This document shows, in pieces, positions 1-54,519 of a stretch of 54,519 bases of DNA. Within the stretch, counting starts at the first letter, position 1. The number at the start of each line of letters is the position of its first letter. This DNA comes from Solirubrobacterales bacterium. GTDB taxonomy: Bacteria > Actinomycetota > Thermoleophilia > Solirubrobacterales > 70-9. Location: contig JBBQZL010000001.1 of assembly GCA_038207745.1 (NCBI GenBank), positions 1-54,519 of the forward strand. The letters run 5' to 3'. The position numbers were made by a program, and so were the translations under genes. The notes beneath the pieces were generated by a model. The model worked only from the letters and a program-made list of their open reading frames with translations. It searched no databases and was not told the origin of the DNA.

Positions 1-294
1 CTTGCCGTCCCGACGGCACTGCTGATGCTCTGCTGCGCCGCGCTCAGCGCAACCAATGATCCCTATGCCTATCTGAGCACGCCGGCGATCGGGTATGCGC
101 AGAGTGTGATCCCGATCGTCGTCTCGATAATCGGTGTCGGCGTTCCAATCCTGGTCGCCCGCGAGGCTGCCCGGCAGGGACACTCCGCCGTCGGGGCGGC
201 GATCGGCGTTGAGCTGAACTTCGTGATTATCTGCGTGGCATCGATCTGGTGGCTCGGCCGCCGGATCGCAAAACGTTCGCCGGTGACCCCATGA
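1..294 (+). CDS. membrane protein, C-terminal fragment (5' end outside window)
   Basis: Frame is open from base 1. Hydrophobic segments IPIVVSIIGVGVPILVA and FVIICVASIWWL. Mostly G/C third positions. Stop TGA 292-294 overlaps ATG 291 of the next gene (ATGA). Confidence 0.4.
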   Translation, partial: LAVPTALLMLCCAALSATNDPYAYLSTPAIGYAQSVIPIVVSIIGVGVPILVAREAARQGHSAVGAAIGVELNFVIICVASIWWLGRRIAKRSPVTP

Positions 295-1019
295 AACAGA
301 AGTCAGCCTTTCACGCCACCTCAGAGAAACCATCCAACCCGGATGCGGTTCTCGAGGTGCTTGGCCTCGGCCACGAGTACGGCGATCTCGTTGCCCTCGC
401 GCCGCTTGACCTCGCTGTGGAGCCCGGTGAGCTGGTCGCGCTTGTCGGACCCAATGGTGCGGGCAAGACGACGTTCCTGACCGTTGTCGCCGGGCTTCTC
501 GAGCCCTTCTCCGGTCGCGTAAATGTCGCAGGCGCGCCCGCCGGTTCCCTCGCAGCGAGGGCGGCGACCTCGTACGTCCCGGACGTGCCGGTTCTGTATG
601 ACGACCTGAGCCTGATCGAGCACCTCGAATACATCGCCCGCCTGCACGGAGTCGAGGAGTGGCAGCCGCGGGCAGATGAGCTGCTCGAGGACCTCGGGAT
701 GGAGAAGTGGGGTGACTCGCTTCCGTCCGAGTTCAGCCGCGGGATGCGCCAGAAGGCATCGCTGGCGCTGGGACTCGTCCGGCCCTTCTCTCTTCTCCTG
801 GCCGACGAGCCATTCGACGGCCTCGACGCCGAGAGCCGCTCGGCCCTTTTCAAGCTGCTGGATGACGCGCGTGCCACGGGAGCGGCCGTGATCGTCTCCA
901 CACACCGAAGCGAGGTTGTCGAGTCGGCGACGCGCTGCGTCGCGCTCCGGGACGGCACACTTGCCTACGACGGAGCGCCCGACCCGGAGGTGATTGCCGA
1001 CTTCGTCAAGGGCGCCTGA
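291..1019 (+). CDS. ABC transporter ATP-binding protein
   Basis: Walker A GPNGAGKTT, signature-like FSRGMRQKASLA, Walker B LLLADEPFDGLD. ATG 291 is coupled to the upstream stop; ATG 249 is an alternative start. Confidence 0.85.
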   Translation: MKQKSAFHATSEKPSNPDAVLEVLGLGHEYGDLVALAPLDLAVEPGELVALVGPNGAGKTTFLTVVAGLLEPFSGRVNVAGAPAGSLAARAATSYVPDVPVLYDDLSLIEHLEYIARLHGVEEWQPRADELLEDLGMEKWGDSLPSEFSRGMRQKASLALGLVRPFSLLLADEPFDGLDAESRSALFKLLDDARATGAAVIVSTHRSEVVESATRCVALRDGTLAYDGAPDPEVIADFVKGA

Positions 1020-2047
1020 ACGCCGGGCGCCTCAGTGTACGACCCATGGCCGGACCTCGACATCTCTTCGCAGACGTACTCGACGATCGTCGGATCGAAC
1101 TGAGAACCGGCACAGTTCCTCAGCTCGGCCAGCGCCGCGCCCTGGCTCCTTGGGCTCCGGTACGGCCGGTCCTGGGTCATCGCATCGAAGGCATCGCAAA
1201 TTGAGATCACACGGGCGCTGACCGGGATCTCCTCGGCAGCCAGCCCATCCGGGTAGCCGCCGCCGTCCCATCTCTCGTGAGTTGATCGAACGATCGCCGC
1301 AACCTCGGCAAGCGCCGGGGCTGCACTGAGGATGCGCTCGCCGATGATCGTGTGCGTCCTCATCAGCTCCCACTCGAGTTCATCCAGCGGTCTCGGCTTG
1401 TAGAGGACATCGTCGGGGATCGCGACCTTTCCGACATCGTGCATCTCAGCTGCCCGCGCAAGCACGTCGAGGTCATCAGCAGTGAAGCCCATCCGTCTTC
1501 CCACTGCAAGTGCCAGTGATGCGACCCCCACCAGGTGCTCGCTCAGCGAAGGCGCGCGCTCCTCGAGAACGCGGAGCAGGACGCTTCGCGTCTGCTGGTC
1601 GGCGGCGTTGGTTCGCGAGCCCTTGGACGAATACATCCGCCGATCCGCCCGTCGCTTTGCCTCATCGGGATCACGCGTTTCAGCCGGCAGGCTGACAGAG
1701 CCGAAGGAAGCTCCAACCGTAAAGCCGGCGCCGACTTCGGTCAGAGCCTCCTGCGCGGGCGCCAGTGCCTGCTCGGCGCCACCGATACCGGGTGCGACCA
1801 TCACGCAGAATTCATCGCCGCCCAACCTGTAGGCGGATCCGACCGGTGCCACCGCCGCGGCGAGACTTGCGCTGACACGCTGAAGGAGAAGGTCCCCGGC
1901 CGGGTGTCCAAAGCTGTCGTTATGGGCCTTGAATCCATCCAGATCGAAGAGCGCGAGCAGGAAGGGTTCGGTGTCTCGCTCCAGCCTCTCATAGAGGTCC
2001 CGAAAAAGCCGGCGACGATTACCAAGCCCGGTCAGTGCATCGGTCAC
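965..2047 (-). CDS. GGDEF diguanylate cyclase domain fused to HD-GYP phosphodiesterase domain
   Basis: DALTGLGNRRR and RLGGDEFCVM (GGDEF); HDVGKVAIPD and HERWDGGGYPDGL (HD-GYP). The GTG start lies directly at the GGDEF domain boundary. The same frame continues upstream across one TGA. Confidence 0.85.
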   Translation of the reverse strand: MTDALTGLGNRRRLFRDLYERLERDTEPFLLALFDLDGFKAHNDSFGHPAGDLLLQRVSASLAAAVAPVGSAYRLGGDEFCVMVAPGIGGAEQALAPAQEALTEVGAGFTVGASFGSVSLPAETRDPDEAKRRADRRMYSSKGSRTNAADQQTRSVLLRVLEERAPSLSEHLVGVASLALAVGRRMGFTADDLDVLARAAEMHDVGKVAIPDDVLYKPRPLDELEWELMRTHTIIGERILSAAPALAEVAAIVRSTHERWDGGGYPDGLAAEEIPVSARVISICDAFDAMTQDRPYRSPRSQGAALAELRNCAGSQFDPTIVEYVCEEMSRSGHGSYTEAPGVQAPLTKSAITSGSGAPS

Positions 2048-2074
2048 GGCCTCGTCGTGGACGAGTTCGGAAAG

Positions 2075-2807
2075 TCAGCGATTATCGGAAGCGCTGAGCA
2101 GAAGTCGCGCACAGACGGCGACCAATGTGAGGGAGGCGAGAACGACCGAGGAATCCGGCAACTGCGCAAAGTGGTCCCAGGTCAGGATGGTGACTGCGGC
2201 CACGGCTGCAAACACGGGATAGGTGATCGATCGCCACGGTCGGGTCGATATCGCAAAGCCGGCTGCGCGCGGGATCGCTGCGGCCGCGATCAGGACGTTA
2301 CCGACCACCCAGAACGAATTGATGAACTCACTTGTGGTGTAGGTGCCCTTCGCCTGCTGATAGAGAAAGATGCCGTCGGCGATGCTCCAGAGCGTGAGGC
2401 CGGCTCCGATCACCAGCAACTGCCGGCTCGGCCGTCTGCCGCTGACGATTGCCAGGCCGGCGATGAAGGAGACCAGCAGGAGGTCGGCGACCGGATAGGC
2501 GATGTTGGTAAGTGCGGCGGTTGTCCCCCCGGTGGTCAGCCCGACCAGTGCGGGCGCCAGCAGCGCGGCAGCTATCGCGCCGACTGCGAGCGCGGCGATC
2601 GCTATAGAAGGTCGCCCGGAGCAGACAGGTCGCGGCGGCGGCGATCGAGACGGCGGGGGGAAGCCACCCGCCACCGAGATCGTCAAGAGCGGGGCGCCAT
2701 GCACCCATCGTCCACGCCACGAAAACGCACAGCCCTGCCACCGCGAAGGCAAGCGGAAGCAACATGATCGCCTGGCGCCTGTCCTGCAATTTGAGAAGAG
2801 TCGGCAT
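2075..2807 (-). pseudogene. polytopic membrane sensor module, apparently the disrupted N-terminal part of the GGDEF/HD-GYP gene
   Basis: Hydrophobic helices lie in two frames. From ATG 2807 the frame reads MPTLLKLQDRRQAIMLLPLAFAVAGLCVF...SIAAAATCLLRA. From about 2610 a +1-shifted frame reads SIAIAALAVGAIAAALLAPALV...LLLSASDNR. That frame ends at TGA 2075-2077, which is in frame with the GGDEF ORF 27 nt downstream. Confidence 0.5.
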
Positions 2808-2982
2808 GAACCTTCCATCTATCGGCACACGGAGGGGATCACCTGACTCCCGATCCGGGCGACTCGGCCACTCTGAGGGTGAGTTACCGCGTACGAGGTT
2901 GGTGCCGGCAGACCACCGCCAAGTCAGGAATTGTGTTGCATGCGGGCGGGCGGCCCGTCGAGCCGCCACTAACTCTCGCGGG

Positions 2983-3014
2983 CCCCGCCAGACGCAAGAT
3001 TGCGTCTGGCGGGG
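2983..3014 (-). terminator. long perfect hairpin downstream of the small membrane protein gene
   Basis: ccccgccagacgcaa / ttgcgtctggcgggg inverted repeat 25 nt after the stop at 3040. No clear U-tract. Confidence 0.5.
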
Positions 3015-3039
3015 TGCGAGATGCTCGAACTGCCGAAGG

Positions 3040-3327
3040 CTAGATCCGGCCGGACGTCCTGGTGTTCTCCTCGATATCAACGATCACGCGAATGCCTTCG
3101 CCGACAGCGAAGAGGAACACCGCGTAGAGCACCGTGGTCGCGAGACCGAGAAGACCGATCCAGAGCCCGTGCAGGAATGTGTCACCGAAACCGTCGATCA
3201 TTCCGACAACCGACGCGGCGATGCCCAGGACGATCACGATCACCGCGAGAATATTCGCCACTCCGGCAATCGTCATCAGCGCCGGGTAGCGCCGCGTCTC
3301 CTCCACCGTACGGTCCACATCGTTCAT
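3040..3327 (-). CDS. small two-TM membrane protein (hypothetical)
   Basis: ATG 3327 is preceded by AAGGAGG. Two hydrophobic helices: IAGVANILAVIVIVLGIAASVVG and LWIGLLGLATTVLYAVFLFAV. Confidence 0.7.
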   Translation of the reverse strand: MNDVDRTVEETRRYPALMTIAGVANILAVIVIVLGIAASVVGMIDGFGDTFLHGLWIGLLGLATTVLYAVFLFAVGEGIRVIVDIEENTRTSGRI

Positions 3328-3621
3328 CAACGTCCTCCTTGGGAATCGGGGCGCCGCGGCAGGGGTTGTCCGCGATCGCATCGATCCTCTTCGGGGTCAC
3401 CGGCCCGATACCTACCCGGAGCAGGCACCCGCCGCTGCATGAATCCGAAGACCCTCAGCCGCATGCGGCGACGGAGGCGAAGCGCTTCCGGGTCTCGTTC
3501 AACCGGACGCCAGGAGATACGAGATCAACCTGATCCGATCCTGAACGCCCTACAAACCTGCGCCGGCCCGCCTCGTGGAAATCAACTCCTTCCTGCTGTC
3601 GGTGCGGTAGCGTCTGACGCC

Positions 3622-4497
3622 ATGCGATCGACTCTCGAGGGCAAGGGTGTTCTGATCACCGGAGCGGCGTCGGGAATTGGGTTGAACACTGCCCGGGGAC
3701 TGGTCGCCAGGGGTGCCCGCGTCGCGGTTGTCGATCTGGATGCGCAGGCCGCGGAGAGCGCGGCCGCGGAGCTCGGCGGAGATTGCTTTGGCCTCGGCGC
3801 GGACATCACTGACCGGGAGGCAATCGCTTCCGCGGTCGACTCCGCCGCCGGCCGATTGGGCGGGCTCGATGTGGTCGTGGCCAATGCCGGCGTCGGCTGG
3901 ATCGGCACCGCGCTCGAGATCGACCCGGACGTCTGGGAGCGAAATGTCGAGATCAACGTGCTCGGAACATGGCGGACGATCAAGCCATCGTTGCCTCACC
4001 TTGTTGAGAGCCGCGGATACCTTCTGGTCACCTCCTCCGTTGCCGCGCTTGCTGCCGTGCCGGCACTCTCGGCCTACGCGCTGAGTCGTTCCGCGACCGA
4101 GTCGCTCGGCGGGACGCTGCGCGTAGAGCTTGCCCACCACGGTGTTGATGTCGGCGTCGCCTATTACTCCTGGATCAAGACTCCCCTGGTCAGTGGTGGA
4201 GACGACGTGCCCGCCTTCGGCCGATTCCGGTCTTCGCTGCGCTGGCCGCTCTCCAGGACCTACAAGGTCGAGGACGCCGCCGCCGCAACCGTCAAGGGAA
4301 TCGAAAGGCGATCCAGAAGAGTGATGTACCCGGGCTGGATTTGCCCGATGTTCGCGATGCGGGGGATGCTCGGTCCGATGGCCGAGCGCGACGGGCTCAG
4401 GGCGATGCCCGAGATCGAGCAACTCGACCGCGAGGAGATTGAGCGGGTCGGCCCGAAGCTGGCGCCCCTGCCACCCGCGCAGCGGCCGGGCGGCTGA
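3622..4497 (+). CDS. SDR family oxidoreductase
   Basis: KGVLITGAASGIGLNTA Rossmann motif, NAGVG. The long upstream extension of the ORF (2764-3621) is Arg-rich and non-protein-like. Confidence 0.85.
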   Translation: MRSTLEGKGVLITGAASGIGLNTARGLVARGARVAVVDLDAQAAESAAAELGGDCFGLGADITDREAIASAVDSAAGRLGGLDVVVANAGVGWIGTALEIDPDVWERNVEINVLGTWRTIKPSLPHLVESRGYLLVTSSVAALAAVPALSAYALSRSATESLGGTLRVELAHHGVDVGVAYYSWIKTPLVSGGDDVPAFGRFRSSLRWPLSRTYKVEDAAAATVKGIERRSRRVMYPGWICPMFAMRGMLGPMAERDGLRAMPEIEQLDREEIERVGPKLAPLPPAQRPGG

Positions 4498-4504
4498 GCG
4501 GCAG

Positions 4505-5374
4505 TTAGCGAAGCGCCTCGAGCAGCTCGTCGATCGTCGGTATCTCGCCTGCTCCTGGCAATCCGACTGACGCAAGCAGCTCGGCGCGGACCTGATCAGC
4601 AGAGTCTCCGCCGGCGAGTCGCTCTCCGAGCGTCACCGCCCCGTGGCGCTTCGCGAGCCGCTCTCCGTCGGGACCCAGCATCAGCGGGACGTGGGCAAAC
4701 GAGGTTGGCGCCCTGACCTCGAGCGTCCGCGCCAGCCAGAGCTGGCGGCCCGTCGAACCGAGCAGGTCGTCCCCGCGGACGACCTCTTCGATCCCCTGTT
4801 CGGCGTCGTCGACCACCGTGGCGAGGTTGTAGGCGTGGACACCGTCATTGCGGCGGACCACGAAGTCATCGACCACCCCGGTCACGGTGCCATGGATCCG
4901 GTCCTCGAACCCAACCGTCGCGGCTTCGGCCCGAACTCTCAGCGCAGGAGGACGGCCAGATGCAACCAGCTCCCGGCGGCGCTCCACGGACAGGTCGCGG
5001 CAGGTTCCCGGATAGGCGCCCTCGGGCAGATCGACATGGGGCGCCGAGACGGCGCTTCGGATCTCGGCCCGGGTGCAATAGCACTCGTAGACCGAGTCGC
5101 CCGCGATCAACGGCCCCAGGGCCTCGCCGTAGATATGCGCACGACGGCTCTGGAAGATCGGATCCTCGTCCCAATCGACGCCGATCGCCCGGAGATCTCC
5201 GAGCTGCCGCTCCACCCAATCTGGACGCGAGCGCTCGGGGTCCAGGTCATCGACGCGAAGCAGGAAGCGGCTTCGCTGCGCGCGCGCAAAGAACTGCGCC
5301 AGGAGGGCGGTACGAAGGTTGCCGAGGTGGAGCTCGCCGGTCGGGCTCGGTGCGTATCTGCCGTCGGCACTCAT
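4505..5374 (-). CDS. gluQ: tRNA glutamyl-Q(34) synthetase (truncated GluRS paralog)
   Basis: [18 protein letters not shown] (HIGH-type motif). About 290 aa with no anticodon-binding domain. The ATG overlaps the upstream stop (ATGA). Confidence 0.8.
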
Positions 5375-6663
5375 CGGGCCATCTCACCAACCGCGTTCCC
5401 GGCCTCGTTTACGGCGTCCGCAAGCTGTGGCGCGAGGTCGCCGCGCGGCTCAACTCCAACGGCGACGAGGCCGAGCCATCCGGCCATCGAGGCAAGTTCC
5501 GCAGCCAGCTCGGTGGCGGTCTCCGACGGGGCATCGACCTCCCCGTGGGCCGCTCGCACGATCAACACACGCTCGGAGCGATCGGCCTTGAGATCGACCC
5601 GGGCCACCAGGCGATCTCCGAGCAGGAACGGGAGGACGTAATAGCCATGGACGCGCTTCTCCGCCGGGACATAGATCTCGATCCGGTAGCGAAAGCCGAA
5701 GAGCTGCTCGATCCGCTCGCGCTCGAAGACCAATGGATCAAACGGTGAGAGCAGGGCCCGGGCATCGACCTGCCTCGGTCGTCGTGCATTCCGGTGCAGA
5801 TACGCCGGCTTCTCAAAGCTCTCGACCGAAGCTGCAAGCAGCGTGCCGTCGTCAACGAGCTCTGCGATCGCCTGCCTTGCCTGGGGAGCCGAGAGCCTGA
5901 AGTAGTCCCGAAGGCAGCGCTCTGTCGCGATCCCATGGGCCTTGGCCGAGATCGCGACCAACTCCCTGGCCGCCTCCCCGGAACTCGGATCCGGGGCATT
6001 CGCAATCTCCGCGGGCAGGACACGGCCTGGAAGGTCGTAGAGGCGCTGGAACTGCGCGGTGCGACCTGAAGCGGTGACCCGGCCGGTCCAGAACAGGTAC
6101 TCCACCGCCGACTTGACCGCAGACCAGTTCCAGCCCCATTGGTCCCTGGTCCGCAGATGGTCGTGCTCGATCGCCGCCTCGATATCCGTCGCCGTGATCG
6201 GTCTCCGCTTACCCACCTCGAGTGCAACGGCCTCGACCAGCTCCGGTGCGTCGACGGCAATCCGCCGGATCATCCCCCAGGCCTTCGTGTCTGCCTCGGT
6301 CATCCTCCATCTGAGCAATCGGTGGGTTGAGGGCGGGATCAGTGAAGCCTCATGGGCCCAGTACTCGACCAGCCGCCGCGGGCTCTTCGAGCTGGCGCGA
6401 TCCAGCAGAGCAGTGTCGTAGGGACCGAGACGGCTGAACAGCGGCATCAGATGGCTGCGGACGCAGACGTTGACCGAGTCGATCTGGATCACCCCGATTC
6501 GATCGATCACCCGTTGGGCGTGGCGCATCGTCACGGCATTGGTGGGTTCCGCGTCTGTGAAGCCCTGGGCCGCAAGCGCGATCCGGCGGGCCGCCCCGGC
6601 ATTGATCCGCAGCGGCGCAGCCGAATGCGGATGCGATCGATCTCTGAGCCTGGGCTGCCTCAC
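5371..6663 (-). CDS. winged-helix DNA-binding protein, YcaQ/AlkZ-like (crosslink-repair glycosylase family)
   Basis: [60 protein letters not shown] are typical of the family. Confidence 0.7.
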
Positions 6664-6698
6664 CGGACAGATGATCCCCTGCCGGCGAAATCACGGCC

Positions 6699-6740
6699 TT
6701 GACAGGATCGGCTCGATGTGTAAACTACTGCTATTAGTTT
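6699..6740 (+). promoter_or_regulatory. candidate promoter (TTGACA-16 nt-TAAACT) overlapping inverted repeat AAACTA-N7-TAGTTT
   Basis: A locally AT-rich island in GC-rich DNA, 40-80 nt upstream of the MBL-TetR gene pair. GAAAGG lies before ATG 6783. Confidence 0.45.
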
Positions 6741-6782
6741 TGCTCCTAACACCAATAGTCCCAGGATCAGAAAGGCGATCGG

Positions 6783-7475
6783 ATGAAGATCCAGCAGCAC
6801 ACCGACAATCTCACGCAGCTGACCCGATTCGGATGCGTCAACGCCTACCTCGTCCGCGAGGAAGACGGTCTGACGCTCGTCGACACAACCGTCAAGGCTT
6901 CGGCGAAGGAGATACTCGCCGCCGCCGAGCAGCTCGGCTCCCCGATCAGGCGGATCATCCTCACCCACGCACATGCCGATCACTCCGGCTCGTTACAGGC
7001 GCTGATCGAGGCGCTCCCCGATGCCGAGTACGGCGTCTCGGCTCGCGAGGCGCGCTTTCTCGCCGGCGAACGAACACTCGACAACGGCGAGTCCGGCAAG
7101 AAGCTGAAGGGCGGATTCATCACCATCGAGGCCAAACCGGACCTGCTGGTCGCCGAGGGTGATCGGATCGGATCCCTCGAGGCCATCTCGACGCCCGGGC
7201 ACAGTCCCGGTCATCTCTCCTTCATCGATGTCCGGGACCGCTCGCTGATCGCAGGCGATGTCTTCACGACGATCGCCGGAGTGCGCTCTACCAGCCGGAT
7301 CAATCCGCTGTTTCCATTTGCCGGCATGGCGACCACGGACGGCCCCACGGATCTGGAGTCGGCGAGAAAGCTGGCCGGGATCGAGTCGAGCCTGATGGTC
7401 GTCGGCCACGGCAGGATGATCAAGGACCCCAACCCGGCGATGCGCACGGCGATCGAACGCGCGACCGGGCTATAG
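6783..7475 (+). CDS. MBL-fold metallo-hydrolase
   Basis: LTHAHADHSGS (HxHxDH) and a distal TPGHSPGH. Confidence 0.85.
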   Translation: MKIQQHTDNLTQLTRFGCVNAYLVREEDGLTLVDTTVKASAKEILAAAEQLGSPIRRIILTHAHADHSGSLQALIEALPDAEYGVSAREARFLAGERTLDNGESGKKLKGGFITIEAKPDLLVAEGDRIGSLEAISTPGHSPGHLSFIDVRDRSLIAGDVFTTIAGVRSTSRINPLFPFAGMATTDGPTDLESARKLAGIESSLMVVGHGRMIKDPNPAMRTAIERATGL

Positions 7476-7478
7476 ACG

Positions 7479-8045
7479 ATGGCAAGGGCCGGCCTCAGCA
7501 AGGATCTCGTCGTCGACGCGGCGATCCGGATCGCCAACCGGGACGGCACCGGCGCCGTCACCCTGGCCCGGGTCGCGAGCGACCTGGAGGTCCGGACTCC
7601 GAGCCTCTACAACCACATCGGTGGCCTTGGGGATCTGAGGCGCGAGATCGCTCTGAGGACCATCCACGAGCTCGGTGATGTTCTCGCCCACGCGGCGGTC
7701 GGGCTGGCCCGGGATGACGCGCTGCGCTCAATCGCAGGAGCCTACCGGCAGTTCGCCTTCGACCACCGTGGAACCTACGGCGCGACGCTCGCGGCCCCTG
7801 ACCCCGCGGATTCCGAGCACCTGGCGGCGGCCTCCAAAGCCATCGAGGTGATCGTCACCGTCCTCGCGGGCTACGGGATCAGCGGCGACGAGGCGATCCA
7901 CGCGACCCGCTCACTGCGCAGCGCGATGCACGGCTTCTCGAGCCTCGAACTCGATGGGGGATTCGGAATCGACCTCGACCCCGACCAGAGCCATGAGTGG
8001 ATGATCGAGCTTCTCCTGGGGGGGATTTCGCGCCTCACCGCCTGA
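7479..8045 (+). CDS. TetR/AcrR family transcriptional regulator
   Basis: N-terminal HTH: VVDAAIRIANRDGTGAVTLARVASDLEVRTPSLYNHI. Confidence 0.85.
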   Translation: MARAGLSKDLVVDAAIRIANRDGTGAVTLARVASDLEVRTPSLYNHIGGLGDLRREIALRTIHELGDVLAHAAVGLARDDALRSIAGAYRQFAFDHRGTYGATLAAPDPADSEHLAAASKAIEVIVTVLAGYGISGDEAIHATRSLRSAMHGFSSLELDGGFGIDLDPDQSHEWMIELLLGGISRLTA

Positions 8046-8098
8046 ACGGAAGCGTTCATCTCTGCCGTTGATCGGTGTCCCCTGCGACAATCCGGGCG

Positions 8099-9025
8099 AT
8101 GCGCGTCAACGAAATCCTTTCCGAGAGTGGCCCGACCTTCTCAATCGAGTTCTTCCCGCCCAGGTCAGACCAGGCCAGGGAGGAGCTCTACGAGACGGCG
8201 AGGAGCCTCCGGGAGCTGAGCCCGGACTTCGTATCCGTCACCTACGGTGCCGGCGGCTCGACGCGTGATGGAACCATCGAGATCACGCGGGCGCTCAAGG
8301 ACGAGATCGGCCTCGAGGTCGTCGCCCACCTGAGCTGCGTAGGTGAACCGGCCGATGGACTTGCCGAGACGCTGAAGAGGATCGAGGGCGCGGGGATCGA
8401 GAACATCTTCGCGCTGCGCGGTGACCCACCCACGGGTGAGGAGAACTTCGTCCAGCCGGTCGGCGGCCTCGGCAGCGCCGCCGAGCTTGCCTCCTTCATC
8501 AAGGAGCGCCACGACTTCTCGGTTGGCGGCGCCTGCTTTCCGGAGGTTCATCCCGAGGCAGTCGATCTCGACACGGACCTCAACTATCTGAAGACCAAGG
8601 TCGATGCCGGGGCCGAGTATCTGATCACCCAGCTCTTCTTTGACAATCAGGTCTACTTCGACTTCGTTGCCGCGGCGCGCGAGAAGGGGATCGACGTTCC
8701 GATCATCCCGGGGGTGATCCCGGTCTCGACCCTCGAACAGACGCAGCGGATCTGCGCCCGCTGCGACGCAAGCATCCCCGAGAAGCTCGAGATCGCGATG
8801 CAGGGAGCAGGAGGAGACCCCGAGGCCGAGTTCCAGTTCGGGATCGCCTATGCGGCCCAGCAATGCGCCGAACTGCTGATCCGCGGTGCCCCCGGCATCC
8901 ACTTCTACGCCCTCAACCGTGCACCGGCGACGCGGGCGGTCCTCGCATCTCTCAAAGCCTCGAGACCCTGGGAGCGTGCCTTCCCCGAGGCCGCAGGCGT
9001 CGCCGAGCTGACCCGAAGGGCATAG
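8099..9025 (+). CDS. metF: methylenetetrahydrofolate reductase
   Basis: FSIEFFPPRSDQ, VSVTYGAGGSTRD, ALRGDPP. Start chosen at ATG 8099 (MRVNEIL). Confidence 0.85.
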   Translation: MRVNEILSESGPTFSIEFFPPRSDQAREELYETARSLRELSPDFVSVTYGAGGSTRDGTIEITRALKDEIGLEVVAHLSCVGEPADGLAETLKRIEGAGIENIFALRGDPPTGEENFVQPVGGLGSAAELASFIKERHDFSVGGACFPEVHPEAVDLDTDLNYLKTKVDAGAEYLITQLFFDNQVYFDFVAAAREKGIDVPIIPGVIPVSTLEQTQRICARCDASIPEKLEIAMQGAGGDPEAEFQFGIAYAAQQCAELLIRGAPGIHFYALNRAPATRAVLASLKASRPWERAFPEAAGVAELTRRA

Positions 9026-9036
9026 GCCAGATACCA

Positions 9037-9858
9037 ATGGGCGAGTTCACTTTCGAAGGTTCACGGATCGCGTACGACGAATACGGGTCCGGCGACCGGG
9101 TGTTCGTGATGATGCATGGCCTGCTGATGAACGCCCACATGTTCGACCTTCTCGGCCCCGAGATCGCCGATCGCGGAAACCGGGTCATCTGTCTCGACCT
9201 GCTGGGCCACGGCCGCTCCGACAAGCCAAACGATCTGCAGCGCTACTCGATGCCCCTGTTTTCGAAGCAGGTGGAGGCCCTGCTCGATCACCTCGGCGTC
9301 GAACAGGCGGTTGTCGGCGGCACCTCACTGGGCGCAAACGTGACCCTTGAGCTGGCAACGCGCGAGCCAGATCGCGTCAAGGCGCTGTTTCTGGAGATGC
9401 CGGTGCTCGAGGATGCCCTCGCCGCCGTTGCCGGTCTCTTCACCCCCGTCCTGCTCTCGCTGCGCTTCGGTAAGCCGTTCTTCGGGCTGCTGGCAAAGGG
9501 CACGTCGCTGGTGCCGAGGACGACGCTGCTTGCCGACATCGCACTCGATTGGATCCGCCGTGATCCCGACACATCGATCGCGGTGCTCGAAGGGCTGCTG
9601 CTGGGAGAGACAGCGCCGCCGACACATGAGCGGCGCAAGATCGAACAGCCTGCGCTGATCGTCCGCCACACCGGGGACCCGCTTCACCCGTTCAGCGACT
9701 CGGAGATGCTGGCCGAGGAGATCAAGGCTGCCCGGGTTGTCGATGCAAAATCACCGCTCGAGTGGCGAATCCGATCCTCGCGGCTGAACGACGAACTTGC
9801 GACATTTCTCGACCACGTCTGGTCACACCGCGAAGCGGAGTCGCCCGCCGTTGGCTGA
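9037..9858 (+). CDS. alpha/beta-fold hydrolase
   Basis: VMMHGLLMN, nucleophile elbow GTSLGA. ATG 9037 follows the metF stop. Confidence 0.8.
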   Translation: MGEFTFEGSRIAYDEYGSGDRVFVMMHGLLMNAHMFDLLGPEIADRGNRVICLDLLGHGRSDKPNDLQRYSMPLFSKQVEALLDHLGVEQAVVGGTSLGANVTLELATREPDRVKALFLEMPVLEDALAAVAGLFTPVLLSLRFGKPFFGLLAKGTSLVPRTTLLADIALDWIRRDPDTSIAVLEGLLLGETAPPTHERRKIEQPALIVRHTGDPLHPFSDSEMLAEEIKAARVVDAKSPLEWRIRSSRLNDELATFLDHVWSHREAESPAVG

Positions 9859-10636
9859 CCGCCGGGAAGAGCGCGAGAAGCTGCAGGAGAGTCGCCGGCA
9901 GGAGGAAAGCGAGCAGTCCCGGGACCAGCGCCGCAGGCTGATGATCGGATACACGATCGGGGGCGTCCTCGTTGCCGTGATCGCAGTCGGAATCGTGGTT
10001 GCGGTCTCCTCGGTCGGAAGTGAGGATGGAGCCACCGGAGACGCCCACGTGAGCGTCGCCAGCGGGTCGACCAACGCCACCACACTCGACGAGCGCAGCG
10101 GTCCCAAGCCACATGCGATCGCCGAAACAGACCTGGCAGCCGCCGCCACGAAGGCCGGCTGCGAGATCAGGGCCGATCTTCCGGATGAGGGCGCAACCCA
10201 TCTTCCGGTCGGCTCTCCGGCTCCCCCCTACAAGACCAACCCGCCGACCTCGGGCAATCACGTGGAGCCGCCCTACCAGCAGGCCGACGGCGCCTACCTC
10301 GACGTCCCGCTCGAGATCGACGTCGTCCACTCGCTCGAGCACGGCAGGATCGCATTCCAATACGGCCCCGGCCTCCCGGAGCAGGACCAGCTCGAGCTCC
10401 GGGGGATGTACGACACGCTCTACTCCGGCGCCCTGCTCTTCCCGAACGACAAGATGCCCTACGCGGTCGCGGCGACGGCCTGGCAGAACCTGATCGGCTG
10501 CAAGGAGTACAAGGGTGCCGCGACCCTCGACGCGTTGCGCGATTTCGGAATCAGGTACGGCGGGCGCGGCCCCGAGCCCTTCGGGGCATTCGGTCCCGTG
10601 ACCGGCCCGTCGCCGATGCAGCCCCAGCAGGGCTGA
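9851..10636 (+). CDS. DUF3105-like membrane-anchored protein
   Basis: PPTSGNHVEPPY and HSLEHGRIAFQY, with one N-terminal TM. The start is uncertain: TTG 9851 overlaps the upstream stop, and the ORF opens at 9797. Confidence 0.65.
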   Translation: MADRREEREKLQESRRQEESEQSRDQRRRLMIGYTIGGVLVAVIAVGIVVAVSSVGSEDGATGDAHVSVASGSTNATTLDERSGPKPHAIAETDLAAAATKAGCEIRADLPDEGATHLPVGSPAPPYKTNPPTSGNHVEPPYQQADGAYLDVPLEIDVVHSLEHGRIAFQYGPGLPEQDQLELRGMYDTLYSGALLFPNDKMPYAVAATAWQNLIGCKEYKGAATLDALRDFGIRYGGRGPEPFGAFGPVTGPSPMQPQQG

Positions 10637-10652
10637 TGCCCGAAGGCATCAG
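10633..10652. terminator. hairpin between convergent genes
   Basis: ctgatgcc-cgaa-ggcatcag. It includes the TGA of the DUF3105-like gene. Confidence 0.4.
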
Positions 10653-10673
10653 AGGCGGCGGCGCCCGCCGGGG

Positions 10674-11696
10674 TCAGGCCGGTGCGCGGTAGGCCGGGAA
10701 GAACCCGTCTGCAGCATGGCCTGCACTGAGTTCCGCGTAGCGGCCGGGCAGGCAGATGATCTCCGAGGTGTGGAACGCCTCCTCGCGATTTGCGAACCCG
10801 CGCTTGAACTCCTCGAGGCGGTCTCCCGCGGTGATGCCGCCACCGAGGTTGAGCGGCAGGTCGAACCCCCAGGACAACTCGGTCATCGCCGCAATGATGT
10901 TCTTCATCGGCGAGTCGCGCAGGTGTTCGTCGTTGGTGCCGCTGAGGTAGTAGTGCATTAAGCCGTCGCTTCGGGCCGCGATCGAGGCGGCGGCAACCGT
11001 GCCTTCAGGTTCGATCGCCAGGACCAGCCAGGTCAGCGGCGAGGAGAGGACCAGCTCGAAGTATTCGGCTCCGAAGAAGTAGCGATCCTCGGCCTCGGTG
11101 CGACGCATCGTCTGCTCGTAGGCGAGCAGGAATGCCGCGCGCTGTACCGGGGTGGTCTCCGGGCCGGGGATGACCTCGATCCCGTAGCCGCGCCTCAGGT
11201 TCTTGCGGATCTGCTGCCGATCGCTCATCCGGCTCTTGGGAGACAGCGCGGGGTCGGCGATCTGGACGATGTTGCGCTGCGTCGCCCCGCTCAGCGGCGG
11301 GTCCGACCCGAGGCGGTGACGAAGGAAGAGCGAGACGATCCCGGCCCCGCCCCACTCGATGCCGGCGGGGTCGAGCGTCGGGTGGTCGACGGTGGAGCCT
11401 GGCGGGAGACGGTCGGCCGCGAGGTCGAGCGAGGTGTCGCCGGCGACGGGGCCAATGCCAGTCGAGCCGGACTCGGTGAGGCCCGGATACCCGTATGGCG
11501 ATACCGCGTCGAGTGACTCGCTGCCAGGGATATCCCGGGCCAGGACCGGCGCCGCGAGCACCCGGTTTGCGGCGGTGATCCTCAGCGAGTGGGTGACCTT
11601 CTCGGCGGCGAGGAACTCCGGACAGCGGAAGAACTCGTCGGCCGCGGCGGCGCGTCCGGAATCGGCCAGGAGCCCGGCGGCGGCTGCGCCGCTCAC
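10674..11696 (-). CDS. FemAB/BioF2-like GNAT-fold acyltransferase family protein
   Basis: About 340 aa. Its C-terminal half looks GNAT-like, as in proteins typical of polysaccharide loci. GTGA overlap with the upstream GNAT gene. Confidence 0.5.
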   Translation of the reverse strand: MSGAAAAGLLADSGRAAAADEFFRCPEFLAAEKVTHSLRITAANRVLAAPVLARDIPGSESLDAVSPYGYPGLTESGSTGIGPVAGDTSLDLAADRLPPGSTVDHPTLDPAGIEWGGAGIVSLFLRHRLGSDPPLSGATQRNIVQIADPALSPKSRMSDRQQIRKNLRRGYGIEVIPGPETTPVQRAAFLLAYEQTMRRTEAEDRYFFGAEYFELVLSSPLTWLVLAIEPEGTVAAASIAARSDGLMHYYLSGTNDEHLRDSPMKNIIAAMTELSWGFDLPLNLGGGITAGDRLEEFKRGFANREEAFHTSEIICLPGRYAELSAGHAADGFFPAYRAPA

Positions 11697-12238
11697 TCGA
11701 AAAGGTCCGCGGTGGCGGCGCGGAACTCGTCGGGCAACACTCCCCAGACCTCGAGGTCGAAGAGCTCTCCGCCGCGCGCAACGTGCGAGCGCATCGTCCC
11801 CTCGTAGGTCCAGCCGAGGCTGGTCACGACCCGCTTGGCGGCCTCGTTGAAGGCTGGGATGCGACCGTAGACCCGATGCGCACCGAACTGATCGAAGGCT
11901 TTGGCGATCGTCAGCGCCTCGGCACGCCGGCCGACGCCCTTGCCGCGAACGTCATCGCCGATCATGCAACCGAGCTCGGGTGCCATCTGGGCGAAGAGCC
12001 CGTAGAGCGCGGTGAAGCCGACCGGCTCGTCGTGGCCCTCGACCACGATTGCGAACTTCCGATCCGGCCCCTCCCCCGCGACGGCGGCCGCCGTCCACCC
12101 CTTCGCGTTCTCGAGCGTGAAGCTCTCGCGCTTCTCCATAAGGGTCCTGGTCGCCTCTGGATTGTTGAACCAGCGGTGGACCGCGCTCGCATCGGCGGGC
12201 TCGAACGGCCGAAGGCTGACGGTGGGCTTCTCGCTCAT
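11693..12238 (-). CDS. GNAT family N-acetyltransferase (RimJ/RimL-like)
   Basis: LRPFEPADASAVHRWFNNPE...GKGVGRRA, about 180 aa. Confidence 0.8.
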   Translation of the reverse strand: MSEKPTVSLRPFEPADASAVHRWFNNPEATRTLMEKRESFTLENAKGWTAAAVAGEGPDRKFAIVVEGHDEPVGFTALYGLFAQMAPELGCMIGDDVRGKGVGRRAEALTIAKAFDQFGAHRVYGRIPAFNEAAKRVVTSLGWTYEGTMRSHVARGGELFDLEVWGVLPDEFRAATADLFE

Positions 12239-12248
12239 CCTCAGAACC

Positions 12249-12812
12249 CTATTCGGGGGACAGGCCCTGTCCGCTCGCCGCGAGACCCACGGTCCTGAGG
12301 ATGATCCGCAGGTCGAGCGCGAGGGACCGGTTGTCGACGTACCAGAGGTCGAGTTCGATCCTCTCGTCCCAGGGGATTCCGGCCCGGCCCTGCACCTGCG
12401 CCCAGCCGGTGATACCCGGGCGTACCTGATGACGACGATGCTGCCTCGGGGTGTAGTCGCGAACCTGCGCCTCGATGGTCGGGCGCGGGCCGACGATCGC
12501 CATCTCGCCGCGCAGTACGTTGATCAGGTTGGGAAGTTCATCGAGGGAACTGCGTCGCAGGAACCGGCCGACCCGGGTCACCCTCGAATCAGTGCTGGTG
12601 ACGATCGCCCCGACGCCGACCGGGTCGGAGCCGGCGACCATCGTCCGCAGCTTCAGCATCTCGAACTCGCGGCCACCCAGGCCGACCCGGCTCTGGCGAT
12701 AGATCACCGGTCCCCCGCCCTCGAGGCGTATCGCGATCGCGGCTGCGAGCAGGATCGGCGAGGTGATGATCAGGCCAACCGCTGCGATAAGCAGGTCCAG
12801 CGCGCGGTTCAT
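12249..12812 (-). CDS. small polyprenyl-phosphate sugar-phosphate transferase (bacterial sugar transferase family)
   Basis: One TM, then PVIYRQSRVGLGGREFEMLKLRTM and DELPNLINVLRGEMAIVGPRP. GTG 12875 is an alternative start. Confidence 0.85.
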   Translation of the reverse strand: MNRALDLLIAAVGLIITSPILLAAAIAIRLEGGGPVIYRQSRVGLGGREFEMLKLRTMVAGSDPVGVGAIVTSTDSRVTRVGRFLRRSSLDELPNLINVLRGEMAIVGPRPTIEAQVRDYTPRQHRRHQVRPGITGWAQVQGRAGIPWDERIELDLWYVDNRSLALDLRIILRTVGLAASGQGLSPE

Positions 12813-12843
12813 CGGAGAACCCCGTCTTCCGGGTTGCGCCTGC

Positions 12844-13983
12844 TCATCGCGTCCCCTCCGCCTTTTCCCAGGCACCGGGTGGACCCTGCCGCCAGCGGTC
12901 CCAGAGCCCGAAAACGATCGAGGCCGTGACGATCACGTAGTAGCGCGCGATCCGGAGTGGCCCGAAGGGAACCAACGGCGCGAGGAAGGCCGCCGCGAGG
13001 AGCAGGACTTGGAGCCCCAGGGTGACCCGGTAGACCGTACCCGCCGACTGAGCGACCAGGACGATGTTGAGCCCAAGCGTGATCAGATGCAGGAACGGGG
13101 TCAGGTAGCGCAGCAGGCGGTGGGAGAAGATCTCGAAGGCAAACATCGGCGAGTAGCCGCGCGGCGAGATCATCCGCTCGCCGATCACGATGTCCCAGAG
13201 CCCGATCATCATCCGGCGCTTTCGTGACCACTCTCCGGAGAGTGTCGGAACCATCAGCTCGGAGGCGCGGGCAACGGGAACGTATACCGAGCGAAGACCC
13301 TGCCTGGCCATCTCGAAGGGAAACGAGAGGTCGTGGCTGCCGGAGGGTGGCAGCGCGACGTAGGCGCTGCGGCGGACCGCGTAGATCGCCCCGTTGCCCG
13401 CGGTCACCCCGCCCAACCCGGACTCGAGCTCGCGCACCTTCATCTCGTAGCGCCAGTAGATCCCTTCCTGATTGTCGCCGTCCTCGTTGATGAAGCTGAC
13501 CTGCCCGCAGGCGTAGCCGATGCTCTCGTCGGCGAAGGGCGCGACGAGCCCGCGCAGGGCGCCCGGCTCCCAGAAACTATTTGCGTCGGAGAATGCGACG
13601 AGATCGCCCCTGGCACTCTCGACGGCGGAATTCTGGCCGGTGATCTTGCCGCCGCGGGGCAGGTCGAGGACGAGGTCGGCGCCTGCTGCCCTGGCCACGT
13701 TGACAGTCCTGTCGGCGGAGCCGTCGGAAGCCACGATGATCTGCAGCAGCTCACGGGGGTAATCGAGCGCGAGAGTGTTCGTGACCTTGTCCGCGATCAC
13801 ATCCTCTTCGTCGTATGCGGCGATTACCAGCGAGACGCTGGGCAGCGAAACGGCGTCCCCGCCGGCCCGGACCGCCCTGCGGCCAGAAAGCAGCAATCGC
13901 AGGATCGCCAGCGCAATCGTGTAGCCGACGTGGGTATAGACGATCAGGGCCACGCAGACCCAGAAGAGGGTCTCAAGCACCAT
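12844..13983 (-). CDS. membrane-embedded family 2 glycosyltransferase (synthase-like)
   Basis: VSLVIAAYDEEDVI, ASDGSADRT, and N- and C-terminal TM helices. Confidence 0.8.
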   Translation of the reverse strand: MVLETLFWVCVALIVYTHVGYTIALAILRLLLSGRRAVRAGGDAVSLPSVSLVIAAYDEEDVIADKVTNTLALDYPRELLQIIVASDGSADRTVNVARAAGADLVLDLPRGGKITGQNSAVESARGDLVAFSDANSFWEPGALRGLVAPFADESIGYACGQVSFINEDGDNQEGIYWRYEMKVRELESGLGGVTAGNGAIYAVRRSAYVALPPSGSHDLSFPFEMARQGLRSVYVPVARASELMVPTLSGEWSRKRRMMIGLWDIVIGERMISPRGYSPMFAFEIFSHRLLRYLTPFLHLITLGLNIVLVAQSAGTVYRVTLGLQVLLLAAAFLAPLVPFGPLRIARYYVIVTASIVFGLWDRWRQGPPGAWEKAEGTR

Positions 13984-15106
13984 CGTGGTCACCTGAGGAC
14001 CCGAGCAGGGATGAGTAGAGATCTTTGGTCTGGAGGCCGATCTCGTCCCAGGAGTAGGTGGTGGCCGCGGCCTCGAACCCGGCCTCGGAGAGTTGGCGCC
14101 GGGCATCGGGGTCCGCGATCAGGCGGTTGAGCTCGGTGGCGAGCGCTTCGGCGTCACCCGGCTCGACAATCCGGATCGCCCCGCTCGACCCCGCCAGCTC
14201 GGGAAAGCCTCCCACCGAGCTGGCGACCATCGGAGTTCCGAAGGCAAGGCCGGTGTAGATGACGCCCGAGTGCTCGGCGTCGAGATACGGAAGCACCGCG
14301 ATGTCGGCACGGCGAAAGAGTGCCGGGATCTCGTCCTCATCAATGAACCGGGTCACGAACCGGACCTTTGCCGAACAGAGCTCTGCCGCCTCGAGCAGCG
14401 GCTCGACCGGCATTCGTGGATTGCCGACAATCCAGAGTTCGGCACCCCTGACCTGCCGGAAGGCCTCGAGCAGCAGATCGACCCCCTTGTAGGGACGAAG
14501 CAGGCCGAAGAAGAGCACGACCGGTCCCTCGGCGCCCGCCAACTCATCTGGAAGCGGCTTCTCCTCGGGGAGCGCGGTCAGGTAGTCGAAGGCGCCGTGA
14601 TGGATCACATGAATGCGGCCAGGTTCAACGCCCACCTCCTCGCGAAGGCGACGGGCACCGTGCTGAGAGTGAGCGATCACCGCGTCCATCTGCCCATACA
14701 TCCGGCGGGCGATCCCAAGTTGCCGGCGGGATGGATCCGGCGCGAGTATGTAGTGCGCGGTGATCACGCTCGGGCGACGACGCGAGATCAGGTGGGTGTC
14801 GATCGCGGGCATCGTCAGCCACTGGTGGTGGACGACGTCGGGTTCCGGCCTGCGCCAGAGCGCCGCCATGTCGAGCAGGTGCTCGCCCGCCTTGAAGATC
14901 CGGCGCCCCGGCGCGTCGAGGCCGCGGGCCGCGGTGCGGCGATAGAAGGCCTCGGTGACCTCGTAGCCGTCGGTCTCGGGCACCGGTCCGTAGAGAAAGC
15001 GCGACGTGATCAACTCAACCTCAACGCCTGCGCGCGCCAGCGACCTCGCGAGGGCGTGGTCATAGGGAGGCGTGAACGCCGAGGGGTCCAGCATCGAGAC
15101 GCGCAT
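13973..15106 (-). CDS. family 4 (GT-B) glycosyltransferase
   Basis: The C-terminal EHSGVIYTGLAFGTPMVASSVGGFPE motif is typical of Glycos_transf_1. Start at ATG 15106 (MRVSMLD). Confidence 0.8.
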   Translation of the reverse strand: MRVSMLDPSAFTPPYDHALARSLARAGVEVELITSRFLYGPVPETDGYEVTEAFYRRTAARGLDAPGRRIFKAGEHLLDMAALWRRPEPDVVHHQWLTMPAIDTHLISRRRPSVITAHYILAPDPSRRQLGIARRMYGQMDAVIAHSQHGARRLREEVGVEPGRIHVIHHGAFDYLTALPEEKPLPDELAGAEGPVVLFFGLLRPYKGVDLLLEAFRQVRGAELWIVGNPRMPVEPLLEAAELCSAKVRFVTRFIDEDEIPALFRRADIAVLPYLDAEHSGVIYTGLAFGTPMVASSVGGFPELAGSSGAIRIVEPGDAEALATELNRLIADPDARRQLSEAGFEAAATTYSWDEIGLQTKDLYSSLLGSSGDHDGA

Positions 15107-15132
15107 TCGGAAGCGATTATCGTGCCGGGAGC

Positions 15133-16074
15133 GTGGAACCGACACTCTCCTACTGCATCGTGAACAGCAATGGCCGCAAGTATCTGCTCGCCTGCCTTGC
15201 CGCGATCGCGCGCAATCACCCCCACGGGGTCGACTGCGAGATCCTTGTTCTGGACAACGCATCGAGCGATGGATCAGCCGATGCCGCGCGGGCCTGGAGC
15301 GACGAGAATGCCACAGCGGTGACCGTGATCGCGCTCGACCAAGCGGAGGGCAAGGCGGCCAACGACTCGCGCCTGATTCGGGACGCCAAGGGCCGCTACT
15401 GCCTGCTCCTCAACGAGGATTCCGAGGTTATGGACGGAACTGTGGCGGCATTGATTGCGGCCCTTGAAGCGGAACCGAAGGCGGCAGCCGCCGGAGCACA
15501 ACTGCTCGACGGCGACCTCGTCCCGTATCCCTGTGCCTGGCGTTTCCCCGGGCTGGCGACCGCATGTGCCGGGGCGCTCTTTCTGCACCGCAGATACACG
15601 GTCCAGAGCGGCGGCGGCGGCGGCGGCGAAACCCGTATCGTCGATTGGGCGCAATCCAGCGCGCTTATGGTTCGCCGAGAGGCCGCCGCCCAGGTCGATT
15701 TCCTCGACCCAGAGTTTTTCGTCTACTACGACGAGTGCGACTTCTGCAAGCGCCTCGCCGACGCCGGCTGGCACACCCTCTACGTCCCCGGCGCAAATGC
15801 AATCCACCACAACCAGCTCTCGACCGACCTGGGCAAAGGCCTGCCACGGATCGTCGAGTTCCACCGCAACCGCGACCTCTACATGCGAAAGCACCACGGC
15901 CCGGCAGAAGCCGCAGTGGTCAGACTGCTGACCGCCTGGACCTACGGCCTCCGCGCCATCGCCGCCCTCGTCGTCCCCGGCCACTCGCCGAAGGTCCACC
16001 TGGTCCACGCTCGTCAGGCGCTTTTCCCCGGTCGCGGCAGGGGGATTCGCGACAAGGTCGAAGCCGGCCGCTGA
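15133..16074 (+). CDS. family 2 glycosyltransferase
   Basis: SYCIVNSNGRKYL, LVLDNASSDGS, NEDSEV. The GTG start is only 26 nt from the divergent GT4 start. Confidence 0.8.
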   Translation: MEPTLSYCIVNSNGRKYLLACLAAIARNHPHGVDCEILVLDNASSDGSADAARAWSDENATAVTVIALDQAEGKAANDSRLIRDAKGRYCLLLNEDSEVMDGTVAALIAALEAEPKAAAAGAQLLDGDLVPYPCAWRFPGLATACAGALFLHRRYTVQSGGGGGGETRIVDWAQSSALMVRREAAAQVDFLDPEFFVYYDECDFCKRLADAGWHTLYVPGANAIHHNQLSTDLGKGLPRIVEFHRNRDLYMRKHHGPAEAAVVRLLTAWTYGLRAIAALVVPGHSPKVHLVHARQALFPGRGRGIRDKVEAGR

Positions 16075-16142
16075 AGCCCGGGGAGATACCTCCGGTCCGC
16101 GAAACCGAAGGTCACTGGTTCGAATCCTGTCGGGCGCGCTCT
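16074..16142 (+). repeat. tRNA-3'-half-like element, copy A (degenerate, no D arm)
   Basis: T arm ACTGG-TTCGAAT-CCTGT, then CGGGCGC-G. A 4-bp stem CGGT/ACCG with loop CCGCGAA. The 5' strand AAGCCCG pairs 5 of 7. Bases 16101-16142 match 25426-25467 at 36 of 42 positions. Confidence 0.6.
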
Positions 16143-16245
16143 GGAAACCCACTCCAAAACCGCTCTGGCAAGCGCAAACGGAGAAGGTCAAGGCTCCGCT
16201 GCCGAAGTCTCCGAAATCCCCAGATCGGGGGGCCGCGCCTAGGAA

Positions 16246-16269
16246 GACTATCGCGCAGTTATCGCGCGG
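16246..16269 (+). repeat. ATCGCGC tandem motif (arm-type repeat), copy A
   Basis: gactATCGCGCagttATCGCGCgg, closely similar to 19941-19966. Confidence 0.5.
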
Positions 16270-16380
16270 ATCCAAGCCGAGAACCTCGGCGACGCTGACA
16301 AGGGCTCAGCCATCTTCTCTTCCCTCCTCTTGCCCGGGGCCTGTGTTGCATCTCCGCCACAAGGTGATTGACCTCATACC

Positions 16381-16415
16381 TTGACAATACCCCCCCAGGG
16401 TATTACTGTCAAGTC
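16381..16415 (+). promoter_or_regulatory. candidate promoter TTGACA-17 nt-TACTGT giving a leaderless transcript; overlaps an imperfect inverted repeat
   Basis: The -10 ends 6 nt before ATG 16416. TTGACAATACCC ... GGGTATTACTGTCAA is an imperfect palindrome. Confidence 0.5.
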
Positions 16416-17111
16416 ATGACCCGGAACCCGATCGCGGCGTTGGCCCCCACGGCGGGTACCCCTAAGACCGGCGAAGCGGAGACGGTGATGCGAGCCGAAG
16501 GAGTGAAGAAGGGCTTCCACCGCGGTCTACCGCCGCGGCGGCGCAGGACCGAGGTCCTTAAAGGGGCAAGCCTCGAGGTTCGCCGCGGCGAGTTGGTCGG
16601 CCTGGTCGGCGAGAATGGCTCGGGAAAGAGCACCCTGATGAAGATCGTCGTTGGCATGATGGAGGGTGACGGGGGAGAGATTGAGCGAAACGGAAAGCTC
16701 GGCTACTGTCCGCAGACGCCGCTGCTCTGGGAGAAACTGACAGTGGCCGAGCACTTCGAGCTGTTCGCCCGCGCGTACGACCTCGACCAGACCGAAGCGG
16801 ACTCGACCAGCCAGAGCCTGCTCGCCGAACTTCAGTTCGAACGCTACCGCGGCTACCGGATCGAGGACCTCTCCGGCGGGACCCGGCAGAAGCTGAACCT
16901 GGCACTGGCCCTGATGCACGGGCCTGACCTTCTGCTGCTCGACGAGCCCTACTCCGGCTTCGACTGGGAGACATACCTGCGCTTCTGGGAGATGAGCGAG
17001 AGGCGCCGCGACCAGGGGATGGGCATCCTGATCGTCTCCCACTTCCTCTCCGAGCGCGAGCGCCTCGACCGCGTCTACGAGCTGCGTGACGGGAGGTGCA
17101 TCGAGGCGTGA
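16416..17111 (+). CDS. ABC transporter ATP-binding protein (ABC-2 exporter type)
   Basis: GENGSGKST, LSGGTRQKLNLA, LLLLDEPYSGFD. ATG 16488 (MRAEGVKKGF) is an alternative start. Confidence 0.85.
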   Translation: MTRNPIAALAPTAGTPKTGEAETVMRAEGVKKGFHRGLPPRRRRTEVLKGASLEVRRGELVGLVGENGSGKSTLMKIVVGMMEGDGGEIERNGKLGYCPQTPLLWEKLTVAEHFELFARAYDLDQTEADSTSQSLLAELQFERYRGYRIEDLSGGTRQKLNLALALMHGPDLLLLDEPYSGFDWETYLRFWEMSERRRDQGMGILIVSHFLSERERLDRVYELRDGRCIEA

Positions 17112-17824
17112 GCGGAATTGTGATTTCCAGCGCCGACTTCCTGCGCGAGCACCTGCGGGCACGGCTGACGCTGGTCATGTTGGTGGCGCTCCCGGCTCTT
17201 TTCGTGCTCGTCTCGGCCTCGGTGCTCGGAGAGTTCGCCTCGGCTCTCGGCGGCTCGGTCGCCGGCGATTCTGCCTCGGCACTGGGCGCCGGTTGGGCTG
17301 CGGCCTTTATGGCGGGTGCTCTCGGCTTCTTTCAGGTCGCCTCGGCTCGCGGGGCGGATCGCCGCCTGGCGCTGGCGGGAATGGGAGCGGTGCCGGTAGC
17401 GGTTGCGCGGATATCGGCCTCGATTCTTCTTGGGCTGCTGATATCAGGAGTCGCCTTCGGCACCCTCTGGCTAGCTGCCGGCATCGCTCATCCCGCCCAC
17501 GCATTCATCGCGATCCTGATCTTCGCTCTGATCTACATCGGTATCGGCACCGTGGTCGGATCGTTCATCTCCGACCCGCTGGAGGGCTCGCTCACCGTGG
17601 CGTTCATCTTCCTGATCGACGCCTTCTCCGGCCCGGGGATGAGCGGTGGCGGAGGGCTGGCGCAGCTGATGCCGACCCGCAAGGCGGCCGACGTACTGGT
17701 CGCCGCCGGGGCGGGCCAGAGCTCGCCGGCCGGGGACTGGATCGCGGTGTGTCTGACGGCCCTCGGGGCCCTACTGATTGCGACGGGGGCCTTCTGGCTC
17801 TCCGCCCGGCCGAGGTCGGCATGA
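17108..17824 (+). CDS. ABC-2 type transporter permease
   Basis: About 6 predicted TM helices. GTGA overlap with the ATPase stop. Confidence 0.7.
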   Translation: MSGIVISSADFLREHLRARLTLVMLVALPALFVLVSASVLGEFASALGGSVAGDSASALGAGWAAAFMAGALGFFQVASARGADRRLALAGMGAVPVAVARISASILLGLLISGVAFGTLWLAAGIAHPAHAFIAILIFALIYIGIGTVVGSFISDPLEGSLTVAFIFLIDAFSGPGMSGGGGLAQLMPTRKAADVLVAAGAGQSSPAGDWIAVCLTALGALLIATGAFWLSARPRSA

Positions 17825-18567
17825 GCGGGCGCGCTTCCACGGCGATCCGGATGGGCTTCCGCGAGCAGCTCCGCCGCCCCCTGCTGCTGGTCCTACTGAT
17901 AACCGTCCCGTTCCTCTTCATCAGCTGGAGCGTGGCGATCACCGAGCCCAACCCGCACCTGATCACCCTGCCCGGTGGCGATCAATTCCTGACCACGATG
18001 AAGGATCTGCACGGCGCGATCATGGTGCCGATCACCGTTGGCTTCCTCGCCGGCCTGGTCGGCCTCTTCATCGTCCAGTCGGCCCTGGAATCCGACCGCC
18101 GCCTGGTGCTGGCCGGATACAGTCCCGGTGAGGCGATCATGCCGCGCCTCGTCGTCCTTTTCACGGCGACACTCGTCGTCATCGCCGTTTCCCTCGGGGT
18201 AACTGCGATCGACTTCACCCCCGCTTCCTGGCTCCCCTTCGTTACCGGCAACCTCCTGGCCGGCCTGATCTACGGCGCGATCGGCGCCCTGGCGGGAGCG
18301 CTCGTCGGCCGCCTCGGAGGCGCCTATCTGATGTTCTTCCTGCCGATGCTGGACATCGGGGTTGCCCAGAATCCGATGTTCTTCCGAGGCACCCCGCAGG
18401 GGTGGGCCACCGTGCTCCCAGGCTACGGTCCGACCCGGGTCCTGGTCGACGGCGCGTTCTCGTCGAGCTTTGACGCCGGGGGCTCGCTGATCGTGGCGTT
18501 GCTCTGGCTTGCCGCCCTCTCAGTGGCCGTGCTCGTTCTGCTTCGCCGCTCCGTTGCCGGCTCCTAA
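17821..18567 (+). CDS. ABC-2 type transporter permease (second subunit)
   Basis: ATGA overlap with the previous stop. Polytopic, with a large first loop (PNPHLITLPGGDQFLTTMKDLHG). Confidence 0.7.
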   Translation: MSGRASTAIRMGFREQLRRPLLLVLLITVPFLFISWSVAITEPNPHLITLPGGDQFLTTMKDLHGAIMVPITVGFLAGLVGLFIVQSALESDRRLVLAGYSPGEAIMPRLVVLFTATLVVIAVSLGVTAIDFTPASWLPFVTGNLLAGLIYGAIGALAGALVGRLGGAYLMFFLPMLDIGVAQNPMFFRGTPQGWATVLPGYGPTRVLVDGAFSSSFDAGGSLIVALLWLAALSVAVLVLLRRSVAGS

Positions 18568-18675
18568 GGACGAGCGCTTCCAGCAGGGTGGGTGCTGCAC
18601 GATCGGCGAACTGATACGCCCTGAATTGAACCGAGCCGCCGCCAACTACCACGCCCTCGTGCTCTGCTCACCGCG

Positions 18676-19134
18676 CTACTTGCCGCTCTGCGACGAACCG
18701 CCCGTGGGGACATCAGGCGAGGGGCCACCTCCGTGCAGGTGGGCAATCAGGTCGGCCATCTGGTTCGCCTCGAAGGTCGGGAATGGGATGCCTTCCTCCG
18801 CGAAAGCGGCCTCCATCGCGGGGACGTGGTTCCAGATCCTGCCGCTCATGTTGGCGATGTCGGTGACGCTCTGCTTGCTCCTCATGAAGTCGAGCTTAGG
18901 AGCGTCGGTGCCACCCTGGCCCTCGAAGGTATGACACATCGAGCAGCCCTGGCTGACGAACAGCATCCGTCCCTGCGTCGCGTTTCCGATGCTGCTGGCT
19001 TGAAGCGACCCGCTCGAAGAGTTGCTCTCACTTCCCTTGACGAGGACACCGAACACCACCCCGACGCCCAATCCGAGAGCGGCGGCGACCAATATGAGAA
19101 GAAGGGCATTCGAGGACCCACGTTGATTCAACAT
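18676..19134 (-). CDS. membrane-anchored monoheme c-type cytochrome
   Basis: N-terminal TM ALLLILVAAALGLGVGVVFGVLV and heme motif CSMCH. A distal Met for the axial ligand is plausible (IWNHVPAM). Confidence 0.75.
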   Translation of the reverse strand: MLNQRGSSNALLLILVAAALGLGVGVVFGVLVKGSESNSSSGSLQASSIGNATQGRMLFVSQGCSMCHTFEGQGGTDAPKLDFMRSKQSVTDIANMSGRIWNHVPAMEAAFAEEGIPFPTFEANQMADLIAHLHGGGPSPDVPTGGSSQSGK

Positions 19135-19202
19135 CCGCTCAACGAATCGCGCCAGGTGACAGATCGCAACTTGGGTCGGTCCGACGCGCCGGTCCTCCGG
19201 AA

Positions 19203-19508
19203 TTACAGCGGTGGGTGGTCTCGTAGCGTCTGGCAAGTGCCAGCTTCTCCTCGGTCCAGCGGATCGGTCGGCCGCTCTCTGCGCGGGTCTCGGGCCCGCG
19301 CCGATGCCCTCAGCCTCACCCGCCGCAGGAGGTCGAGGCACTCCAGCTTCTTGGCGGCGCGCAGGTAGCCCTTCTGGACGCTTGACGTTCCTTCCGGAGC
19401 ATCGATCACCAACCCGCCATGGGTTCCCGGCGGGGGAGCGTAGACCAGCAGGGTGCGCTCGAGGACGCCGAGGCGGACGCCCTTGAAGGTCGAGGTCCGC
19501 CCACTCAT
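19203..19508 (-). CDS. hypothetical small protein (orphan)
   Basis: GAGG lies before ATG 19508. The first ~65 codons have strongly G/C third positions. No family recognised. Confidence 0.5.
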   Translation of the reverse strand: MSGRTSTFKGVRLGVLERTLLVYAPPPGTHGGLVIDAPEGTSSVQKGYLRAAKKLECLDLLRRVRLRASARARDPRRERPTDPLDRGEAGTCQTLRDHPPL

Positions 19509-19634
19509 CGCCTCTGCGCGATTCTGGCCGCCATCCGCCTTGCGATCTCGTCCAGGTCCGCTGTCGGCATATCGTCTGATGCGGTCCCGGCCCCGTCTCG
19601 AGCTGACCGGGGATCAGTGCATGCAGCCTCGGCG

Positions 19635-19883
19635 TCAAGTTGTGCTCTCTTCCGCGCCGTCTGGTCTACGTCTGATGTCGCGAGCTCCCGGATGGTCTTG
19701 CCCTGGCGGCCCAGGGGAGGGGGTCAGGATCACCCTCCCGTTGGCTGCTGCCTCAGCCAGCTTTCGAAGCAGATCGGGGCGGGATACCCCGCGATGGAGC
19801 GCCATACGGTCGATCTGTGCGGCGAGCTCGGAAGGCAGCTTGGTCGAGACGGTCTGAACCTTCTTGGTTTCTGAAGAGGCCAC
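19635..19883 (-). CDS. ribbon-helix-helix (CopG/Arc/MetJ-like) DNA-binding protein
   Basis: KVQTVSTKLPSELAAQIDRMALHRGVSRPDLLRKLAEAAA fits a beta-strand/helix/helix pattern. Third-position GC is visibly lower than in neighbouring genes. Confidence 0.6.
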   Translation of the reverse strand: MASSETKKVQTVSTKLPSELAAQIDRMALHRGVSRPDLLRKLAEAAANGRVILTPSPGPPGQDHPGARDIRRRPDGAEESTT

Positions 19884-19940
19884 ACAACAGGTATTCCGAC
19901 GATTTCGCGGTGCTCCCCAAACGGACTCTTGAGGCCCGTG

Positions 19941-19966
19941 GGACCATCGCGCAGGTCTATCGCGCG
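19941..19966 (+). repeat. ATCGCGC tandem motif (arm-type repeat), copy B
   Basis: gaccATCGCGCaggtctATCGCGCgg; compare 16246-16269. Confidence 0.5.
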
Positions 19967-20030
19967 GCGCTGCCGACGCCCAATGAATGGCTCAAAAGTG
20001 CCAGTCACCGGGAACCAGCGGATGGTCTAA

Positions 20031-20061
20031 GAAACCGAAGTCACTGGTTCGTCTCGCGAAC
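20031..20061 (+). repeat. partial tRNA-3'-half-like element, copy B, ending in a GGTTCG-tctc-CGAACC hairpin
   Basis: 20031-20051 equals 16101-16122 except for one missing G. The hairpin could also terminate the SDR operon on the minus strand. Confidence 0.55.
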
Positions 20062-20074
20062 CGGGTGATCGGGT

Positions 20075-20902
20075 TCAGCCCGGTCGTCGTGCCTTCAGTG
20101 CACGGTCGACCATGCGGTCGCCGGCCGCGTTCATCAGGCCCGGGAGGATGTTGGCGAGGCGACGGGTGAACCGTGCGCGGTGGCCGGGGATGATCATCCG
20201 GCGGCGGCCTTCCAGCCCGCGGATGATCTCTTCGCAGGCTTGGTCGACACCGAGGGTGCCCGAGAACTTCTTCAGCTCGAGGCTGATCGCGTCGCCGGTC
20301 CGGCGTTCGTCCTCGACCATCGCGGTCTCGACCTCCGGCGGACAGATCACCGAGACGGCGATGCCCTTCGGCTTGTACTCCAGCCTCAACGCCCCCGCCA
20401 GCCCCACAACCCCGAACTTGGAGGCGCTATAGGCCGCATAGCCGTAGTTCGGGACGATCCCGGCAAGGGAGGCGATCAGGGCGAGCTGCGCTCCCGGTTG
20501 CATTTGGGGGAGAACCGCTGCGGCGAAGTTGCGACTGCCGATCAGGTTGACCTCGACGACGAGCCGGAACCGCTCCTCGCTGAGCTCCTCAAACGTCTTC
20601 GATGCCTGGACCCCGGCCGAATTGATCGCAAGAGTCGGCGGCCCGGTCGCCGCAACCGCCTTCTCGACGGCCCGAGCCAGCGCGTCGGCGTCGGTGACGT
20701 CGACCTCGTGGAAGCCGGCGCCCGCTCCACTGTCCGCGTCGCCCCCGTCGCCTCCGAGCCTGCGCCTGGCTTCGTCACCGATCTTCAGATCGAAGACGGA
20801 AACCGCCACTCCTCGCGCCCGCAGCATCTCGGCCAGGCGCAGGCCGATGCCGCTCCCTCCGCCGCTGATCAAAGCCGTCTTCCAGTCCGTTCGCACGCTC
20901 AT
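20075..20902 (-). CDS. SDR family oxidoreductase
   Basis: ALISGGGSGIGL; YAAYSASK catalytic motif. Confidence 0.85.
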   Translation of the reverse strand: MSVRTDWKTALISGGGSGIGLRLAEMLRARGVAVSVFDLKIGDEARRRLGGDGGDADSGAGAGFHEVDVTDADALARAVEKAVAATGPPTLAINSAGVQASKTFEELSEERFRLVVEVNLIGSRNFAAAVLPQMQPGAQLALIASLAGIVPNYGYAAYSASKFGVVGLAGALRLEYKPKGIAVSVICPPEVETAMVEDERRTGDAISLELKKFSGTLGVDQACEEIIRGLEGRRRMIIPGHRARFTRRLANILPGLMNAAGDRMVDRALKARRPG

Positions 20903-20927
20903 CGTTTTCCTCTCGTTGTCCGCTTCG

Positions 20928-21890
20928 CTAATCCAGCAGGCCCTGTCCGGCCAGCCACTGTTCGCTTCGCCGCATGCCTTCCTCCAGATCGACCTTGGGC
21001 TCGTATCCGAGCAGCCGTCGTGCCTTGTCGATCGAGTAGCCGCCGGTACGGGCCAACATCCTCATCGACTCGGCACTCACCTCGGTCTCCCGCCCCAGGG
21101 CGCCGAAGGTCATCCCGACCACACCGGCCAACCCCTTCGCCAGGGGGGTCGGCAGGGTCCGGATCGACTTGCCGCCGAGCATGCGGGCGTAGTGCCCGAA
21201 GAAGTCCCTCGCCGGCAGCCCGGCGCCGTCGCCGAGGATGAATACCTGTCCCGCCGCAACTTCAAGGCCGCCGACTGCCTCGAGCCCGTCGATCAGGTTG
21301 TCGATGTAGACCGGGCTGAAGACGCCCATGCCTCGGGCCGGCAGCGCGAACTGGCCCGAGCGAAGCATCTCGACCGGGATCCGCGTCCAAGGTCGGGAGC
21401 GCGGGCCATAGACATCGGTGGGACGGACGACGGAACAGGCGACCTCGCCCGCCGCGTGGGCCTGCAGGACGAAATGCTCGGAGGCGACCTTGGTGTCCAC
21501 GTAGTGGTTGCCGTTGGGCCGCAGCGGGTAGGTCTCGTCGACTCCATCGGGGAAGTCGAACCCGTATGCCGCAACCGAGGAGAGATGCACGAAGCGACCG
21601 ACACCGGCGTTCGCAGCGGCCTCGAGCGCCCGCCGCGTACCCAGCACATTCACGTTCCAGGAATTCTCCTCGGAGGCGACGTTCGAGACCACGGCCGCGG
21701 TGTGGAAGACGAGGTCGCATCCAATAAGCCTTCGCGCCCAGCCGCTCGGGTCGAGGATGTCGCCGGCGACGACGCCGAGCTCCGGCTCGGCAACCCGATC
21801 GAGCCCGCCCACCTCGGCCCCGGCAGAGCGGTAGCGCTCCAGCAGGGCCCGGCCGATGAAGCCGAGAGCGCCGGTGACGAAGATCTTCAT
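20928..21890 (-). CDS. NAD-dependent epimerase/dehydratase family protein
   Basis: MKIFVTGALGFIGRAL, extended-SDR layout. Start at ATG 21890; the longer ORF extension is Arg-rich and non-protein-like. Confidence 0.8.
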   Translation of the reverse strand: MKIFVTGALGFIGRALLERYRSAGAEVGGLDRVAEPELGVVAGDILDPSGWARRLIGCDLVFHTAAVVSNVASEENSWNVNVLGTRRALEAAANAGVGRFVHLSSVAAYGFDFPDGVDETYPLRPNGNHYVDTKVASEHFVLQAHAAGEVACSVVRPTDVYGPRSRPWTRIPVEMLRSGQFALPARGMGVFSPVYIDNLIDGLEAVGGLEVAAGQVFILGDGAGLPARDFFGHYARMLGGKSIRTLPTPLAKGLAGVVGMTFGALGRETEVSAESMRMLARTGGYSIDKARRLLGYEPKVDLEEGMRRSEQWLAGQGLLD

Positions 21891-22846
21891 TTCCTTCTCC
21901 TGATCGTGGTCGGAGTGAAGCCGGTCAGTCGCCACGCCCAGCGGCGCGGGTAGAGCAGCTCGACGTTCTCGCCCGAGGGAAGTTCGAAGTACATGACGCG
22001 GAAGATCCCGGCCTCGAGCGGCTTCTCGCTGGTCGGCCGGAATCCGCGATCGACCCAGCGGTCGTAGGTGCGGTCGAAGGTGGCGCGGTCGCGGGCGACG
22101 ATGGCGATGTTCATGATCCCCTGGTCGCAGATCCGATAGCCATCGGGCAACGGCCTGCCGAGCGGACGCTGGTATTCGACCAGCTCGAGCAGCACCCCGC
22201 CGCCGTCGAGCGTGTGCTCGCGCCGCTCTGCTCCATCCAGTCCCCACATGGCCTCGTGCTGAGGGGAGTGGAGGGGGAGATCTGCGGTATCGAATCCGAT
22301 GCCGTCGGCCCAGGTGTGGACGGCAGCGTCGAGGTCGGTGACCGAGATCGTGATCGAGCGCAGGGTCGCCGGGACCTCCGGTCGCTGCTTGGCGGGCTCG
22401 GAGGCGGCCAGGGGATCCGCCTCCATCAACTCGATCCAGTTGCCCTCGGGGTCGCGCGCGCATGCGCGGCGTTGCGGCCGGACCCCGAGTACCGGGCCCA
22501 CCGGCTCAGAACCGAGGCGCGCCATCCGGCCGAGGGTTGCATCGAAGTCGCGGACGTGGAAGCCGGCGCGACGGTAGCCGTGATCGGCCGGGGTCTCATC
22601 GGGTCGGCGAGTGCGTGGGCGGGGGTGGATGAAGTGAAAGAGTTCGATCTGGGTCCACTCGCGTCCGTCGATCAGCCAGCGGGCGGTGAAGAGTGGAGTG
22701 GTGAGACCGTTGACCTTCGCCGCCGGTGGCCCGGCGAACAGTGACGCGCCGCTCGGAAGCAGCCCGAGACCGTCCCGGTACCACTCACGCATCTGCGAGC
22801 CCCCGAGGTGGTTGAAGGCGAGTTGGCCGATCGCGAGGTCACGCAT
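21887..22846 (-). CDS. two-domain VOC (glyoxalase/bleomycin-resistance/dioxygenase) family protein
   Basis: Two repeats of the VOC pattern (FHVRDFDATLGRM..., ITISVTDLDAAVHTW...). ATGA overlap with the downstream epimerase gene. ATG 22891 is an alternative start. Confidence 0.65.
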   Translation of the reverse strand: MRDLAIGQLAFNHLGGSQMREWYRDGLGLLPSGASLFAGPPAAKVNGLTTPLFTARWLIDGREWTQIELFHFIHPRPRTRRPDETPADHGYRRAGFHVRDFDATLGRMARLGSEPVGPVLGVRPQRRACARDPEGNWIELMEADPLAASEPAKQRPEVPATLRSITISVTDLDAAVHTWADGIGFDTADLPLHSPQHEAMWGLDGAERREHTLDGGGVLLELVEYQRPLGRPLPDGYRICDQGIMNIAIVARDRATFDRTYDRWVDRGFRPTSEKPLEAGIFRVMYFELPSGENVELLYPRRWAWRLTGFTPTTIRRRK

Positions 22847-22978
22847 ACGCGGATCTCCCTGCCCCGCTGGTCCACCCATACTTGACGCCATCGGTCTGGT
22901 TCAGCCCGCGAGCCTGGGCCGGGTCCGCCTCTTGTACGGAGTGGTAGCTCATCCGACCTCGCCTTCGCTGGATCAAAT

Positions 22979-23005
22979 CAGAACACAAGTCATGTTACAG
23001 TTCTG
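22979..23005. promoter_or_regulatory. candidate TetR operator CAGAAC-N15-GTTCTG
   Basis: Inverted repeat 7 nt upstream of the TetR ATG, in the divergent intergenic region. Confidence 0.4.
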
Positions 23006-23011
23006 CGTTGG

Positions 23012-23701
23012 ATGATCTCAGGCGATACCCCAGAGGCGACGACCGCGGATCAGGCGCAGACGCGCAGACGCCCCGTGCAGGCGCGGAGCCGGGACACCGT
23101 CGAGCGGATCCTCACCGCGGCCACCGAGCTGATCGAGGAATCCGGCGTCGATGCCGCCTCGACCCGGGCAATCGCCGGGCGGGCGGGCGTTTCGGCGCCC
23201 TCCCTGTACCGGTTCTTCGCGGATCGCGATGAGATCCTCGACGAGATTCTGAAGCGGCAGCTGCATCAGCTCGACGCTCATGCCGAGCACGAGGAGTCGG
23301 GTTGGCGCTTCGGCTCGGTCGAGGAGTTCGTCGGCCTCGAACTCGACCTCCATGTCGACTTCTACGAGCAGCACCCGAGCTTTGCGCGGCTCTGGTTCGG
23401 CGGCAGGGTGAGCCCGACGGTCGTCGCCGAGGTCCACGGCCGTAACCGGGCGCTTGCCTCGCGCGCGCGCAGGGTTCTGGTCGATGCAGGCATGATCAAG
23501 GCGGACACCGCACCGGGGGCTCTCGACCTGCTCGTGGAGCTCGGCGACCGGGTTCTGGAGATGGCGTTCAGGGAAGGGCCGAAGGCGGACCCCGAGGTGA
23601 TCGAGATGGGGCGCGGCGCGCTGATCGCCTGCCTACAGGGCTGGATAACGGGCGGGAGATCGATTACCGCGGAACCGGAGGGAAGCAATGGGCAAGATTG
23701 A
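23012..23701 (+). CDS. TetR/AcrR family transcriptional regulator
   Basis: ARSRDTVERILTAATELIEESGVDAASTRAIAGRAGVSAPSLYRFF. Confidence 0.85.
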   Translation: MISGDTPEATTADQAQTRRRPVQARSRDTVERILTAATELIEESGVDAASTRAIAGRAGVSAPSLYRFFADRDEILDEILKRQLHQLDAHAEHEESGWRFGSVEEFVGLELDLHVDFYEQHPSFARLWFGGRVSPTVVAEVHGRNRALASRARRVLVDAGMIKADTAPGALDLLVELGDRVLEMAFREGPKADPEVIEMGRGALIACLQGWITGGRSITAEPEGSNGQD

Positions 23702-25397
23702 CGGTGGTGAGCTTTTCGTCAGGGCGCTTCGCGCCGAGGGAGTCGAGCAGATCTTCGCGATCTCCGATATCAGCTACTCGCCGATCCAGCGCAGCGCCGA
23801 GGCTCACGGGATCCGCACGGTGGCCGGCAGGCACGAGAGCGCGAACGTCCACATGGCGGAGGCCTGGGCGCGGGCCTCGGGCAAGGTTGCGGTCGCGATG
23901 GCCGGCATGGGCCCGGGTGTGGCGAATCTCGTCCCGGCCGTGATCACCGCCTGGATCGAGGGCTTTCCGCTGATCGTCATCGGGACTCAACGGACCGATC
24001 GCGCCGACCGCTCGATCAGGCGCGGGCGGTTCCAGCACACCCCCCAACTCGACGTCTTCCGGCCGATCACCAAGTTCGCCGCCTCCGTGCCCGATGCGGA
24101 ACGGGCACCGGAGTATGTGCGCGAGGCCTTTCGATCCGCCCTACGAGGTCGTCCGGGGCCCAGCTATCTCGAGTTCCCGGTCCAGGTCCTCCGGGAAGAG
24201 GTCGAGGAGGCGGACGTGAGGATGCCGCCACCGTCGCGCTATCGCGTCACCGCCGGTTCACCGGACCCGGGCTCCGTCGATCGCGCCGCGCAGCTGCTCG
24301 CCGACGCCGAGCTGCCCCTGATCCTCGCCGGCCAGGGGATCAACCACGGTGCGGCCTCGGACGAACTCCGGGCTCTGCTCCACCACACCGGTGCTGCGCT
24401 GATCACGACGCTGGGGGCGCGTGGGGTCATCGACGAGGACGACGATCACGTCGTCGGGCAGCCGATGTTCTCGCCCGCCGGGGCGCGACTGGCGCAGGAA
24501 GCTGACGTCGTGCTCGCGGTCGGGACCGCGATCGGCGAGACGCTCGGTTACGGCATGCCGCCGCAGTGGGCGGGACCCGAGAAGCAGCAGTGGATCCACC
24601 TCGACAGCGACCCGGATTCGATCGGCGTCAACCGCGAGGTTGATTGCGCGTTGGTCGGCGATGCCAGGAAGGGCCTCGAAGCCCTGCTGGTGGCCATCGG
24701 CGATCGCACCGGCCCGGCCGAGATAGGCCCGCTGCTGAGCGAGGTCGCGGCGCAGGAGCGCGAACTGATCGGTCAGCTTCGAGACGGCCTCGGGGCGAGC
24801 GATGCGTATCCGATCCATCCAGCGCGCCTCGCGAACGAGGTGGCGACGTTCTTCGGCGACGACGCGATCACCTGTCTCGACGGCGGCAACACGACACTCT
24901 GGGCGGTCCTCTTCCACCGCTTCCACAGCCCCCGGTCGCTGATCTGGACCAGCCACTTCGGCCACCTCGGGACCGGGTTGCCGTATGCGATCGGCGCGAA
25001 GCTGGCGAAACCCGAGCGCCCCGTCTACCTGTTCACGGGCGACAGCGCGCTCGGGTTCAATCTCACCGAGCTCGAGACCGCCGCTCGCGAGCAGCTCGAT
25101 CTCGTCATCGTCGTCGCCTGCGACTTCGCGTGGTCGATGGAGGCCCTCGGTCAGCAACAGGAGCTTGGGCGCACGATCGGGCTCGAAACCACCCACGTCC
25201 GCTACGACGAGGCGGCTCGGGCACTCGGCTGTGATGGCGAGTTGGTCGAGCGCGCGGAGGAGATCCGCCCCGCGCTCGAGCGCGCTGTCGCTACCGCGGG
25301 GCCGGTGCTGATCCAGGTCAATATCGATCCGGGCGAGAACGAAAGCCCTCCGTTCCTCCAGCAATTCCTCGACATGTACGCCGCGGAAGACACCTGA
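23688..25397 (+). CDS. thiamine-diphosphate-dependent enzyme (acetolactate synthase / benzoylformate decarboxylase superfamily)
   Basis: N-terminal GGELFVRALRAEGVEQIF...HESANVHMAEAWARASG and a C-terminal GDSALGFN ThDP-binding motif. Confidence 0.8.
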   Translation: MGKIDGGELFVRALRAEGVEQIFAISDISYSPIQRSAEAHGIRTVAGRHESANVHMAEAWARASGKVAVAMAGMGPGVANLVPAVITAWIEGFPLIVIGTQRTDRADRSIRRGRFQHTPQLDVFRPITKFAASVPDAERAPEYVREAFRSALRGRPGPSYLEFPVQVLREEVEEADVRMPPPSRYRVTAGSPDPGSVDRAAQLLADAELPLILAGQGINHGAASDELRALLHHTGAALITTLGARGVIDEDDDHVVGQPMFSPAGARLAQEADVVLAVGTAIGETLGYGMPPQWAGPEKQQWIHLDSDPDSIGVNREVDCALVGDARKGLEALLVAIGDRTGPAEIGPLLSEVAAQERELIGQLRDGLGASDAYPIHPARLANEVATFFGDDAITCLDGGNTTLWAVLFHRFHSPRSLIWTSHFGHLGTGLPYAIGAKLAKPERPVYLFTGDSALGFNLTELETAAREQLDLVIVVACDFAWSMEALGQQQELGRTIGLETTHVRYDEAARALGCDGELVERAEEIRPALERAVATAGPVLIQVNIDPGENESPPFLQQFLDMYAAEDT

Positions 25398-25425
25398 GCG
25401 GCGGCCGAGGCCGCGGCAAGGCCAC

Positions 25426-25467
25426 GAGACCGGTGGTCACGGGTTCGAGTCCTGTCGGGCTCGCTCT
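25426..25467 (+). repeat. tRNA-3'-half-like element, copy C
   Basis: T arm ACGGG-TTCGAGT-CCTGT, then CGGGCTC-G. 36 of 42 positions are identical to copy A. No complementary 5' acceptor strand upstream. Confidence 0.6.
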
Positions 25468-25804
25468 CAAGGCCCCCGACAGACCGCGTGGGAATGCGGC
25501 GTTTGCCGGTACCAAATTGAGCCTTCAAAAAGTGGCAAACTCGTCAAACCGCTTGGACATGCGGTCTCAAGCTGTCGCGCGACTATCGCGGGCAAGTGAG
25601 ATGGCCAAATGGGATCGCAGCGATTCGGGAAAGCGAAACCATCGCGCAGGCAGGCACGCTCCGGCTGGCGACGAGGCCGAAATGAGCTGGTCGGTGATCA
25701 GCCTCGACGATGGCCTGAGCAGATAATCCTGGCTCTATCAGGCACCTGCCGGTCCGGGTGCCCACTTGACGAGTGGGTTCGAGACGATCTCGGCTGATCC
25801 AACG

Positions 25805-27052
25805 ATGGGGTCCAGACAGGGAACCCGAGTACTTCGCATCTTCGTAGGTCTGGTCTGCGCGGTTTCGCTGGTCGCGTTCGGTGAGGGTGAGATCTTTGCG
25901 CCGGTTGCGCTTGGCGCCAACTATGTCTATTGGACAAATCAGGTTGGTTATAGCCTGCATCCCGGCTCGATCTCCTTCCTCAGCCTCGACCCCACCGAAT
26001 CGCGGGGCAACCTGGGCACGACGGGCGCGACCCTCTTCAACCCCACGGCCGTCACGCTCGACCCTCCGAGTGGCCGCTTCTACTGGGGCAACCACGCCCC
26101 CGGCGGTATCTCCTACGCGAACCTCAACGGCTCCGGCGGCGGTGACCTCCACCTTGGGGTTGCAACCGTGAACTTCCCGGAAGGGGTCGCGGTGGATCCA
26201 GCCGCCGGGCGTATCTACTGGGCAACCGATGGAGCCGGCAAGATCTCCCTTGCGCTGTTCGACGGAGGAGGAGGAGGAGACGACCTCGGGACCGACTTCG
26301 CCACGGTGAGTAATCCGGTGGGCGTCGCGGTCGACCCTCTTGCAAGTCGGGTCTACTGGGGGGCCAACGGAGACATTTCCGCGATCTCCTTTGCCTCACT
26401 GGTCACGCCCACGGGAGACAACCTCTACACCGACGGCGCGAGCATCTCCTTCCCGGCCTACCCGGCTATCCTCGCGGCTCCAAGCGGGACGGGCGCCCCG
26501 ACCATCGGCGGAGGCTCGGCGCCTGGCTCGACGCTGGCCTGCACGGACGGCAGATGGTCGGCGGGGCAGGTCAGCTCCTTCTTCTACCGCGCTCCCGAGA
26601 GCTTTGCCCACCAATGGAGCCGCAACGGGATTGACGTCCCCGGGGCCAACGCGAGCACCTATGTCCCCGGCTCGATCGGCGACTACGGCTGCCGGGTGAC
26701 CGGGCGAAATGAGTCCGGCTCGGCGACCCAGCTGGGCGAAGTTCCGCAGGATGTCTTCCAGGTTGGCGCGGCGGCGCTGATGCCGCGCCACGCCAACGCG
26801 AATCTGCCCGTGATGGTCCCCGATCCGGGGACGGTCACCCTCAGCGGCAACCAGGTCGTCCCGAGGCACGTCGTCTCTTCAACGCTCACCGGAGCGGGCA
26901 CGGTAAAGCTGCTGGTCAAGCCCAGGGGGTCGAAGAAGAGGAAGCTGAATCGGACCGGCCGGGTGAAGGTCACGGTCACGGTCAGCTACCAGCCGGACGC
27001 CGGGGCCGGCGGAAGTCAGATGAAAACGATTGGTCTGAGGAAGTCCCACTAG
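25805..27052 (+). CDS. secreted protein with YWTD-type beta-propeller-like repeats and an Ig-like module
   Basis: Signal-like N-terminus RVLRIFVGLVCAVSLVAFG. Four repeats ending in YVYWTN, RFYWGN, RIYWAT and RVYWGAN. Then C..GRW...YRAP..F.HQWSRNG..V.GA..STY. Confidence 0.65.
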   Translation: MGSRQGTRVLRIFVGLVCAVSLVAFGEGEIFAPVALGANYVYWTNQVGYSLHPGSISFLSLDPTESRGNLGTTGATLFNPTAVTLDPPSGRFYWGNHAPGGISYANLNGSGGGDLHLGVATVNFPEGVAVDPAAGRIYWATDGAGKISLALFDGGGGGDDLGTDFATVSNPVGVAVDPLASRVYWGANGDISAISFASLVTPTGDNLYTDGASISFPAYPAILAAPSGTGAPTIGGGSAPGSTLACTDGRWSAGQVSSFFYRAPESFAHQWSRNGIDVPGANASTYVPGSIGDYGCRVTGRNESGSATQLGEVPQDVFQVGAAALMPRHANANLPVMVPDPGTVTLSGNQVVPRHVVSSTLTGAGTVKLLVKPRGSKKRKLNRTGRVKVTVTVSYQPDAGAGGSQMKTIGLRKSH

Positions 27053-27064
27053 AGCCTTCGCCGG

Positions 27065-28639
27065 CTAGTTCACCGAGTCCTCGTCGCGGGACTCTGCCTC
27101 GTAGAACTCGGGGATGCCGCGCCCATCCCCTGGACGCTCCCCCTCCTCTCCCGTGGGCACCGCAAACGAGGCGGATGCCATCGTCCCGGCCCGCGAGACG
27201 AACTCCCTTGGGTGTCCGAGAATCGAGAGCCCCTTCAGCTCGGTTTCGGTGAAGAAGCCCGTGACGAGGAGCAGCAGCGGATAGGCCGCGAGCAGCACCA
27301 GCCGCCCTGCGAAACCCGCGATCCCCTCCCCGGGCAGCAGCGCCTCGCCGAGGCCGACCACCAGCGCCGAGAAGCCGACGATCCTGATCAGCCTTCCCCA
27401 CTCGTATGGGACCGGGAAGAGCCGCTGGGTGAAGAAGTACATGAGGATCAAGACCACGACGTAGGAGATGACCAGCGCGAGTCCGGCGCCGACGATTCCC
27501 ATCGAGGGGACCAGGATGATGTTGAGGACGATGTTGACCACCGTTGCCGCGATCGTCGCCGGGAAGTTGAACTCGGTGCGGCCGGTGCGGCCGAGGATCA
27601 CGACCAGGACCATGTAGAGCGCGTAGAGCGTCACGCCGGTCGAGAGCAGTCCGATCGCCTCGTAGGAGTCGAAGAACTGTGGCGCGGCGAAGATCCTCAC
27701 GATCCAGCGCGAAAACAGCCACATCCCGGTTACCACGAGGGTGCAGATGCCGAGAAACCATGTGACCACGAGCGCGTATGTATTCCTTGCCTCGTCGTCG
27801 TCCCTGATCGAGTAGGCGAGCGGCGGCCAGGCGAGCTGGAAACCACGGACCAGGACGTTGACCCCCTGCGAGAACTTGACCGCCAGCGAGTAGAGACCCG
27901 CCTCGGCGAGGCCGATGTAGCGGACGATGATGATCCGGTCGATGAAGTTGAGCGAGTAGAGGGTCAGCTCCGCGGGCATGGTCGGAAAGCCGAAGCGCAT
28001 CAGGCGTCGAAGCAGCCCCCACTCTGGCCATAGCGAGAGCCGCCGCCAGTTGGCGATGACCAGCCCGGCCACGAAGAGCGCGCCCGACGCGTAGCTGCCG
28101 AGTAGGAGCCCGCGCGCGCCCTCGTCCATGAAGACAACCAGGACGATGGTCAGCGGGATCGTCAGGGCGACGTTTGCGATCGTGACGATGAAGTAGGGCC
28201 TCGCCCGCTCGTCGAGCCGGTAGAGGGTGAGCAGGTACTCGAACAGGGTCAGGACCCAGAGGCCTCCGATCGCGATCCTGACCAGACCGGGAGCCGACTG
28301 GTCGAGGAGCGCGTTCGAGATCGGCTCCGCAAATGGCAGCAACGCCGATGCCGTCAGCGTTGCTCCCCAGAACAAGGTCGCAAAGGAGGTGGAGACGACC
28401 TTCTTCGGATCCTCTCCGCCCGTGTAGTAGAAGCGCAGCAGCGCCTCGATCATCCCGAGTCGCACGACAATGGAGGCCGCGACCACTGCAGCGAAGAGAA
28501 CCTCGGCTGCGCCGTAGTCAGCGGGGCTGAGGTGGCGCGTGTAGAGAGGCAGCAGCGCAACCGCGATCAACTTGGAGAGGATGCTGGCCGCCGTGTAGGC
28601 GGCTCCGGTTGTCGCCAGGCGGCGCAGGGATCCCGACAC
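27065..28639 (-). CDS. Wzx-like oligosaccharide/polysaccharide flippase (MOP superfamily)
   Basis: About 12-14 TM helices. The N-terminus AYTAASILSKLIAVALLPLYTRHLSPADYG is typical of the family. Confidence 0.75.
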   Translation of the reverse strand: MSGSLRRLATTGAAYTAASILSKLIAVALLPLYTRHLSPADYGAAEVLFAAVVAASIVVRLGMIEALLRFYYTGGEDPKKVVSTSFATLFWGATLTASALLPFAEPISNALLDQSAPGLVRIAIGGLWVLTLFEYLLTLYRLDERARPYFIVTIANVALTIPLTIVLVVFMDEGARGLLLGSYASGALFVAGLVIANWRRLSLWPEWGLLRRLMRFGFPTMPAELTLYSLNFIDRIIIVRYIGLAEAGLYSLAVKFSQGVNVLVRGFQLAWPPLAYSIRDDDEARNTYALVVTWFLGICTLVVTGMWLFSRWIVRIFAAPQFFDSYEAIGLLSTGVTLYALYMVLVVILGRTGRTEFNFPATIAATVVNIVLNIILVPSMGIVGAGLALVISYVVVLILMYFFTQRLFPVPYEWGRLIRIVGFSALVVGLGEALLPGEGIAGFAGRLVLLAAYPLLLLVTGFFTETELKGLSILGHPREFVSRAGTMASASFAVPTGEEGERPGDGRGIPEFYEAESRDEDSVN

Positions 28640-28653
28640 GCTTGTCCCCGAGC

Positions 28654-30138
28654 CTAACCCTCGCGGGCGGGGAGAGCGGGCAGGGAGCAGGCGAGCGCGA
28701 GCAGGATCCAGGTCACCGGGTCTTCAAAGAAGTTGGCGTAACCGAGCGTGTGGACGAGCATGGTGACAAAGAGCGCGAGGACGCAGGCGCGCGCAACCAC
28801 GAATGTGTTGTCGCGGCTTTCCGGTCCGCCGCCCCCGATCCCCGGCATCACGCCGCGCATTCCCCGGCACATCACGACCAGGGCCGTGATGATCAGGGCG
28901 AGATAGACGAGCAGACCGATCAGCCCCTGCTCGGCAGCAACCGTGACCGGCTCGGTGTGCGACTCGGAAACCGGTGCCCTGCCGTTCTTCGCAACGTCCT
29001 TGAGGTAGGCGATCGCAAACGAACCGGAGCCATAACCTTGCAACGGCCGATTGCCGAATAGCTGACCCCCTCCCTCGACCAGATTGGTCCGGCCGCTGGA
29101 TCCGGTCGAGTCGAAGAGACCGACGCTGAAGGCCGCGACCACCGCGACCAGGGTGCCGGCGCCACAGATCGCTGCGGTCCAGCGGATGCTCCAGCGCATC
29201 GCTGCGAGTACGGCAAGGCCAACCAGCAGGGCGGCGAAGCTCGAGAGTGAGTAGGTCGTGACCAGGCCGAGCCAGAGGATTGCCGTGATCACGGTCAACG
29301 CGGCGGCGACCTTGCGATCCCGTGCCCACAGCAGCACCCCGACGACGCCGATCAACACATACGAGAGGTAGCGGCCGTAGATGTTCGGGTCCCAGAACAG
29401 GGAGTTGACGCGGAAGTAGATGTGGAATTGATTGGCCTCGATCACCTCCGGATTCCAGATCAGGTGCCTGGTCGCCAGCTCGCCGAAGCCGAAAAGGGCG
29501 AAGACCACTGCCTCGACCACGAAGACGCCGAAGAACAGCGTCAGCAAGCGGCGGTCCCACTCGCACTCGCGAAGAAGGACGAACATGATCGTGAACGGGA
29601 CCAGGAAGAAGCAGAGGTCCTGAAGCGCCCTCGAGAGATCATCCGAATAGAGGCCCTGGAGCGCGTAGAGACCGACGAATGCAACCAGCAGCCGCGGCAG
29701 CCAGGCTGACCAGCGGGTCTGTAGACGCGGCCGGGATGGATCCGTGCGAAGCACCGTGACCACGACGCCCGCGACGATCACGACATAGAGGGGAAGCAGG
29801 AGATTCGCCTGATCGCCTCCGGACTCGAGCGGAACCCGGAGCGGCAGCGCCGCGGCGATCCCCAGGGGAAGGGCAAGCGGATACCGCCGGATCAGCGCAA
29901 CAAGACTTGCAACGATGAGCGCGCCCAGCGCCAGGCCGACGGCGATCCTTGCGGGGCTGTCCCGGAGATCCGCCACGCGAGGCGTGTCCCACTGATCCCC
30001 GAAGACCAGGACCGGCAGCAGGACAAGTGCCAGCAGCATCGCGGCCGATCGTTCTCTCGAGGGGGGCAGAAGGATCGCCGCGCACGCGGCACCGGCAACC
30101 AGGACCGTGCCGAGGCCCGAGAGCAGCGATGTGATCAC
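28654..30138 (-). CDS. O-antigen ligase/polymerase (Wzy_C) family membrane protein
   Basis: Polytopic, with a periplasmic loop region (NSLFWDPNIYGRYL). Sits in a polysaccharide locus. Confidence 0.65.
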   Translation of the reverse strand: MITSLLSGLGTVLVAGAACAAILLPPSRERSAAMLLALVLLPVLVFGDQWDTPRVADLRDSPARIAVGLALGALIVASLVALIRRYPLALPLGIAAALPLRVPLESGGDQANLLLPLYVVIVAGVVVTVLRTDPSRPRLQTRWSAWLPRLLVAFVGLYALQGLYSDDLSRALQDLCFFLVPFTIMFVLLRECEWDRRLLTLFFGVFVVEAVVFALFGFGELATRHLIWNPEVIEANQFHIYFRVNSLFWDPNIYGRYLSYVLIGVVGVLLWARDRKVAAALTVITAILWLGLVTTYSLSSFAALLVGLAVLAAMRWSIRWTAAICGAGTLVAVVAAFSVGLFDSTGSSGRTNLVEGGGQLFGNRPLQGYGSGSFAIAYLKDVAKNGRAPVSESHTEPVTVAAEQGLIGLLVYLALIITALVVMCRGMRGVMPGIGGGGPESRDNTFVVARACVLALFVTMLVHTLGYANFFEDPVTWILLALACSLPALPAREG

Positions 30139-30614
30139 TGTGTCGCCGGCTTCTTGTCACAGTCGGGGCGCTTGTTCGGCTCAACATCGTGGAGGCGCAG
30201 AGGCGGCCCGGTGACGAGTGTCCGGTCCTGATCGATCAGGTGGACGCGAAGCCGGTACCTGCCGGCCGGCTGCATCTCGTCGTAGTTATTGCGACCGTCC
30301 CAATGGTAGTTGAAGAACTTGTAGCTGCGCAGAAACTTGTCCTTGGCGAGCGTCTTGACCAGGTCTCCTTCGGGGGTGACAATCTCGACATCGGCGCGGT
30401 CGTCCCGGGTGACCCGGAATGAGATCAGGCCGAAGTCTCTGCCGCAATCGTTGTTTGGGGTGAATACGCCGCTGATCTCGACCTTGTCGAGGACGAGGGG
30501 CTCGCGCTTCAATCGCTGGGCGATTGCAAACGAGGCGATTGTCGCGACCAGCAGCAGTACGAACACCGTTGGTGCAAGGAATCGAACCCGCGATCGCTCG
30601 TCTGGATCTTTCAC
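30135..30614 (-). CDS. membrane-anchored FlgD-Ig-like domain protein
   Basis: One TM, then ISFRVTRDDRADVEIVTPEGDLVKTL...YHWDGRNNYDEMQPAGRYRLRV. GTGA overlap with the Wzy-like start. Confidence 0.6.
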   Translation of the reverse strand: MKDPDERSRVRFLAPTVFVLLLVATIASFAIAQRLKREPLVLDKVEISGVFTPNNDCGRDFGLISFRVTRDDRADVEIVTPEGDLVKTLAKDKFLRSYKFFNYHWDGRNNYDEMQPAGRYRLRVHLIDQDRTLVTGPPLRLHDVEPNKRPDCDKKPATQ

Positions 30615-30664
30615 GGCGTTTGGATTATCCGCGCAAGACGAAGAACTCGCGGCTGTCCGAGTCC

Positions 30665-31441
30665 TCAGCCCGCCGGGAGGTTGCCGAAGTCCTGGCCCAG
30701 GATCACTGCCACCGGGGCGCCCTGGGACACTCCCGCCACCTCAGATGTCATCGGATCCACGCGGGTGATGCTGAGAGCATCGGCCAGAGAGGTGGCATCG
30801 GAGCGATTGCCCTGCGCGTACATGACGGCGCTCTCGATGTAGGTGGTGGTGGACGGTGCATTGGTGATCGGCTTGGGATGGAAGCCGTTCTCTTCAACCT
30901 TGTTGGCGAAGGTCGTCGCAAGGCCGGCTGTCGGTGTCGCATTGAGAACCGCGACCTGGGTCTGATCCCCGCTCGCCGCCCCGCCACCCTTGTTGCCGGC
31001 GTTCTTGCCGTTCTTGCCCTGGGCCTGCTTCGTGGACGTATCGCCGCCGCCCACGACCTTCGAGACTCCGTACCCGGCTGCGCCGAGAACCAGGACTCCG
31101 ACCACGATCGCCGCCACCAGGCGGGGCCAGCCGCCAGAGCGATCGAGGAGCGCGTCGAGCCGGCCCTCGCCCTCGCCTCCCTGCCTGCGACCGCGTCGCG
31201 ACTCGCGCTGCTCGGCAGCCTCGGCCTCGGCCCGTTGGACGCGCTCGATCTTTCGAAGCTCCTCGGCGCGACCGGCGGCAACAGCGGAGGTCGCCTCCTG
31301 CAGCTCGGCGTCGCGCTCGGGAGCGCGGCCTGCCCAGTCGCGGAGACGGCGGACATCGCGTGCCTGGATGAAATACAGCAGCCAGAGAACCGCAAGCCCG
31401 ATGAAGGCTGCAAGTCCGGCAACTGCTCCGATGTCCCTCAC
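30665..31441 (-). CDS. LytR_C domain protein with N-terminal TM and charged coiled region
   Basis: VAVLNATPTAGLATTFANKVEENGF...AVILGQDF. Confidence 0.65.
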   Translation of the reverse strand: MRDIGAVAGLAAFIGLAVLWLLYFIQARDVRRLRDWAGRAPERDAELQEATSAVAAGRAEELRKIERVQRAEAEAAEQRESRRGRRQGGEGEGRLDALLDRSGGWPRLVAAIVVGVLVLGAAGYGVSKVVGGGDTSTKQAQGKNGKNAGNKGGGAASGDQTQVAVLNATPTAGLATTFANKVEENGFHPKPITNAPSTTTYIESAVMYAQGNRSDATSLADALSITRVDPMTSEVAGVSQGAPVAVILGQDFGNLPAG

Positions 31442-31544
31442 TACGTCGGGAAGAATGTGATCACCTGGGATTGGAAATGGAAGAACCCTGTTCGCTGATC
31501 CAACCGGGGCATGTTAGAAGCAGGAGGCCCCAGGAGGGACTCTC

Positions 31545-33440
31545 CTACGTGTCTCTGTCCATGGTTGTGGCTCTGTCTGGAGACGGCGCGGTGATCATCC
31601 GGACGACGGTTTCACCCATGTCCGACTCGTCTCCGGTCAGGACAAGGTCCTCCAGGCGGCTGAGCAGCGCCTGGACGAAGTCGGGGTCCGGCGGACTCTC
31701 GGCGACGGCCCGGAGGATCCGCTTTGCCGCAGTCGGCTGGGCCTTCTCCCCAGTTCCAAACAGCTCCTCGTGGATCTTCTCGCCGGGCCGGATACCTGTG
31801 AACTCGATCGCGATGTCGACGTCGGGCTCATACCCGGCCAGCTTGATCATGTTGTTGGCCAGATCGACGATTTTGACCGGCTCGCCCATGTCGAGGACGA
31901 AGACCTCGCCTCTTCCGGTGCCGATGTCACCGGCGCGAATCACCAACTGGACCGCCTCCGGGATCGTCATGAAGTAGCGCGTCATCTCCGGATGGGTGAC
32001 CGTGATCGGCCCACCGCGCTCGATCTGGCTACGGAAGATCGGGACCACGCTTCCCGAGGAGGCCAGGACATTCCCAAAGCGGACGCTGACGAAGCGCGTG
32101 TGTGGATGGCGCTGGCCGGCCGCGTCGACGATCCACTCGGCCATCGCCTTCGAGGCGCCCATCACCGTCTGGGGGTTGACCGCCTTGTCGGTCGAGATCA
32201 GGACAAAGCGCTCGACATTCGATGCCGCTGCGGTCTCGGCCGTGATCTGGGTGCCGAGCGCGTTGTTGCGAATCGCCTCGAGCGGGTTGGCCTCCATCAG
32301 CGGCACGTGCTTGTAGGCCGCCGCATGGAAGACGACGCTCGGCTTGTATCGCTGCATCACCTCGAGCATCCTGGCCGGCTCCTTACAATCGGCAAGCACA
32401 GCCTCGGCCTTGGTGAAGTGCCGCACCTCGACCATCTCGCGGTCGATCTGAAAGAGGTTGTCCTCGGCTCGGTCGAGCATCACGAGGAGGCGGGGATCGA
32501 CCCGCGCGATCTGGCGGCAGAGCTCTGAGCCGATCGAGCCTCCGGCACCGGTGACCAGGACGACCCGATCCTCGAGATAGGCGCCGACGGTGTCGAGTTC
32601 GACCACGACCGGCTCTCTCCCGAGCACGTCCTCGACCTGAACATCGCGAAGCTGCTTGGTCAGCTGCACTCCACCGCGAAGGAGCTCGAAGACGGTCGGG
32701 AGGGTCCGGACCCTGATTGCGCGATCGCGGCAGGCCGCGACGACGTTGGCGCGCAGCACGCCCGGTGCAGAAGGGATCGCGATCACGACCTCGTCGGGCT
32801 CGGTCTCGTCGAGGATCGAGGCGATCTCATCGGTGGTGCCGAGAACCTTGAGGCCGGCGAGTCGCATACCCCGCTTGCCGGGGTTGTCGTCGAGGAATCC
32901 GATCGCGGTCTTGCCAAGGTTCGGATTGAGCTGCAGCTCGCGTACGACCATCTGGCCGCCGGAGCCCGCCCCCACCACGAGGACTTCGCTGCCCTTGGTG
33001 ATCCGCGTCCCCGCGGCCGGCCGCTCGAGGATCAGACGAGTCGCCAATCTGGCGCCCGCGATAAGCATCAGGGTGAGGATGAAGTCCGAGACCGCGACGC
33101 TGCGCGGCAGGCTGGCGCTGAAGGGCTGGATCACCGTGAAGGCGATGACCAGGATCGCGCTTGAAACCGCCGCGGCCCGGAAGATCGCCAGGAAGTCGCG
33201 CCCGGCCACATAACGCCACCACTTCTGGTAGATCCCGAACAGCGCGAAGATCGCGATCTTGCCGACGATCACAAACCCGATCGTCTGCGCCATCAGGGTC
33301 AGGTAGCGGTCGGGAATCCCACTCGGCTCATCGAGAAAGCGAAGCTGGAATGCAAGCCCAAAGGCAATTGCGACCAGCGCCGCATCGGCCAGCATATGCA
33401 GCCCTCTGATGCGGTAGACAGGGATATTCCGACGACGCAT
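31545..33440 (-). CDS. CapD/WbpM/PglF-like membrane nucleotide-sugar 4,6-dehydratase
   Basis: Four N-terminal TM helices and two Rossmann motifs (VLVVGAGSGGQ, VLVTGAGGSIGSELCRQI). Confidence 0.8.
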   Translation of the reverse strand: MRRRNIPVYRIRGLHMLADAALVAIAFGLAFQLRFLDEPSGIPDRYLTLMAQTIGFVIVGKIAIFALFGIYQKWWRYVAGRDFLAIFRAAAVSSAILVIAFTVIQPFSASLPRSVAVSDFILTLMLIAGARLATRLILERPAAGTRITKGSEVLVVGAGSGGQMVVRELQLNPNLGKTAIGFLDDNPGKRGMRLAGLKVLGTTDEIASILDETEPDEVVIAIPSAPGVLRANVVAACRDRAIRVRTLPTVFELLRGGVQLTKQLRDVQVEDVLGREPVVVELDTVGAYLEDRVVLVTGAGGSIGSELCRQIARVDPRLLVMLDRAEDNLFQIDREMVEVRHFTKAEAVLADCKEPARMLEVMQRYKPSVVFHAAAYKHVPLMEANPLEAIRNNALGTQITAETAAASNVERFVLISTDKAVNPQTVMGASKAMAEWIVDAAGQRHPHTRFVSVRFGNVLASSGSVVPIFRSQIERGGPITVTHPEMTRYFMTIPEAVQLVIRAGDIGTGRGEVFVLDMGEPVKIVDLANNMIKLAGYEPDVDIAIEFTGIRPGEKIHEELFGTGEKAQPTAAKRILRAVAESPPDPDFVQALLSRLEDLVLTGDESDMGETVVRMITAPSPDRATTMDRDT

Positions 33441-33720
33441 GGAAGTCGGCCTAGTTTAGAGCCTGACCGGCCAAAATTGGCAACCGTGCGCCCACCCGGA
33501 GGTGGGGAGGCAAGTCCCTTCCCACGATGGATTCGTCGCCCCGGCTCTGCTGGCGAGCCGCGTATCGGGGCAGCGTGAGGGTGATCGGCACCGCCATGTC
33601 TGGACATGGACTGAAGGTGAACTCAAGGCCGAATCCGTAGAATGACCCCTTCTCCGGCCCGGTCTGTCGCCCGTTTGGCGAACCGACCGTGGCGACTTCG
33701 CTGTATCTCAGAACTGGGAA

Positions 33721-34404
33721 ATGACAAACTTCGCGAGCATCACAGGCATCTTCTTGGATCCGATCGTCAATGCGGCGACGGACTTCATCGACGCGACCGG
33801 AGTGGTCGGGATCTTTGTCCTGATGACCCTGGAGTCTGCCTGCCTGCCCATACCCAGCGAGGCGATCATGCTCTTTGCCGGGTTCAGCGTCTCCAACGGC
33901 AGCCTTACCCTCTTCGGCGCAGTCACCGCGGGCGTGCTCGGCAACCTGGTCGGCTCCTGGATTGCCTACGCGGTCGGCTACTACGGGCGCCTGGAGCTGC
34001 TGGAGAAGAACCGATTCATCCACGTCCCCCACAAGTACGTAACCTGGGCGGACGACTGGTTCGAGCGATACGGAGCGGCGACTGTCTTCTTCACCCGGAT
34101 GATCCCGATCATCCGCACCTTCATCTCCCTCCCCGCCGGAATTGCCCGGATGCCCTTCTGGAAGTTCACCGCGTACACGTTTGCCGGCTGCGTTCCCTGG
34201 ATCCTGATGCTGACCCTGATCGGCAGGGAGGTCGGCAGCAACTGGACCGAGTGGCGCGACAAGCTCCATTACCTCGATTACGCGATCGTGCTGCTGATCA
34301 TCGTCGGTGTCGTCTACCTGCTGATCAAGCGCCGGCGTGGTGGCAATTCTGACGGCGACGGCGGCCTGACCGGGCCCAAGAACGTGATAGCCGGCGAAGT
34401 TTGA
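33721..34404 (+). CDS. DedA family membrane protein
   Basis: LESACLPIPSEAIMLFAGF and FFTRMIPIIRTFISLPAG, about 225 aa. Confidence 0.8.
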   Translation: MTNFASITGIFLDPIVNAATDFIDATGVVGIFVLMTLESACLPIPSEAIMLFAGFSVSNGSLTLFGAVTAGVLGNLVGSWIAYAVGYYGRLELLEKNRFIHVPHKYVTWADDWFERYGAATVFFTRMIPIIRTFISLPAGIARMPFWKFTAYTFAGCVPWILMLTLIGREVGSNWTEWRDKLHYLDYAIVLLIIVGVVYLLIKRRRGGNSDGDGGLTGPKNVIAGEV

Positions 34405-35288
34405 GCGAGTCCGCGGGCGAGCGGATTCCCGGCAGCCGTGCAGTCGCCCTGGGCTTGATCCAGGGACCGGCGGAGTTGCTCCCGGTCTCGAGCTCCGCCC
34501 ATATCGTCCTCGTTCCCTGGCTGGCAGGCTGGGATTGGGCCGACATCGACCCGGAGGTGCGGAAGAGCTTCGAGGTCGCGCTCCACGCAGGCGCCGCCGC
34601 GGCGCTGCTGATCGGCCAGCGCGAATTGATCGCTTCAGAGATGCGCGCCTTTGATCTGCGCCGCGCCGCCGTCCTCGGGCTCTCATTCCTCCCCGCGGCG
34701 GTCGTCGGGTACCTGTTTGAACGGCCGATAGAGCAACGATTGGGTGGGCCCCGTACAACTGCCTACGGATTGATCGCCGGTGCCTCGGCCATGCTGGTCG
34801 CGGATAGGAGTCCGCAGCTCCGTGGCCGCGGTGAGGCCCGCGCAGCCGACGGCCTCGCGCTCGGTATCGCCCAGGCCACCGCACTTGCTCCAGGGGTGTC
34901 TCGCAATGGTGCAACCCTGGCTGCCGCGAGGTGGCGGGGCTTCTCTCGCCAACAGGCCAACATCCTCTCGAGGACGGTCGCCCTGCCGATCATCGTCGGC
35001 GCCTCCCTGCTCAAAGGTGTGCGCCTGGCGCGTCGCGGCGTCCCGCCTGGTCTTCGGCGCTCGCTGGCAATCGGTGTCGGCGCATCCTTCCTCTCGACGC
35101 TCGCCTCCCAGCGCCTGATCAGGTTGGTCGAGCGCGATCGGGCACTTTGGCCGTACTCCGCATATCGAACCGCATTGGCCGCGATCGTTCTGGCCCGGCT
35201 ATCGCGTCGGAGGCGCTCCAGCCGCCCTGCCCCGGACGCGATGCCGTACCCGGATCCGTCCAGCGTGGTTGAATCGGTGACCAAGTGA
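34401..35288 (+). CDS. uppP: undecaprenyl-diphosphate phosphatase
   Basis: GPAELLPVSSSAH motif; polytopic. TTG 34401 overlaps the dedA stop (TTGA); the start is uncertain by a few codons. Confidence 0.8.
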   Translation: MSESAGERIPGSRAVALGLIQGPAELLPVSSSAHIVLVPWLAGWDWADIDPEVRKSFEVALHAGAAAALLIGQRELIASEMRAFDLRRAAVLGLSFLPAAVVGYLFERPIEQRLGGPRTTAYGLIAGASAMLVADRSPQLRGRGEARAADGLALGIAQATALAPGVSRNGATLAAARWRGFSRQQANILSRTVALPIIVGASLLKGVRLARRGVPPGLRRSLAIGVGASFLSTLASQRLIRLVERDRALWPYSAYRTALAAIVLARLSRRRRSSRPAPDAMPYPDPSSVVESVTK

Positions 35289-36301
35289 GCGCCGAAACCG
35301 ATTCCTACGCAGCAGCAGGGGTTGACCAGTCCGCCGCCGACTCGGCGGTTTCGGGGCTTGTCGCGGCCCTCGGCGCGATCAACCTCGGCCGCCCCTCGCG
35401 ACAGGTTGAGCTTCCGGGCCACTACGCGAGCATCATCAGGATCGGCGAAAACCTCGGGATCGCGCTCTCGACCGACGGGGTCGGGACAAAGCTGAAGATC
35501 GCCGAAGAGCTCGGCCGCCACGACACGATCGGAATCGATTGCGTGGCGATGAACGTCAACGATGTGATCTGCGTCGGCGCCGAGCCGCTCGCGATGCTCG
35601 ACTACATCGCGATCGAGAAGGCCGAGCCGGAACTTTGTGCCGCGATCGGGCGCGGACTCGCGGCAGGTGCCGAGCTGGCAGGGATCGAGATCCCCGGCGG
35701 TGAGCTCGCCCAGCTCGGGGACATGGTGCGCGGATATGACGTCGCCGGTGCCTGTTTCGGAACGATCGCCCTCGACGCGATTGTCGACGGCGCCACGGTG
35801 GAGCCGGGCGACCCCGTGATCGGGATCCCGTCATCGGGCCTGCATTCGAATGGCTACACGCTTGCAAGAAGCGCGGTCGAGGGCATCGACCTGGGAGACG
35901 TCCGGCTCGGTCGTCCACTCGGCGACATCCTGCTCGAGCCGACGGTGATCTACGTCAAGGCGATCGTCGAGCTGCTCAACTCGGATATCGAGGTCCGCGG
36001 CCTTGCCCACATCACCTCGGGTGGGCTCGGGAATCTGCTCAGGCTCAAGGCGCCGGCCGGCTACGAGATCACTTCGCCGCTTCCGGTGCTGCCGATCTTC
36101 GACCTGATCGCCGAACGCGCCTCGGTGCCGGAGGACGAGATGTACGAGATCTTCAACATGGGTTGCGGCTTCTGCTGCGTCGTCGCGCCCGGCACGGAGT
36201 CTGCGGCCATCGAGCTGCTCGCCAGCCACCATCCAGGTGCCGCGGTGATCGGGACGGCCACCGACCGGGCCGGCGAGATCGAAAGAGCTTCAGGCGGCTG
36301 A
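35285..36301 (+). CDS. purM: phosphoribosylformylglycinamidine cyclo-ligase (AIR synthase)
   Basis: Collinear with PurM throughout: STDGVGTKLKIA, HDTIGIDCVAMNVNDV, SSGLHSNGYTL, AHITSGG. GTGA overlap with the uppP stop. Confidence 0.8.
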   Translation: MSAETDSYAAAGVDQSAADSAVSGLVAALGAINLGRPSRQVELPGHYASIIRIGENLGIALSTDGVGTKLKIAEELGRHDTIGIDCVAMNVNDVICVGAEPLAMLDYIAIEKAEPELCAAIGRGLAAGAELAGIEIPGGELAQLGDMVRGYDVAGACFGTIALDAIVDGATVEPGDPVIGIPSSGLHSNGYTLARSAVEGIDLGDVRLGRPLGDILLEPTVIYVKAIVELLNSDIEVRGLAHITSGGLGNLLRLKAPAGYEITSPLPVLPIFDLIAERASVPEDEMYEIFNMGCGFCCVVAPGTESAAIELLASHHPGAAVIGTATDRAGEIERASGG

Positions 36302-36316
36302 GGAGAGGCGGAGCCG

Positions 36317-36955
36317 ATGCAGGTCGTAATCCCGATCTTTGATGGAATCACCGCGCTCGACGCCGTCGGCCCCTATGAGATCCTCTGCAGGGTGCCGGAT
36401 TGGCAGGTCTCATTTGTCGCCTCCGAGGCCGGCGAGAAGCGAACCGACACCGGCAGGCTCGGCCTGATTGCAGACCGCAGCCTCGCCGACACCTCCGAAG
36501 CCGACATCCTCGTCGTGCCGGGCGGGCCCGGCAACCGGCTGCTGCTCGATGACGAGCCGACTCTCGGGTGGATCCGCCAGATTGACGCCACGACGACCTG
36601 GACGACCTCGGTCTGCACCGGCTCGCTGATGCTCGGCGCCGCGGGACTTCTGAGGGGCAGGCGTGCAACGACCCACTGGCTGAGCCTCGAACTGCTCCGG
36701 GAGTACGGTGCCGAGCCGACGGGGCAGCGCGTAGTCGAGGACGGCAAGATGATTACGGCAGCGGGAGTCTCGGCGGGACTCGACATGGCGCTCCACCTCG
36801 TTGGGGTCGAAGCCGGTGAATCGATTGCGCAATCGATTCAGCTCGGGATCGAGTACGACCCCCAGCCTCGCTTTGATGCCGGCTCGCCCGAGAAGGCGCC
36901 GCCCGAGATCGTCGAGGCGTTCAGGGCCCGGCGGTCTCCCAAACAGTCCCGGTGA
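36317..36955 (+). CDS. DJ-1/PfpI family protein
   Basis: ILVVPGG and the nucleophile-elbow Cys in TSVCTGSLMLGAAGLL. Confidence 0.8.
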   Translation: MQVVIPIFDGITALDAVGPYEILCRVPDWQVSFVASEAGEKRTDTGRLGLIADRSLADTSEADILVVPGGPGNRLLLDDEPTLGWIRQIDATTTWTTSVCTGSLMLGAAGLLRGRRATTHWLSLELLREYGAEPTGQRVVEDGKMITAAGVSAGLDMALHLVGVEAGESIAQSIQLGIEYDPQPRFDAGSPEKAPPEIVEAFRARRSPKQSR

Positions 36956-37805
36956 GCATCGGCACCGCGCGCAGCCGCCACTCCGCTGCCGCCTTCCAGA
37001 GTTCCGCGGCAACCGGCGGTGAGGACATCCCGGTCAATACCTCGACCTCCCTTGTCGCCGCCCTCCCGAGCCACCCGACTGCGGCGGCCGGGTCAAGGGG
37101 TGGCCTCGCGTCCTGCTCGGCTCCGGCGGCGAGCAGCGTCTCCCGATAGGTCTCGAGCGTCTGGCGGCCCCAGAGAGCGCGACGAACCCCGTCGGCGCCG
37201 ATCACCACCATCGAGGGGAAGGACGGCCGGCGGTGTCCCTCGGTCTTCCGGACAAGGGATTGATCCTCGATCTCCCCGACCAGGGCCCTGACCTCCTCGA
37301 GGTCGTTGCCGAAGCTCTCGATCAGCGCATTTGAGGCCACATCGATCCGAAAGGTCGCGACGTTGAGGCCTGCTTCGCCGGCAAGCTGGATCAGAGCCTC
37401 CGGAGAATCGAGGCAACGGCGCTCCCAGAAGATGCCCTCGCGGAGCTTCCGCAGATAGGTCAGACCGGCCCTGCCGCTCTGCTGCTGGGCAGCCTTCACC
37501 GCAATACAGGCGGGATAGGTGCTGGTCAGAGGACTTTGAGTCCAGATCCGCGGATCGATCGGCATACCGGTTTCAGCCGCGATGTCGAGCCAGTGCGAGA
37601 TCAGGTCCGCGTAGCAGTCCGGCCCCGAGCCGATCGCTCCGTCATCGTCGCGATAGGCAGACCCATAGGCTCGGGCGAGACCGCCCATAACGGGGATCAG
37701 CTCGAGGCTGTCCCCAAACTCCCATTCCAGCCTGCGAAGCTCTGGTTCGACAGCAAACGACCAGGGGCAGGCGGGATCGGTGAAGTAGCGAACCTGTACT
37801 GACAT
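36921..37805 (-). CDS. DsbA-like thioredoxin-fold protein (CPWS instead of CxxC)
   Basis: VRYFTDPACPWSFAVEPELRRL. The 3' end overlaps the convergent DJ-1 gene by 35 nt. Confidence 0.6.
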   Translation of the reverse strand: MSVQVRYFTDPACPWSFAVEPELRRLEWEFGDSLELIPVMGGLARAYGSAYRDDDGAIGSGPDCYADLISHWLDIAAETGMPIDPRIWTQSPLTSTYPACIAVKAAQQQSGRAGLTYLRKLREGIFWERRCLDSPEALIQLAGEAGLNVATFRIDVASNALIESFGNDLEEVRALVGEIEDQSLVRKTEGHRRPSFPSMVVIGADGVRRALWGRQTLETYRETLLAAGAEQDARPPLDPAAAVGWLGRAATREVEVLTGMSSPPVAAELWKAAAEWRLRAVPMLTGTVWETAGP

Positions 37806-37857
37806 AGGTCATCGACAATACCTGCGAGATGCAATCCGACACCCAGAGACAGCACCG

Positions 37858-39381
37858 ATGGACGCCCGCCCCGCCAGCTCGAATCTGATCGGGTCGGTCC
37901 TCTCGGGCCGCTACCGCCTCGAAGCCAAGATCGGCAGCGGGGGGATGTCGACGGTCTACCTGGCCCGAGACGAGACTCTCGACCGCCAGGTCGCGGTCAA
38001 ACTGATGCACCGCGAGATGTCCGAGCAGCCCGAGCAGTTCGAGCGCTTCAACATGGAGGCGCGCGCGGTCGCCAAGCTCTCCCATCCGAACGTGGTCACC
38101 GTGATCGACGCGGGCGAGGACGAAGGTCGCCCGTACATCGTCTTCGAGTACGTCGAGGGCGAGACGCTCAAGCAGCGGATCAGCAGGGTCGGGGCGCTGG
38201 ACGTCCAGGAGGCGATCGCATATTCGATCGAGATCGCCAGGGGGCTTTCAGTGGCCCACGAGCGCAACCTCGTCCATCGCGACGTCAAGCCGCAGAACAT
38301 CCTGATCGACCGGACCGGCCGCGCGAAGCTGACCGACTTCGGAATCTCCAGGCAACTCGAGCAGGACGGGATGACGGCGACCGGCCGCGTGCTCGGGACT
38401 ACCGATTACGTGGCTCCGGAGCAGGCGATGGGGCATCGGGTGGACCCACGCTCCGACGTCTACTCACTGGGCGTCGTCCTCTACGAGATGCTGACCGGAG
38501 ACGTCCCGTTCGAGGCCGAGAGCCAGGTCGGCGTTGCGATGAAGCACGTCAACGAGCTGCTTCCCGATGTCCAGATACGGCGACCCGAGGTTTCGGCAAC
38601 TGTGGCGCTGGTTGTGGAGCGGGCAACCTCAAAGGAACCCGGCGAGCGCTACCAGAGCGTCGGCGAGATGATCGACGATCTTCAGACCGCCCTCGAGGTC
38701 GAGGCCTCCCGCGCAGGTTCGACCACCGGTGAGGCGACCAGCATCCTTGACGCGGTGCCGCCGGCCAAACGCAAGCTCTCCCGAAGGACCGGGGTGTCAG
38801 TGGCCGCGGTGCTCGCGATCATCGCCGTCGCAGCCGCAGCGCTCGGCCTCGTGCAGTTGATCTCCAGCGGCAATGCGCCGGGAGGCAAGGGCGGGAGCAG
38901 GCCCGCGGGAGAGGAGATCGAGATCACCAGCGCCACCGACTACGACCCGGTCGGCGGAGACGACGAGCACTCGAGCGAGACCCCGAATGCGGTCGACTCG
39001 AATTCATCGATCACCGGTGGAGCCTGGACAACCGAGACCTATGAACAGAACTTCCCGGCCTCGAAACCCGGAGTCGGGATCTACGTCGGTACTGCCGCAC
39101 CCGCAGCCGCGAAGACGATCGAGATTCGCTCGACCGCCCCGGGGATGAACGTCGAGGTCTACGGCGCCGCAGAAGTCCCCACCGGTGACGATGCCGCCGA
39201 TCCTCTTGCCGGATGGACCAAGCTCGGTGAGCAGGGCGACGTCAAGACCACCCAGTCGATCGCCCTCGACCAGGGCATTCCCGGGGCCGAGTTCAGTTAC
39301 TACCTGGTCTGGATCACCTCACTGGCCGATTACCCGGACGGCTTCCGGGCGGAGATAACCGACGTCAGGCTCCTGGGCTAG
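37858..39381 (+). CDS. Ser/Thr protein kinase with one TM and an extracellular beta-rich domain
   Basis: GSGGMSTVY, VAVK, HRDVKPQNIL, DFG, APE. TM helix VSVAAVLAIIAVAAAALGLV. Confidence 0.9.
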   Translation: MDARPASSNLIGSVLSGRYRLEAKIGSGGMSTVYLARDETLDRQVAVKLMHREMSEQPEQFERFNMEARAVAKLSHPNVVTVIDAGEDEGRPYIVFEYVEGETLKQRISRVGALDVQEAIAYSIEIARGLSVAHERNLVHRDVKPQNILIDRTGRAKLTDFGISRQLEQDGMTATGRVLGTTDYVAPEQAMGHRVDPRSDVYSLGVVLYEMLTGDVPFEAESQVGVAMKHVNELLPDVQIRRPEVSATVALVVERATSKEPGERYQSVGEMIDDLQTALEVEASRAGSTTGEATSILDAVPPAKRKLSRRTGVSVAAVLAIIAVAAAALGLVQLISSGNAPGGKGGSRPAGEEIEITSATDYDPVGGDDEHSSETPNAVDSNSSITGGAWTTETYEQNFPASKPGVGIYVGTAAPAAAKTIEIRSTAPGMNVEVYGAAEVPTGDDAADPLAGWTKLGEQGDVKTTQSIALDQGIPGAEFSYYLVWITSLADYPDGFRAEITDVRLLG

Positions 39382-39384
39382 CTC

Positions 39385-40353
39385 CTAGAACTGATGGGAG
39401 CGGGCGCGCCGGTGGCGCTCGATCGCCAGGTCTGCGAGACGGTTGCAGAGGTCGGGATAGGTGATTCCCCCCGCTTCGAGCAACTTGGCGTAGACGCTGG
39501 TCTTGGTGAAGCCGGGGATCGTGTTGATCTCGTTGACCAGCACCTCGCCGTCTGGTTCGACGAAGAAATCACACCGCGCGAGGCCACTGCAGCCGGCAAG
39601 CAGGAAGACCCGCCTCGCCAGGGTCTCAACCTCCGCAATCGTCTGCTGCGGTAGATCGGCGGGCACCGCCAGCTTCATCCCACCTTCAGTGTATTTGGAC
39701 TCGAAGTCGTACCAATCGGAATCGATCACGATCTCGCCGGGCGGGGAGGTCATCGGGTCCTCGTTGCCGAGCAGCGAGCACTCGACCTCGCGACCCCGGG
39801 CCGGCGCCTCGACGATCACGCGGGGGTCGTGTCTGAGCGCCAGCTCGACGGCCTTGTCGAGCTCCTGGTCGAGTGAGTCTACGCGGGAGATACCGACGCT
39901 GGACCCGAGCCGCGACGGCTTGACCCAGACAGGCAGACCCATCTCGGCGACCGTTTCGCGCCATCCCTCCTCACCCGCCTCGACGAAGCCGACCTGGGGA
40001 ATCCCGTGGAAGCCGAGCACCCGCTTCAAGGAGAGCTTGTCCATGCAGAGCGCAGACGAGAGCACGTCAGATCCGGCATACGGCACGTCGAGGCACTCGA
40101 GCAGGCCCTGGATCGAGCCATCCTCGCCGAAGGGTCCGTGGAGGATCGGGAAGACCACATCGACATCGAGCAGGCCGCCTCCCGGACGCAGGACCACCTC
40201 CTCGGGACCGACGCTCCAGACACCCGACTGCTCGATCACGACCTCGGCGACCTGGTGCCCGAACTCGCGAAGCCCCTCGGCAACAGCGGCGCCGGAGAGG
40301 CGCGATATCTCGTGTTCACTCGAGCGGCCACCGGCCAGGACTGCGATCCGCAT
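39385..40353 (-). CDS. ddl: D-alanine--D-alanine ligase
   Basis: MRIAVLAGGRSSEHEISRLSG, ATP-grasp core, EINTIPGFT. Confidence 0.9.
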   Translation of the reverse strand: MRIAVLAGGRSSEHEISRLSGAAVAEGLREFGHQVAEVVIEQSGVWSVGPEEVVLRPGGGLLDVDVVFPILHGPFGEDGSIQGLLECLDVPYAGSDVLSSALCMDKLSLKRVLGFHGIPQVGFVEAGEEGWRETVAEMGLPVWVKPSRLGSSVGISRVDSLDQELDKAVELALRHDPRVIVEAPARGREVECSLLGNEDPMTSPPGEIVIDSDWYDFESKYTEGGMKLAVPADLPQQTIAEVETLARRVFLLAGCSGLARCDFFVEPDGEVLVNEINTIPGFTKTSVYAKLLEAGGITYPDLCNRLADLAIERHRRARSHQF

Positions 40354-40365
40354 TTCTCTTGCTCC

Positions 40366-42225
40366 TCAGGGAGTGGTTGTCGTGCCAGGGGGAATCGGCG
40401 TAGGCGCAATGTACCTGCCGACCACCAGGGTGATCCCGCTGCCGACCGGGACACTCACTCCGGGGGCAACCGACTGCTGGAGAACGAAATTGCGCTCGGT
40501 GATGTCTGAAGTCTCCCGCTCGCTGACGGTGACATTGAGCCCGAGCCCCCTGAGTGCCGTGACCGCATCGGGACGGGCGTTGCCGACCTCGTCGGGAACC
40601 GTAACCTTCGCCTCGCCTGCCGAGACGACCATCGTGACGGTGTCACCACCCTGTGCGCTCTCGCCGGGACCCGGAGATTGCGAGATCACCTCGCCCGCCG
40701 GCTTCGAGCTCTGTGTCGATGTGGAACTGGGAACCAGGCCCCTTGCCCGCAACCTTGCCTCGGCAACGTCGAGCTGGACTCCGATCAGCGCGGGAACATT
40801 GATCGACTTCGGGCCCTTCGAAACCTTCAGGGTCACCGTCTCGCCCCGAGCCAGCGTCGTGCCCGGTTTCGGATCTGTGGTGATCGCGATCCCAGCTCCG
40901 AAAGTGCTCGAGTTCTGGGTCGCGACCGCGACGTTGAAGCCGCGTTGCTCGAGCTTGTCGATCGCCTCTGCCTTTGGCAGCCCGGCCACCTTCGCAACCG
41001 TGCCGTCGCCCGGCCCGGCGCTGACGGTCAGGGTGACCGTCGGCTTCTTGCAGCCGAGGTGAAGGAACGAACATTTCATCTGGTGGGTGCCGGGGGCGGG
41101 ATCCTGCTCGAGGACCGTGTCCCTCACCGCGCTCGACTCGACGTAGCTGGTGTCGAACTCGAAGCCGCTCGAAAGCAATCTCTGGCTGGCCGTTGCGAGC
41201 GTCTGGTTGATCACGTTCGGGACGTCGGTCCTGGTCTCACGGCTGAGCGCATAACCGGCAAAGATCCCGAGCAGGATCGCCGCGATGATCCCGGCGATGA
41301 TCAGGCGTTTCCTGCGCTTGCAAGCGGCCTCGGCAGCATCTGCATCTTCGACCTCGGTCGGCGGCAGAGGCGCGAAGGCGGCGGTATCGGGGCCCGATAG
41401 CGACGGGTCGCGCTGCGCGGCGTCAAGTGCGGCAACAAAGGCCTCGGCACTTGCGTATCGGCGATCCGGGTCCTTCTCCAGGGCTCGCATCACGGCGGCA
41501 TCGAGCGCCGGCGAGACAGCCGGATTGAAGGAGCTCGGACGCTGGGCTGCCTCCGAGACCTGTTTCAGGGCGACGGTTATCGCCGTGTCACCCTCGAATG
41601 GGACCCGGCCGGTAAGGGCCTCATAGAGGATCACGCCGATCGAGTAGAGGTCAGACTTCGCGGTCACGGCAAGGCCCTGGGCCTGCTCGGGCGGAAGGTA
41701 GTGCGCGGTGCCCATCACCGAGCCGGTCTGGGTGATCTCGGAGACTCCGGCCCGGGCAATTCCGAAGTCGGTGACGGTTGCATGACCCTCGACATCGACG
41801 ATCACGTTCGAGGGCTTGAAGTCCCGGTGGATCACCCCGTGCCGGTGGGCATAGGAGGCGGCCTCGAGGACCTGCCGGACGATCGCGCAGGACTCGCCCG
41901 GGGTGAGGCCGAAATCGATCAACTCGCGGAGCGTGTGCCCCGACAGGTACTCCATCGCGATGTAGTAGGTGTCGCCGACCTGACCTCGATCGAAGACCCG
42001 GACGACGTTGGGATGCTGGAGGCTGGCGGCCGCCTCCGCCTCGCGCCGAAACCGGGCCACAAACTCGGCGTCCTGCGCGAATCGCCGATACAGCACCTTG
42101 AGCGCGACGTGGCGGCCCAGGCCCGTGTCCTCCGCCAGCCAGACATCCGCCATCCCACCGGAGCCGATCCGTTTGATCAGCCGGTAACGGTCGTCGACCA
42201 CCTGCTCCGGGACGAGTTCGCTCAT
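40366..42225 (-). CDS. pknB: PASTA-domain Ser/Thr protein kinase
   Basis: Kinase motifs GSGGMADVW, HRDFKPSNV, DFG. One TM and four PASTA-like repeats. ATGA overlap with the pbpA stop. Confidence 0.9.
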   Translation of the reverse strand: MSELVPEQVVDDRYRLIKRIGSGGMADVWLAEDTGLGRHVALKVLYRRFAQDAEFVARFRREAEAAASLQHPNVVRVFDRGQVGDTYYIAMEYLSGHTLRELIDFGLTPGESCAIVRQVLEAASYAHRHGVIHRDFKPSNVIVDVEGHATVTDFGIARAGVSEITQTGSVMGTAHYLPPEQAQGLAVTAKSDLYSIGVILYEALTGRVPFEGDTAITVALKQVSEAAQRPSSFNPAVSPALDAAVMRALEKDPDRRYASAEAFVAALDAAQRDPSLSGPDTAAFAPLPPTEVEDADAAEAACKRRKRLIIAGIIAAILLGIFAGYALSRETRTDVPNVINQTLATASQRLLSSGFEFDTSYVESSAVRDTVLEQDPAPGTHQMKCSFLHLGCKKPTVTLTVSAGPGDGTVAKVAGLPKAEAIDKLEQRGFNVAVATQNSSTFGAGIAITTDPKPGTTLARGETVTLKVSKGPKSINVPALIGVQLDVAEARLRARGLVPSSTSTQSSKPAGEVISQSPGPGESAQGGDTVTMVVSAGEAKVTVPDEVGNARPDAVTALRGLGLNVTVSERETSDITERNFVLQQSVAPGVSVPVGSGITLVVGRYIAPTPIPPGTTTTP

Positions 42226-43670
42226 CCCTCGGCCGCCAGAACGGCCTCCATCACGGACTTCGCAATCGGCGCCGCGATCGTGCCGCCGAAACCATCGGTG
42301 CACTCGACGGTCGCCGCGACCGCGACCTTCGGGTCGTTCGCGGGTGCAAAGCCGATGAACCAGGCCTGGTTCGGGAGACCGTTGCAGGTGCCACTGCCCG
42401 GGACCTCGGCCGTGCCGGTCTTCCCGGCGACGTCGATACCACTCAACGCGGCCGCCGTTCCCGTTCCCTCGTTGACCACGCTCTGCATCATCGTGTTGAG
42501 TTCGGCGGCAGTTTCCGGCTTCATCACCTGCGACTGGGTGGACGGCTCCTGGGAGTTGAGCGTGCGGCCCTCCGGGTCGACGACCTTGTTCCAGATCTGC
42601 GGTTTGATCAGCTTCCCGCCGTTTGCGACCGCCGACGCCACCTCCGCCATCTGGATCGGGGTGACGCGAAGGCGCTCCTGCCCGATCGCGACACGACCGA
42701 TGTCGATCGGGTCGTCTGGTCCGACCCGCTTTGCCCCGTCGTAGACACCGCTGATCAGCTTCTCGTCCTCGGGAAGATCGACCTGTGGCTTCTGGTTGAA
42801 GCCGAAGCGATCCATGTACTCGAACATCGTTTCCTTGCCAAGCTTCTCGCCGACCTGGGCGAAGACGGTGTTGACCGAATTGGTCAGGGCGGTGGTCAGC
42901 GAGATGTCGCCGTACGAGGCGCCGCCGTCATTTGACAGGGGGATGCCCTCGATGTCGATCGGCGAGGCTCCGTTGATGATCGAGTCCGGCGTGAGGGCAC
43001 CGGTGTCGAGCGCCGCGGCGGTGGTCACGACCTTCATCGTCGAGCCCGGTGGATACCCGGCCTGGACCGAGCGGTCGAGGAGCGGTGACGCGGGATCCTT
43101 GTTGAGCAGCGCAAAGTCCTCTGGAACGGTGTTCGGGTCATAGGGAGGGACGCTGACCATGGCGCGGATCCTGCCGGTGCTCGGTTCGATCGCAACCACC
43201 GAGCCCGCCCTCCCTGCCAGACCGTCGAATGCCGCCGTCTGGGCCGAGGGATAGATGTTGGTGTAGACGTTGTCGCCCTGCTTGCGGCGGCCGCGGATCT
43301 GATCGAGAATCGAGGTGAACTCGGAGGTTTGACCGGTCAGCTCCTCGTCGTGGAACTTCTCGAACTGGCTCTGGCCCTTGTCCGTGAAGCTGTACCCGAT
43401 CGGGTGGCCGAATTGATCTCCCGTCGGGTAGCGGCGGACGTAGTAGCGGCTCGTCCCCTTGCCCCTCCCGACCGATTTGGCGATCACGGTCCCGTCCGCG
43501 GCAAAGATCGTCCCGCGTTTGATCTGCTGTGCCTCGAGCAGGGTGCGTCGGTTGACCCGCTCTGCCTTGAGGGATTCGGAGTCGAAAACCGACCAGTACG
43601 AAGTGAAGCCGATCAGCAGCCCGAAGAGGACGACGATGAAGGCGAAGAGCTTGATGATCTGGGAGTTCAC
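42222..43670 (-). CDS. pbpA: class B penicillin-binding protein (transpeptidase)
   Basis: N-terminal TM; STMK, SND and KTGTAE motifs. Confidence 0.9.
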   Translation of the reverse strand: MNSQIIKLFAFIVVLFGLLIGFTSYWSVFDSESLKAERVNRRTLLEAQQIKRGTIFAADGTVIAKSVGRGKGTSRYYVRRYPTGDQFGHPIGYSFTDKGQSQFEKFHDEELTGQTSEFTSILDQIRGRRKQGDNVYTNIYPSAQTAAFDGLAGRAGSVVAIEPSTGRIRAMVSVPPYDPNTVPEDFALLNKDPASPLLDRSVQAGYPPGSTMKVVTTAAALDTGALTPDSIINGASPIDIEGIPLSNDGGASYGDISLTTALTNSVNTVFAQVGEKLGKETMFEYMDRFGFNQKPQVDLPEDEKLISGVYDGAKRVGPDDPIDIGRVAIGQERLRVTPIQMAEVASAVANGGKLIKPQIWNKVVDPEGRTLNSQEPSTQSQVMKPETAAELNTMMQSVVNEGTGTAAALSGIDVAGKTGTAEVPGSGTCNGLPNQAWFIGFAPANDPKVAVAATVECTDGFGGTIAAPIAKSVMEAVLAAEG

Positions 43671-44983
43671 AGCAGGCTCCCCTCCTGCCGCTCCCGCGCC
43701 TCGCGCCGGGCGCGATCGGAGATCAGCAGCAGCAGTGCGAGCAGCACGAAGTTGGCGAGGATCGAACTGCCGCCGTAGCTGACGAAGGGCAGGGTCACCC
43801 CGGTCAGGGGGATCACCCTGGTCACCCCCCCGATGATCACGAAGGCCTGGATCGCGAAGACCGCGGTCAGCCCGGTTGCGAGGAGCTTCGAGAATCCATC
43901 ATTGGCGAGCAGTGCGACCTTGAAGCCCCTGGCTGCGAAGAGCAGGTAGACGATTACGATCCCGGTCGCTCCGAAGAGCCCGATCTCGTTGACGATCAGC
44001 GCATAGATCGTGTCGGTCTGCGCCGCCGGAAGCAGGGCATTGTTGGTGCCCGGAATTGTGATCAGCGCCTGGCCGAACCCCCTTCCGAACAGTCCGCCGT
44101 CCGCCTGGGCAAAGATCGACTGAAGGATCTGGTAGCCGGTCCCGGTCGCGTCCTGGTAGGGATTGAGCCAGGTCTCGACGCGGTCGTGGACATGCGGGAC
44201 GGTCTGCGTGATGAAGAGGGCGCCGGCGAAGAACATAGCCATTCCGATGACGACGAATGAGAACCGGCCCGTGGCGACGTAGAGGAGGGCGAGGAACGCC
44301 GCGAAGAACATCAGCGAACTTCCCAGATCGCGGATGAATACGAGCATGAACATCGAGGCTCCCCAGACGACGAGAAGCGGCCCGAGATGTTTGAGCGGTG
44401 GCAGGGTCACGCCAAGGACCCGGCGGGCGCCGACGATCAGGACCTCGCGGTGCTCCCGCAGATAGCTGGCAAGAAAGATGACGATGCAGATCTTCGAGAA
44501 CTCGGCGGGCTGGAAGGCGAATGGGCCGATCTTGATGCTCGGGTACGCGCCGTTCTGCTGCAGGCCGAGCCCGGGAACCCTCGGGACGAGCAGGAGGATC
44601 AGGCCGATGGCGGCGATTGTGTACCGGTAGCGCTCGAGGACGTCGTAATCGCGGAAGAACTGGATCGTCAGCGCAAAGAGGAGGAGCCCGAAGACGAACC
44701 AGTTCGCCTGGTCACGCGCCAGGTCCGGGTCGATCCTGTAGATCATCACCAGCCCGATCGCGGTCAACAGTGCCGCGAGCGGGAAGAGGAACGGGTCGGC
44801 GTTGGGCAGCCGGATCCGCAGGTAGATGTGGGCGGCGACGCAGATCGCGAGGAAGTAGGCGCCGTAGATCAGGCTCAGGTCATCGAGCTTCGGGCCCTCC
44901 TGGGCGAAGACCGCCGTGAAGCCCGCGGTCAGCAGAATCGCCACCGGCAGCAGCGCCACCAACTCGCGATTGCGGGCGCTCAC
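43667..44983 (-). CDS. rodA: FtsW/RodA/SpoVE (SEDS) family protein
   Basis: Polytopic SEDS pattern. Sits between pstP and pbpA as in mycobacteria. Confidence 0.85.
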   Translation of the reverse strand: MSARNRELVALLPVAILLTAGFTAVFAQEGPKLDDLSLIYGAYFLAICVAAHIYLRIRLPNADPFLFPLAALLTAIGLVMIYRIDPDLARDQANWFVFGLLLFALTIQFFRDYDVLERYRYTIAAIGLILLLVPRVPGLGLQQNGAYPSIKIGPFAFQPAEFSKICIVIFLASYLREHREVLIVGARRVLGVTLPPLKHLGPLLVVWGASMFMLVFIRDLGSSLMFFAAFLALLYVATGRFSFVVIGMAMFFAGALFITQTVPHVHDRVETWLNPYQDATGTGYQILQSIFAQADGGLFGRGFGQALITIPGTNNALLPAAQTDTIYALIVNEIGLFGATGIVIVYLLFAARGFKVALLANDGFSKLLATGLTAVFAIQAFVIIGGVTRVIPLTGVTLPFVSYGGSSILANFVLLALLLLISDRARREARERQEGSLL

Positions 44984-46296
44984 GGAGTTGAGCCGCCCGC
45001 TGACCCGGTGTTCCCCTGCTTGCCCGGCTGCTTCGCCGGCTTCTGATTGTTCTTCCTGTTGCCCTTCTCCTTCTGCTGCTGTTTCTTCTGCTTGAGACGC
45101 TTCCTGGCCTCTGCAGCGCGGACCGTATCCTCGATCCTCGCGATCAGGGAGGTGGCGTCATCCTCGGAGCGAAGCTCGTGGTCGGTCACCTGGGATTGAT
45201 CCTTGGACCCGAGCTCCGAGGTTTGGATCGGCGCCGTATAACGCTCGGAGTAGAGGCTGATGCCGAGCGGCAGGTCATAGGGGAGGCCGCGGTAGAGCGA
45301 GACCCGGCCGCCGGAATCGGTGCCGAGGAACCAGACCTGCCGATTGCCCCACCAGGCGCCGAAGCCGACCAGACCGATCACCGCAAGCACGATCAGGGTC
45401 TTTGCGACGCGACGGGCCCGGCGATGCTTCTGGCTCTCGGCGCGCTCGCGGCTCCGGGCTGCCGCGACGCGACGGAGGCGCTCTGGCTCGGCCTCCTCGA
45501 CGCCGGACCTGGTGATCACGGTCGGCTGCTCGCCCGTGGGCGCAACGACGCCGGCAGCGGGGATCAACGGCGCGTTCACGTCATCGACCCGGAAGGCGAG
45601 TGCCGTGATGTTGTCGCGCCCACCGGCGTTGTTCGCCGCATTGATGAGTTCCCTGACCGCCCCATCGAGGGTGGCGGCGCCGATCATGATCTTGGCGATC
45701 TTGTCGTCGCCCAGCATCGTCGTCAGACCATCGGAACAGAGCAGGAAGATGTCGCCCGCGATCGCCGGGACCGTCTGGACATCGACCTCGACATGAGGCT
45801 CGGGCCCAAGTGCCCTGGTGATGATCGAGCGCTGCGGGTGGTCATGTGCCTGGGCCTCGGTGATCTGACCCTTGCGGCGCATCTCCTCAACCAGCGAGTG
45901 ATCGCGGGTCAGTTGCTCGAACTTGAGACCACGCAGGCGGTATGCGCGGCTGTCCCCGACGTGCCCGATACTAACTTCCTCTTCCCCACCGTTGATGATC
46001 GCCGCAGTGATCGTCGTTCCCATTCCGGCACGATCCGGATCCTCCCGGGCAAGCTCGTGGATGCTCTGGTTTGCCTCCTGGATCAGCTCACGGAGGACCT
46101 CCTCGTGGGGTCGGCCCTCGGGCAGGTCCCGGTCGAAGGTTCGGGCCGCTGCCTCCGAGGCAACCTCGCCGGCCTTCGCACCGCCCATCCCGTCGGCTAC
46201 GACGAAGGTCGGAGCCCGGAAGAAGTAGGCGTCTTCGTTCGCGGTTCTCTGCCGACCGACATCGGTGCGACACGCTTGTTCGGCTGCTCTCAGCAA
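44980..46296 (-). CDS. pstP: PP2C-family Ser/Thr phosphatase with TM and extracellular tail
   Basis: VADGMGG, LLCSDGL, and TM helix LIVLAVIGLVGFGAWW. Lys/Gln-rich C-terminus. Confidence 0.9.
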   Translation of the reverse strand: MLRAAEQACRTDVGRQRTANEDAYFFRAPTFVVADGMGGAKAGEVASEAAARTFDRDLPEGRPHEEVLRELIQEANQSIHELAREDPDRAGMGTTITAAIINGGEEEVSIGHVGDSRAYRLRGLKFEQLTRDHSLVEEMRRKGQITEAQAHDHPQRSIITRALGPEPHVEVDVQTVPAIAGDIFLLCSDGLTTMLGDDKIAKIMIGAATLDGAVRELINAANNAGGRDNITALAFRVDDVNAPLIPAAGVVAPTGEQPTVITRSGVEEAEPERLRRVAAARSRERAESQKHRRARRVAKTLIVLAVIGLVGFGAWWGNRQVWFLGTDSGGRVSLYRGLPYDLPLGISLYSERYTAPIQTSELGSKDQSQVTDHELRSEDDATSLIARIEDTVRAAEARKRLKQKKQQQKEKGNRKNNQKPAKQPGKQGNTGSAGGSTP

Positions 46297-46300
46297 GGCG

Positions 46301-46774
46301 TCACCCGAGGTCGAACCTGAACTCGGTATCGCCGATCCGGATCAGATCGCCGTTGATCAACTCCGCCTCGCCATTCAGCGGCGAGTCGTTGAGAAGCGTG
46401 CCGTTTGTCGACTGCATGTCCTCGACATAGTGCCTGCCGCTCGACTCGAAGACCCTTGCGTGTATCCCGGAGGCGTAGCGATCCTCGATCCGCACGTCGG
46501 CATCGGCCGATCGGCCGATCGAAAGCCCGCCGAACATGTCCAGCCGATCGCCCGGCCGGAGGCCGCCACCACGCTCGACCACCAGCCATGCGTCGGTGCC
46601 GACCGCGGGTCCTTCGTCGAAGCGCGGCTGTGCGTGCATGCCCGTCGCGTTGGAGGTGGGGATCGTGGTTCCCCGGAGGTCCTTGAGCGCGCTTCGCGCG
46701 ATCCAGAGAAGGAACAGATACAGGATGGCGATGAAGCCGAATTTGAGTGCTACTGAGAGCGGCTCGTAATCCAC
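46301..46774 (-). CDS. fhaB: membrane-anchored FHA domain protein
   Basis: N-terminal TM and C-terminal FHA (IGRSADADVRIEDRYASGIHARV...STNGTLLN). Confidence 0.85.
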   Translation of the reverse strand: MDYEPLSVALKFGFIAILYLFLLWIARSALKDLRGTTIPTSNATGMHAQPRFDEGPAVGTDAWLVVERGGGLRPGDRLDMFGGLSIGRSADADVRIEDRYASGIHARVFESSGRHYVEDMQSTNGTLLNDSPLNGEAELINGDLIRIGDTEFRFDLG

Positions 46775-46783
46775 AGTGGAGGC

Positions 46784-47563
46784 CTATCGCTCGATGTCGA
46801 ACTGGAGCGTCTCGGTACCGATCGTGATTCTGTCGCCGGGGCGCAGGCGCGCGGAGGCCGCGCGGCGTCCGTTGATCTTGATTCCGTTGGTCGAACCGAG
46901 GTCGACCACCTCCCAGTCGCCGTTCCCTGTCCGTCGCAGCTCCGCATGCCTCCTGGAGACGTTCGGGTCCCTCAGGACGCATTCGCAGTCCTTTGAACGA
47001 CCGATTGTCGCGACCGGCCCGTCGAGGACGTAGCGGCGACCCTCGATCGCGACGATCGCACGGGTGCTGACCACCGGCGGCGCTGCCGTGCCGGCGCCCG
47101 CCATGGCAGCGCCGGGACCCGGGTCACTGACAGTCGAATAGATCATCGTCTGGCCCTCCTCTCCCTGGCGCGGCCTCTCGCCTTCATGGGCCGGCGGCTT
47201 GACCAGACGGGTCTGGATTCCGAACTCGCCGAGACGAAGGCGTTCGTCGGTGGCGAACTTGACCGCCGGCCGGGTCAGCAGGTCGTAGTTGCGGCGACGG
47301 GCATGCTCGAGCAGATATCCCGATAGTTCCTGCTCCAGGGACCGCTCGTAACCCTCGAGCTTCGTGCGGTCCTGTTCGGAGAGATGCACCGTGTACTCGT
47401 TGGGAACATAGACCCGGCTGACCGAGGCGGTCTTGTGGGAATCCATCTCCTTGGAGAGCTTTCGCGCAAGTTCGACCGGCTGGACCTCAGAGCTGAAGGC
47501 GCGGCTGAATACTCCTTCAACCAGGCCTTCGATCCGGGCTTCGAGGTTTCGGAGAACGCTCAT
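46784..47563 (-). CDS. fhaA: FhaA-type protein (DUF3662 N-domain + FHA)
   Basis: MSVLRNLEARIEGLVEGVFSRAF...; C-terminal IGRSKDCECVLRDPNVSRRHAEL...STNGIKING. Confidence 0.85.
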   Translation of the reverse strand: MSVLRNLEARIEGLVEGVFSRAFSSEVQPVELARKLSKEMDSHKTASVSRVYVPNEYTVHLSEQDRTKLEGYERSLEQELSGYLLEHARRRNYDLLTRPAVKFATDERLRLGEFGIQTRLVKPPAHEGERPRQGEEGQTMIYSTVSDPGPGAAMAGAGTAAPPVVSTRAIVAIEGRRYVLDGPVATIGRSKDCECVLRDPNVSRRHAELRRTGNGDWEVVDLGSTNGIKINGRRAASARLRPGDRITIGTETLQFDIER

Positions 47564-47647
47564 AGGTCAGTTTTCGGCGCTTCGCTCATGGAAGTGTCCT
47601 TGCGTTCCGGGAGGGAAGTTCCCGGTTCAATCCTACGGAAGAGCCGT

Positions 47648-49207
47648 TCAACGCCCGCCGCCGACGCCCGTTGCGGGTTGGTTGGCGAGCGAACCGCGAT
47701 CCGCTGTACCGGTGTCCTCACGGTTGCCGGGCAATCTGCTGCGCAGTGGCACGAGCAACAATCCGACCAGCGAGGCGATGCCGGCCCAGATCGCCGCACC
47801 GAGCAGAAATCTCGGATCGGTCAGCAGCGGAATGACCAGGTCACCCAGAGCGTCGAGCGGTGATCGCTGCCATCCGGAGGCGATCGCGGCTGGGCCACCG
47901 GGCATCCAGGAATTGCCGGACACAACCTCCCCCACGACGACCCAGGAGTAGCCGGTCAGGGCGATCAGAACCCGATCCCGCCAGGTCCCGGCCAGGGCGG
48001 CGATGAATGGAAACAGGGGCGCCGCTCCGATCGGGCCGAGGATTGGTGCGAGCAGGAGAGAGGCAAGTGCACCGCCTCGTCCCTGGAGGAGAAGGGCGCA
48101 CGGCAGGGTCAGCAGGACCACCACCAGTGCGGCGCCTCCCATCTCGCCGCCGAGCGCGAGCCAGAGGGTGACCCCGATCGCGCCGGTCAGAAATCCGAGT
48201 CTCGGCAGGATCACCCCGAGCAAACCGGCCGCAAGGGCGAAGGCGAGCCCCCAGATCGGCCCGCCCCCATTGATCGTCAGCATCGGCACCGCGGTCATCA
48301 CCGCGAGAGTGCAGCCGACAAGGAGGTCGGAGGTCGCAGCGCCACCCTCGGGTCGCAACCCGGTCAAACCGAGGCCGTGGCGGTCGAAGCCGTCATCTCT
48401 CTCGGCGATCAGGGGGATTGACCGCTCGATCACCGTCCCGAGCTCTTCCAGTGTGGGCCGATCCGCGGGTTGGCGGACCAGGCACGCGTCAATCGTCTCG
48501 GTCAACTCCGCCGGCAGGGATCGCCTCACCCGCCCCAGATCCGGGACACTGCGCCCGATTGCACGAACCGTTGCAGCCGGGCTGTCGCGGACATTCGGGT
48601 TGGACCCGGTCCAGCATTCGTAGAGAGTCAGGGCGAGCGAGTAGACGTCGGCTTCCGGGCCGGCCGCCCGGCCCTCGGACTGCTCCGGCGACATGTAGGC
48701 CAGCGTTCCGAGCACGTCTCCCGGTGAGGTGAGGGTGACCCCATCGGTGAGGCGCGCGATGCCGAAGTCCATCAGCTTTGTCACCGAATCACCGTCGGAG
48801 ATCAGAACATTCTGCGGCTTGATGTCACGGTGGATGACACCACGTGAGTGGGCGTAGTCGAGTGCCTCGCAGAGGTCGGCCCCGATCTCGGCGACCTCGA
48901 GATCGCTCATCTCGCCGCCCAGAACCTCGGCCTTGAGCGTGGGGCCGTCGATCAGCTCGGAGACCAGGTAGGCGGTGCCGTTCTCCTCTCCGAACTCATA
49001 GAGCGTGACGATGCCCGGATGATTGAGGCGGGCTGCGGCCTGTGCCTCGCGGGTGACCCGGTCGCCCGGGCTGTCGCCGGTCTCGATCGCCTTCAGCGCC
49101 ACCTCGCGTTCGAGACGCTCGTCCCATGCGCAGTAGACCGTGCCGAACCCGCCGGCACCAATTCGCCGGTCGACGCGGAATCTGTCCAGGATCAGTGAGC
49201 CCACCAC
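47648..49207 (-). CDS. Ser/Thr protein kinase fused to a polytopic C-terminal membrane domain
   Basis: IGAGGFGTVY, ALK, HRDIKPQNVL, DFG, SPE. The last ~230 aa form about 6-8 hydrophobic helices. Confidence 0.85.
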   Translation of the reverse strand: MVGSLILDRFRVDRRIGAGGFGTVYCAWDERLEREVALKAIETGDSPGDRVTREAQAAARLNHPGIVTLYEFGEENGTAYLVSELIDGPTLKAEVLGGEMSDLEVAEIGADLCEALDYAHSRGVIHRDIKPQNVLISDGDSVTKLMDFGIARLTDGVTLTSPGDVLGTLAYMSPEQSEGRAAGPEADVYSLALTLYECWTGSNPNVRDSPAATVRAIGRSVPDLGRVRRSLPAELTETIDACLVRQPADRPTLEELGTVIERSIPLIAERDDGFDRHGLGLTGLRPEGGAATSDLLVGCTLAVMTAVPMLTINGGGPIWGLAFALAAGLLGVILPRLGFLTGAIGVTLWLALGGEMGGAALVVVLLTLPCALLLQGRGGALASLLLAPILGPIGAAPLFPFIAALAGTWRDRVLIALTGYSWVVVGEVVSGNSWMPGGPAAIASGWQRSPLDALGDLVIPLLTDPRFLLGAAIWAGIASLVGLLLVPLRSRLPGNREDTGTADRGSLANQPATGVGGGR

Positions 49208-49322
49208 AACTCCTCCGGGTTCGGCAGTTCGGGCCGCAACCCTGCTGCCGTAGACCCCTGATCAAGGCCGGCGGGAGCCTCTTGCACGCAATGTCCCCTG
49301 CAGGACTTGACCGCGACAGGGT

Positions 49323-50462
49323 GTGAGTGTTCATACTTCCCCTCGGCACAAATACGCATGGAGACTCACTTTGGACTACCTCGACGAGGAGCTTGCAGCA
49401 TCAGGCGATCAACCCGAACGGCCCGCGCGCCAGCGCCGGGCTCGTGGTGGCGGGCGCCCGCCCCGCTCCGGCGGCGAGGATCACCAGCAGATAATCCTTC
49501 GCCGGGGCCTGGCCCTCGGAGCCGGTCTCGTGGTTCTTGTGCTGCTTGTGCTCGGCGTCCGCGGATGCCTGGACGCACGCAAGGTTCGTTCGCTCAAGGA
49601 CTACAACCGGGATGCGTCGTCGATCATCGCCGAGACACAGCAGACCAGCGACACCTTCTTCTCGCTGCTCACCGATCACAGCTCTCTGACCGACACCGAG
49701 TTCACCAATGAGGTGAAGTCCGCCCGCAGCGCGGTCGATGGATACCTGACCCGGATCCAGAACCTCAGCACTCCCGGCGACATGAACAAGGCGGAGAACG
49801 GGCTCGAACTGGTCTACCAACTCCGGGCAAGCGCGATGACCGTGATCGCCGACCAGCTCCCGACTGCCCTTGGCAACGCCGGAGCAGAGAAGGCCACCAA
49901 GGAGATCACCAACCAGATGCAGGTGCTGTTCTCCAGTGACATCGTCTACTCGACCGTGGTCAAGCCCGAGATAGAACGCGTTCTGACCGACGCCGGCATC
50001 ACCGACGTGGCGGTGCCTGACAGCACGTTCGTTCCCGACGGAACCAAGTGGCTGTCCGAGAGCACCGTCTCGAGCGCGCTCGGCGGAACCGGTGCGTCGA
50101 ATACGGCCTCGACCCCGGGCACCCACGGAACCGGGCTGACCGGTGTGGCGATCAACGGCACCGACCTTTCCGCGGATGCACCGACCACGGTCCCCGCCTC
50201 CACATCGGCGGAAGTCGTGGTATCGGTCACCAACCAGGGTGCGAACGACGAGTCGGCGATCACGGTAAGCGTCACCGTCGATGGCGGGACAGCCGAAGAG
50301 GGAACGATCGATACGCTTGCCGCGGGTGAAACCGGAACCGCGACGATCTCCCTTGCTTCAGTCCCGAAGGGCAACGCGACGATTGACGTTTCGGTGGCCG
50401 CGGTGCCTGGCGAGCAGATCACCGAGAACAACAAAGGCAGCTACGACGTCACCTTCCAGTAG
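49323..50462 (+). CDS. membrane-anchored protein with C-terminal CARDB-like domain
   Basis: TM helix LALGAGLVVLVLLVLGV. C-terminus VVVSVTNQGANDES...LAAGETGTATISL...VPGEQITENN. The start is uncertain (GTG 49323). Confidence 0.6.
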   Translation: MSVHTSPRHKYAWRLTLDYLDEELAASGDQPERPARQRRARGGGRPPRSGGEDHQQIILRRGLALGAGLVVLVLLVLGVRGCLDARKVRSLKDYNRDASSIIAETQQTSDTFFSLLTDHSSLTDTEFTNEVKSARSAVDGYLTRIQNLSTPGDMNKAENGLELVYQLRASAMTVIADQLPTALGNAGAEKATKEITNQMQVLFSSDIVYSTVVKPEIERVLTDAGITDVAVPDSTFVPDGTKWLSESTVSSALGGTGASNTASTPGTHGTGLTGVAINGTDLSADAPTTVPASTSAEVVVSVTNQGANDESAITVSVTVDGGTAEEGTIDTLAAGETGTATISLASVPKGNATIDVSVAAVPGEQITENNKGSYDVTFQ

Positions 50463-50480
50463 CTCCGGGGAGCGGGCGAA

Positions 50481-51335
50481 GTGAAGATCGCCTACCTGGG
50501 TCCCGAGGGGACCTTCACCGAGGACGCGCTCAAGGAGGCCACGCAGGGCTTCGGCGAATTCGAGCATCTTCGGAAGGATTCGATCCACGACGCGATCATG
50601 GCGGTCGAGCGAGGCGAGGCCGACCGTGCGCTGGTCCCGATCGAGAACTCGACCGAGGGCACCGTGCGTGCAACGCTCGACACTCTGGCCCTGGATGCGA
50701 CCGGCGTCACCGTGGTGGGGGAACACGACTTCTCCGTCCGGATCGCATTGCTGGCCCGTGAGGAGATCCCGCTCGACCGGATCGAGCTGGTCACATCGCA
50801 CCCCCAGCCGCTCGCGCAATGCGCCCGGTTTCTTCGAGCCAAGCTCCCGAATGCACAGACCAGGGCTGCGCCCAGCACGGCGGAGGCGGCGCGGATCGTC
50901 GGTGAGAGCCCGCGACCGTGGGCGGCGCTCGGAGCGAGCTCGGCTGCCGGAATCTACGGCTGCGTCGTGCTGCGAGCAGGGGTTGAGGACCAGGACGACA
51001 ACATGACCAGGTTCCTCTGGGTCGTGCCCGAGGGTGAGACTTCCGACGAGCTGGCCGATCCTCCTGGAAGAGGCCGCTGGAAGACCTCCCTTGTCTTCTC
51101 CGAGCTCGGCGAGGACCATCCGGGTGCGCTCGTCGAGGCCCTGCTCGAGTTCTCGAGCCGCGAGGTCAACCTGATCCGGATCGAGTCGCGTCCGCTTGGC
51201 CACGGACTCGGCCGCTACATGTTCTTCATCGACCTCGAGGGCGCCGCCGGGGATCCCCCGGTTGCCGAGGCGATCGTGAGGCTCAGGGACAAGGCCGAGA
51301 GTGTGCGCCTGCTCGGCTCCTATCGCGTCACCTGA
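50481..51335 (+). CDS. pheA: prephenate dehydratase
   Basis: KIAYLGPEGTFTEDA, PIENSTEGTV, and a C-terminal ACT region with ESRP. Confidence 0.85.
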   Translation: MKIAYLGPEGTFTEDALKEATQGFGEFEHLRKDSIHDAIMAVERGEADRALVPIENSTEGTVRATLDTLALDATGVTVVGEHDFSVRIALLAREEIPLDRIELVTSHPQPLAQCARFLRAKLPNAQTRAAPSTAEAARIVGESPRPWAALGASSAAGIYGCVVLRAGVEDQDDNMTRFLWVVPEGETSDELADPPGRGRWKTSLVFSELGEDHPGALVEALLEFSSREVNLIRIESRPLGHGLGRYMFFIDLEGAAGDPPVAEAIVRLRDKAESVRLLGSYRVT

Positions 51336-51478
51336 GGAACCAGCCAGGGGAATCTCTACACTTTTCGGCAATGCGTACGCCGGGTAACTCGGTCGCCGTC
51401 GGCTCGGCCTTCCAGGCCGGGCCGGATGCACGCCGGAATGGCAACCACCGGCTCTACGGGGTTGGATCGCTAGGTCGT

Positions 51479-51997
51479 GTGCTGGTCCTCAACGCAAGCT
51501 ACGAACCCGTCAACGTCTGCACTGTCCGGCGCGGCACCGTGCTGATCCTCAAGGAGCGGGCGGAGATCATTGAGAACGCCGCCGATCCACTGCGCTCGGA
51601 ACGCGCCCAGTTCGAGAGGCCGGCGGTCATCCGGCTGCTCAGATATGTCCATGTACCCCGCGACGCCCACCGACGGAGGATCACCCGCCGCGCCGTCCTG
51701 GCCCGGGACCTCTGGACCTGTCAGTACTGCGGAACCACCAAGCCGACCGGGATGACCGTCGATCACGTGATCCCGAGAAGCCGGGGGGGCGAGTCGGTCT
51801 GGGACAACATCGTCGCCTCGTGCGCCCCCTGCAACCGCCGCAAGGGCGACAAGCTCCCCCGTGAGATCGAGATGCACCCGACCCACGTTCCGGTCCCCCC
51901 GGATCCCACCGTCTTCATCCGCGTCGCAAGCCCCCGTATCCCGGCCTCCTGGGAGCCCTACCTGCCCCAGATAAGACGGATGCGGATGGCCGCCTGA
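51479..51997 (+). CDS. HNH endonuclease family protein
   Basis: VLVLNASYEPV N-terminus; CQYCG...DHVIPRSRGG...N...CAPCNRRKG. GTG 51479 was chosen as the start; the ORF opens at 51371. Confidence 0.8.
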   Translation: MLVLNASYEPVNVCTVRRGTVLILKERAEIIENAADPLRSERAQFERPAVIRLLRYVHVPRDAHRRRITRRAVLARDLWTCQYCGTTKPTGMTVDHVIPRSRGGESVWDNIVASCAPCNRRKGDKLPREIEMHPTHVPVPPDPTVFIRVASPRIPASWEPYLPQIRRMRMAA

Positions 51998-52150
51998 GAG
52001 GTTCCCGCTGTTCCCCCCTGCTCGAAGCACGCCCGGCTCGGGCGAGGTGGCCCTTCGCCGTCGCTTCGGAGGTCGGCCGTCCAATCCCTGGGAGGGAGGA
52101 GGCCGTTCAACGGTTTGGAAGAGCCGTCATCCCGCCCCGGGAAAGAGAAA

Positions 52151-52178
52151 GGGCCACCCCGCCTGAACGGGGTGGCCC
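52151..52178 (-). terminator. 11-bp GC hairpin, followed on the minus strand by UUUCUCUUUC
   Basis: gggccaccccg-cctgaa-cggggtggccc. Confidence 0.6.
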
Positions 52179-52397
52179 TACGGGTACATCTGCGAATGGG
52201 AGATTCACGGTCAGATGGGACGTAGGTCCGACCCCTCCCTTTCACCGGTGCCCGGGTGAGATTCCACCGGGCGGTCCGCAACCGCCTAGCGGCCCTGCAC
52301 CTCCAGCGTCCCAAAAAGCATGTCACTCAATGTCGGACCACCTCCTTTCTCTGGTCTCGCAATTGAAGCAGATCAGGAGGTCGGACGAAGGCACTCT
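52179..52397 (-). ncRNA. candidate structured RNA or long gyrA 3'UTR (unclassified)
   Basis: About 220 nt with no convincing ORF between the gyrA stop and the terminator. Contains mutually exclusive complementary segments and an SD-like AAAGGAGGTG. Confidence 0.25.
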
Positions 52398-54519
52398 CTA
52401 CTCGGTGGGCTCGGCCTCCGGGTCTTGATCGGCTTCAGTGGCGCCGGCTCCCGTGGCCTCGCCGTCCTCAGCGTCCTCGGGCTCCGCCTGGCCAGCCGGT
52501 TCGACGGACCCGGATTCCCCGACCTCGTCATCCATCGAAGCCCCGATCGACTCGGCGAGCTCGCCCTGGGGGCCGTTAAGCTCGATGCCCTCGGCGTTGT
52601 CGGATTCACCATCGGACTCGACCACCAGCGCGACGGCGCTGATCTGATCATCATCGCGGAGGTTCATCACCTTGACGCCCTGCGTCGGCCGGCCCATCCG
52701 GGAGATGCCGCTGACCGAAGTTCGCTGGACCATGCCGTTCTGCGAGATGAAGAGCAGCTCCTCGTGCTCGCGCACGATGATCGCGCCGACCAGGCCACCC
52801 TTCTTCTCGGTCAGCCTCGCGGTACGTACACCCTTGGTCCCGCGGCCCTTTACCGGGTACTCGGAGACCGGGGTCCGCTTGCCGTAGCCATTGTTGGTGA
52901 CCACGAACAGCTCGGTGTCGTCGTGGGCGACGTCCATCGCGAGGACGCGGTTGTCGCCGTCGGCGACATTCATGCCCTTGACGCCACTCGTATCGTGGCC
53001 CATCACGCGAACGTGCTTCTCCGAGAAGCGGGAGGCATTGCCCGACTTGGAGATCAGCAGGAGGTCGTCGTCACCGGTGGTCATCCGTACTCCGACAAGC
53101 TCGTCGCCCTCACGGATCTTGATCGCGATGATCGGCTTTGACTTGAGCGGCGTGTTGTAGGACATGAACTCGGTCCTCTTGACCAGGCCCTTTGCGGTCG
53201 CGAAGGCCAGATACTCGGCCTCCTTGAACTCCCGGGTCGGAATCACGGTCATCACCTTCTCGCCCTCCTTCAGCTCCAGGAGATTGGTCAGGAAGCTTCC
53301 CCGTGCGGTCCGCGAACCCTCGGGCAGCTCGTAGACCTTCTTCCGGTGGACCACGCCCTTGTTGGTGAAGAAGAGCAGGTAGTCATGGGTCGAGCAGATG
53401 TGGAGGTGCTCGATGTAGTCGCCCTCCTTCAGGTTCATCCCCATCACCCCGACGCCGCCGCGATGCTGTTGGCGATAGGTCGCCAGTGGCAGTCGCTTGA
53501 TGTAACCGTCGGAGGTGATCGAGATCACCATCTGCTGTTCGGCGATCATGTCCTCGATGTCGACATTGCTTTCGAAGGGCAGCAATTCGGTGCGGCGGTC
53601 GTCGCCGTACTTGTCGCGGATCTCAACCAGCTCCTCGTTGACGATCCCGAAGATCCGGAGCTCGTCGCCGAGGATCGCGCGTAGCTCCGCTATCCGCTCG
53701 ACCAGTTCATCGTGTTCAGCCTTGACCTTGTCGGACTCGAGCGCGGTGAGGCGCTGTAGTCGCATGTCGAGGATCGCCTGCGCCTGCTCGCGGCTCAGCT
53801 CGAAGGTCTCGATCAACCCGTCGCGTGCGGTCTCGGGATCCTGAGAGGCGCGGATCAACTTGATCACGGCGTCGAGGTTGTTGAGTGCGATCAGCAGGCC
53901 GACAAGGATGTGGGCCCGGGCCTCGGCGCGACGCAGTTCGTATTGGGTACGGCGGGTTACGACCTCGCGCTGATGCTCGACGTAGTGGTGGATCATGGCG
54001 TGAAGACCGAGCGTCTTCGGGACCCCGTCGACCAGCGCGACCACGTTGACGCCGAAGGTACTCTGCAGCGCCGTCCGCTTGTAGAGGTTGTTGAGCACGA
54101 TGTTCGGCACCGCACCGCGCTTGAGTTCGATCACCAGACGCATCCCGTTGCGGTCCGATTCATCACGCAGATCGGAGATGCCGTCGAGCTTCTTGTCGCG
54201 GACCAGGTCGGCGATCTTGGTGATCAGACCACCATCGCCACCCTTCTTCACCTGATACGGAAGCTCGGTGACGATCAGCGCATCCTTGCCGCCCTTGAGC
54301 GGCTCGGAGTGGACGCGGGCTCGGACCTTGATGCTGGCGCGTCCGGTCTCGTAGGCCTGTCGGATCCCTGTCGGATCCATCAGACCGCCGCCGGGGAAGT
54401 CCGGGCCCTTCATGTGCACCATCAGGCCGGCAAGATCGATGTTCGGGTTCGCGATATACGCCGTGACCGCGTCGATGGTCTCAGTCAGGTTGTGCGGAGG
54501 GATGTTGGTGGCCATCCCG
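52398..54519 (-). CDS. gyrA: DNA gyrase subunit A (N-terminus outside window)
   Basis: The frame is open to the window edge. Conserved [10 protein letters not shown] onward, tower and coiled-coil regions, C-terminal beta-pinwheel repeats, and a long acidic tail. Confidence 0.95.

Follow-up and report, generated by a model that had tools for sequence, protein, structure and literature searches.

Introduction

In lambda-type attP sites the core lies between a P arm and a P′ arm, which carry repeated arm-type sites for the N-terminal domain of the integrase together with sites for accessory proteins. Cis-mobilisable elements (CIMEs) and decayed remnants of ICEs and IMEs form tandem arrays at tRNA genes or other att sites and have been described in Streptococcus thermophilus. 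Displaced 3′ halves of tRNA genes are the kind of fragment that integrative elements leave behind. The islands and prophages catalogued in Islander (PMC4383910), which tyrosine integrases have inserted in tRNA genes, have a regenerated tRNA at one of their ends, while a displaced 3′ fragment marks the opposite end. In the CsoR/RicR copper regulons of Actinobacteria the palindrome of the RicR promoter is TACCCCGCTGGGTA (PMC3944814).

We analysed a 54.5 kb stretch of DNA from a Solirubrobacterales bacterium (hereafter the window), in which a 3.9 kb segment had been predicted to show an attL/attR layout. With a probability of about 0.8, the segment at approx. 16.09–20.05 kb is what decay has left of an integrative element with site-specific insertion, which belongs to a family whose tyrosine integrase targets tRNA-Arg(ACG). 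At the level of sequence the att geometry around the segment was supported by the tRNA origin of its core, the locked spacing of its arms, an attP-like unit in contig L124 and relatives that carry the ribbon-helix-helix (RHH) gene and an integrase.

Like the Islander islands, the segment is bracketed by direct repeats of tRNA 3′ sequence, whose identity begins in the anticodon stem/loop and continues in the direction of the tRNA 3′ end. In relatives, a PF00589 integrase lies near one end. Unlike those islands, it contains neither a regenerated tRNA nor an integrase, both its ends are fragments, one of them truncated in the T-loop, and its composition is the same as that of the flanks: no compositional anomaly was found in the cassette except in the RHH gene, the other genes equalling the flanks in third-position GC. 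CIMEs resemble it in being integrase-less and bounded by att-derived repeats, and several att fragments of the same orientation are found in one region (16.1, 20.0 and 25.4 kb), but no resident helper element was seen in the window. Trans-mobilisation is doubtful, because the att sites in the window have come to differ and one of them is truncated.

Core repeats and tRNA-Arg(ACG)

Two blocks had been reported to recur in permuted order at both ends of the segment, and their order and orientation were as described: all four lie on the + strand, and the core precedes the arm on the left and follows it on the right. When the two intergenic regions were locally aligned, the core scored 37 and the arm 33, both above every one of 500 shuffles, the best of which reached 28. 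The core at 16101–16122 (GAAACCGAAGGTCACTGGTTCG) recurs at 20031–20051 as 21 identical nt with one G fewer, in agreement with the original prediction. Each copy is unique in the window, and shuffled sequence gave zero matches with 3 mismatches allowed. The full shared block is 29 nt long (16094–16122 against 20024–20051) and contains one indel and three substitutions, all of the latter in the anticodon loop.

The core corresponds to positions 37–58 of a tRNA-Arg(ACG) gene that is widely conserved. It was found in at least 60 intact tRNA-Arg(ACG) genes and in at least 60 further copies that are 3′-half fragments; about half of the metagenomic occurrences (n = 130) were such displaced fragments. 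The core had earlier been read as the T-arm and acceptor 3′ half of a tRNA. The tRNA origin held, whereas the extent had to be corrected, as the core really begins in the anticodon loop and ends in the T-loop, and only the left copy continues into the T-arm and the acceptor 3′ strand.

This left copy, att-1 (16094–16138, + strand), reaches from the anticodon stem as far as the acceptor 3′ end and was detected at E = 4e-15 with an nhmmer model built from 121 tRNA-Arg halves. Its anticodon loop reads CCGCGAA in place of CTACGAA, its T stem has one mismatch, and with the Rfam tRNA model it scored 20.2 bits, under the gathering score of 29. ARAGORN detected no tRNA at att-1 and the similarity of the upstream sequence to a tRNA 5′ half was only at chance level, so that by these two approaches no regenerated tRNA was found at the left end. 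Integration must therefore have taken place at a fragment that was already there, unless the segment belongs to a tandem array as one of its units.

The right copy, att-2 (20024–20051, + strand), is a truncated tRNA-Arg(ACG) fragment recognised by nhmmer (E = 2e-6) and by alignment to tRNA-Arg genes. It extends from GGTCTAa in the anticodon stem/loop as far as the T-loop (GGTTCG); one G is deleted and the tRNA 3′ end is absent. In a fold of the region it forms the 5′ arm of a hairpin directly past the stop codon of an SDR gene. In the nearest genomes (67–75% SDR identity) the shared part was the SDR operon only. The only tRNA-Arg-like fragments that nhmmer detected in the window were at 16096–16138, 20022–20055 and 25421–25462, all on the + strand. 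The third one is accompanied by P′-type arms, which indicates a local history more complex than a single insertion.

Arm-type repeats

Each arm consists of two units of a tandem 11-bp direct repeat, ACYATCGCGCR, approx. one helical turn apart. The P′ arm (16246–16269, + strand; ACTATCGCGCA / GTTATCGCGCG) has its units about 125–127 and 138 nt past the core end. Its recurrence on the right, also predicted, was borne out by the P arm (19942–19967, + strand; ACCATCGCGCA / GTCTATCGCGCG), with units 85 and 72 nt ahead of the core.

Could the blocks belong to a dispersed repeat of the generic REP type, or match by chance? The GC-rich window has many single ATCGCGC heptamers (34, both strands counted), which is the point in favour of this explanation. 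Pairs of the form ATCGCGC-N(2-10)-ATCGCGC were, however, found only at the two arm sites in 54.5 kb, with 0.11 expected; both blocks score above all shuffles, the core copies in the window are all tRNA-derived, and the arms are tied to cores across contigs. We give this explanation practically no weight.

The motif was found at +124 to +148 past a tRNA-Arg core in 16 independent contigs. Relative to the cores, 23 arm heptamers fell at +120 to +160 and 7 at −100 to −60, and no other 20-nt bin held more than 2. The spacing from P arm to core was 84/72 in L209, 84/71 in L212, 84 in L213 and 85/73 in L124, compared with 85/72 in the window; between the window and L209, L212 and L213 it was kept to 1 nt despite unrelated intervening sequence. 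In L124 a P arm, a core and a P′ arm are contiguous, an attP-like arrangement that is the expected product of excision of the window cassette. The two arms of the window are closer to each other and to L124, whose arms are nearly identical to them, than to most others, and the P′ arm stretch CGCCTAGGAAGACyATCGCGCAG is common to the window and L124 (24 nt, one Y position differs).

By analogy with lambda-type attP sites, the arms are most likely sites at which the integrase or an accessory protein binds. As in lambda, the core is flanked by repeated units at fixed distances, here 11-bp units at −85/−72 and about +125/+138, the reconstructed attP measures approx. 260 bp, and a gene for a small DNA-binding protein adjoins the P arm. 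In contrast to lambda, this protein is of the RHH type (CopG/VapB-like) and not a winged-helix Xis, the arm sites here are putative, and in the relatives the RHH and ORF270 genes separate the integrase from attP.

Element genes and integrase-bearing relatives

The RHH gene (19505–19883, − strand; PF01402, E = 9.6e-6) is frameshifted near 19700–19720, with the N-terminal ORF at 19635–19883 and the C-terminal part at 19505–19717 in another frame, which gives a clean translation. The reconstructed protein of 129 aa aligns end-to-end with its family at 39–49% identity. As had been noticed, its third-position GC is low (0.65 against 0.78–0.86 in neighbouring genes). The hint at a xis- or RDF-type gene was not supported, as the protein is VapB/CopG-like and resembles no known excisionase; among solved structures, VapB26 (5x3t, E = 7e-4) comes closest.

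The ancestral stop codon of the RHH gene overlaps the ATG of the orphan gene (ATGA). The orphan (19203–19508, − strand) is a truncated pseudogene of an element protein of approx. 270 aa, of which only residues ~11–84 are conserved. It matched residues 14–83 of ORF271 in L209 with 54% identity (E = 5e-19) and ORF274 in L213 with 59% identity, and no family for it was found in Pfam, NCBIfam or PHROGs.

The layout of core, P arm and RHH gene recurs in about four other contigs (L209/L210/L211, L212 and L213). A homologue of the orphan gene follows the RHH gene in L209, L210, L212 and L213, as an overlapping ORF271/274 in L209, L210 and L213, and a tyrosine integrase lies within 3.3 kb of the arm-core unit in L209 (PF00589, E = 1.6e-19) and L213 (PF00589, 402 aa). 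Intact members carry a fixed set of genes beside the P arm: the RHH gene, a translationally coupled gene of ~270 aa, a 60-aa gene and then the integrase on the opposite strand. Compared with them, the window has a frameshifted RHH gene and a 270-aa gene cut after ~84 codons, and the 60-aa gene and the integrase are missing. The earlier observation that no recombinase is present was substantiated: Pfam found none among the cassette genes, and tblastn with the family integrases returned only matches with E > 1 in the whole window, so no integrase remnant was detected by this search.

The closest annotated matches to the family integrase (from L213) are Int of corynephage 304L and those of the Arthrobacter phages Kukla and TripleJ, to which it aligns over more than 85% of its length with a low identity of 27–29%. 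For its catalytic domain the closest solved structure is the Int of Tn1549 (6en0, E = 7e-10). No relatives of the RHH family, ORF270 or the 60-aa gene were found in the phage, plasmid and IMG/VR collections searched, and no phage structural genes were found in the contigs seen.

An alternative explanation for the arms is that they are operators through which an RHH repressor controls its own gene and the ABC operon of the segment, the core being incidental tRNA debris and the geometry a coincidence. Tandem short repeats are typical RHH targets, one arm precedes the RHH start by 63 nt and the second precedes the ABC start by ~150 nt, and PHROGs labels the protein a CopG-like repressor. The ABC operon, however, already carries a conserved operator of the CsoR type, and ATCGCGC pairs are absent from its relatives. 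P′-type arms also occur at +125 past tRNA-Arg cores in 16 contigs in which the downstream genes are unrelated, and the distance from arm to core is constant to 1 nt while that from arm to RHH gene ranges from 62 to 129 nt. We consider the operator explanation highly improbable; the evidence against it is compatible with the RHH protein as an accessory factor, which may bind the arms.

Interior ABC-2 exporter and cytochrome c

The gene content given in the original prediction agreed with Pfam: an ABC ATPase, two ABC-2 permeases, a cytochrome c, the orphan gene and the RHH gene. The interior at 16381–19134 (2.75 kb) comprises a CsoR/RicR-type operator, the ABC-2 exporter and the cytochrome c. 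A predicted promoter (16381–16415, + strand; TTGACA-17-TACTGT) precedes the operon and contains in its spacer, at 16388–16402, the only CsoR/RicR-type box (TACCC-N5-GGGTA) in the window. Use of this promoter would make the ATG at 16416 a leaderless start; the promoter scan also revealed a mirror-image promoter on the − strand, and the region forms a hairpin (z = −4.0). The operon encodes the ATP-binding protein (16416–17111, + strand; PF00005, E = 3.5e-28; 74–81% aa identity to relatives), permease 1 (17096–17824, + strand; weak PF12698; 78–83% aa identity to relatives) and permease 2 (17821–18567, + strand; weak PF12698), the latter with 336 homologues, many of them in Solirubrobacterales at 80–84% identity. 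A membrane-anchored monohaem cytochrome c (CSMCH) follows at 18676–19134 on the − strand (PF00034, E = 9e-6).

In related Solirubrobacterales the module adjoins csoR-copA, neither of which was found in the window. The DNA at 16381–18990 is 78–81% identical to csoR-linked modules in L082–L088; homology begins at 16381, and these contigs lack counterparts of the flanking 300 bp and 940 bp. The box is kept upstream of the ABC operon in L082–L085 and L087 and upstream of csoR-copA in L082–L085, and the cytochrome c follows the operon in L082–L086, with a remnant in L087 and L088. Like CsoR/RicR regulons, the interior operon has TACCC-N5-GGGTA in its promoter spacer, and in relatives it is oriented divergently to csoR (PF02583) and to the gene for a copper P-type ATPase, so the exporter may be copper-regulated. 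Unlike known regulons, it combines an ABC-2 exporter with a cytochrome c, which is no characterised CsoR target, and its regulation is suggested by the motif only.

The homologous ABC operon of L199 (69% nt identity) precedes an intact tRNA-Arg(ACG) of the same orientation by 370 nt. Together with the csoR-adjacent chromosomal homologues, this proximity means that the module may have stood next to the target instead of being cargo. Two events could then have shaped the locus: the ABC/cytochrome c module was chromosomal and directly upstream of tRNA-Arg, the element inserted downstream of that tRNA, and a deletion took most of it together with the tRNA and the P′ arm, while the left fragment with its P′ arm came from an unrelated integration. 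L199, the chromosomal position beside csoR in L082–L087 and the third att-like site, as a sign of repeated activity at the locus, agree with such a history. It requires more steps, implies the deletion of a tRNA-Arg(ACG) gene and gives no reason why a fragment and P′ arm should abut a CsoR-box promoter where csoR belongs, and the arms in the window resemble each other and L124 more than most others. We regard this history as unlikely.

Discussion

We favour a single decayed element. Its tyrosine integrase would have inserted it into the portion of tRNA-Arg(ACG) that comprises the anticodon loop and the sequence up to the 3′ end, with a putative crossover in the anticodon loop. The two cores would be the tRNA-derived identity segments at its junctions and the two arm blocks its own P′ and P arms, presumably bound by the integrase. 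Decay would have included the frameshift of the RHH gene, the truncation of the 270-aa gene and the loss of the 60-aa gene and the integrase. Whether the copper module was cargo that outlived an internal deletion we judge to be an even question.

The original prediction left a choice between a decayed island and a satellite mobilised in trans. The frameshifted RHH gene, the orphan pseudogene, the right core without a tRNA 3′ end and the anticodon-loop mismatches led us to prefer the former, an island that is probably immobile by now. The cassette could still be mobilisable in the manner of a CIME or satellite if an intact family member elsewhere supplied the integrase, the cores recombined and the copper module moved. 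Both arms are well kept and correctly spaced, intact relatives with an integrase are present in the environment, and the contiguous arm-core-arm unit is seen in L124. The cores, however, differ at three anticodon-loop positions and by one indel, the right one has nothing 3′ of the T-loop, the element's own genes are pseudogenes and no helper was seen in the window; we consider mobilisation improbable. With the integrase absent, the tRNA 3′ end missing from the right core and three mismatches in the presumed crossover region, the element is most likely fixed now. The element family itself is apparently uncharacterised so far; as a kind of feature, the segment is an ordinary and frequent genomic scar and not a new mechanism.

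Repeats at the two ends of the segment

Two sequence blocks had been predicted to recur in permuted order at the ends of the segment, and both are present as placed. The 22-mer at 16101-16122 returns as a 21-nt copy at 20031-20051 with one G missing, each being single-copy in the window, and the true common core is 29 nt long (16094-16122 vs 20024-20051) with three substitutions and one indel. The arm block at 16246-16269 returns at 19942-19967. Each of the four is on the + strand, in the permuted order that had been predicted. In local alignments of the intergenic regions the core scored 37 and the arm block 33, against a shuffle maximum of 28 (n=500), so that both exceeded all shuffles; dinucleotide-preserving shuffles of the window contained no match to the 22-mer, even when three mismatches were allowed. 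Single ATCGCGC heptamers are frequent in the window (34, both strands). Tandem pairs of the heptamer occur in the 54.5 kb at the two arm sites only, with 0.11 expected.

Origin of the core in tRNA-Arg(ACG)

An exact-pattern scan of metagenome contigs for the core gave at least 120 stretches with at least 128 occurrences, and 130 cores, including the two of the window, were analysed. Among the matches listed, about half of the cores lie inside intact tRNA-Arg(ACG) genes as called by ARAGORN. The 22-mer corresponds to positions 37-58 of this tRNA, from the last anticodon base into the T-loop; with the 22-mer placed in it, the gene reads GCGCCCGTAGCTCAGCCGGATAGAGCGTCGGTCTAC / GAAACCGAAGGTCACTGGTTCG / AATCCAGTCGGGCGCG. 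The remaining half of the listed cores (approx. 64 of 130) are displaced 3'-half fragments, identical to the tRNA from about GGTCTAC to the acceptor end and preceded by unrelated sequence. Some contigs carry a tRNA with a fragment downstream, or two fragments. A displaced 3' fragment is the classic leftover of islands that integrate into tRNA genes (PMC4383910), and tRNA-Arg(ACG) looks like a much-used integration hotspot in soil Actinomycetota. The core had no match in IMG/VR. A second fragment family was also seen, with a kept pseudo-5'-half sequence upstream, AAACCGAGCCCCACRTAGCCCAGCCGAG....

Profile searches of the window, using models built from the tRNA-Arg core sequences of the contigs, found three sites alone, every one on the + strand: the left site at 16096-16138 (E=4e-15), complete to the acceptor end; the right site at 20022-20055 (E=2e-6), which stops in the T-loop; and a previously unnoticed third site at 25421-25462 (E=8e-6). 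Direct repeats of a tRNA 3' portion are thus found at both ends (16094-16122, 20024-20051). A REP-type dispersed repeat, named with the original prediction as the reading that would compete with it, should appear as scattered copies; within the window only the three tRNA-Arg-like sites were found. With every copy in the window tRNA-Arg-derived and the blocks beating the shuffles, both a dispersed repeat and a chance match are excluded.

No intact tRNA has been regenerated at either junction. ARAGORN found no tRNA gene in the window, the left site reached 20.2 bits with the Rfam tRNA model against a threshold of 29, and 5' of its anticodon stem the similarity to the tRNA 5' half was at the shuffle median, no better than chance. 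The Rfam alignment had hinted at a dead full-length tRNA at the left end, which the 5'-half comparison rules out. An imperfect hairpin (20031-20076) with a perfect GGTTCG/CGAACC stem has the right core as its 5' arm; it directly follows the stop codon of the minus-strand SDR gene and lacks a T run. Since the tRNA-like sequence breaks exactly in the T-loop, a second rearrangement may have taken place at this core.

Arm repeats and an attP-like layout

The arm unit is an 11-mer, ACYATCGCGCR, present mostly as two tandem copies. Among the matches listed, forward ATCGCGC is concentrated at +120 to +160 from the core end (23 heptamers, 16 contigs) and at -100 to -60 of the cores (7 heptamers), and any other 20-nt bin up to 400 nt from the cores holds at most two. 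The distance between tRNA and arm is constant across contigs while the intervening sequence varies; arms with repeated sites are therefore held at a kept spacing from the core. P'-type arms follow intact tRNA-Arg genes in 5 contigs and fragments at 10 sites including that of the window, among the matches listed. The arm is not a general chromosomal feature, because 41 of the 46 listed tRNA-Arg genes having enough flanking sequence are without it.

In one contig, L124, a P arm (-85/-73), a 3'-half core and a P' arm (+125) are all contiguous, and its arms are nearly identical to those of the window (P' side CGCCTAGGAAGACyATCGCGCAG; P side CATCGCGCAG..ATCGCGCGGC). This layout is the attP-like product expected from recombining the two cores of the window. 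The arms would bind the integrase or an accessory protein. That they instead serve as operators through which the RHH protein controls the ABC operon is unlikely, as this operon has its own conserved operator, the ABC operons of relatives are without the arm, and the arm follows the tRNA core and not any gene. Operators shared with the ABC operons of relatives were ruled out, no ATCGCGC pairs being present there. No genes were common to the P' arm neighbourhoods across contigs, which suggests that the cargo side is variable.

RHH gene, orphan gene and integrase-bearing relatives

A right end like that of the window was found in the contigs encoding three relatives of the RHH protein, P0121 (L209, L210, L211), P0125 (L212) and P0124 (L213). 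In these the tRNA-Arg 3' half lies 84/72 nt from the P arm, and the P arm 62-129 nt from the RHH start; the corresponding distances in the window are 85/72 nt and 63 nt. Downstream of the RHH gene of the relatives, overlapping its stop codon, is a gene for 271-274 aa; beyond it, the opposite strand carries a gene for 60-65 aa and one for a tyrosine integrase (in L209, PF00589 with E=1.6e-19; in L213, 402 aa). Compared with the integrases of corynephage and Arthrobacter phages, that of the family shows 27-29% identity; among structures it has a match in Tn1549 Int. Cores in five further contigs (L099, L155, L159, L184, L205) adjoin integrases 29-38% identical to the L213 enzyme. Just past the L213 integrase (3265-4971) is a gene for a large YD/RHS-repeat protein, from which it appears that family members carry variable cargo and have it on the integrase-distal (P') side. 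Together, the tRNA-Arg-derived cores, the arms at kept spacing and the end shared with integrase-bearing relatives uphold the interpretation of the two ends as att sites.

In the window this module is broken. The orphan gene (19203-19508, -) matches residues 14-83 of the 271-aa protein (54% identity, E=5e-19) and then ends, which marks it as a truncated pseudogene; a homologue search with it found one relative. The RHH ORF (19505-19883, -) is frameshifted, its C-terminal half being read in a different frame up to a TGA overlapping the orphan ATG, and the reconstructed protein of 129 aa aligns end-to-end with the family. A full HMMER scan of 1.84 billion representative proteins gave 15 relatives of the RHH protein, and the 13 retrieved are 81-130 aa long. 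No match was obtained in a 5.8-billion-protein index, and the gene is uncalled in the source contig.

The RHH gene had been noted for its low third-position GC and for its place beside the putative P arm, where xis- or RDF-type genes usually sit. The low value was recovered (0.65). Family and structure searches placed the protein in no known Xis/RDF family; it matched RHH_1 (PF01402), CopG-like repressor families in PHROG and the structure of VapB26, and no others. It may still act as an RDF. No toxin partner, PIN or other, was recognised for a VapB-like RHH protein, as ORF271, ORF274 and the orphan belong to no Pfam, NCBIfam or PHROG family, and ORF274 (the 270-aa protein) had no match in phage, plasmid and IMG/VR collections.

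Interior putative copper module

The expected gene content of the cassette was borne out, with genes for an ABC ATPase, a pair of ABC-2 permeases and a cytochrome c beside the orphan and the RHH gene. The expected lack of a recombinase likewise held, with no integrase among the cassette genes (Pfam) or in the whole window (tblastn). The cassette genes match the flanks in third-position GC (0.78-0.86), the RHH ORF being the sole exception, and neither GC, GC skew nor third-position GC gave a compositional island signal.

Relatives of the second permease number in the hundreds (60-84% identity) and come mainly from Solirubrobacterales. Their contigs place the three-gene ABC operon near csoR (PF02583) and a copper P-type ATPase gene, and a cytochrome c gene on the opposite strand usually follows. 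csoR is directly divergent from the operon in L085 and L087; in L082-L084 it lies approx. 1.2 kb upstream with a SURNod19 gene between. DNA homology to these csoR loci (78-81%) covers window 16381-18990 only, and the left 300 bp and right 940 bp, with the cores, arms, RHH gene and orphan, are absent from them. The homology begins exactly at a palindromic promoter, TTGACA-17-TACTGT (16381-16415), after which the ATG of the ABC ATPase follows at 16416; the message would be leaderless. The promoter spacer, TACCCCCCCAGGGTA, holds the box TACCC-N5-GGGTA (16388-16402), single-copy in the window, and the promoter thus contains a palindromic TACCC-N-GGGTA operator, which fits the CsoR/RicR-type palindrome (PMC3944814). 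In L082-L085 this conserved box precedes both the ABC operon and the csoR-copA operon, and in L087 it precedes the ABC operon. A mirror promoter on the minus strand, TTGACA-17-TATTGT, is probably what is left of the divergent csoR promoter. Searches of the window for csoR, copA and IS481 found none, so the operon has no csoR linked to it here. From the csoR linkage in relatives, the kept box and the homology limited to 16381-18990, we read the ABC and cytochrome c genes as a putative copper-stress module, parted from its regulator and now enclosed by the element ends that make up the remnant.

Whether the module arrived with the element is finely balanced. The odds are about even that it is cargo which outlasted a single internal deletion. 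The strongest competing view makes it a chromosomal neighbour of the target; in L199 (1-2256) a homologous ABC-2 operon shares 69% nucleotide identity with window 16825-18482 and has an intact tRNA-Arg(ACG) 370 nt downstream of its end, in the same orientation, as this view would have it.

History and mobility

Most likely, a family element with an attP of approx. 260 bp, made up of P arm, core and P' arm, was inserted by tyrosine-integrase recombination into a tRNA-Arg(ACG)-derived target. As the tRNA 5' half is absent, the element probably entered a fragment that was already there, or one unit of a tandem array. On this reading, later losses took everything from the distal two-thirds of ORF270 up to the copper module, including the 60-aa gene and the integrase; the RHH frameshift and the loss of the tRNA 3' end from the right core came afterwards. 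The segment had been suggested to be either a decayed island or a satellite mobilised in trans; the frameshifted RHH gene, the truncated orphan and the truncated right core make the decayed island the better of the two.

The anticodon loops read CCGCGAA in the left core, CTAAGAA in the right core and CTACGAA in the tRNA, and the cores differ at three loop positions. The anticodon loop, where we infer the crossover to lie, is the likely overlap region in view of what other integrases that target tRNA genes do, and as the two loops differ the remnant is judged immobile, even with an integrase supplied in trans. Identical crossover regions are not present at the two sites, which differ in the loops and by one indel, the right one being without the tRNA 3' end, and no helper integrase lies within the 54.5 kb. 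A still-mobilisable, CIME-like cassette would be excised and re-integrated by an intact family member, carrying a CsoR-controlled copper exporter/cytochrome c among Solirubrobacterales, with RHH and ORF270 as a new directionality or regulatory module. The decay counts against it, and we regard a cassette still live and mobilisable in cis as very improbable.

Wider neighbourhood

An SDR-protein scan of genome contigs returned relatives at 67-75% amino-acid identity only. The nearest GTDB Solirubrobacterales genomes (L002-L006) share the VOC-epimerase-SDR operon (window 20075-22891) alone; synteny breaks at both operon ends, with nothing common past the SDR stop codon. Exact-protein look-ups of SDR and GT2 returned the source sample only, or none.

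The third tRNA fragment (25421-25462, +) is more diverged, CCACGAGACCGGTGGTCACGGGTTCGAGTCCTGTCGGGCTC, and directly follows the stop codon of a TPP-enzyme gene. P'-type arm units come after it at 25570-25594 and 25637-25650, with CTGTCGCGCGACTATCGCGG approx. 128 nt past GGTTCG and then ACCATCGCGCAGG. The site points to a further att junction of this family, and to integration here in tandem or in series. Polysaccharide-synthesis genes lie on both sides (GT2, GT4 and GT2 at 12844-16074; a Wzx-type flippase and a Wzy/O-antigen ligase at 27065-30138), and the att-bounded segments (16.1-25.5 kb) may have divided what was a single polysaccharide locus.

Significance

A decayed tRNA-linked island is in itself textbook, ordinary biology. 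What is new is a tRNA-Arg(ACG)-targeting element family, apparently uncharacterised, with an arm motif, a fixed spacing and an RHH/ORF270/60-aa/Int module; it was not found in phage, plasmid or IMG/VR collections. The remnant accounts for a regulator-less copper-responsive exporter operon amid unrelated genes of an uncultured member of the Solirubrobacterales. The analysis further delimits a tRNA-Arg(ACG)-specific family, widespread among soil actinobacteria, through four features: its core, its arm motif, their spacing and the genes next to att. Such a definition helps when metagenome-assembled genomes are annotated for islands and tRNA fragments, and where Actinomycetota are poorly tractable the family could be tried as an integration system.

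Follow-up and report, generated by a model that had tools for sequence, protein, structure and literature searches.

The tRNA-like direct repeats in a cell-envelope polysaccharide locus of a soil actinobacterium are, in all likelihood, attachment-site junctions of cargo-only cassettes that target tRNA-Arg(ACG), and the foreign block in which they lie would be an ectopic, partly decayed stack of three such units, inserted by a recombinase acting in trans. The window analyzed here is the whole stretch of 54,519 nucleotides from a Solirubrobacterales bacterium (GCA_038207745.1 JBBQZL010000001.1:1-54519), and the source assembly is a metagenome-assembled genome (MAG) of 310 contigs (2.65 Mb, 91% complete). 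The features that bear on the argument are as follows (strand in brackets; gene assignments by Pfam where indicated).

15133-16074 (+): GT2b glycosyltransferase, left flank (Pfam Glycos_transf_2)
16075-16099 (+): left junction, a weak match to tRNA profile positions 19-32; what remains of the native spacer, with a hairpin at 16077-16095, or else the decayed 5' part of a tRNA
16100-16142 (+): fragment A, matching the anticodon-loop-to-3'-end part of tRNA-Arg(ACG) and followed by GCTC; one T-stem mismatch
16138-16277 (+): cassette 1 arm, with H1 at 16157-16174, CCCCAGATCGG at 16218-16228 and tandem 11-mers (M2) at 16246-16269
16368-19883 (both strands): cargo 1 (Pfam)
16368-17111 (+): ABC ATPase, cargo 1 (Pfam)
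17086-18567 (+): ABC-2 permease, cargo 1 (Pfam)
within 18676-19638 (-): cytochrome c, cargo 1 (Pfam)
19203-19508 (-): 101-aa orphan, cargo 1
19635-19883 (-): RHH protein, cargo 1 (Pfam)
19869-19969 (+): P-side arm remnant, with tandem 11-mers at 19942-19967, 60 nt ahead of the third fragment
20022-20051 (+): third fragment matching tRNA-Arg(ACG), with a 1-nt deletion, truncated in the T loop and with no arm behind it
20075-25397 (both strands): cargo 2 (Pfam)
20075-20902 (-): SDR, cargo 2 (Pfam)
20928-~21890 (-): epimerase, cargo 2 (Pfam)
21887-22891 (-): VOC, cargo 2 (Pfam)
23012-23701 (+): TetR, cargo 2 (Pfam)
23688-25397 (+): ThDP enzyme, cargo 2 (Pfam)
25422-25468 (+): fragment B, matching the same tRNA part as A but more decayed (~7/45 positions changed)
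25464-25650 (+): cassette 3 arm, with H1 at 25482-25501, H2 at 25545-25565 and M2 at 25571-25593
25598-25650 (+): distal part of the cassette 3 arm, with M3 at 25598-25621 and an extra 11-mer at 25637-25650
25766-27052 (+): cargo 3, secreted protein of 428 aa with YWTD-like beta-propeller repeats
27053-27064 (no strand): right junction, 12 nt
27065-28639 (-): Wzx flippase, right flank (Pfam Polysacc_synt)

Fragments of tRNA-Arg(ACG) in the window

Repeats A (16101-16142) and B (25426-25467) lie in register on the same strand and are identical at 36 of 42 positions, a figure from the initial annotation that proved exact on recount; no other stretch in the rest of the window is as high as 30/43 identity. 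Their placement about 25 nt past stop codons was likewise confirmed: A lies 26 nt past the GT2b stop codon (16072-16074), and B 28 nt past that of the ThDP gene (25395-25397). An nhmmer profile built on 25 genuine tRNA-Arg(ACG) genes of relatives was run on the whole 2.65 Mb genome and matched copy A (16083-16141; 46.8 bits, E 6e-12), copy B (25422-25466; 27 bits, E 9e-6) and, over profile positions 28-62, a third site (20022-20055; 19.3 bits, E 0.002). The similarity is far above chance.

When A is matched against 40 relatives, genuine tRNA-Arg(ACG) genes come out best, and the source of A and B is the 3' part of that gene, beginning in the anticodon loop and running to the 3' end. In A, in B and in 60 or more fragments of relatives, identity begins at CTACGAA in that loop; such an anticodon-loop sublocation of integration into tRNA genes was reportedly described by Williams in 2002. 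The extent of the window copies equals that of the att duplication known from relatives. A is the least decayed copy and B the most, and the third fragment is oriented antisense to both neighboring genes. Across 400 genomes of the class, no other copy of the B sequence was found within 3 mismatches.

None of the three copies is a tRNA. ARAGORN reports no tRNA genes in the window and Rfam has no matches there at gathering score, in agreement with the earlier view that neither A nor B is intact; when the thresholds are relaxed, the Rfam tRNA model RF00005 gives 20.2 bits for A (cut-off 29) and no match for B. No support was found for the D-arm-less cloverleaf drawn for A: its fold (z = +0.39) is no better than that of shuffled sequence, and its 5' part could belong to the native spacer. 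The fragments are now probably scars rather than functional RNAs, and the analysis supports reading the repeats as recombination scars of the att type. An intact tRNA-Arg(ACG) is absent at the array head and from the whole 91%-complete assembly.

An insertion at a site that is empty in relatives

GT2b is a single-copy, near-universal gene (380 of 401 family genomes, 60-72% identity). All 12 fetched relatives, uncultured Solirubrobacterales, share the gene order ...GT4-GT2b-> <-Wzx-Wzy..., in which GT2b and Wzx are convergent neighbors 1-165 bp apart, and the spacer between them holds no tRNA and no tRNA fragment in any of the 12. Because of this adjacency, 16075-27064 (10,990 bp) is an insertion inside a conserved cell-envelope polysaccharide locus. 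The site is contiguous and empty in relatives, which bears out the suspicion that a foreign block splits two half-loci; the tRNA-like target once placed in this locus is contradicted by the same spacers.

The gene content between the repeats is as first described (Pfam). The repeats do not bracket the block, however: copy A is the left edge of the insertion, B lies inside it, and the insertion also takes in the 428-aa gene that follows B, which has no homologue between GT2b and Wzx in relatives. No tRNA fragment is found at the right end. Cassette 1 (3.9 kb) holds an ABC exporter, a cytochrome c, the orphan gene and the RHH gene; cassette 2 (5.4 kb) holds SDR-epimerase-VOC and TetR-ThDP genes; and cassette 3 (1.6 kb) holds a secreted beta-propeller gene whose translation has a signal peptide and YWTN/FYWGN/IYWAT/VYWGA repeats. 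The ThDP enzyme has no match at E<=1e-150 across 400 family genomes. Three other genomes or contigs also have the RHH-orphan pair beside a tRNA-Arg fragment, and the end of cassette 1 (orphan <- RHH - M2 - fragment) is seen again in a soil contig and in genome G074; the orphan-RHH-fragment order recurs in G146, but no M2-like motif was found there.

Conserved arms and tandem 11-mers

Behind A and B, the DNA shares in register an arm with hairpin H1 and two tandem copies of the 11-mer ACYATCGCGCR, which lie at +104 behind A and at +103 behind B; the H2 block is found in the arm of B. In genome G019, the DNA behind the tRNA-Arg gene and behind each fragment can be aligned in register with the arm of A. 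A model, R1, was built from the arm of A and three G019 arms, with the arm of B left out; it scores 23.9 bits (E 9e-5) on the arm of B, 17.9 bits (E 0.007) on the P-side arm remnant, which also resembles the arm of A (z = 7.3), and 88.6 bits on the arm of A, itself part of the model. On the window's own genome, R1 gives four matches at three sites, each beside a fragment; two of the four overlap, both beside B. A remnant-type position, -57 to -62, occurs in 6 of 63 fragments. The distance of M2 after the tRNA end is 98-114 nt in 30 units from at least 9 genera; the arms are thus conserved at a fixed distance.

A motif shared downstream of both repeats had been pointed out at the start. It is specific, as AC[CT]ATCGCGCAG occurs 3 times in the 2.65 Mb genome, once beside each of the three fragment sites, while GACTATCGCG is found in the window at positions 16246 and 25581 only; the particular string chosen, "gactatcgcg," falls in a proper alignment on different 11-mers, the first of the tandem motif in A and the second in B. 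Compared directly, the A and B arms share 42% identity; against arms of other genera each reaches 48-55%, and the arm of B can be aligned with those of G055 and G239 at 52-55%. Since each is closer to other genera's arms than to its counterpart, serial insertion fits best, and these identities would best fit an independent origin of cassettes 1 and 3. Of the original proposal of serial insertion into one tRNA-like site, the serial part is therefore retained and the single tRNA-like target is not.

A proposed route of insertion

A cassette unit consists of a tRNA copy (CTACGAA to the 3' end), an arm of ~165 nt (H1 at ~+20, H2 at ~+80, two tandem 11-mers ACYATCGCGCR at ~+103 and block M3) and 1-6 kb of cargo. 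In related Solirubrobacterales, units of this kind are lined up head to tail downstream of the genuine tRNA gene, and in the window three would be stacked ectopically in the short convergent GT2b/Wzx spacer. Insertion may proceed via a heterobivalent tyrosine-type recombinase supplied in trans, with crossover in the anticodon-loop region and the tandem 11-mers as putative arm sites. The first cassette would have entered a secondary, non-tRNA site in the spacer, and later cassettes would have recombined with the tRNA fragment left by the first, which would put the newest unit on the left and so leave A the least and B the most decayed copy. Points against a site-specific stack are the missing intact tRNA-Arg(ACG) at the array head, the right end, which lacks a fragment, and the third fragment, which has no following arm; its arm remnant sits before it.

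Alternative readings

Part of a canonical tRNA-Arg(ACG) array might instead have moved into the GT2b/Wzx spacer in one step, by illegitimate or homologous recombination, its head possibly the tRNA gene itself, since decayed to A, with no site-specific insertion here. We consider this unlikely, though several observations agree with it: at the anticodon-stem position A reads CGGT, as the tRNA does, rather than the CAAT that is usual in cassette-borne copies, 15 of 32 positions upstream of A agree with tRNA, and the 20.2-bit cmscan alignment of A to the tRNA model is global, with a 5-bp acceptor stem in which GCCCG pairs with CGGGC. The layout, a tRNA-like head followed by cassettes, also parallels the arrays of relatives, and the bare right end suits it too. 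Yet the GCCCG "acceptor" is 10 nt out of tRNA register and its hairpin could be a native terminator, fragments that start at profile positions 16-28 are ordinary inside arrays, and the decay gradient agrees with serial insertion. The left breakpoint of an 11 kb block, moreover, lies within ~25 nt of the fragment start, so a random breakpoint is improbable. A chimeric join in the metagenome contig could also account for the 11 kb, and a MAG of 310 contigs and the frequent misassembly of tRNA-linked islands speak for it; it is nevertheless very hard to credit, given unique sequence at both junctions, flanks that together rebuild the exact conserved adjacency, and uniform GC content and codon bias across the block.

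Other readings concern what the elements do. RHH proteins bind tandem direct repeats, and the ATCGCGC tandem 11-mers could be operators of the cassette RHH repressor or another regulator, with the exporter, the RHH operon and the beta-propeller gene as targets, an idea compatible with att-scar fragments. The RHH gene starts 59 nt from the 19942-19967 site, which is upstream of it (L247 and L253 share this layout), and all three motif sites are upstream of a cassette's first gene. It is the tRNA end, however, from which the motif keeps its distance across the 30 units, most of them without an RHH gene, whereas its distance to the downstream gene varies, and in 3 of 6 cases the -60 copy has no recognizable RHH; an operator role in place of recombinase arm sites is accordingly quite doubtful. 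Even less credible is the idea, raised in the initial annotation, that the copies are functional tRNA-like 3'UTR elements that mark or process mRNA ends. The spacing of A and B behind stop codons of same-strand genes and the well-kept pairing in the T arm of B would suit such elements, but neither copy is called by ARAGORN or passes the Rfam cut-off, and the fold of A does not exceed that of shuffled sequence. This reading was rejected on the grounds that the element is missing at the GT2b orthologue ends of 12 relatives, that the third copy is antisense, and that copies elsewhere come after cargo whatever its orientation and coincide exactly with the att duplication.

Comparison with known systems

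The attachment-site reading invites comparison with several mobile systems. Phage lambda-type attP carries arm-type Int sites; its tandem direct repeats, about one helical turn apart and at fixed distances on both core sides, resemble the window repeats at -60 and +104 from the core, which are candidate arm sites; no Int or Xis is linked to the window sites. Integron cassettes are likewise promoter-poor, cargo-only units with one recombination site each and a recombinase encoded elsewhere; their attC is folded, whereas the window site is tRNA derived with an arm, and no integron platform (IntI, attI, Pc) adjoins the arrays here.

Also similar are genomic islands in tRNA and tmRNA genes with a displaced gene fragment, the Islander concept (PMC4383910). 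Such islands share with the window a direct repeat of the tRNA 3' part at island ends, identity from the anticodon loop, arrays behind the tRNA and broken synteny, and the displaced 3' fragment is present here in direct orientation with the canonical sublocation start. They differ in having an integrase, which the window and the arrays lack, in size, the units here being very small (1-6 kb), and in sitting at an intact tRNA gene, as the relatives' canonical arrays do and the window array does not. Dehalococcoides ssrA islands are tandem, with direct repeats of a small RNA gene's 3' end as their limits, and some that lack an integration module have been proposed to be cis-mobilizable (PMC3146451). 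As here, conserved nucleotides adjoin the repeat; unlike here, the target is tmRNA, the repeat is 20 bp, there is no long conserved arm, and most islands carry a serine recombinase module, DsiB (PMC3146451); none was seen in our material.

Cis-mobilizable elements (CIMEs), att-bounded and devoid of recombination and transfer functions, are presumably moved by the integrase of a related element (PMC5704250). The window shares with CIMEs and accretion arrays of ICEs/IMEs a fragment plus arm at cassette boundaries and no recombination or transfer genes, but a cognate integrase-bearing parent with the same arm was not found in the genomes and viral contigs examined. Tycheposons of Prochlorococcus also place cargo in islands beside tRNA genes, with partial tRNAs between successive insertions and older remnants scattered (bioRxiv 10.1101/2020.12.28.424599). 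They occur in another host lineage, have their own tyrosine recombinase and replication genes (none in the cassettes here), and no conserved 165-nt arm has been described for them (bioRxiv 10.1101/2020.12.28.424599); the partial-tRNA hallmark is all that this class has in common with the window cassettes.

Cassette arrays in related bacteria

No tyrosine integrase (PF00589) was found on the window's contig (C1), no recombinase genes among all genes of the inserted block (Pfam), no tyrosine recombinase within or near the arrays of 10 genomes, and no recombinase in the arrays of 26 soil metagenome contigs; the M2 motif had no match in viral contigs. Two array-bearing genomes (61% and 84% complete) have just two Xer-like tyrosine recombinases, the one pointer towards Xer-dependent modules of the pdif/IMEX type, which have dif-like XerC/XerD sites at their ends. 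G032, G024 and G010 carry integrase-bearing elements at the same tRNA-Arg site, without the cassette arm.

The arrays themselves are widespread. The R1 arm is matched in 86 of 381 family genomes, which cover 22 of 58 genera; in family arrays an R1-type arm lies behind the genuine tRNA-Arg(ACG) gene and behind its displaced fragments. The order tRNA-arm-cargo-fragment-arm-cargo is found in the same 10 genomes and 26 soil contigs, with diverse cargo. The same cassette system is common beside tRNA-Arg(ACG) in related bacteria.

An insert in a conserved envelope locus

The left neighbor of the inserted DNA, the glycosyltransferase gene GT2b (15133-16074, plus strand), is single-copy in 380 of 401 family genomes at 60-72% identity, and is not a variable O-antigen gene. 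All 12 of the relatives fetched for comparison, which are uncultured Solirubrobacterales from several genera, share the order MTHFR-(hydrolase)-DUF3105-FemAB-like-GNAT-Bac_transf-GT2-GT4-GT2b-> <-Wzx-Wzy-FlgD_Ig-(LytR_C)-CapD-VTT-BacA-..., with GT2b and Wzx convergent across a spacer of 1-165 bp that holds no tRNA in any of the 12. That a foreign block splits the polysaccharide locus, as the initial annotation had proposed, is thus borne out, and from the GT2b-Wzx adjacency in relatives it follows that all of 16075-27064 (10,990 bp) is lineage-specific. The repeats are not the limits of this block, as had been supposed: copy A lies at its extreme left edge, copy B falls within it, and the insert extends further to take in the 428-aa gene that follows B. 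The right edge, at 27053-27064, carries no tRNA fragment.

GC content and codon bias of the block are ordinary, so that a compositional anomaly can be set aside, and no recombinase is found among the block genes; the terminal 428-aa gene, considered as a hidden recombinase, encodes a secreted YWTD-type beta-propeller. Among 400 family genomes, nothing matches the ThDP enzyme at E<=1e-150, and a search for related loci with this enzyme as query returned no relative. A conserved cassette around the ABC exporter was likewise rejected: the ATPase-permease pair has a patchy distribution (15 of 151 genomes) and elsewhere shows no linkage to tRNA fragments, RHH, or cytochrome c genes.

The interrupted locus (10674-33440 and 37858-44983) comprises FemAB-like, GNAT, Bac_transf, three GTs, Wzx, Wzy, FlgD_Ig, LytR_C, and CapD, in a gene order kept family-wide, and adjoins a pknB-pbpA-rodA cell-wall cluster; it therefore probably belongs to the core genome as an envelope glycopolymer locus and is no variable island of the O-antigen kind. 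Small palindromic repeats of two families occur in the GT2b/Wzx spacers of several relatives (CAAGGACGCAGGGAGCG...GCGACCGAGGACGC and GGTTCCACTTAACTTTTT...AAAAAGTACAAGACGTTCCACC; loci L090, L091, and L098, and L093 and L097), making this spacer a recurrent landing spot.

The repeats derive from tRNA-Arg(ACG)

The repeats have exactly the coordinates and counts first reported (16101-16142 and 25426-25467, plus strand, identical at 36 of 42 positions in register), and the best other place in the window stays below 30/43. They also lie near stop codons, as had been noted: 26 nt after the GT2 gene (15133-16074) and 28 nt after the ThDP-enzyme gene (23688-25397). The window is the entire contig C1 of a 2.65 Mb metagenome-assembled genome (310 contigs, 91% complete). 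ARAGORN finds no tRNA gene in it, nor does Rfam find any family at gathering score; when thresholds are relaxed, copy A matches the tRNA model globally at 20.2 bits, below the cut-off of 29, and copy B does not match at all. A profile built from 25 genuine tRNA-Arg(ACG) genes of relatives, searched against the whole genome, identifies both copies and a third site.

Matches to the tRNA-Arg(ACG) profile in the window
16083-16141, copy A: 46.8 bits, E 6e-12
25422-25466, copy B: 27 bits, E 9e-6
20022-20055, third site: 19.3 bits, E 0.002; 1-nt deletion, truncated in the T loop

Copy A shares its T arm and acceptor with the genome's own tRNA-Arg(CCG), on contig C133. That gene lacks the 5' extension GAAACCGAAGG, which is common to A, B, the site near 20030, and a copy on contig C300; when 40 relatives are searched with A, genuine tRNA-Arg(ACG) genes (GCGCCCGTAGCTCAGTTGGATAGAGCGTCGGTCTACGAAACCGAAGGTCACAGGTTCGAATCCTGTCGGGCGCG) match best. 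On these two grounds tRNA-Arg(CCG) is ruled out and tRNA-Arg(ACG) is the source, although no tRNA-Arg(ACG) gene is assembled anywhere in this genome. A foreign donor tRNA for B was sought among 400 genomes of the class, with no copy found within 3 mismatches. Contig C1 is not the ancestral tRNA position either: the genes that relatives have beside tRNA-Arg(ACG) lie on other contigs in this genome.

Further tRNA fragments are scattered over small contigs (C300, 1526-1571 and 983-1034; C239, 816-852; C137, 5436-5487; C186, 497-543; C98, 9915-9940). Their types include Arg(ACG)-like, Met(CAT)-like, Lys(TTT)-like adjoining an integrase gene, and a TTC anticodon loop followed by a terminator hairpin, which suggests several badly assembled integration hot spots. 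Two ARAGORN tRNAs are unusually long, Arg(CCG) of 93 nt at C21:19990-20082 and Pro(CGG) of 95 nt at C23:8712-8806; these may contain insertions or be false calls.

Three units and a conserved arm

The insert is an ectopic array of three units.

Units of the insert
Unit 1: copy A and arm, with ABC exporter, cytochrome c, orphan, and RHH genes
Unit 2: truncated third fragment, armless, with SDR-epimerase-VOC and TetR-ThDP genes
Unit 3: copy B and arm, with the beta-propeller gene

The arm is the conserved DNA of about 165 nt that follows a fragment: a hairpin (H1), whose apparent compensatory variants were judged by eye, a second block (H2), tandem 11-mers (M2), and a further block (M3). The shared motif reported downstream of both repeats proved specific: the 2.65 Mb genome contains AC[CT]ATCGCGCAG at exactly three positions, 16247, 19943, and 25638, always on the plus strand and each beside one of the three fragments. 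In G019, which belongs to another genus, stretches of about 140 nt downstream of the tRNA-Arg(ACG) gene and of each of two array fragments can be aligned in register with the sequence following A, sharing AAACCGCTYTGGCA at +20, CCCCAGATGG at +85, and GACTATCGCGCAnnTATCGCGCGG at +104 to +107. A sequence-only covariance model of four arms (R1; A and the three of G019, with B left out) has matches in 86 of 381 family genomes (22 of 58 genera), and these often form clusters on one strand with spacings of 1-6 kb. Its four matches in this genome, at three sites, all lie inside the window.

Matches to arm model R1 in the window
After A: 88.6 bits
After B, overlapping: 25464-25592, 23.9 bits, E 9e-5; 25542-25650, 23.0 bits
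Before the third fragment: 17.9 bits

The tandem 11-mers stand 98-114 nt past the tRNA end, mostly 101-105 (30 units, at least nine genera); for A the distance is +104 and for B +103. Of 63 fragments, 6 have a second tandem 11-mer on their upstream side, at a distance of 57-62 nt, as at 19942-19967, and a conserved AAGACCGACGGTCAAT is found on the left side of many fragments. M3 is not coding: as the start of a small conserved gene it fails, the ATG not being conserved and the peptides unrelated. A 41-codon ORF at 25602-25727 begins in M3 of B's arm and, with start codon and peptide unconserved in other arms, is probably not a gene. Only three copies of the motif TCAAAA(A)GTGSCA exist in the genome, at 19992 beside the third fragment, at 25525 after B, and at C158:682, upstream of an unrelated ABC ATPase gene.

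Local alignment of the DNA after A with that after B shows no significant overall similarity (z = 0.8), and the homology of the two arms (42% identity) is seen only via arms of other genera. The nearest arms to A's are in G104, G385, and G019 (48-50% identity), and the nearest to B's in G055 and G239 (52-55%); the arms being divergent and each nearer to other genera, the cassettes are of separate origin. The right end of unit 1 (orphan <- RHH, 11-mers at -60, fragment) has counterparts in a soil contig, where the orphan is 68% and the RHH protein 59% identical, and in G074; G146 keeps the order with no detectable 11-mer motif; by this recurrence, unit 1 is a genuine family member.

The 82-aa RHH protein and 101-aa orphan form a module (window 19203-19883; L247 1051-1644; L252 1501-2042; L253 1522-2071). 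Four unrelated genomes or contigs carry it, each time directly upstream of a tRNA-Arg fragment and with transcription pointing away from that fragment. A tandem 11-mer lies about 60 nt before the fragment at three of the four, with none detected in L252. The pair could be a toxin-antitoxin-like stabilizer or a recombination accessory.

Cassette arrays in relatives

In ten genomes and 26 soil metagenome contigs, a genuine tRNA-Arg(ACG) is followed by arm, cargo, fragment, arm, and cargo, repeating, with the last fragment armless in most arrays. In relatives, the fragments span the part of the tRNA between its anticodon loop and its 3' end, form arrays on the same strand behind the tRNA gene, and copy their own genome's tRNA variant exactly; such matching is a signature of site-specific integration at the anticodon-loop sublocation. 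Cargo is varied: beta-propeller with glycosidase, SDR, methyltransferase, P450, GIY-YIG nuclease, rhodanese, cation efflux, GNAT, MFS, ABC-2 exporter, FtsH, and others. Some relatives' arrays hold tyrosine integrases (G032, G024, and G010). No PF00589 recombinase was found in or near the arm-bearing arrays examined, two array-bearing genomes (61% and 84% complete) show just two Xer-like enzymes, and a search for a helper element found no viral contig with the M2 motif.

Variations on this arrangement also occur. The same arm stands behind tRNA-Ser(CGA) in two genera (L138, G152:C1, 6188-6416; L144, G080:C1, 5453-5679), suggesting that it can be combined with a different core. Locus L057 (G019:C1 2818000-2828400) has two successive cassettes with paralogous pairs of DUF5122 beta-propeller and glycosyl-hydrolase core (61-63% identity); surface propellers are recurrent cargo, including the window's 428-aa gene. 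At L135 (G239:C1, 13865-13941), ARAGORN calls a tRNA-Arg(ACG) whose 5' half departs from the family consensus and whose profile match begins at position 26; this could be a hybrid or pseudo-tRNA heading an array.

How the array may have arrived

Anatomy and comparison with relatives point to serial site-specific insertion at a secondary site. This would explain why the left breakpoint coincides with a fragment, why the right end is bare (attR at a pseudo-site would retain no tRNA part), and why decay rises from A to B. Of the earlier proposal, serial insertion therefore stands as the best fit; the single tRNA-like target site does not, given the tRNA-free spacer of relatives. An unlikely rival is that a ready-made array, perhaps headed by a now-decayed tRNA, moved in one step; A does retain the tRNA-type CGGT, and 15 of 32 positions upstream of it match tRNA.

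The other reading offered initially, that the repeats are functional tRNA-like 3'UTR elements, is rejected, neither A nor B being called a tRNA or exceeding the Rfam cut-off. A's fold is no better than that of shuffled sequence, the third copy is antisense to neighboring genes, and orthologous GT2b genes end without the element. That the 11-mers are RHH operators is a minor alternative, compatible with the fragments being att scars; against it stands the constant spacing between 11-mers and tRNA end in units that carry no RHH gene. For annotation, tRNA-like matches after genes in these genomes should be read as recombination scars, not RNA genes.

A possible gene-capture platform

A broader proposal, which we advance only tentatively, is that soil Solirubrobacterales possess a gene-capture platform, as yet undescribed and still active, whose recombination site consists of the fragment together with its 165-nt arm. 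A recombinase whose gene lies outside the arrays, perhaps a chromosomal enzyme and even one of Xer type, would insert, excise, and exchange hundreds of cargo-only cassettes. It would use the tandem 11-mers at -60 and +104 as arm sites, and the recurrent RHH and orphan module may serve as an accessory or stabilizing factor. If so, the window shows the platform seeding a new array at a non-tRNA site within a core locus.

Among systems already described, those that come closest are tDNA islands bearing displaced fragments (PMC4383910), the ssrA islands that Dehalococcoides carries in tandem, integrase-less members among them (PMC3146451), cis-mobilizable elements (PMC5704250), and tycheposon islands. 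Unlike these, the present case combines very small cassettes with a long conserved arm, has no linked recombinase that we could find, and places its array away from tRNA genes.

The insert reveals a route by which accessory genes (an exporter, a redox protein, a small catabolic cassette, and a surface beta-propeller) enter the middle of a conserved cell-envelope polysaccharide locus. It also supplies a precise, searchable signature: the tRNA-Arg 3' part, then an arm whose tandem 11-mers sit at +103. Small integrase-free cassettes marked in this way are present in about one-fifth of sampled family genomes. If the system is active, it would be one of the main routes of gene flux for a soil lineage that is very abundant yet uncultured, and a further example of cassette platforms without a linked integrase.
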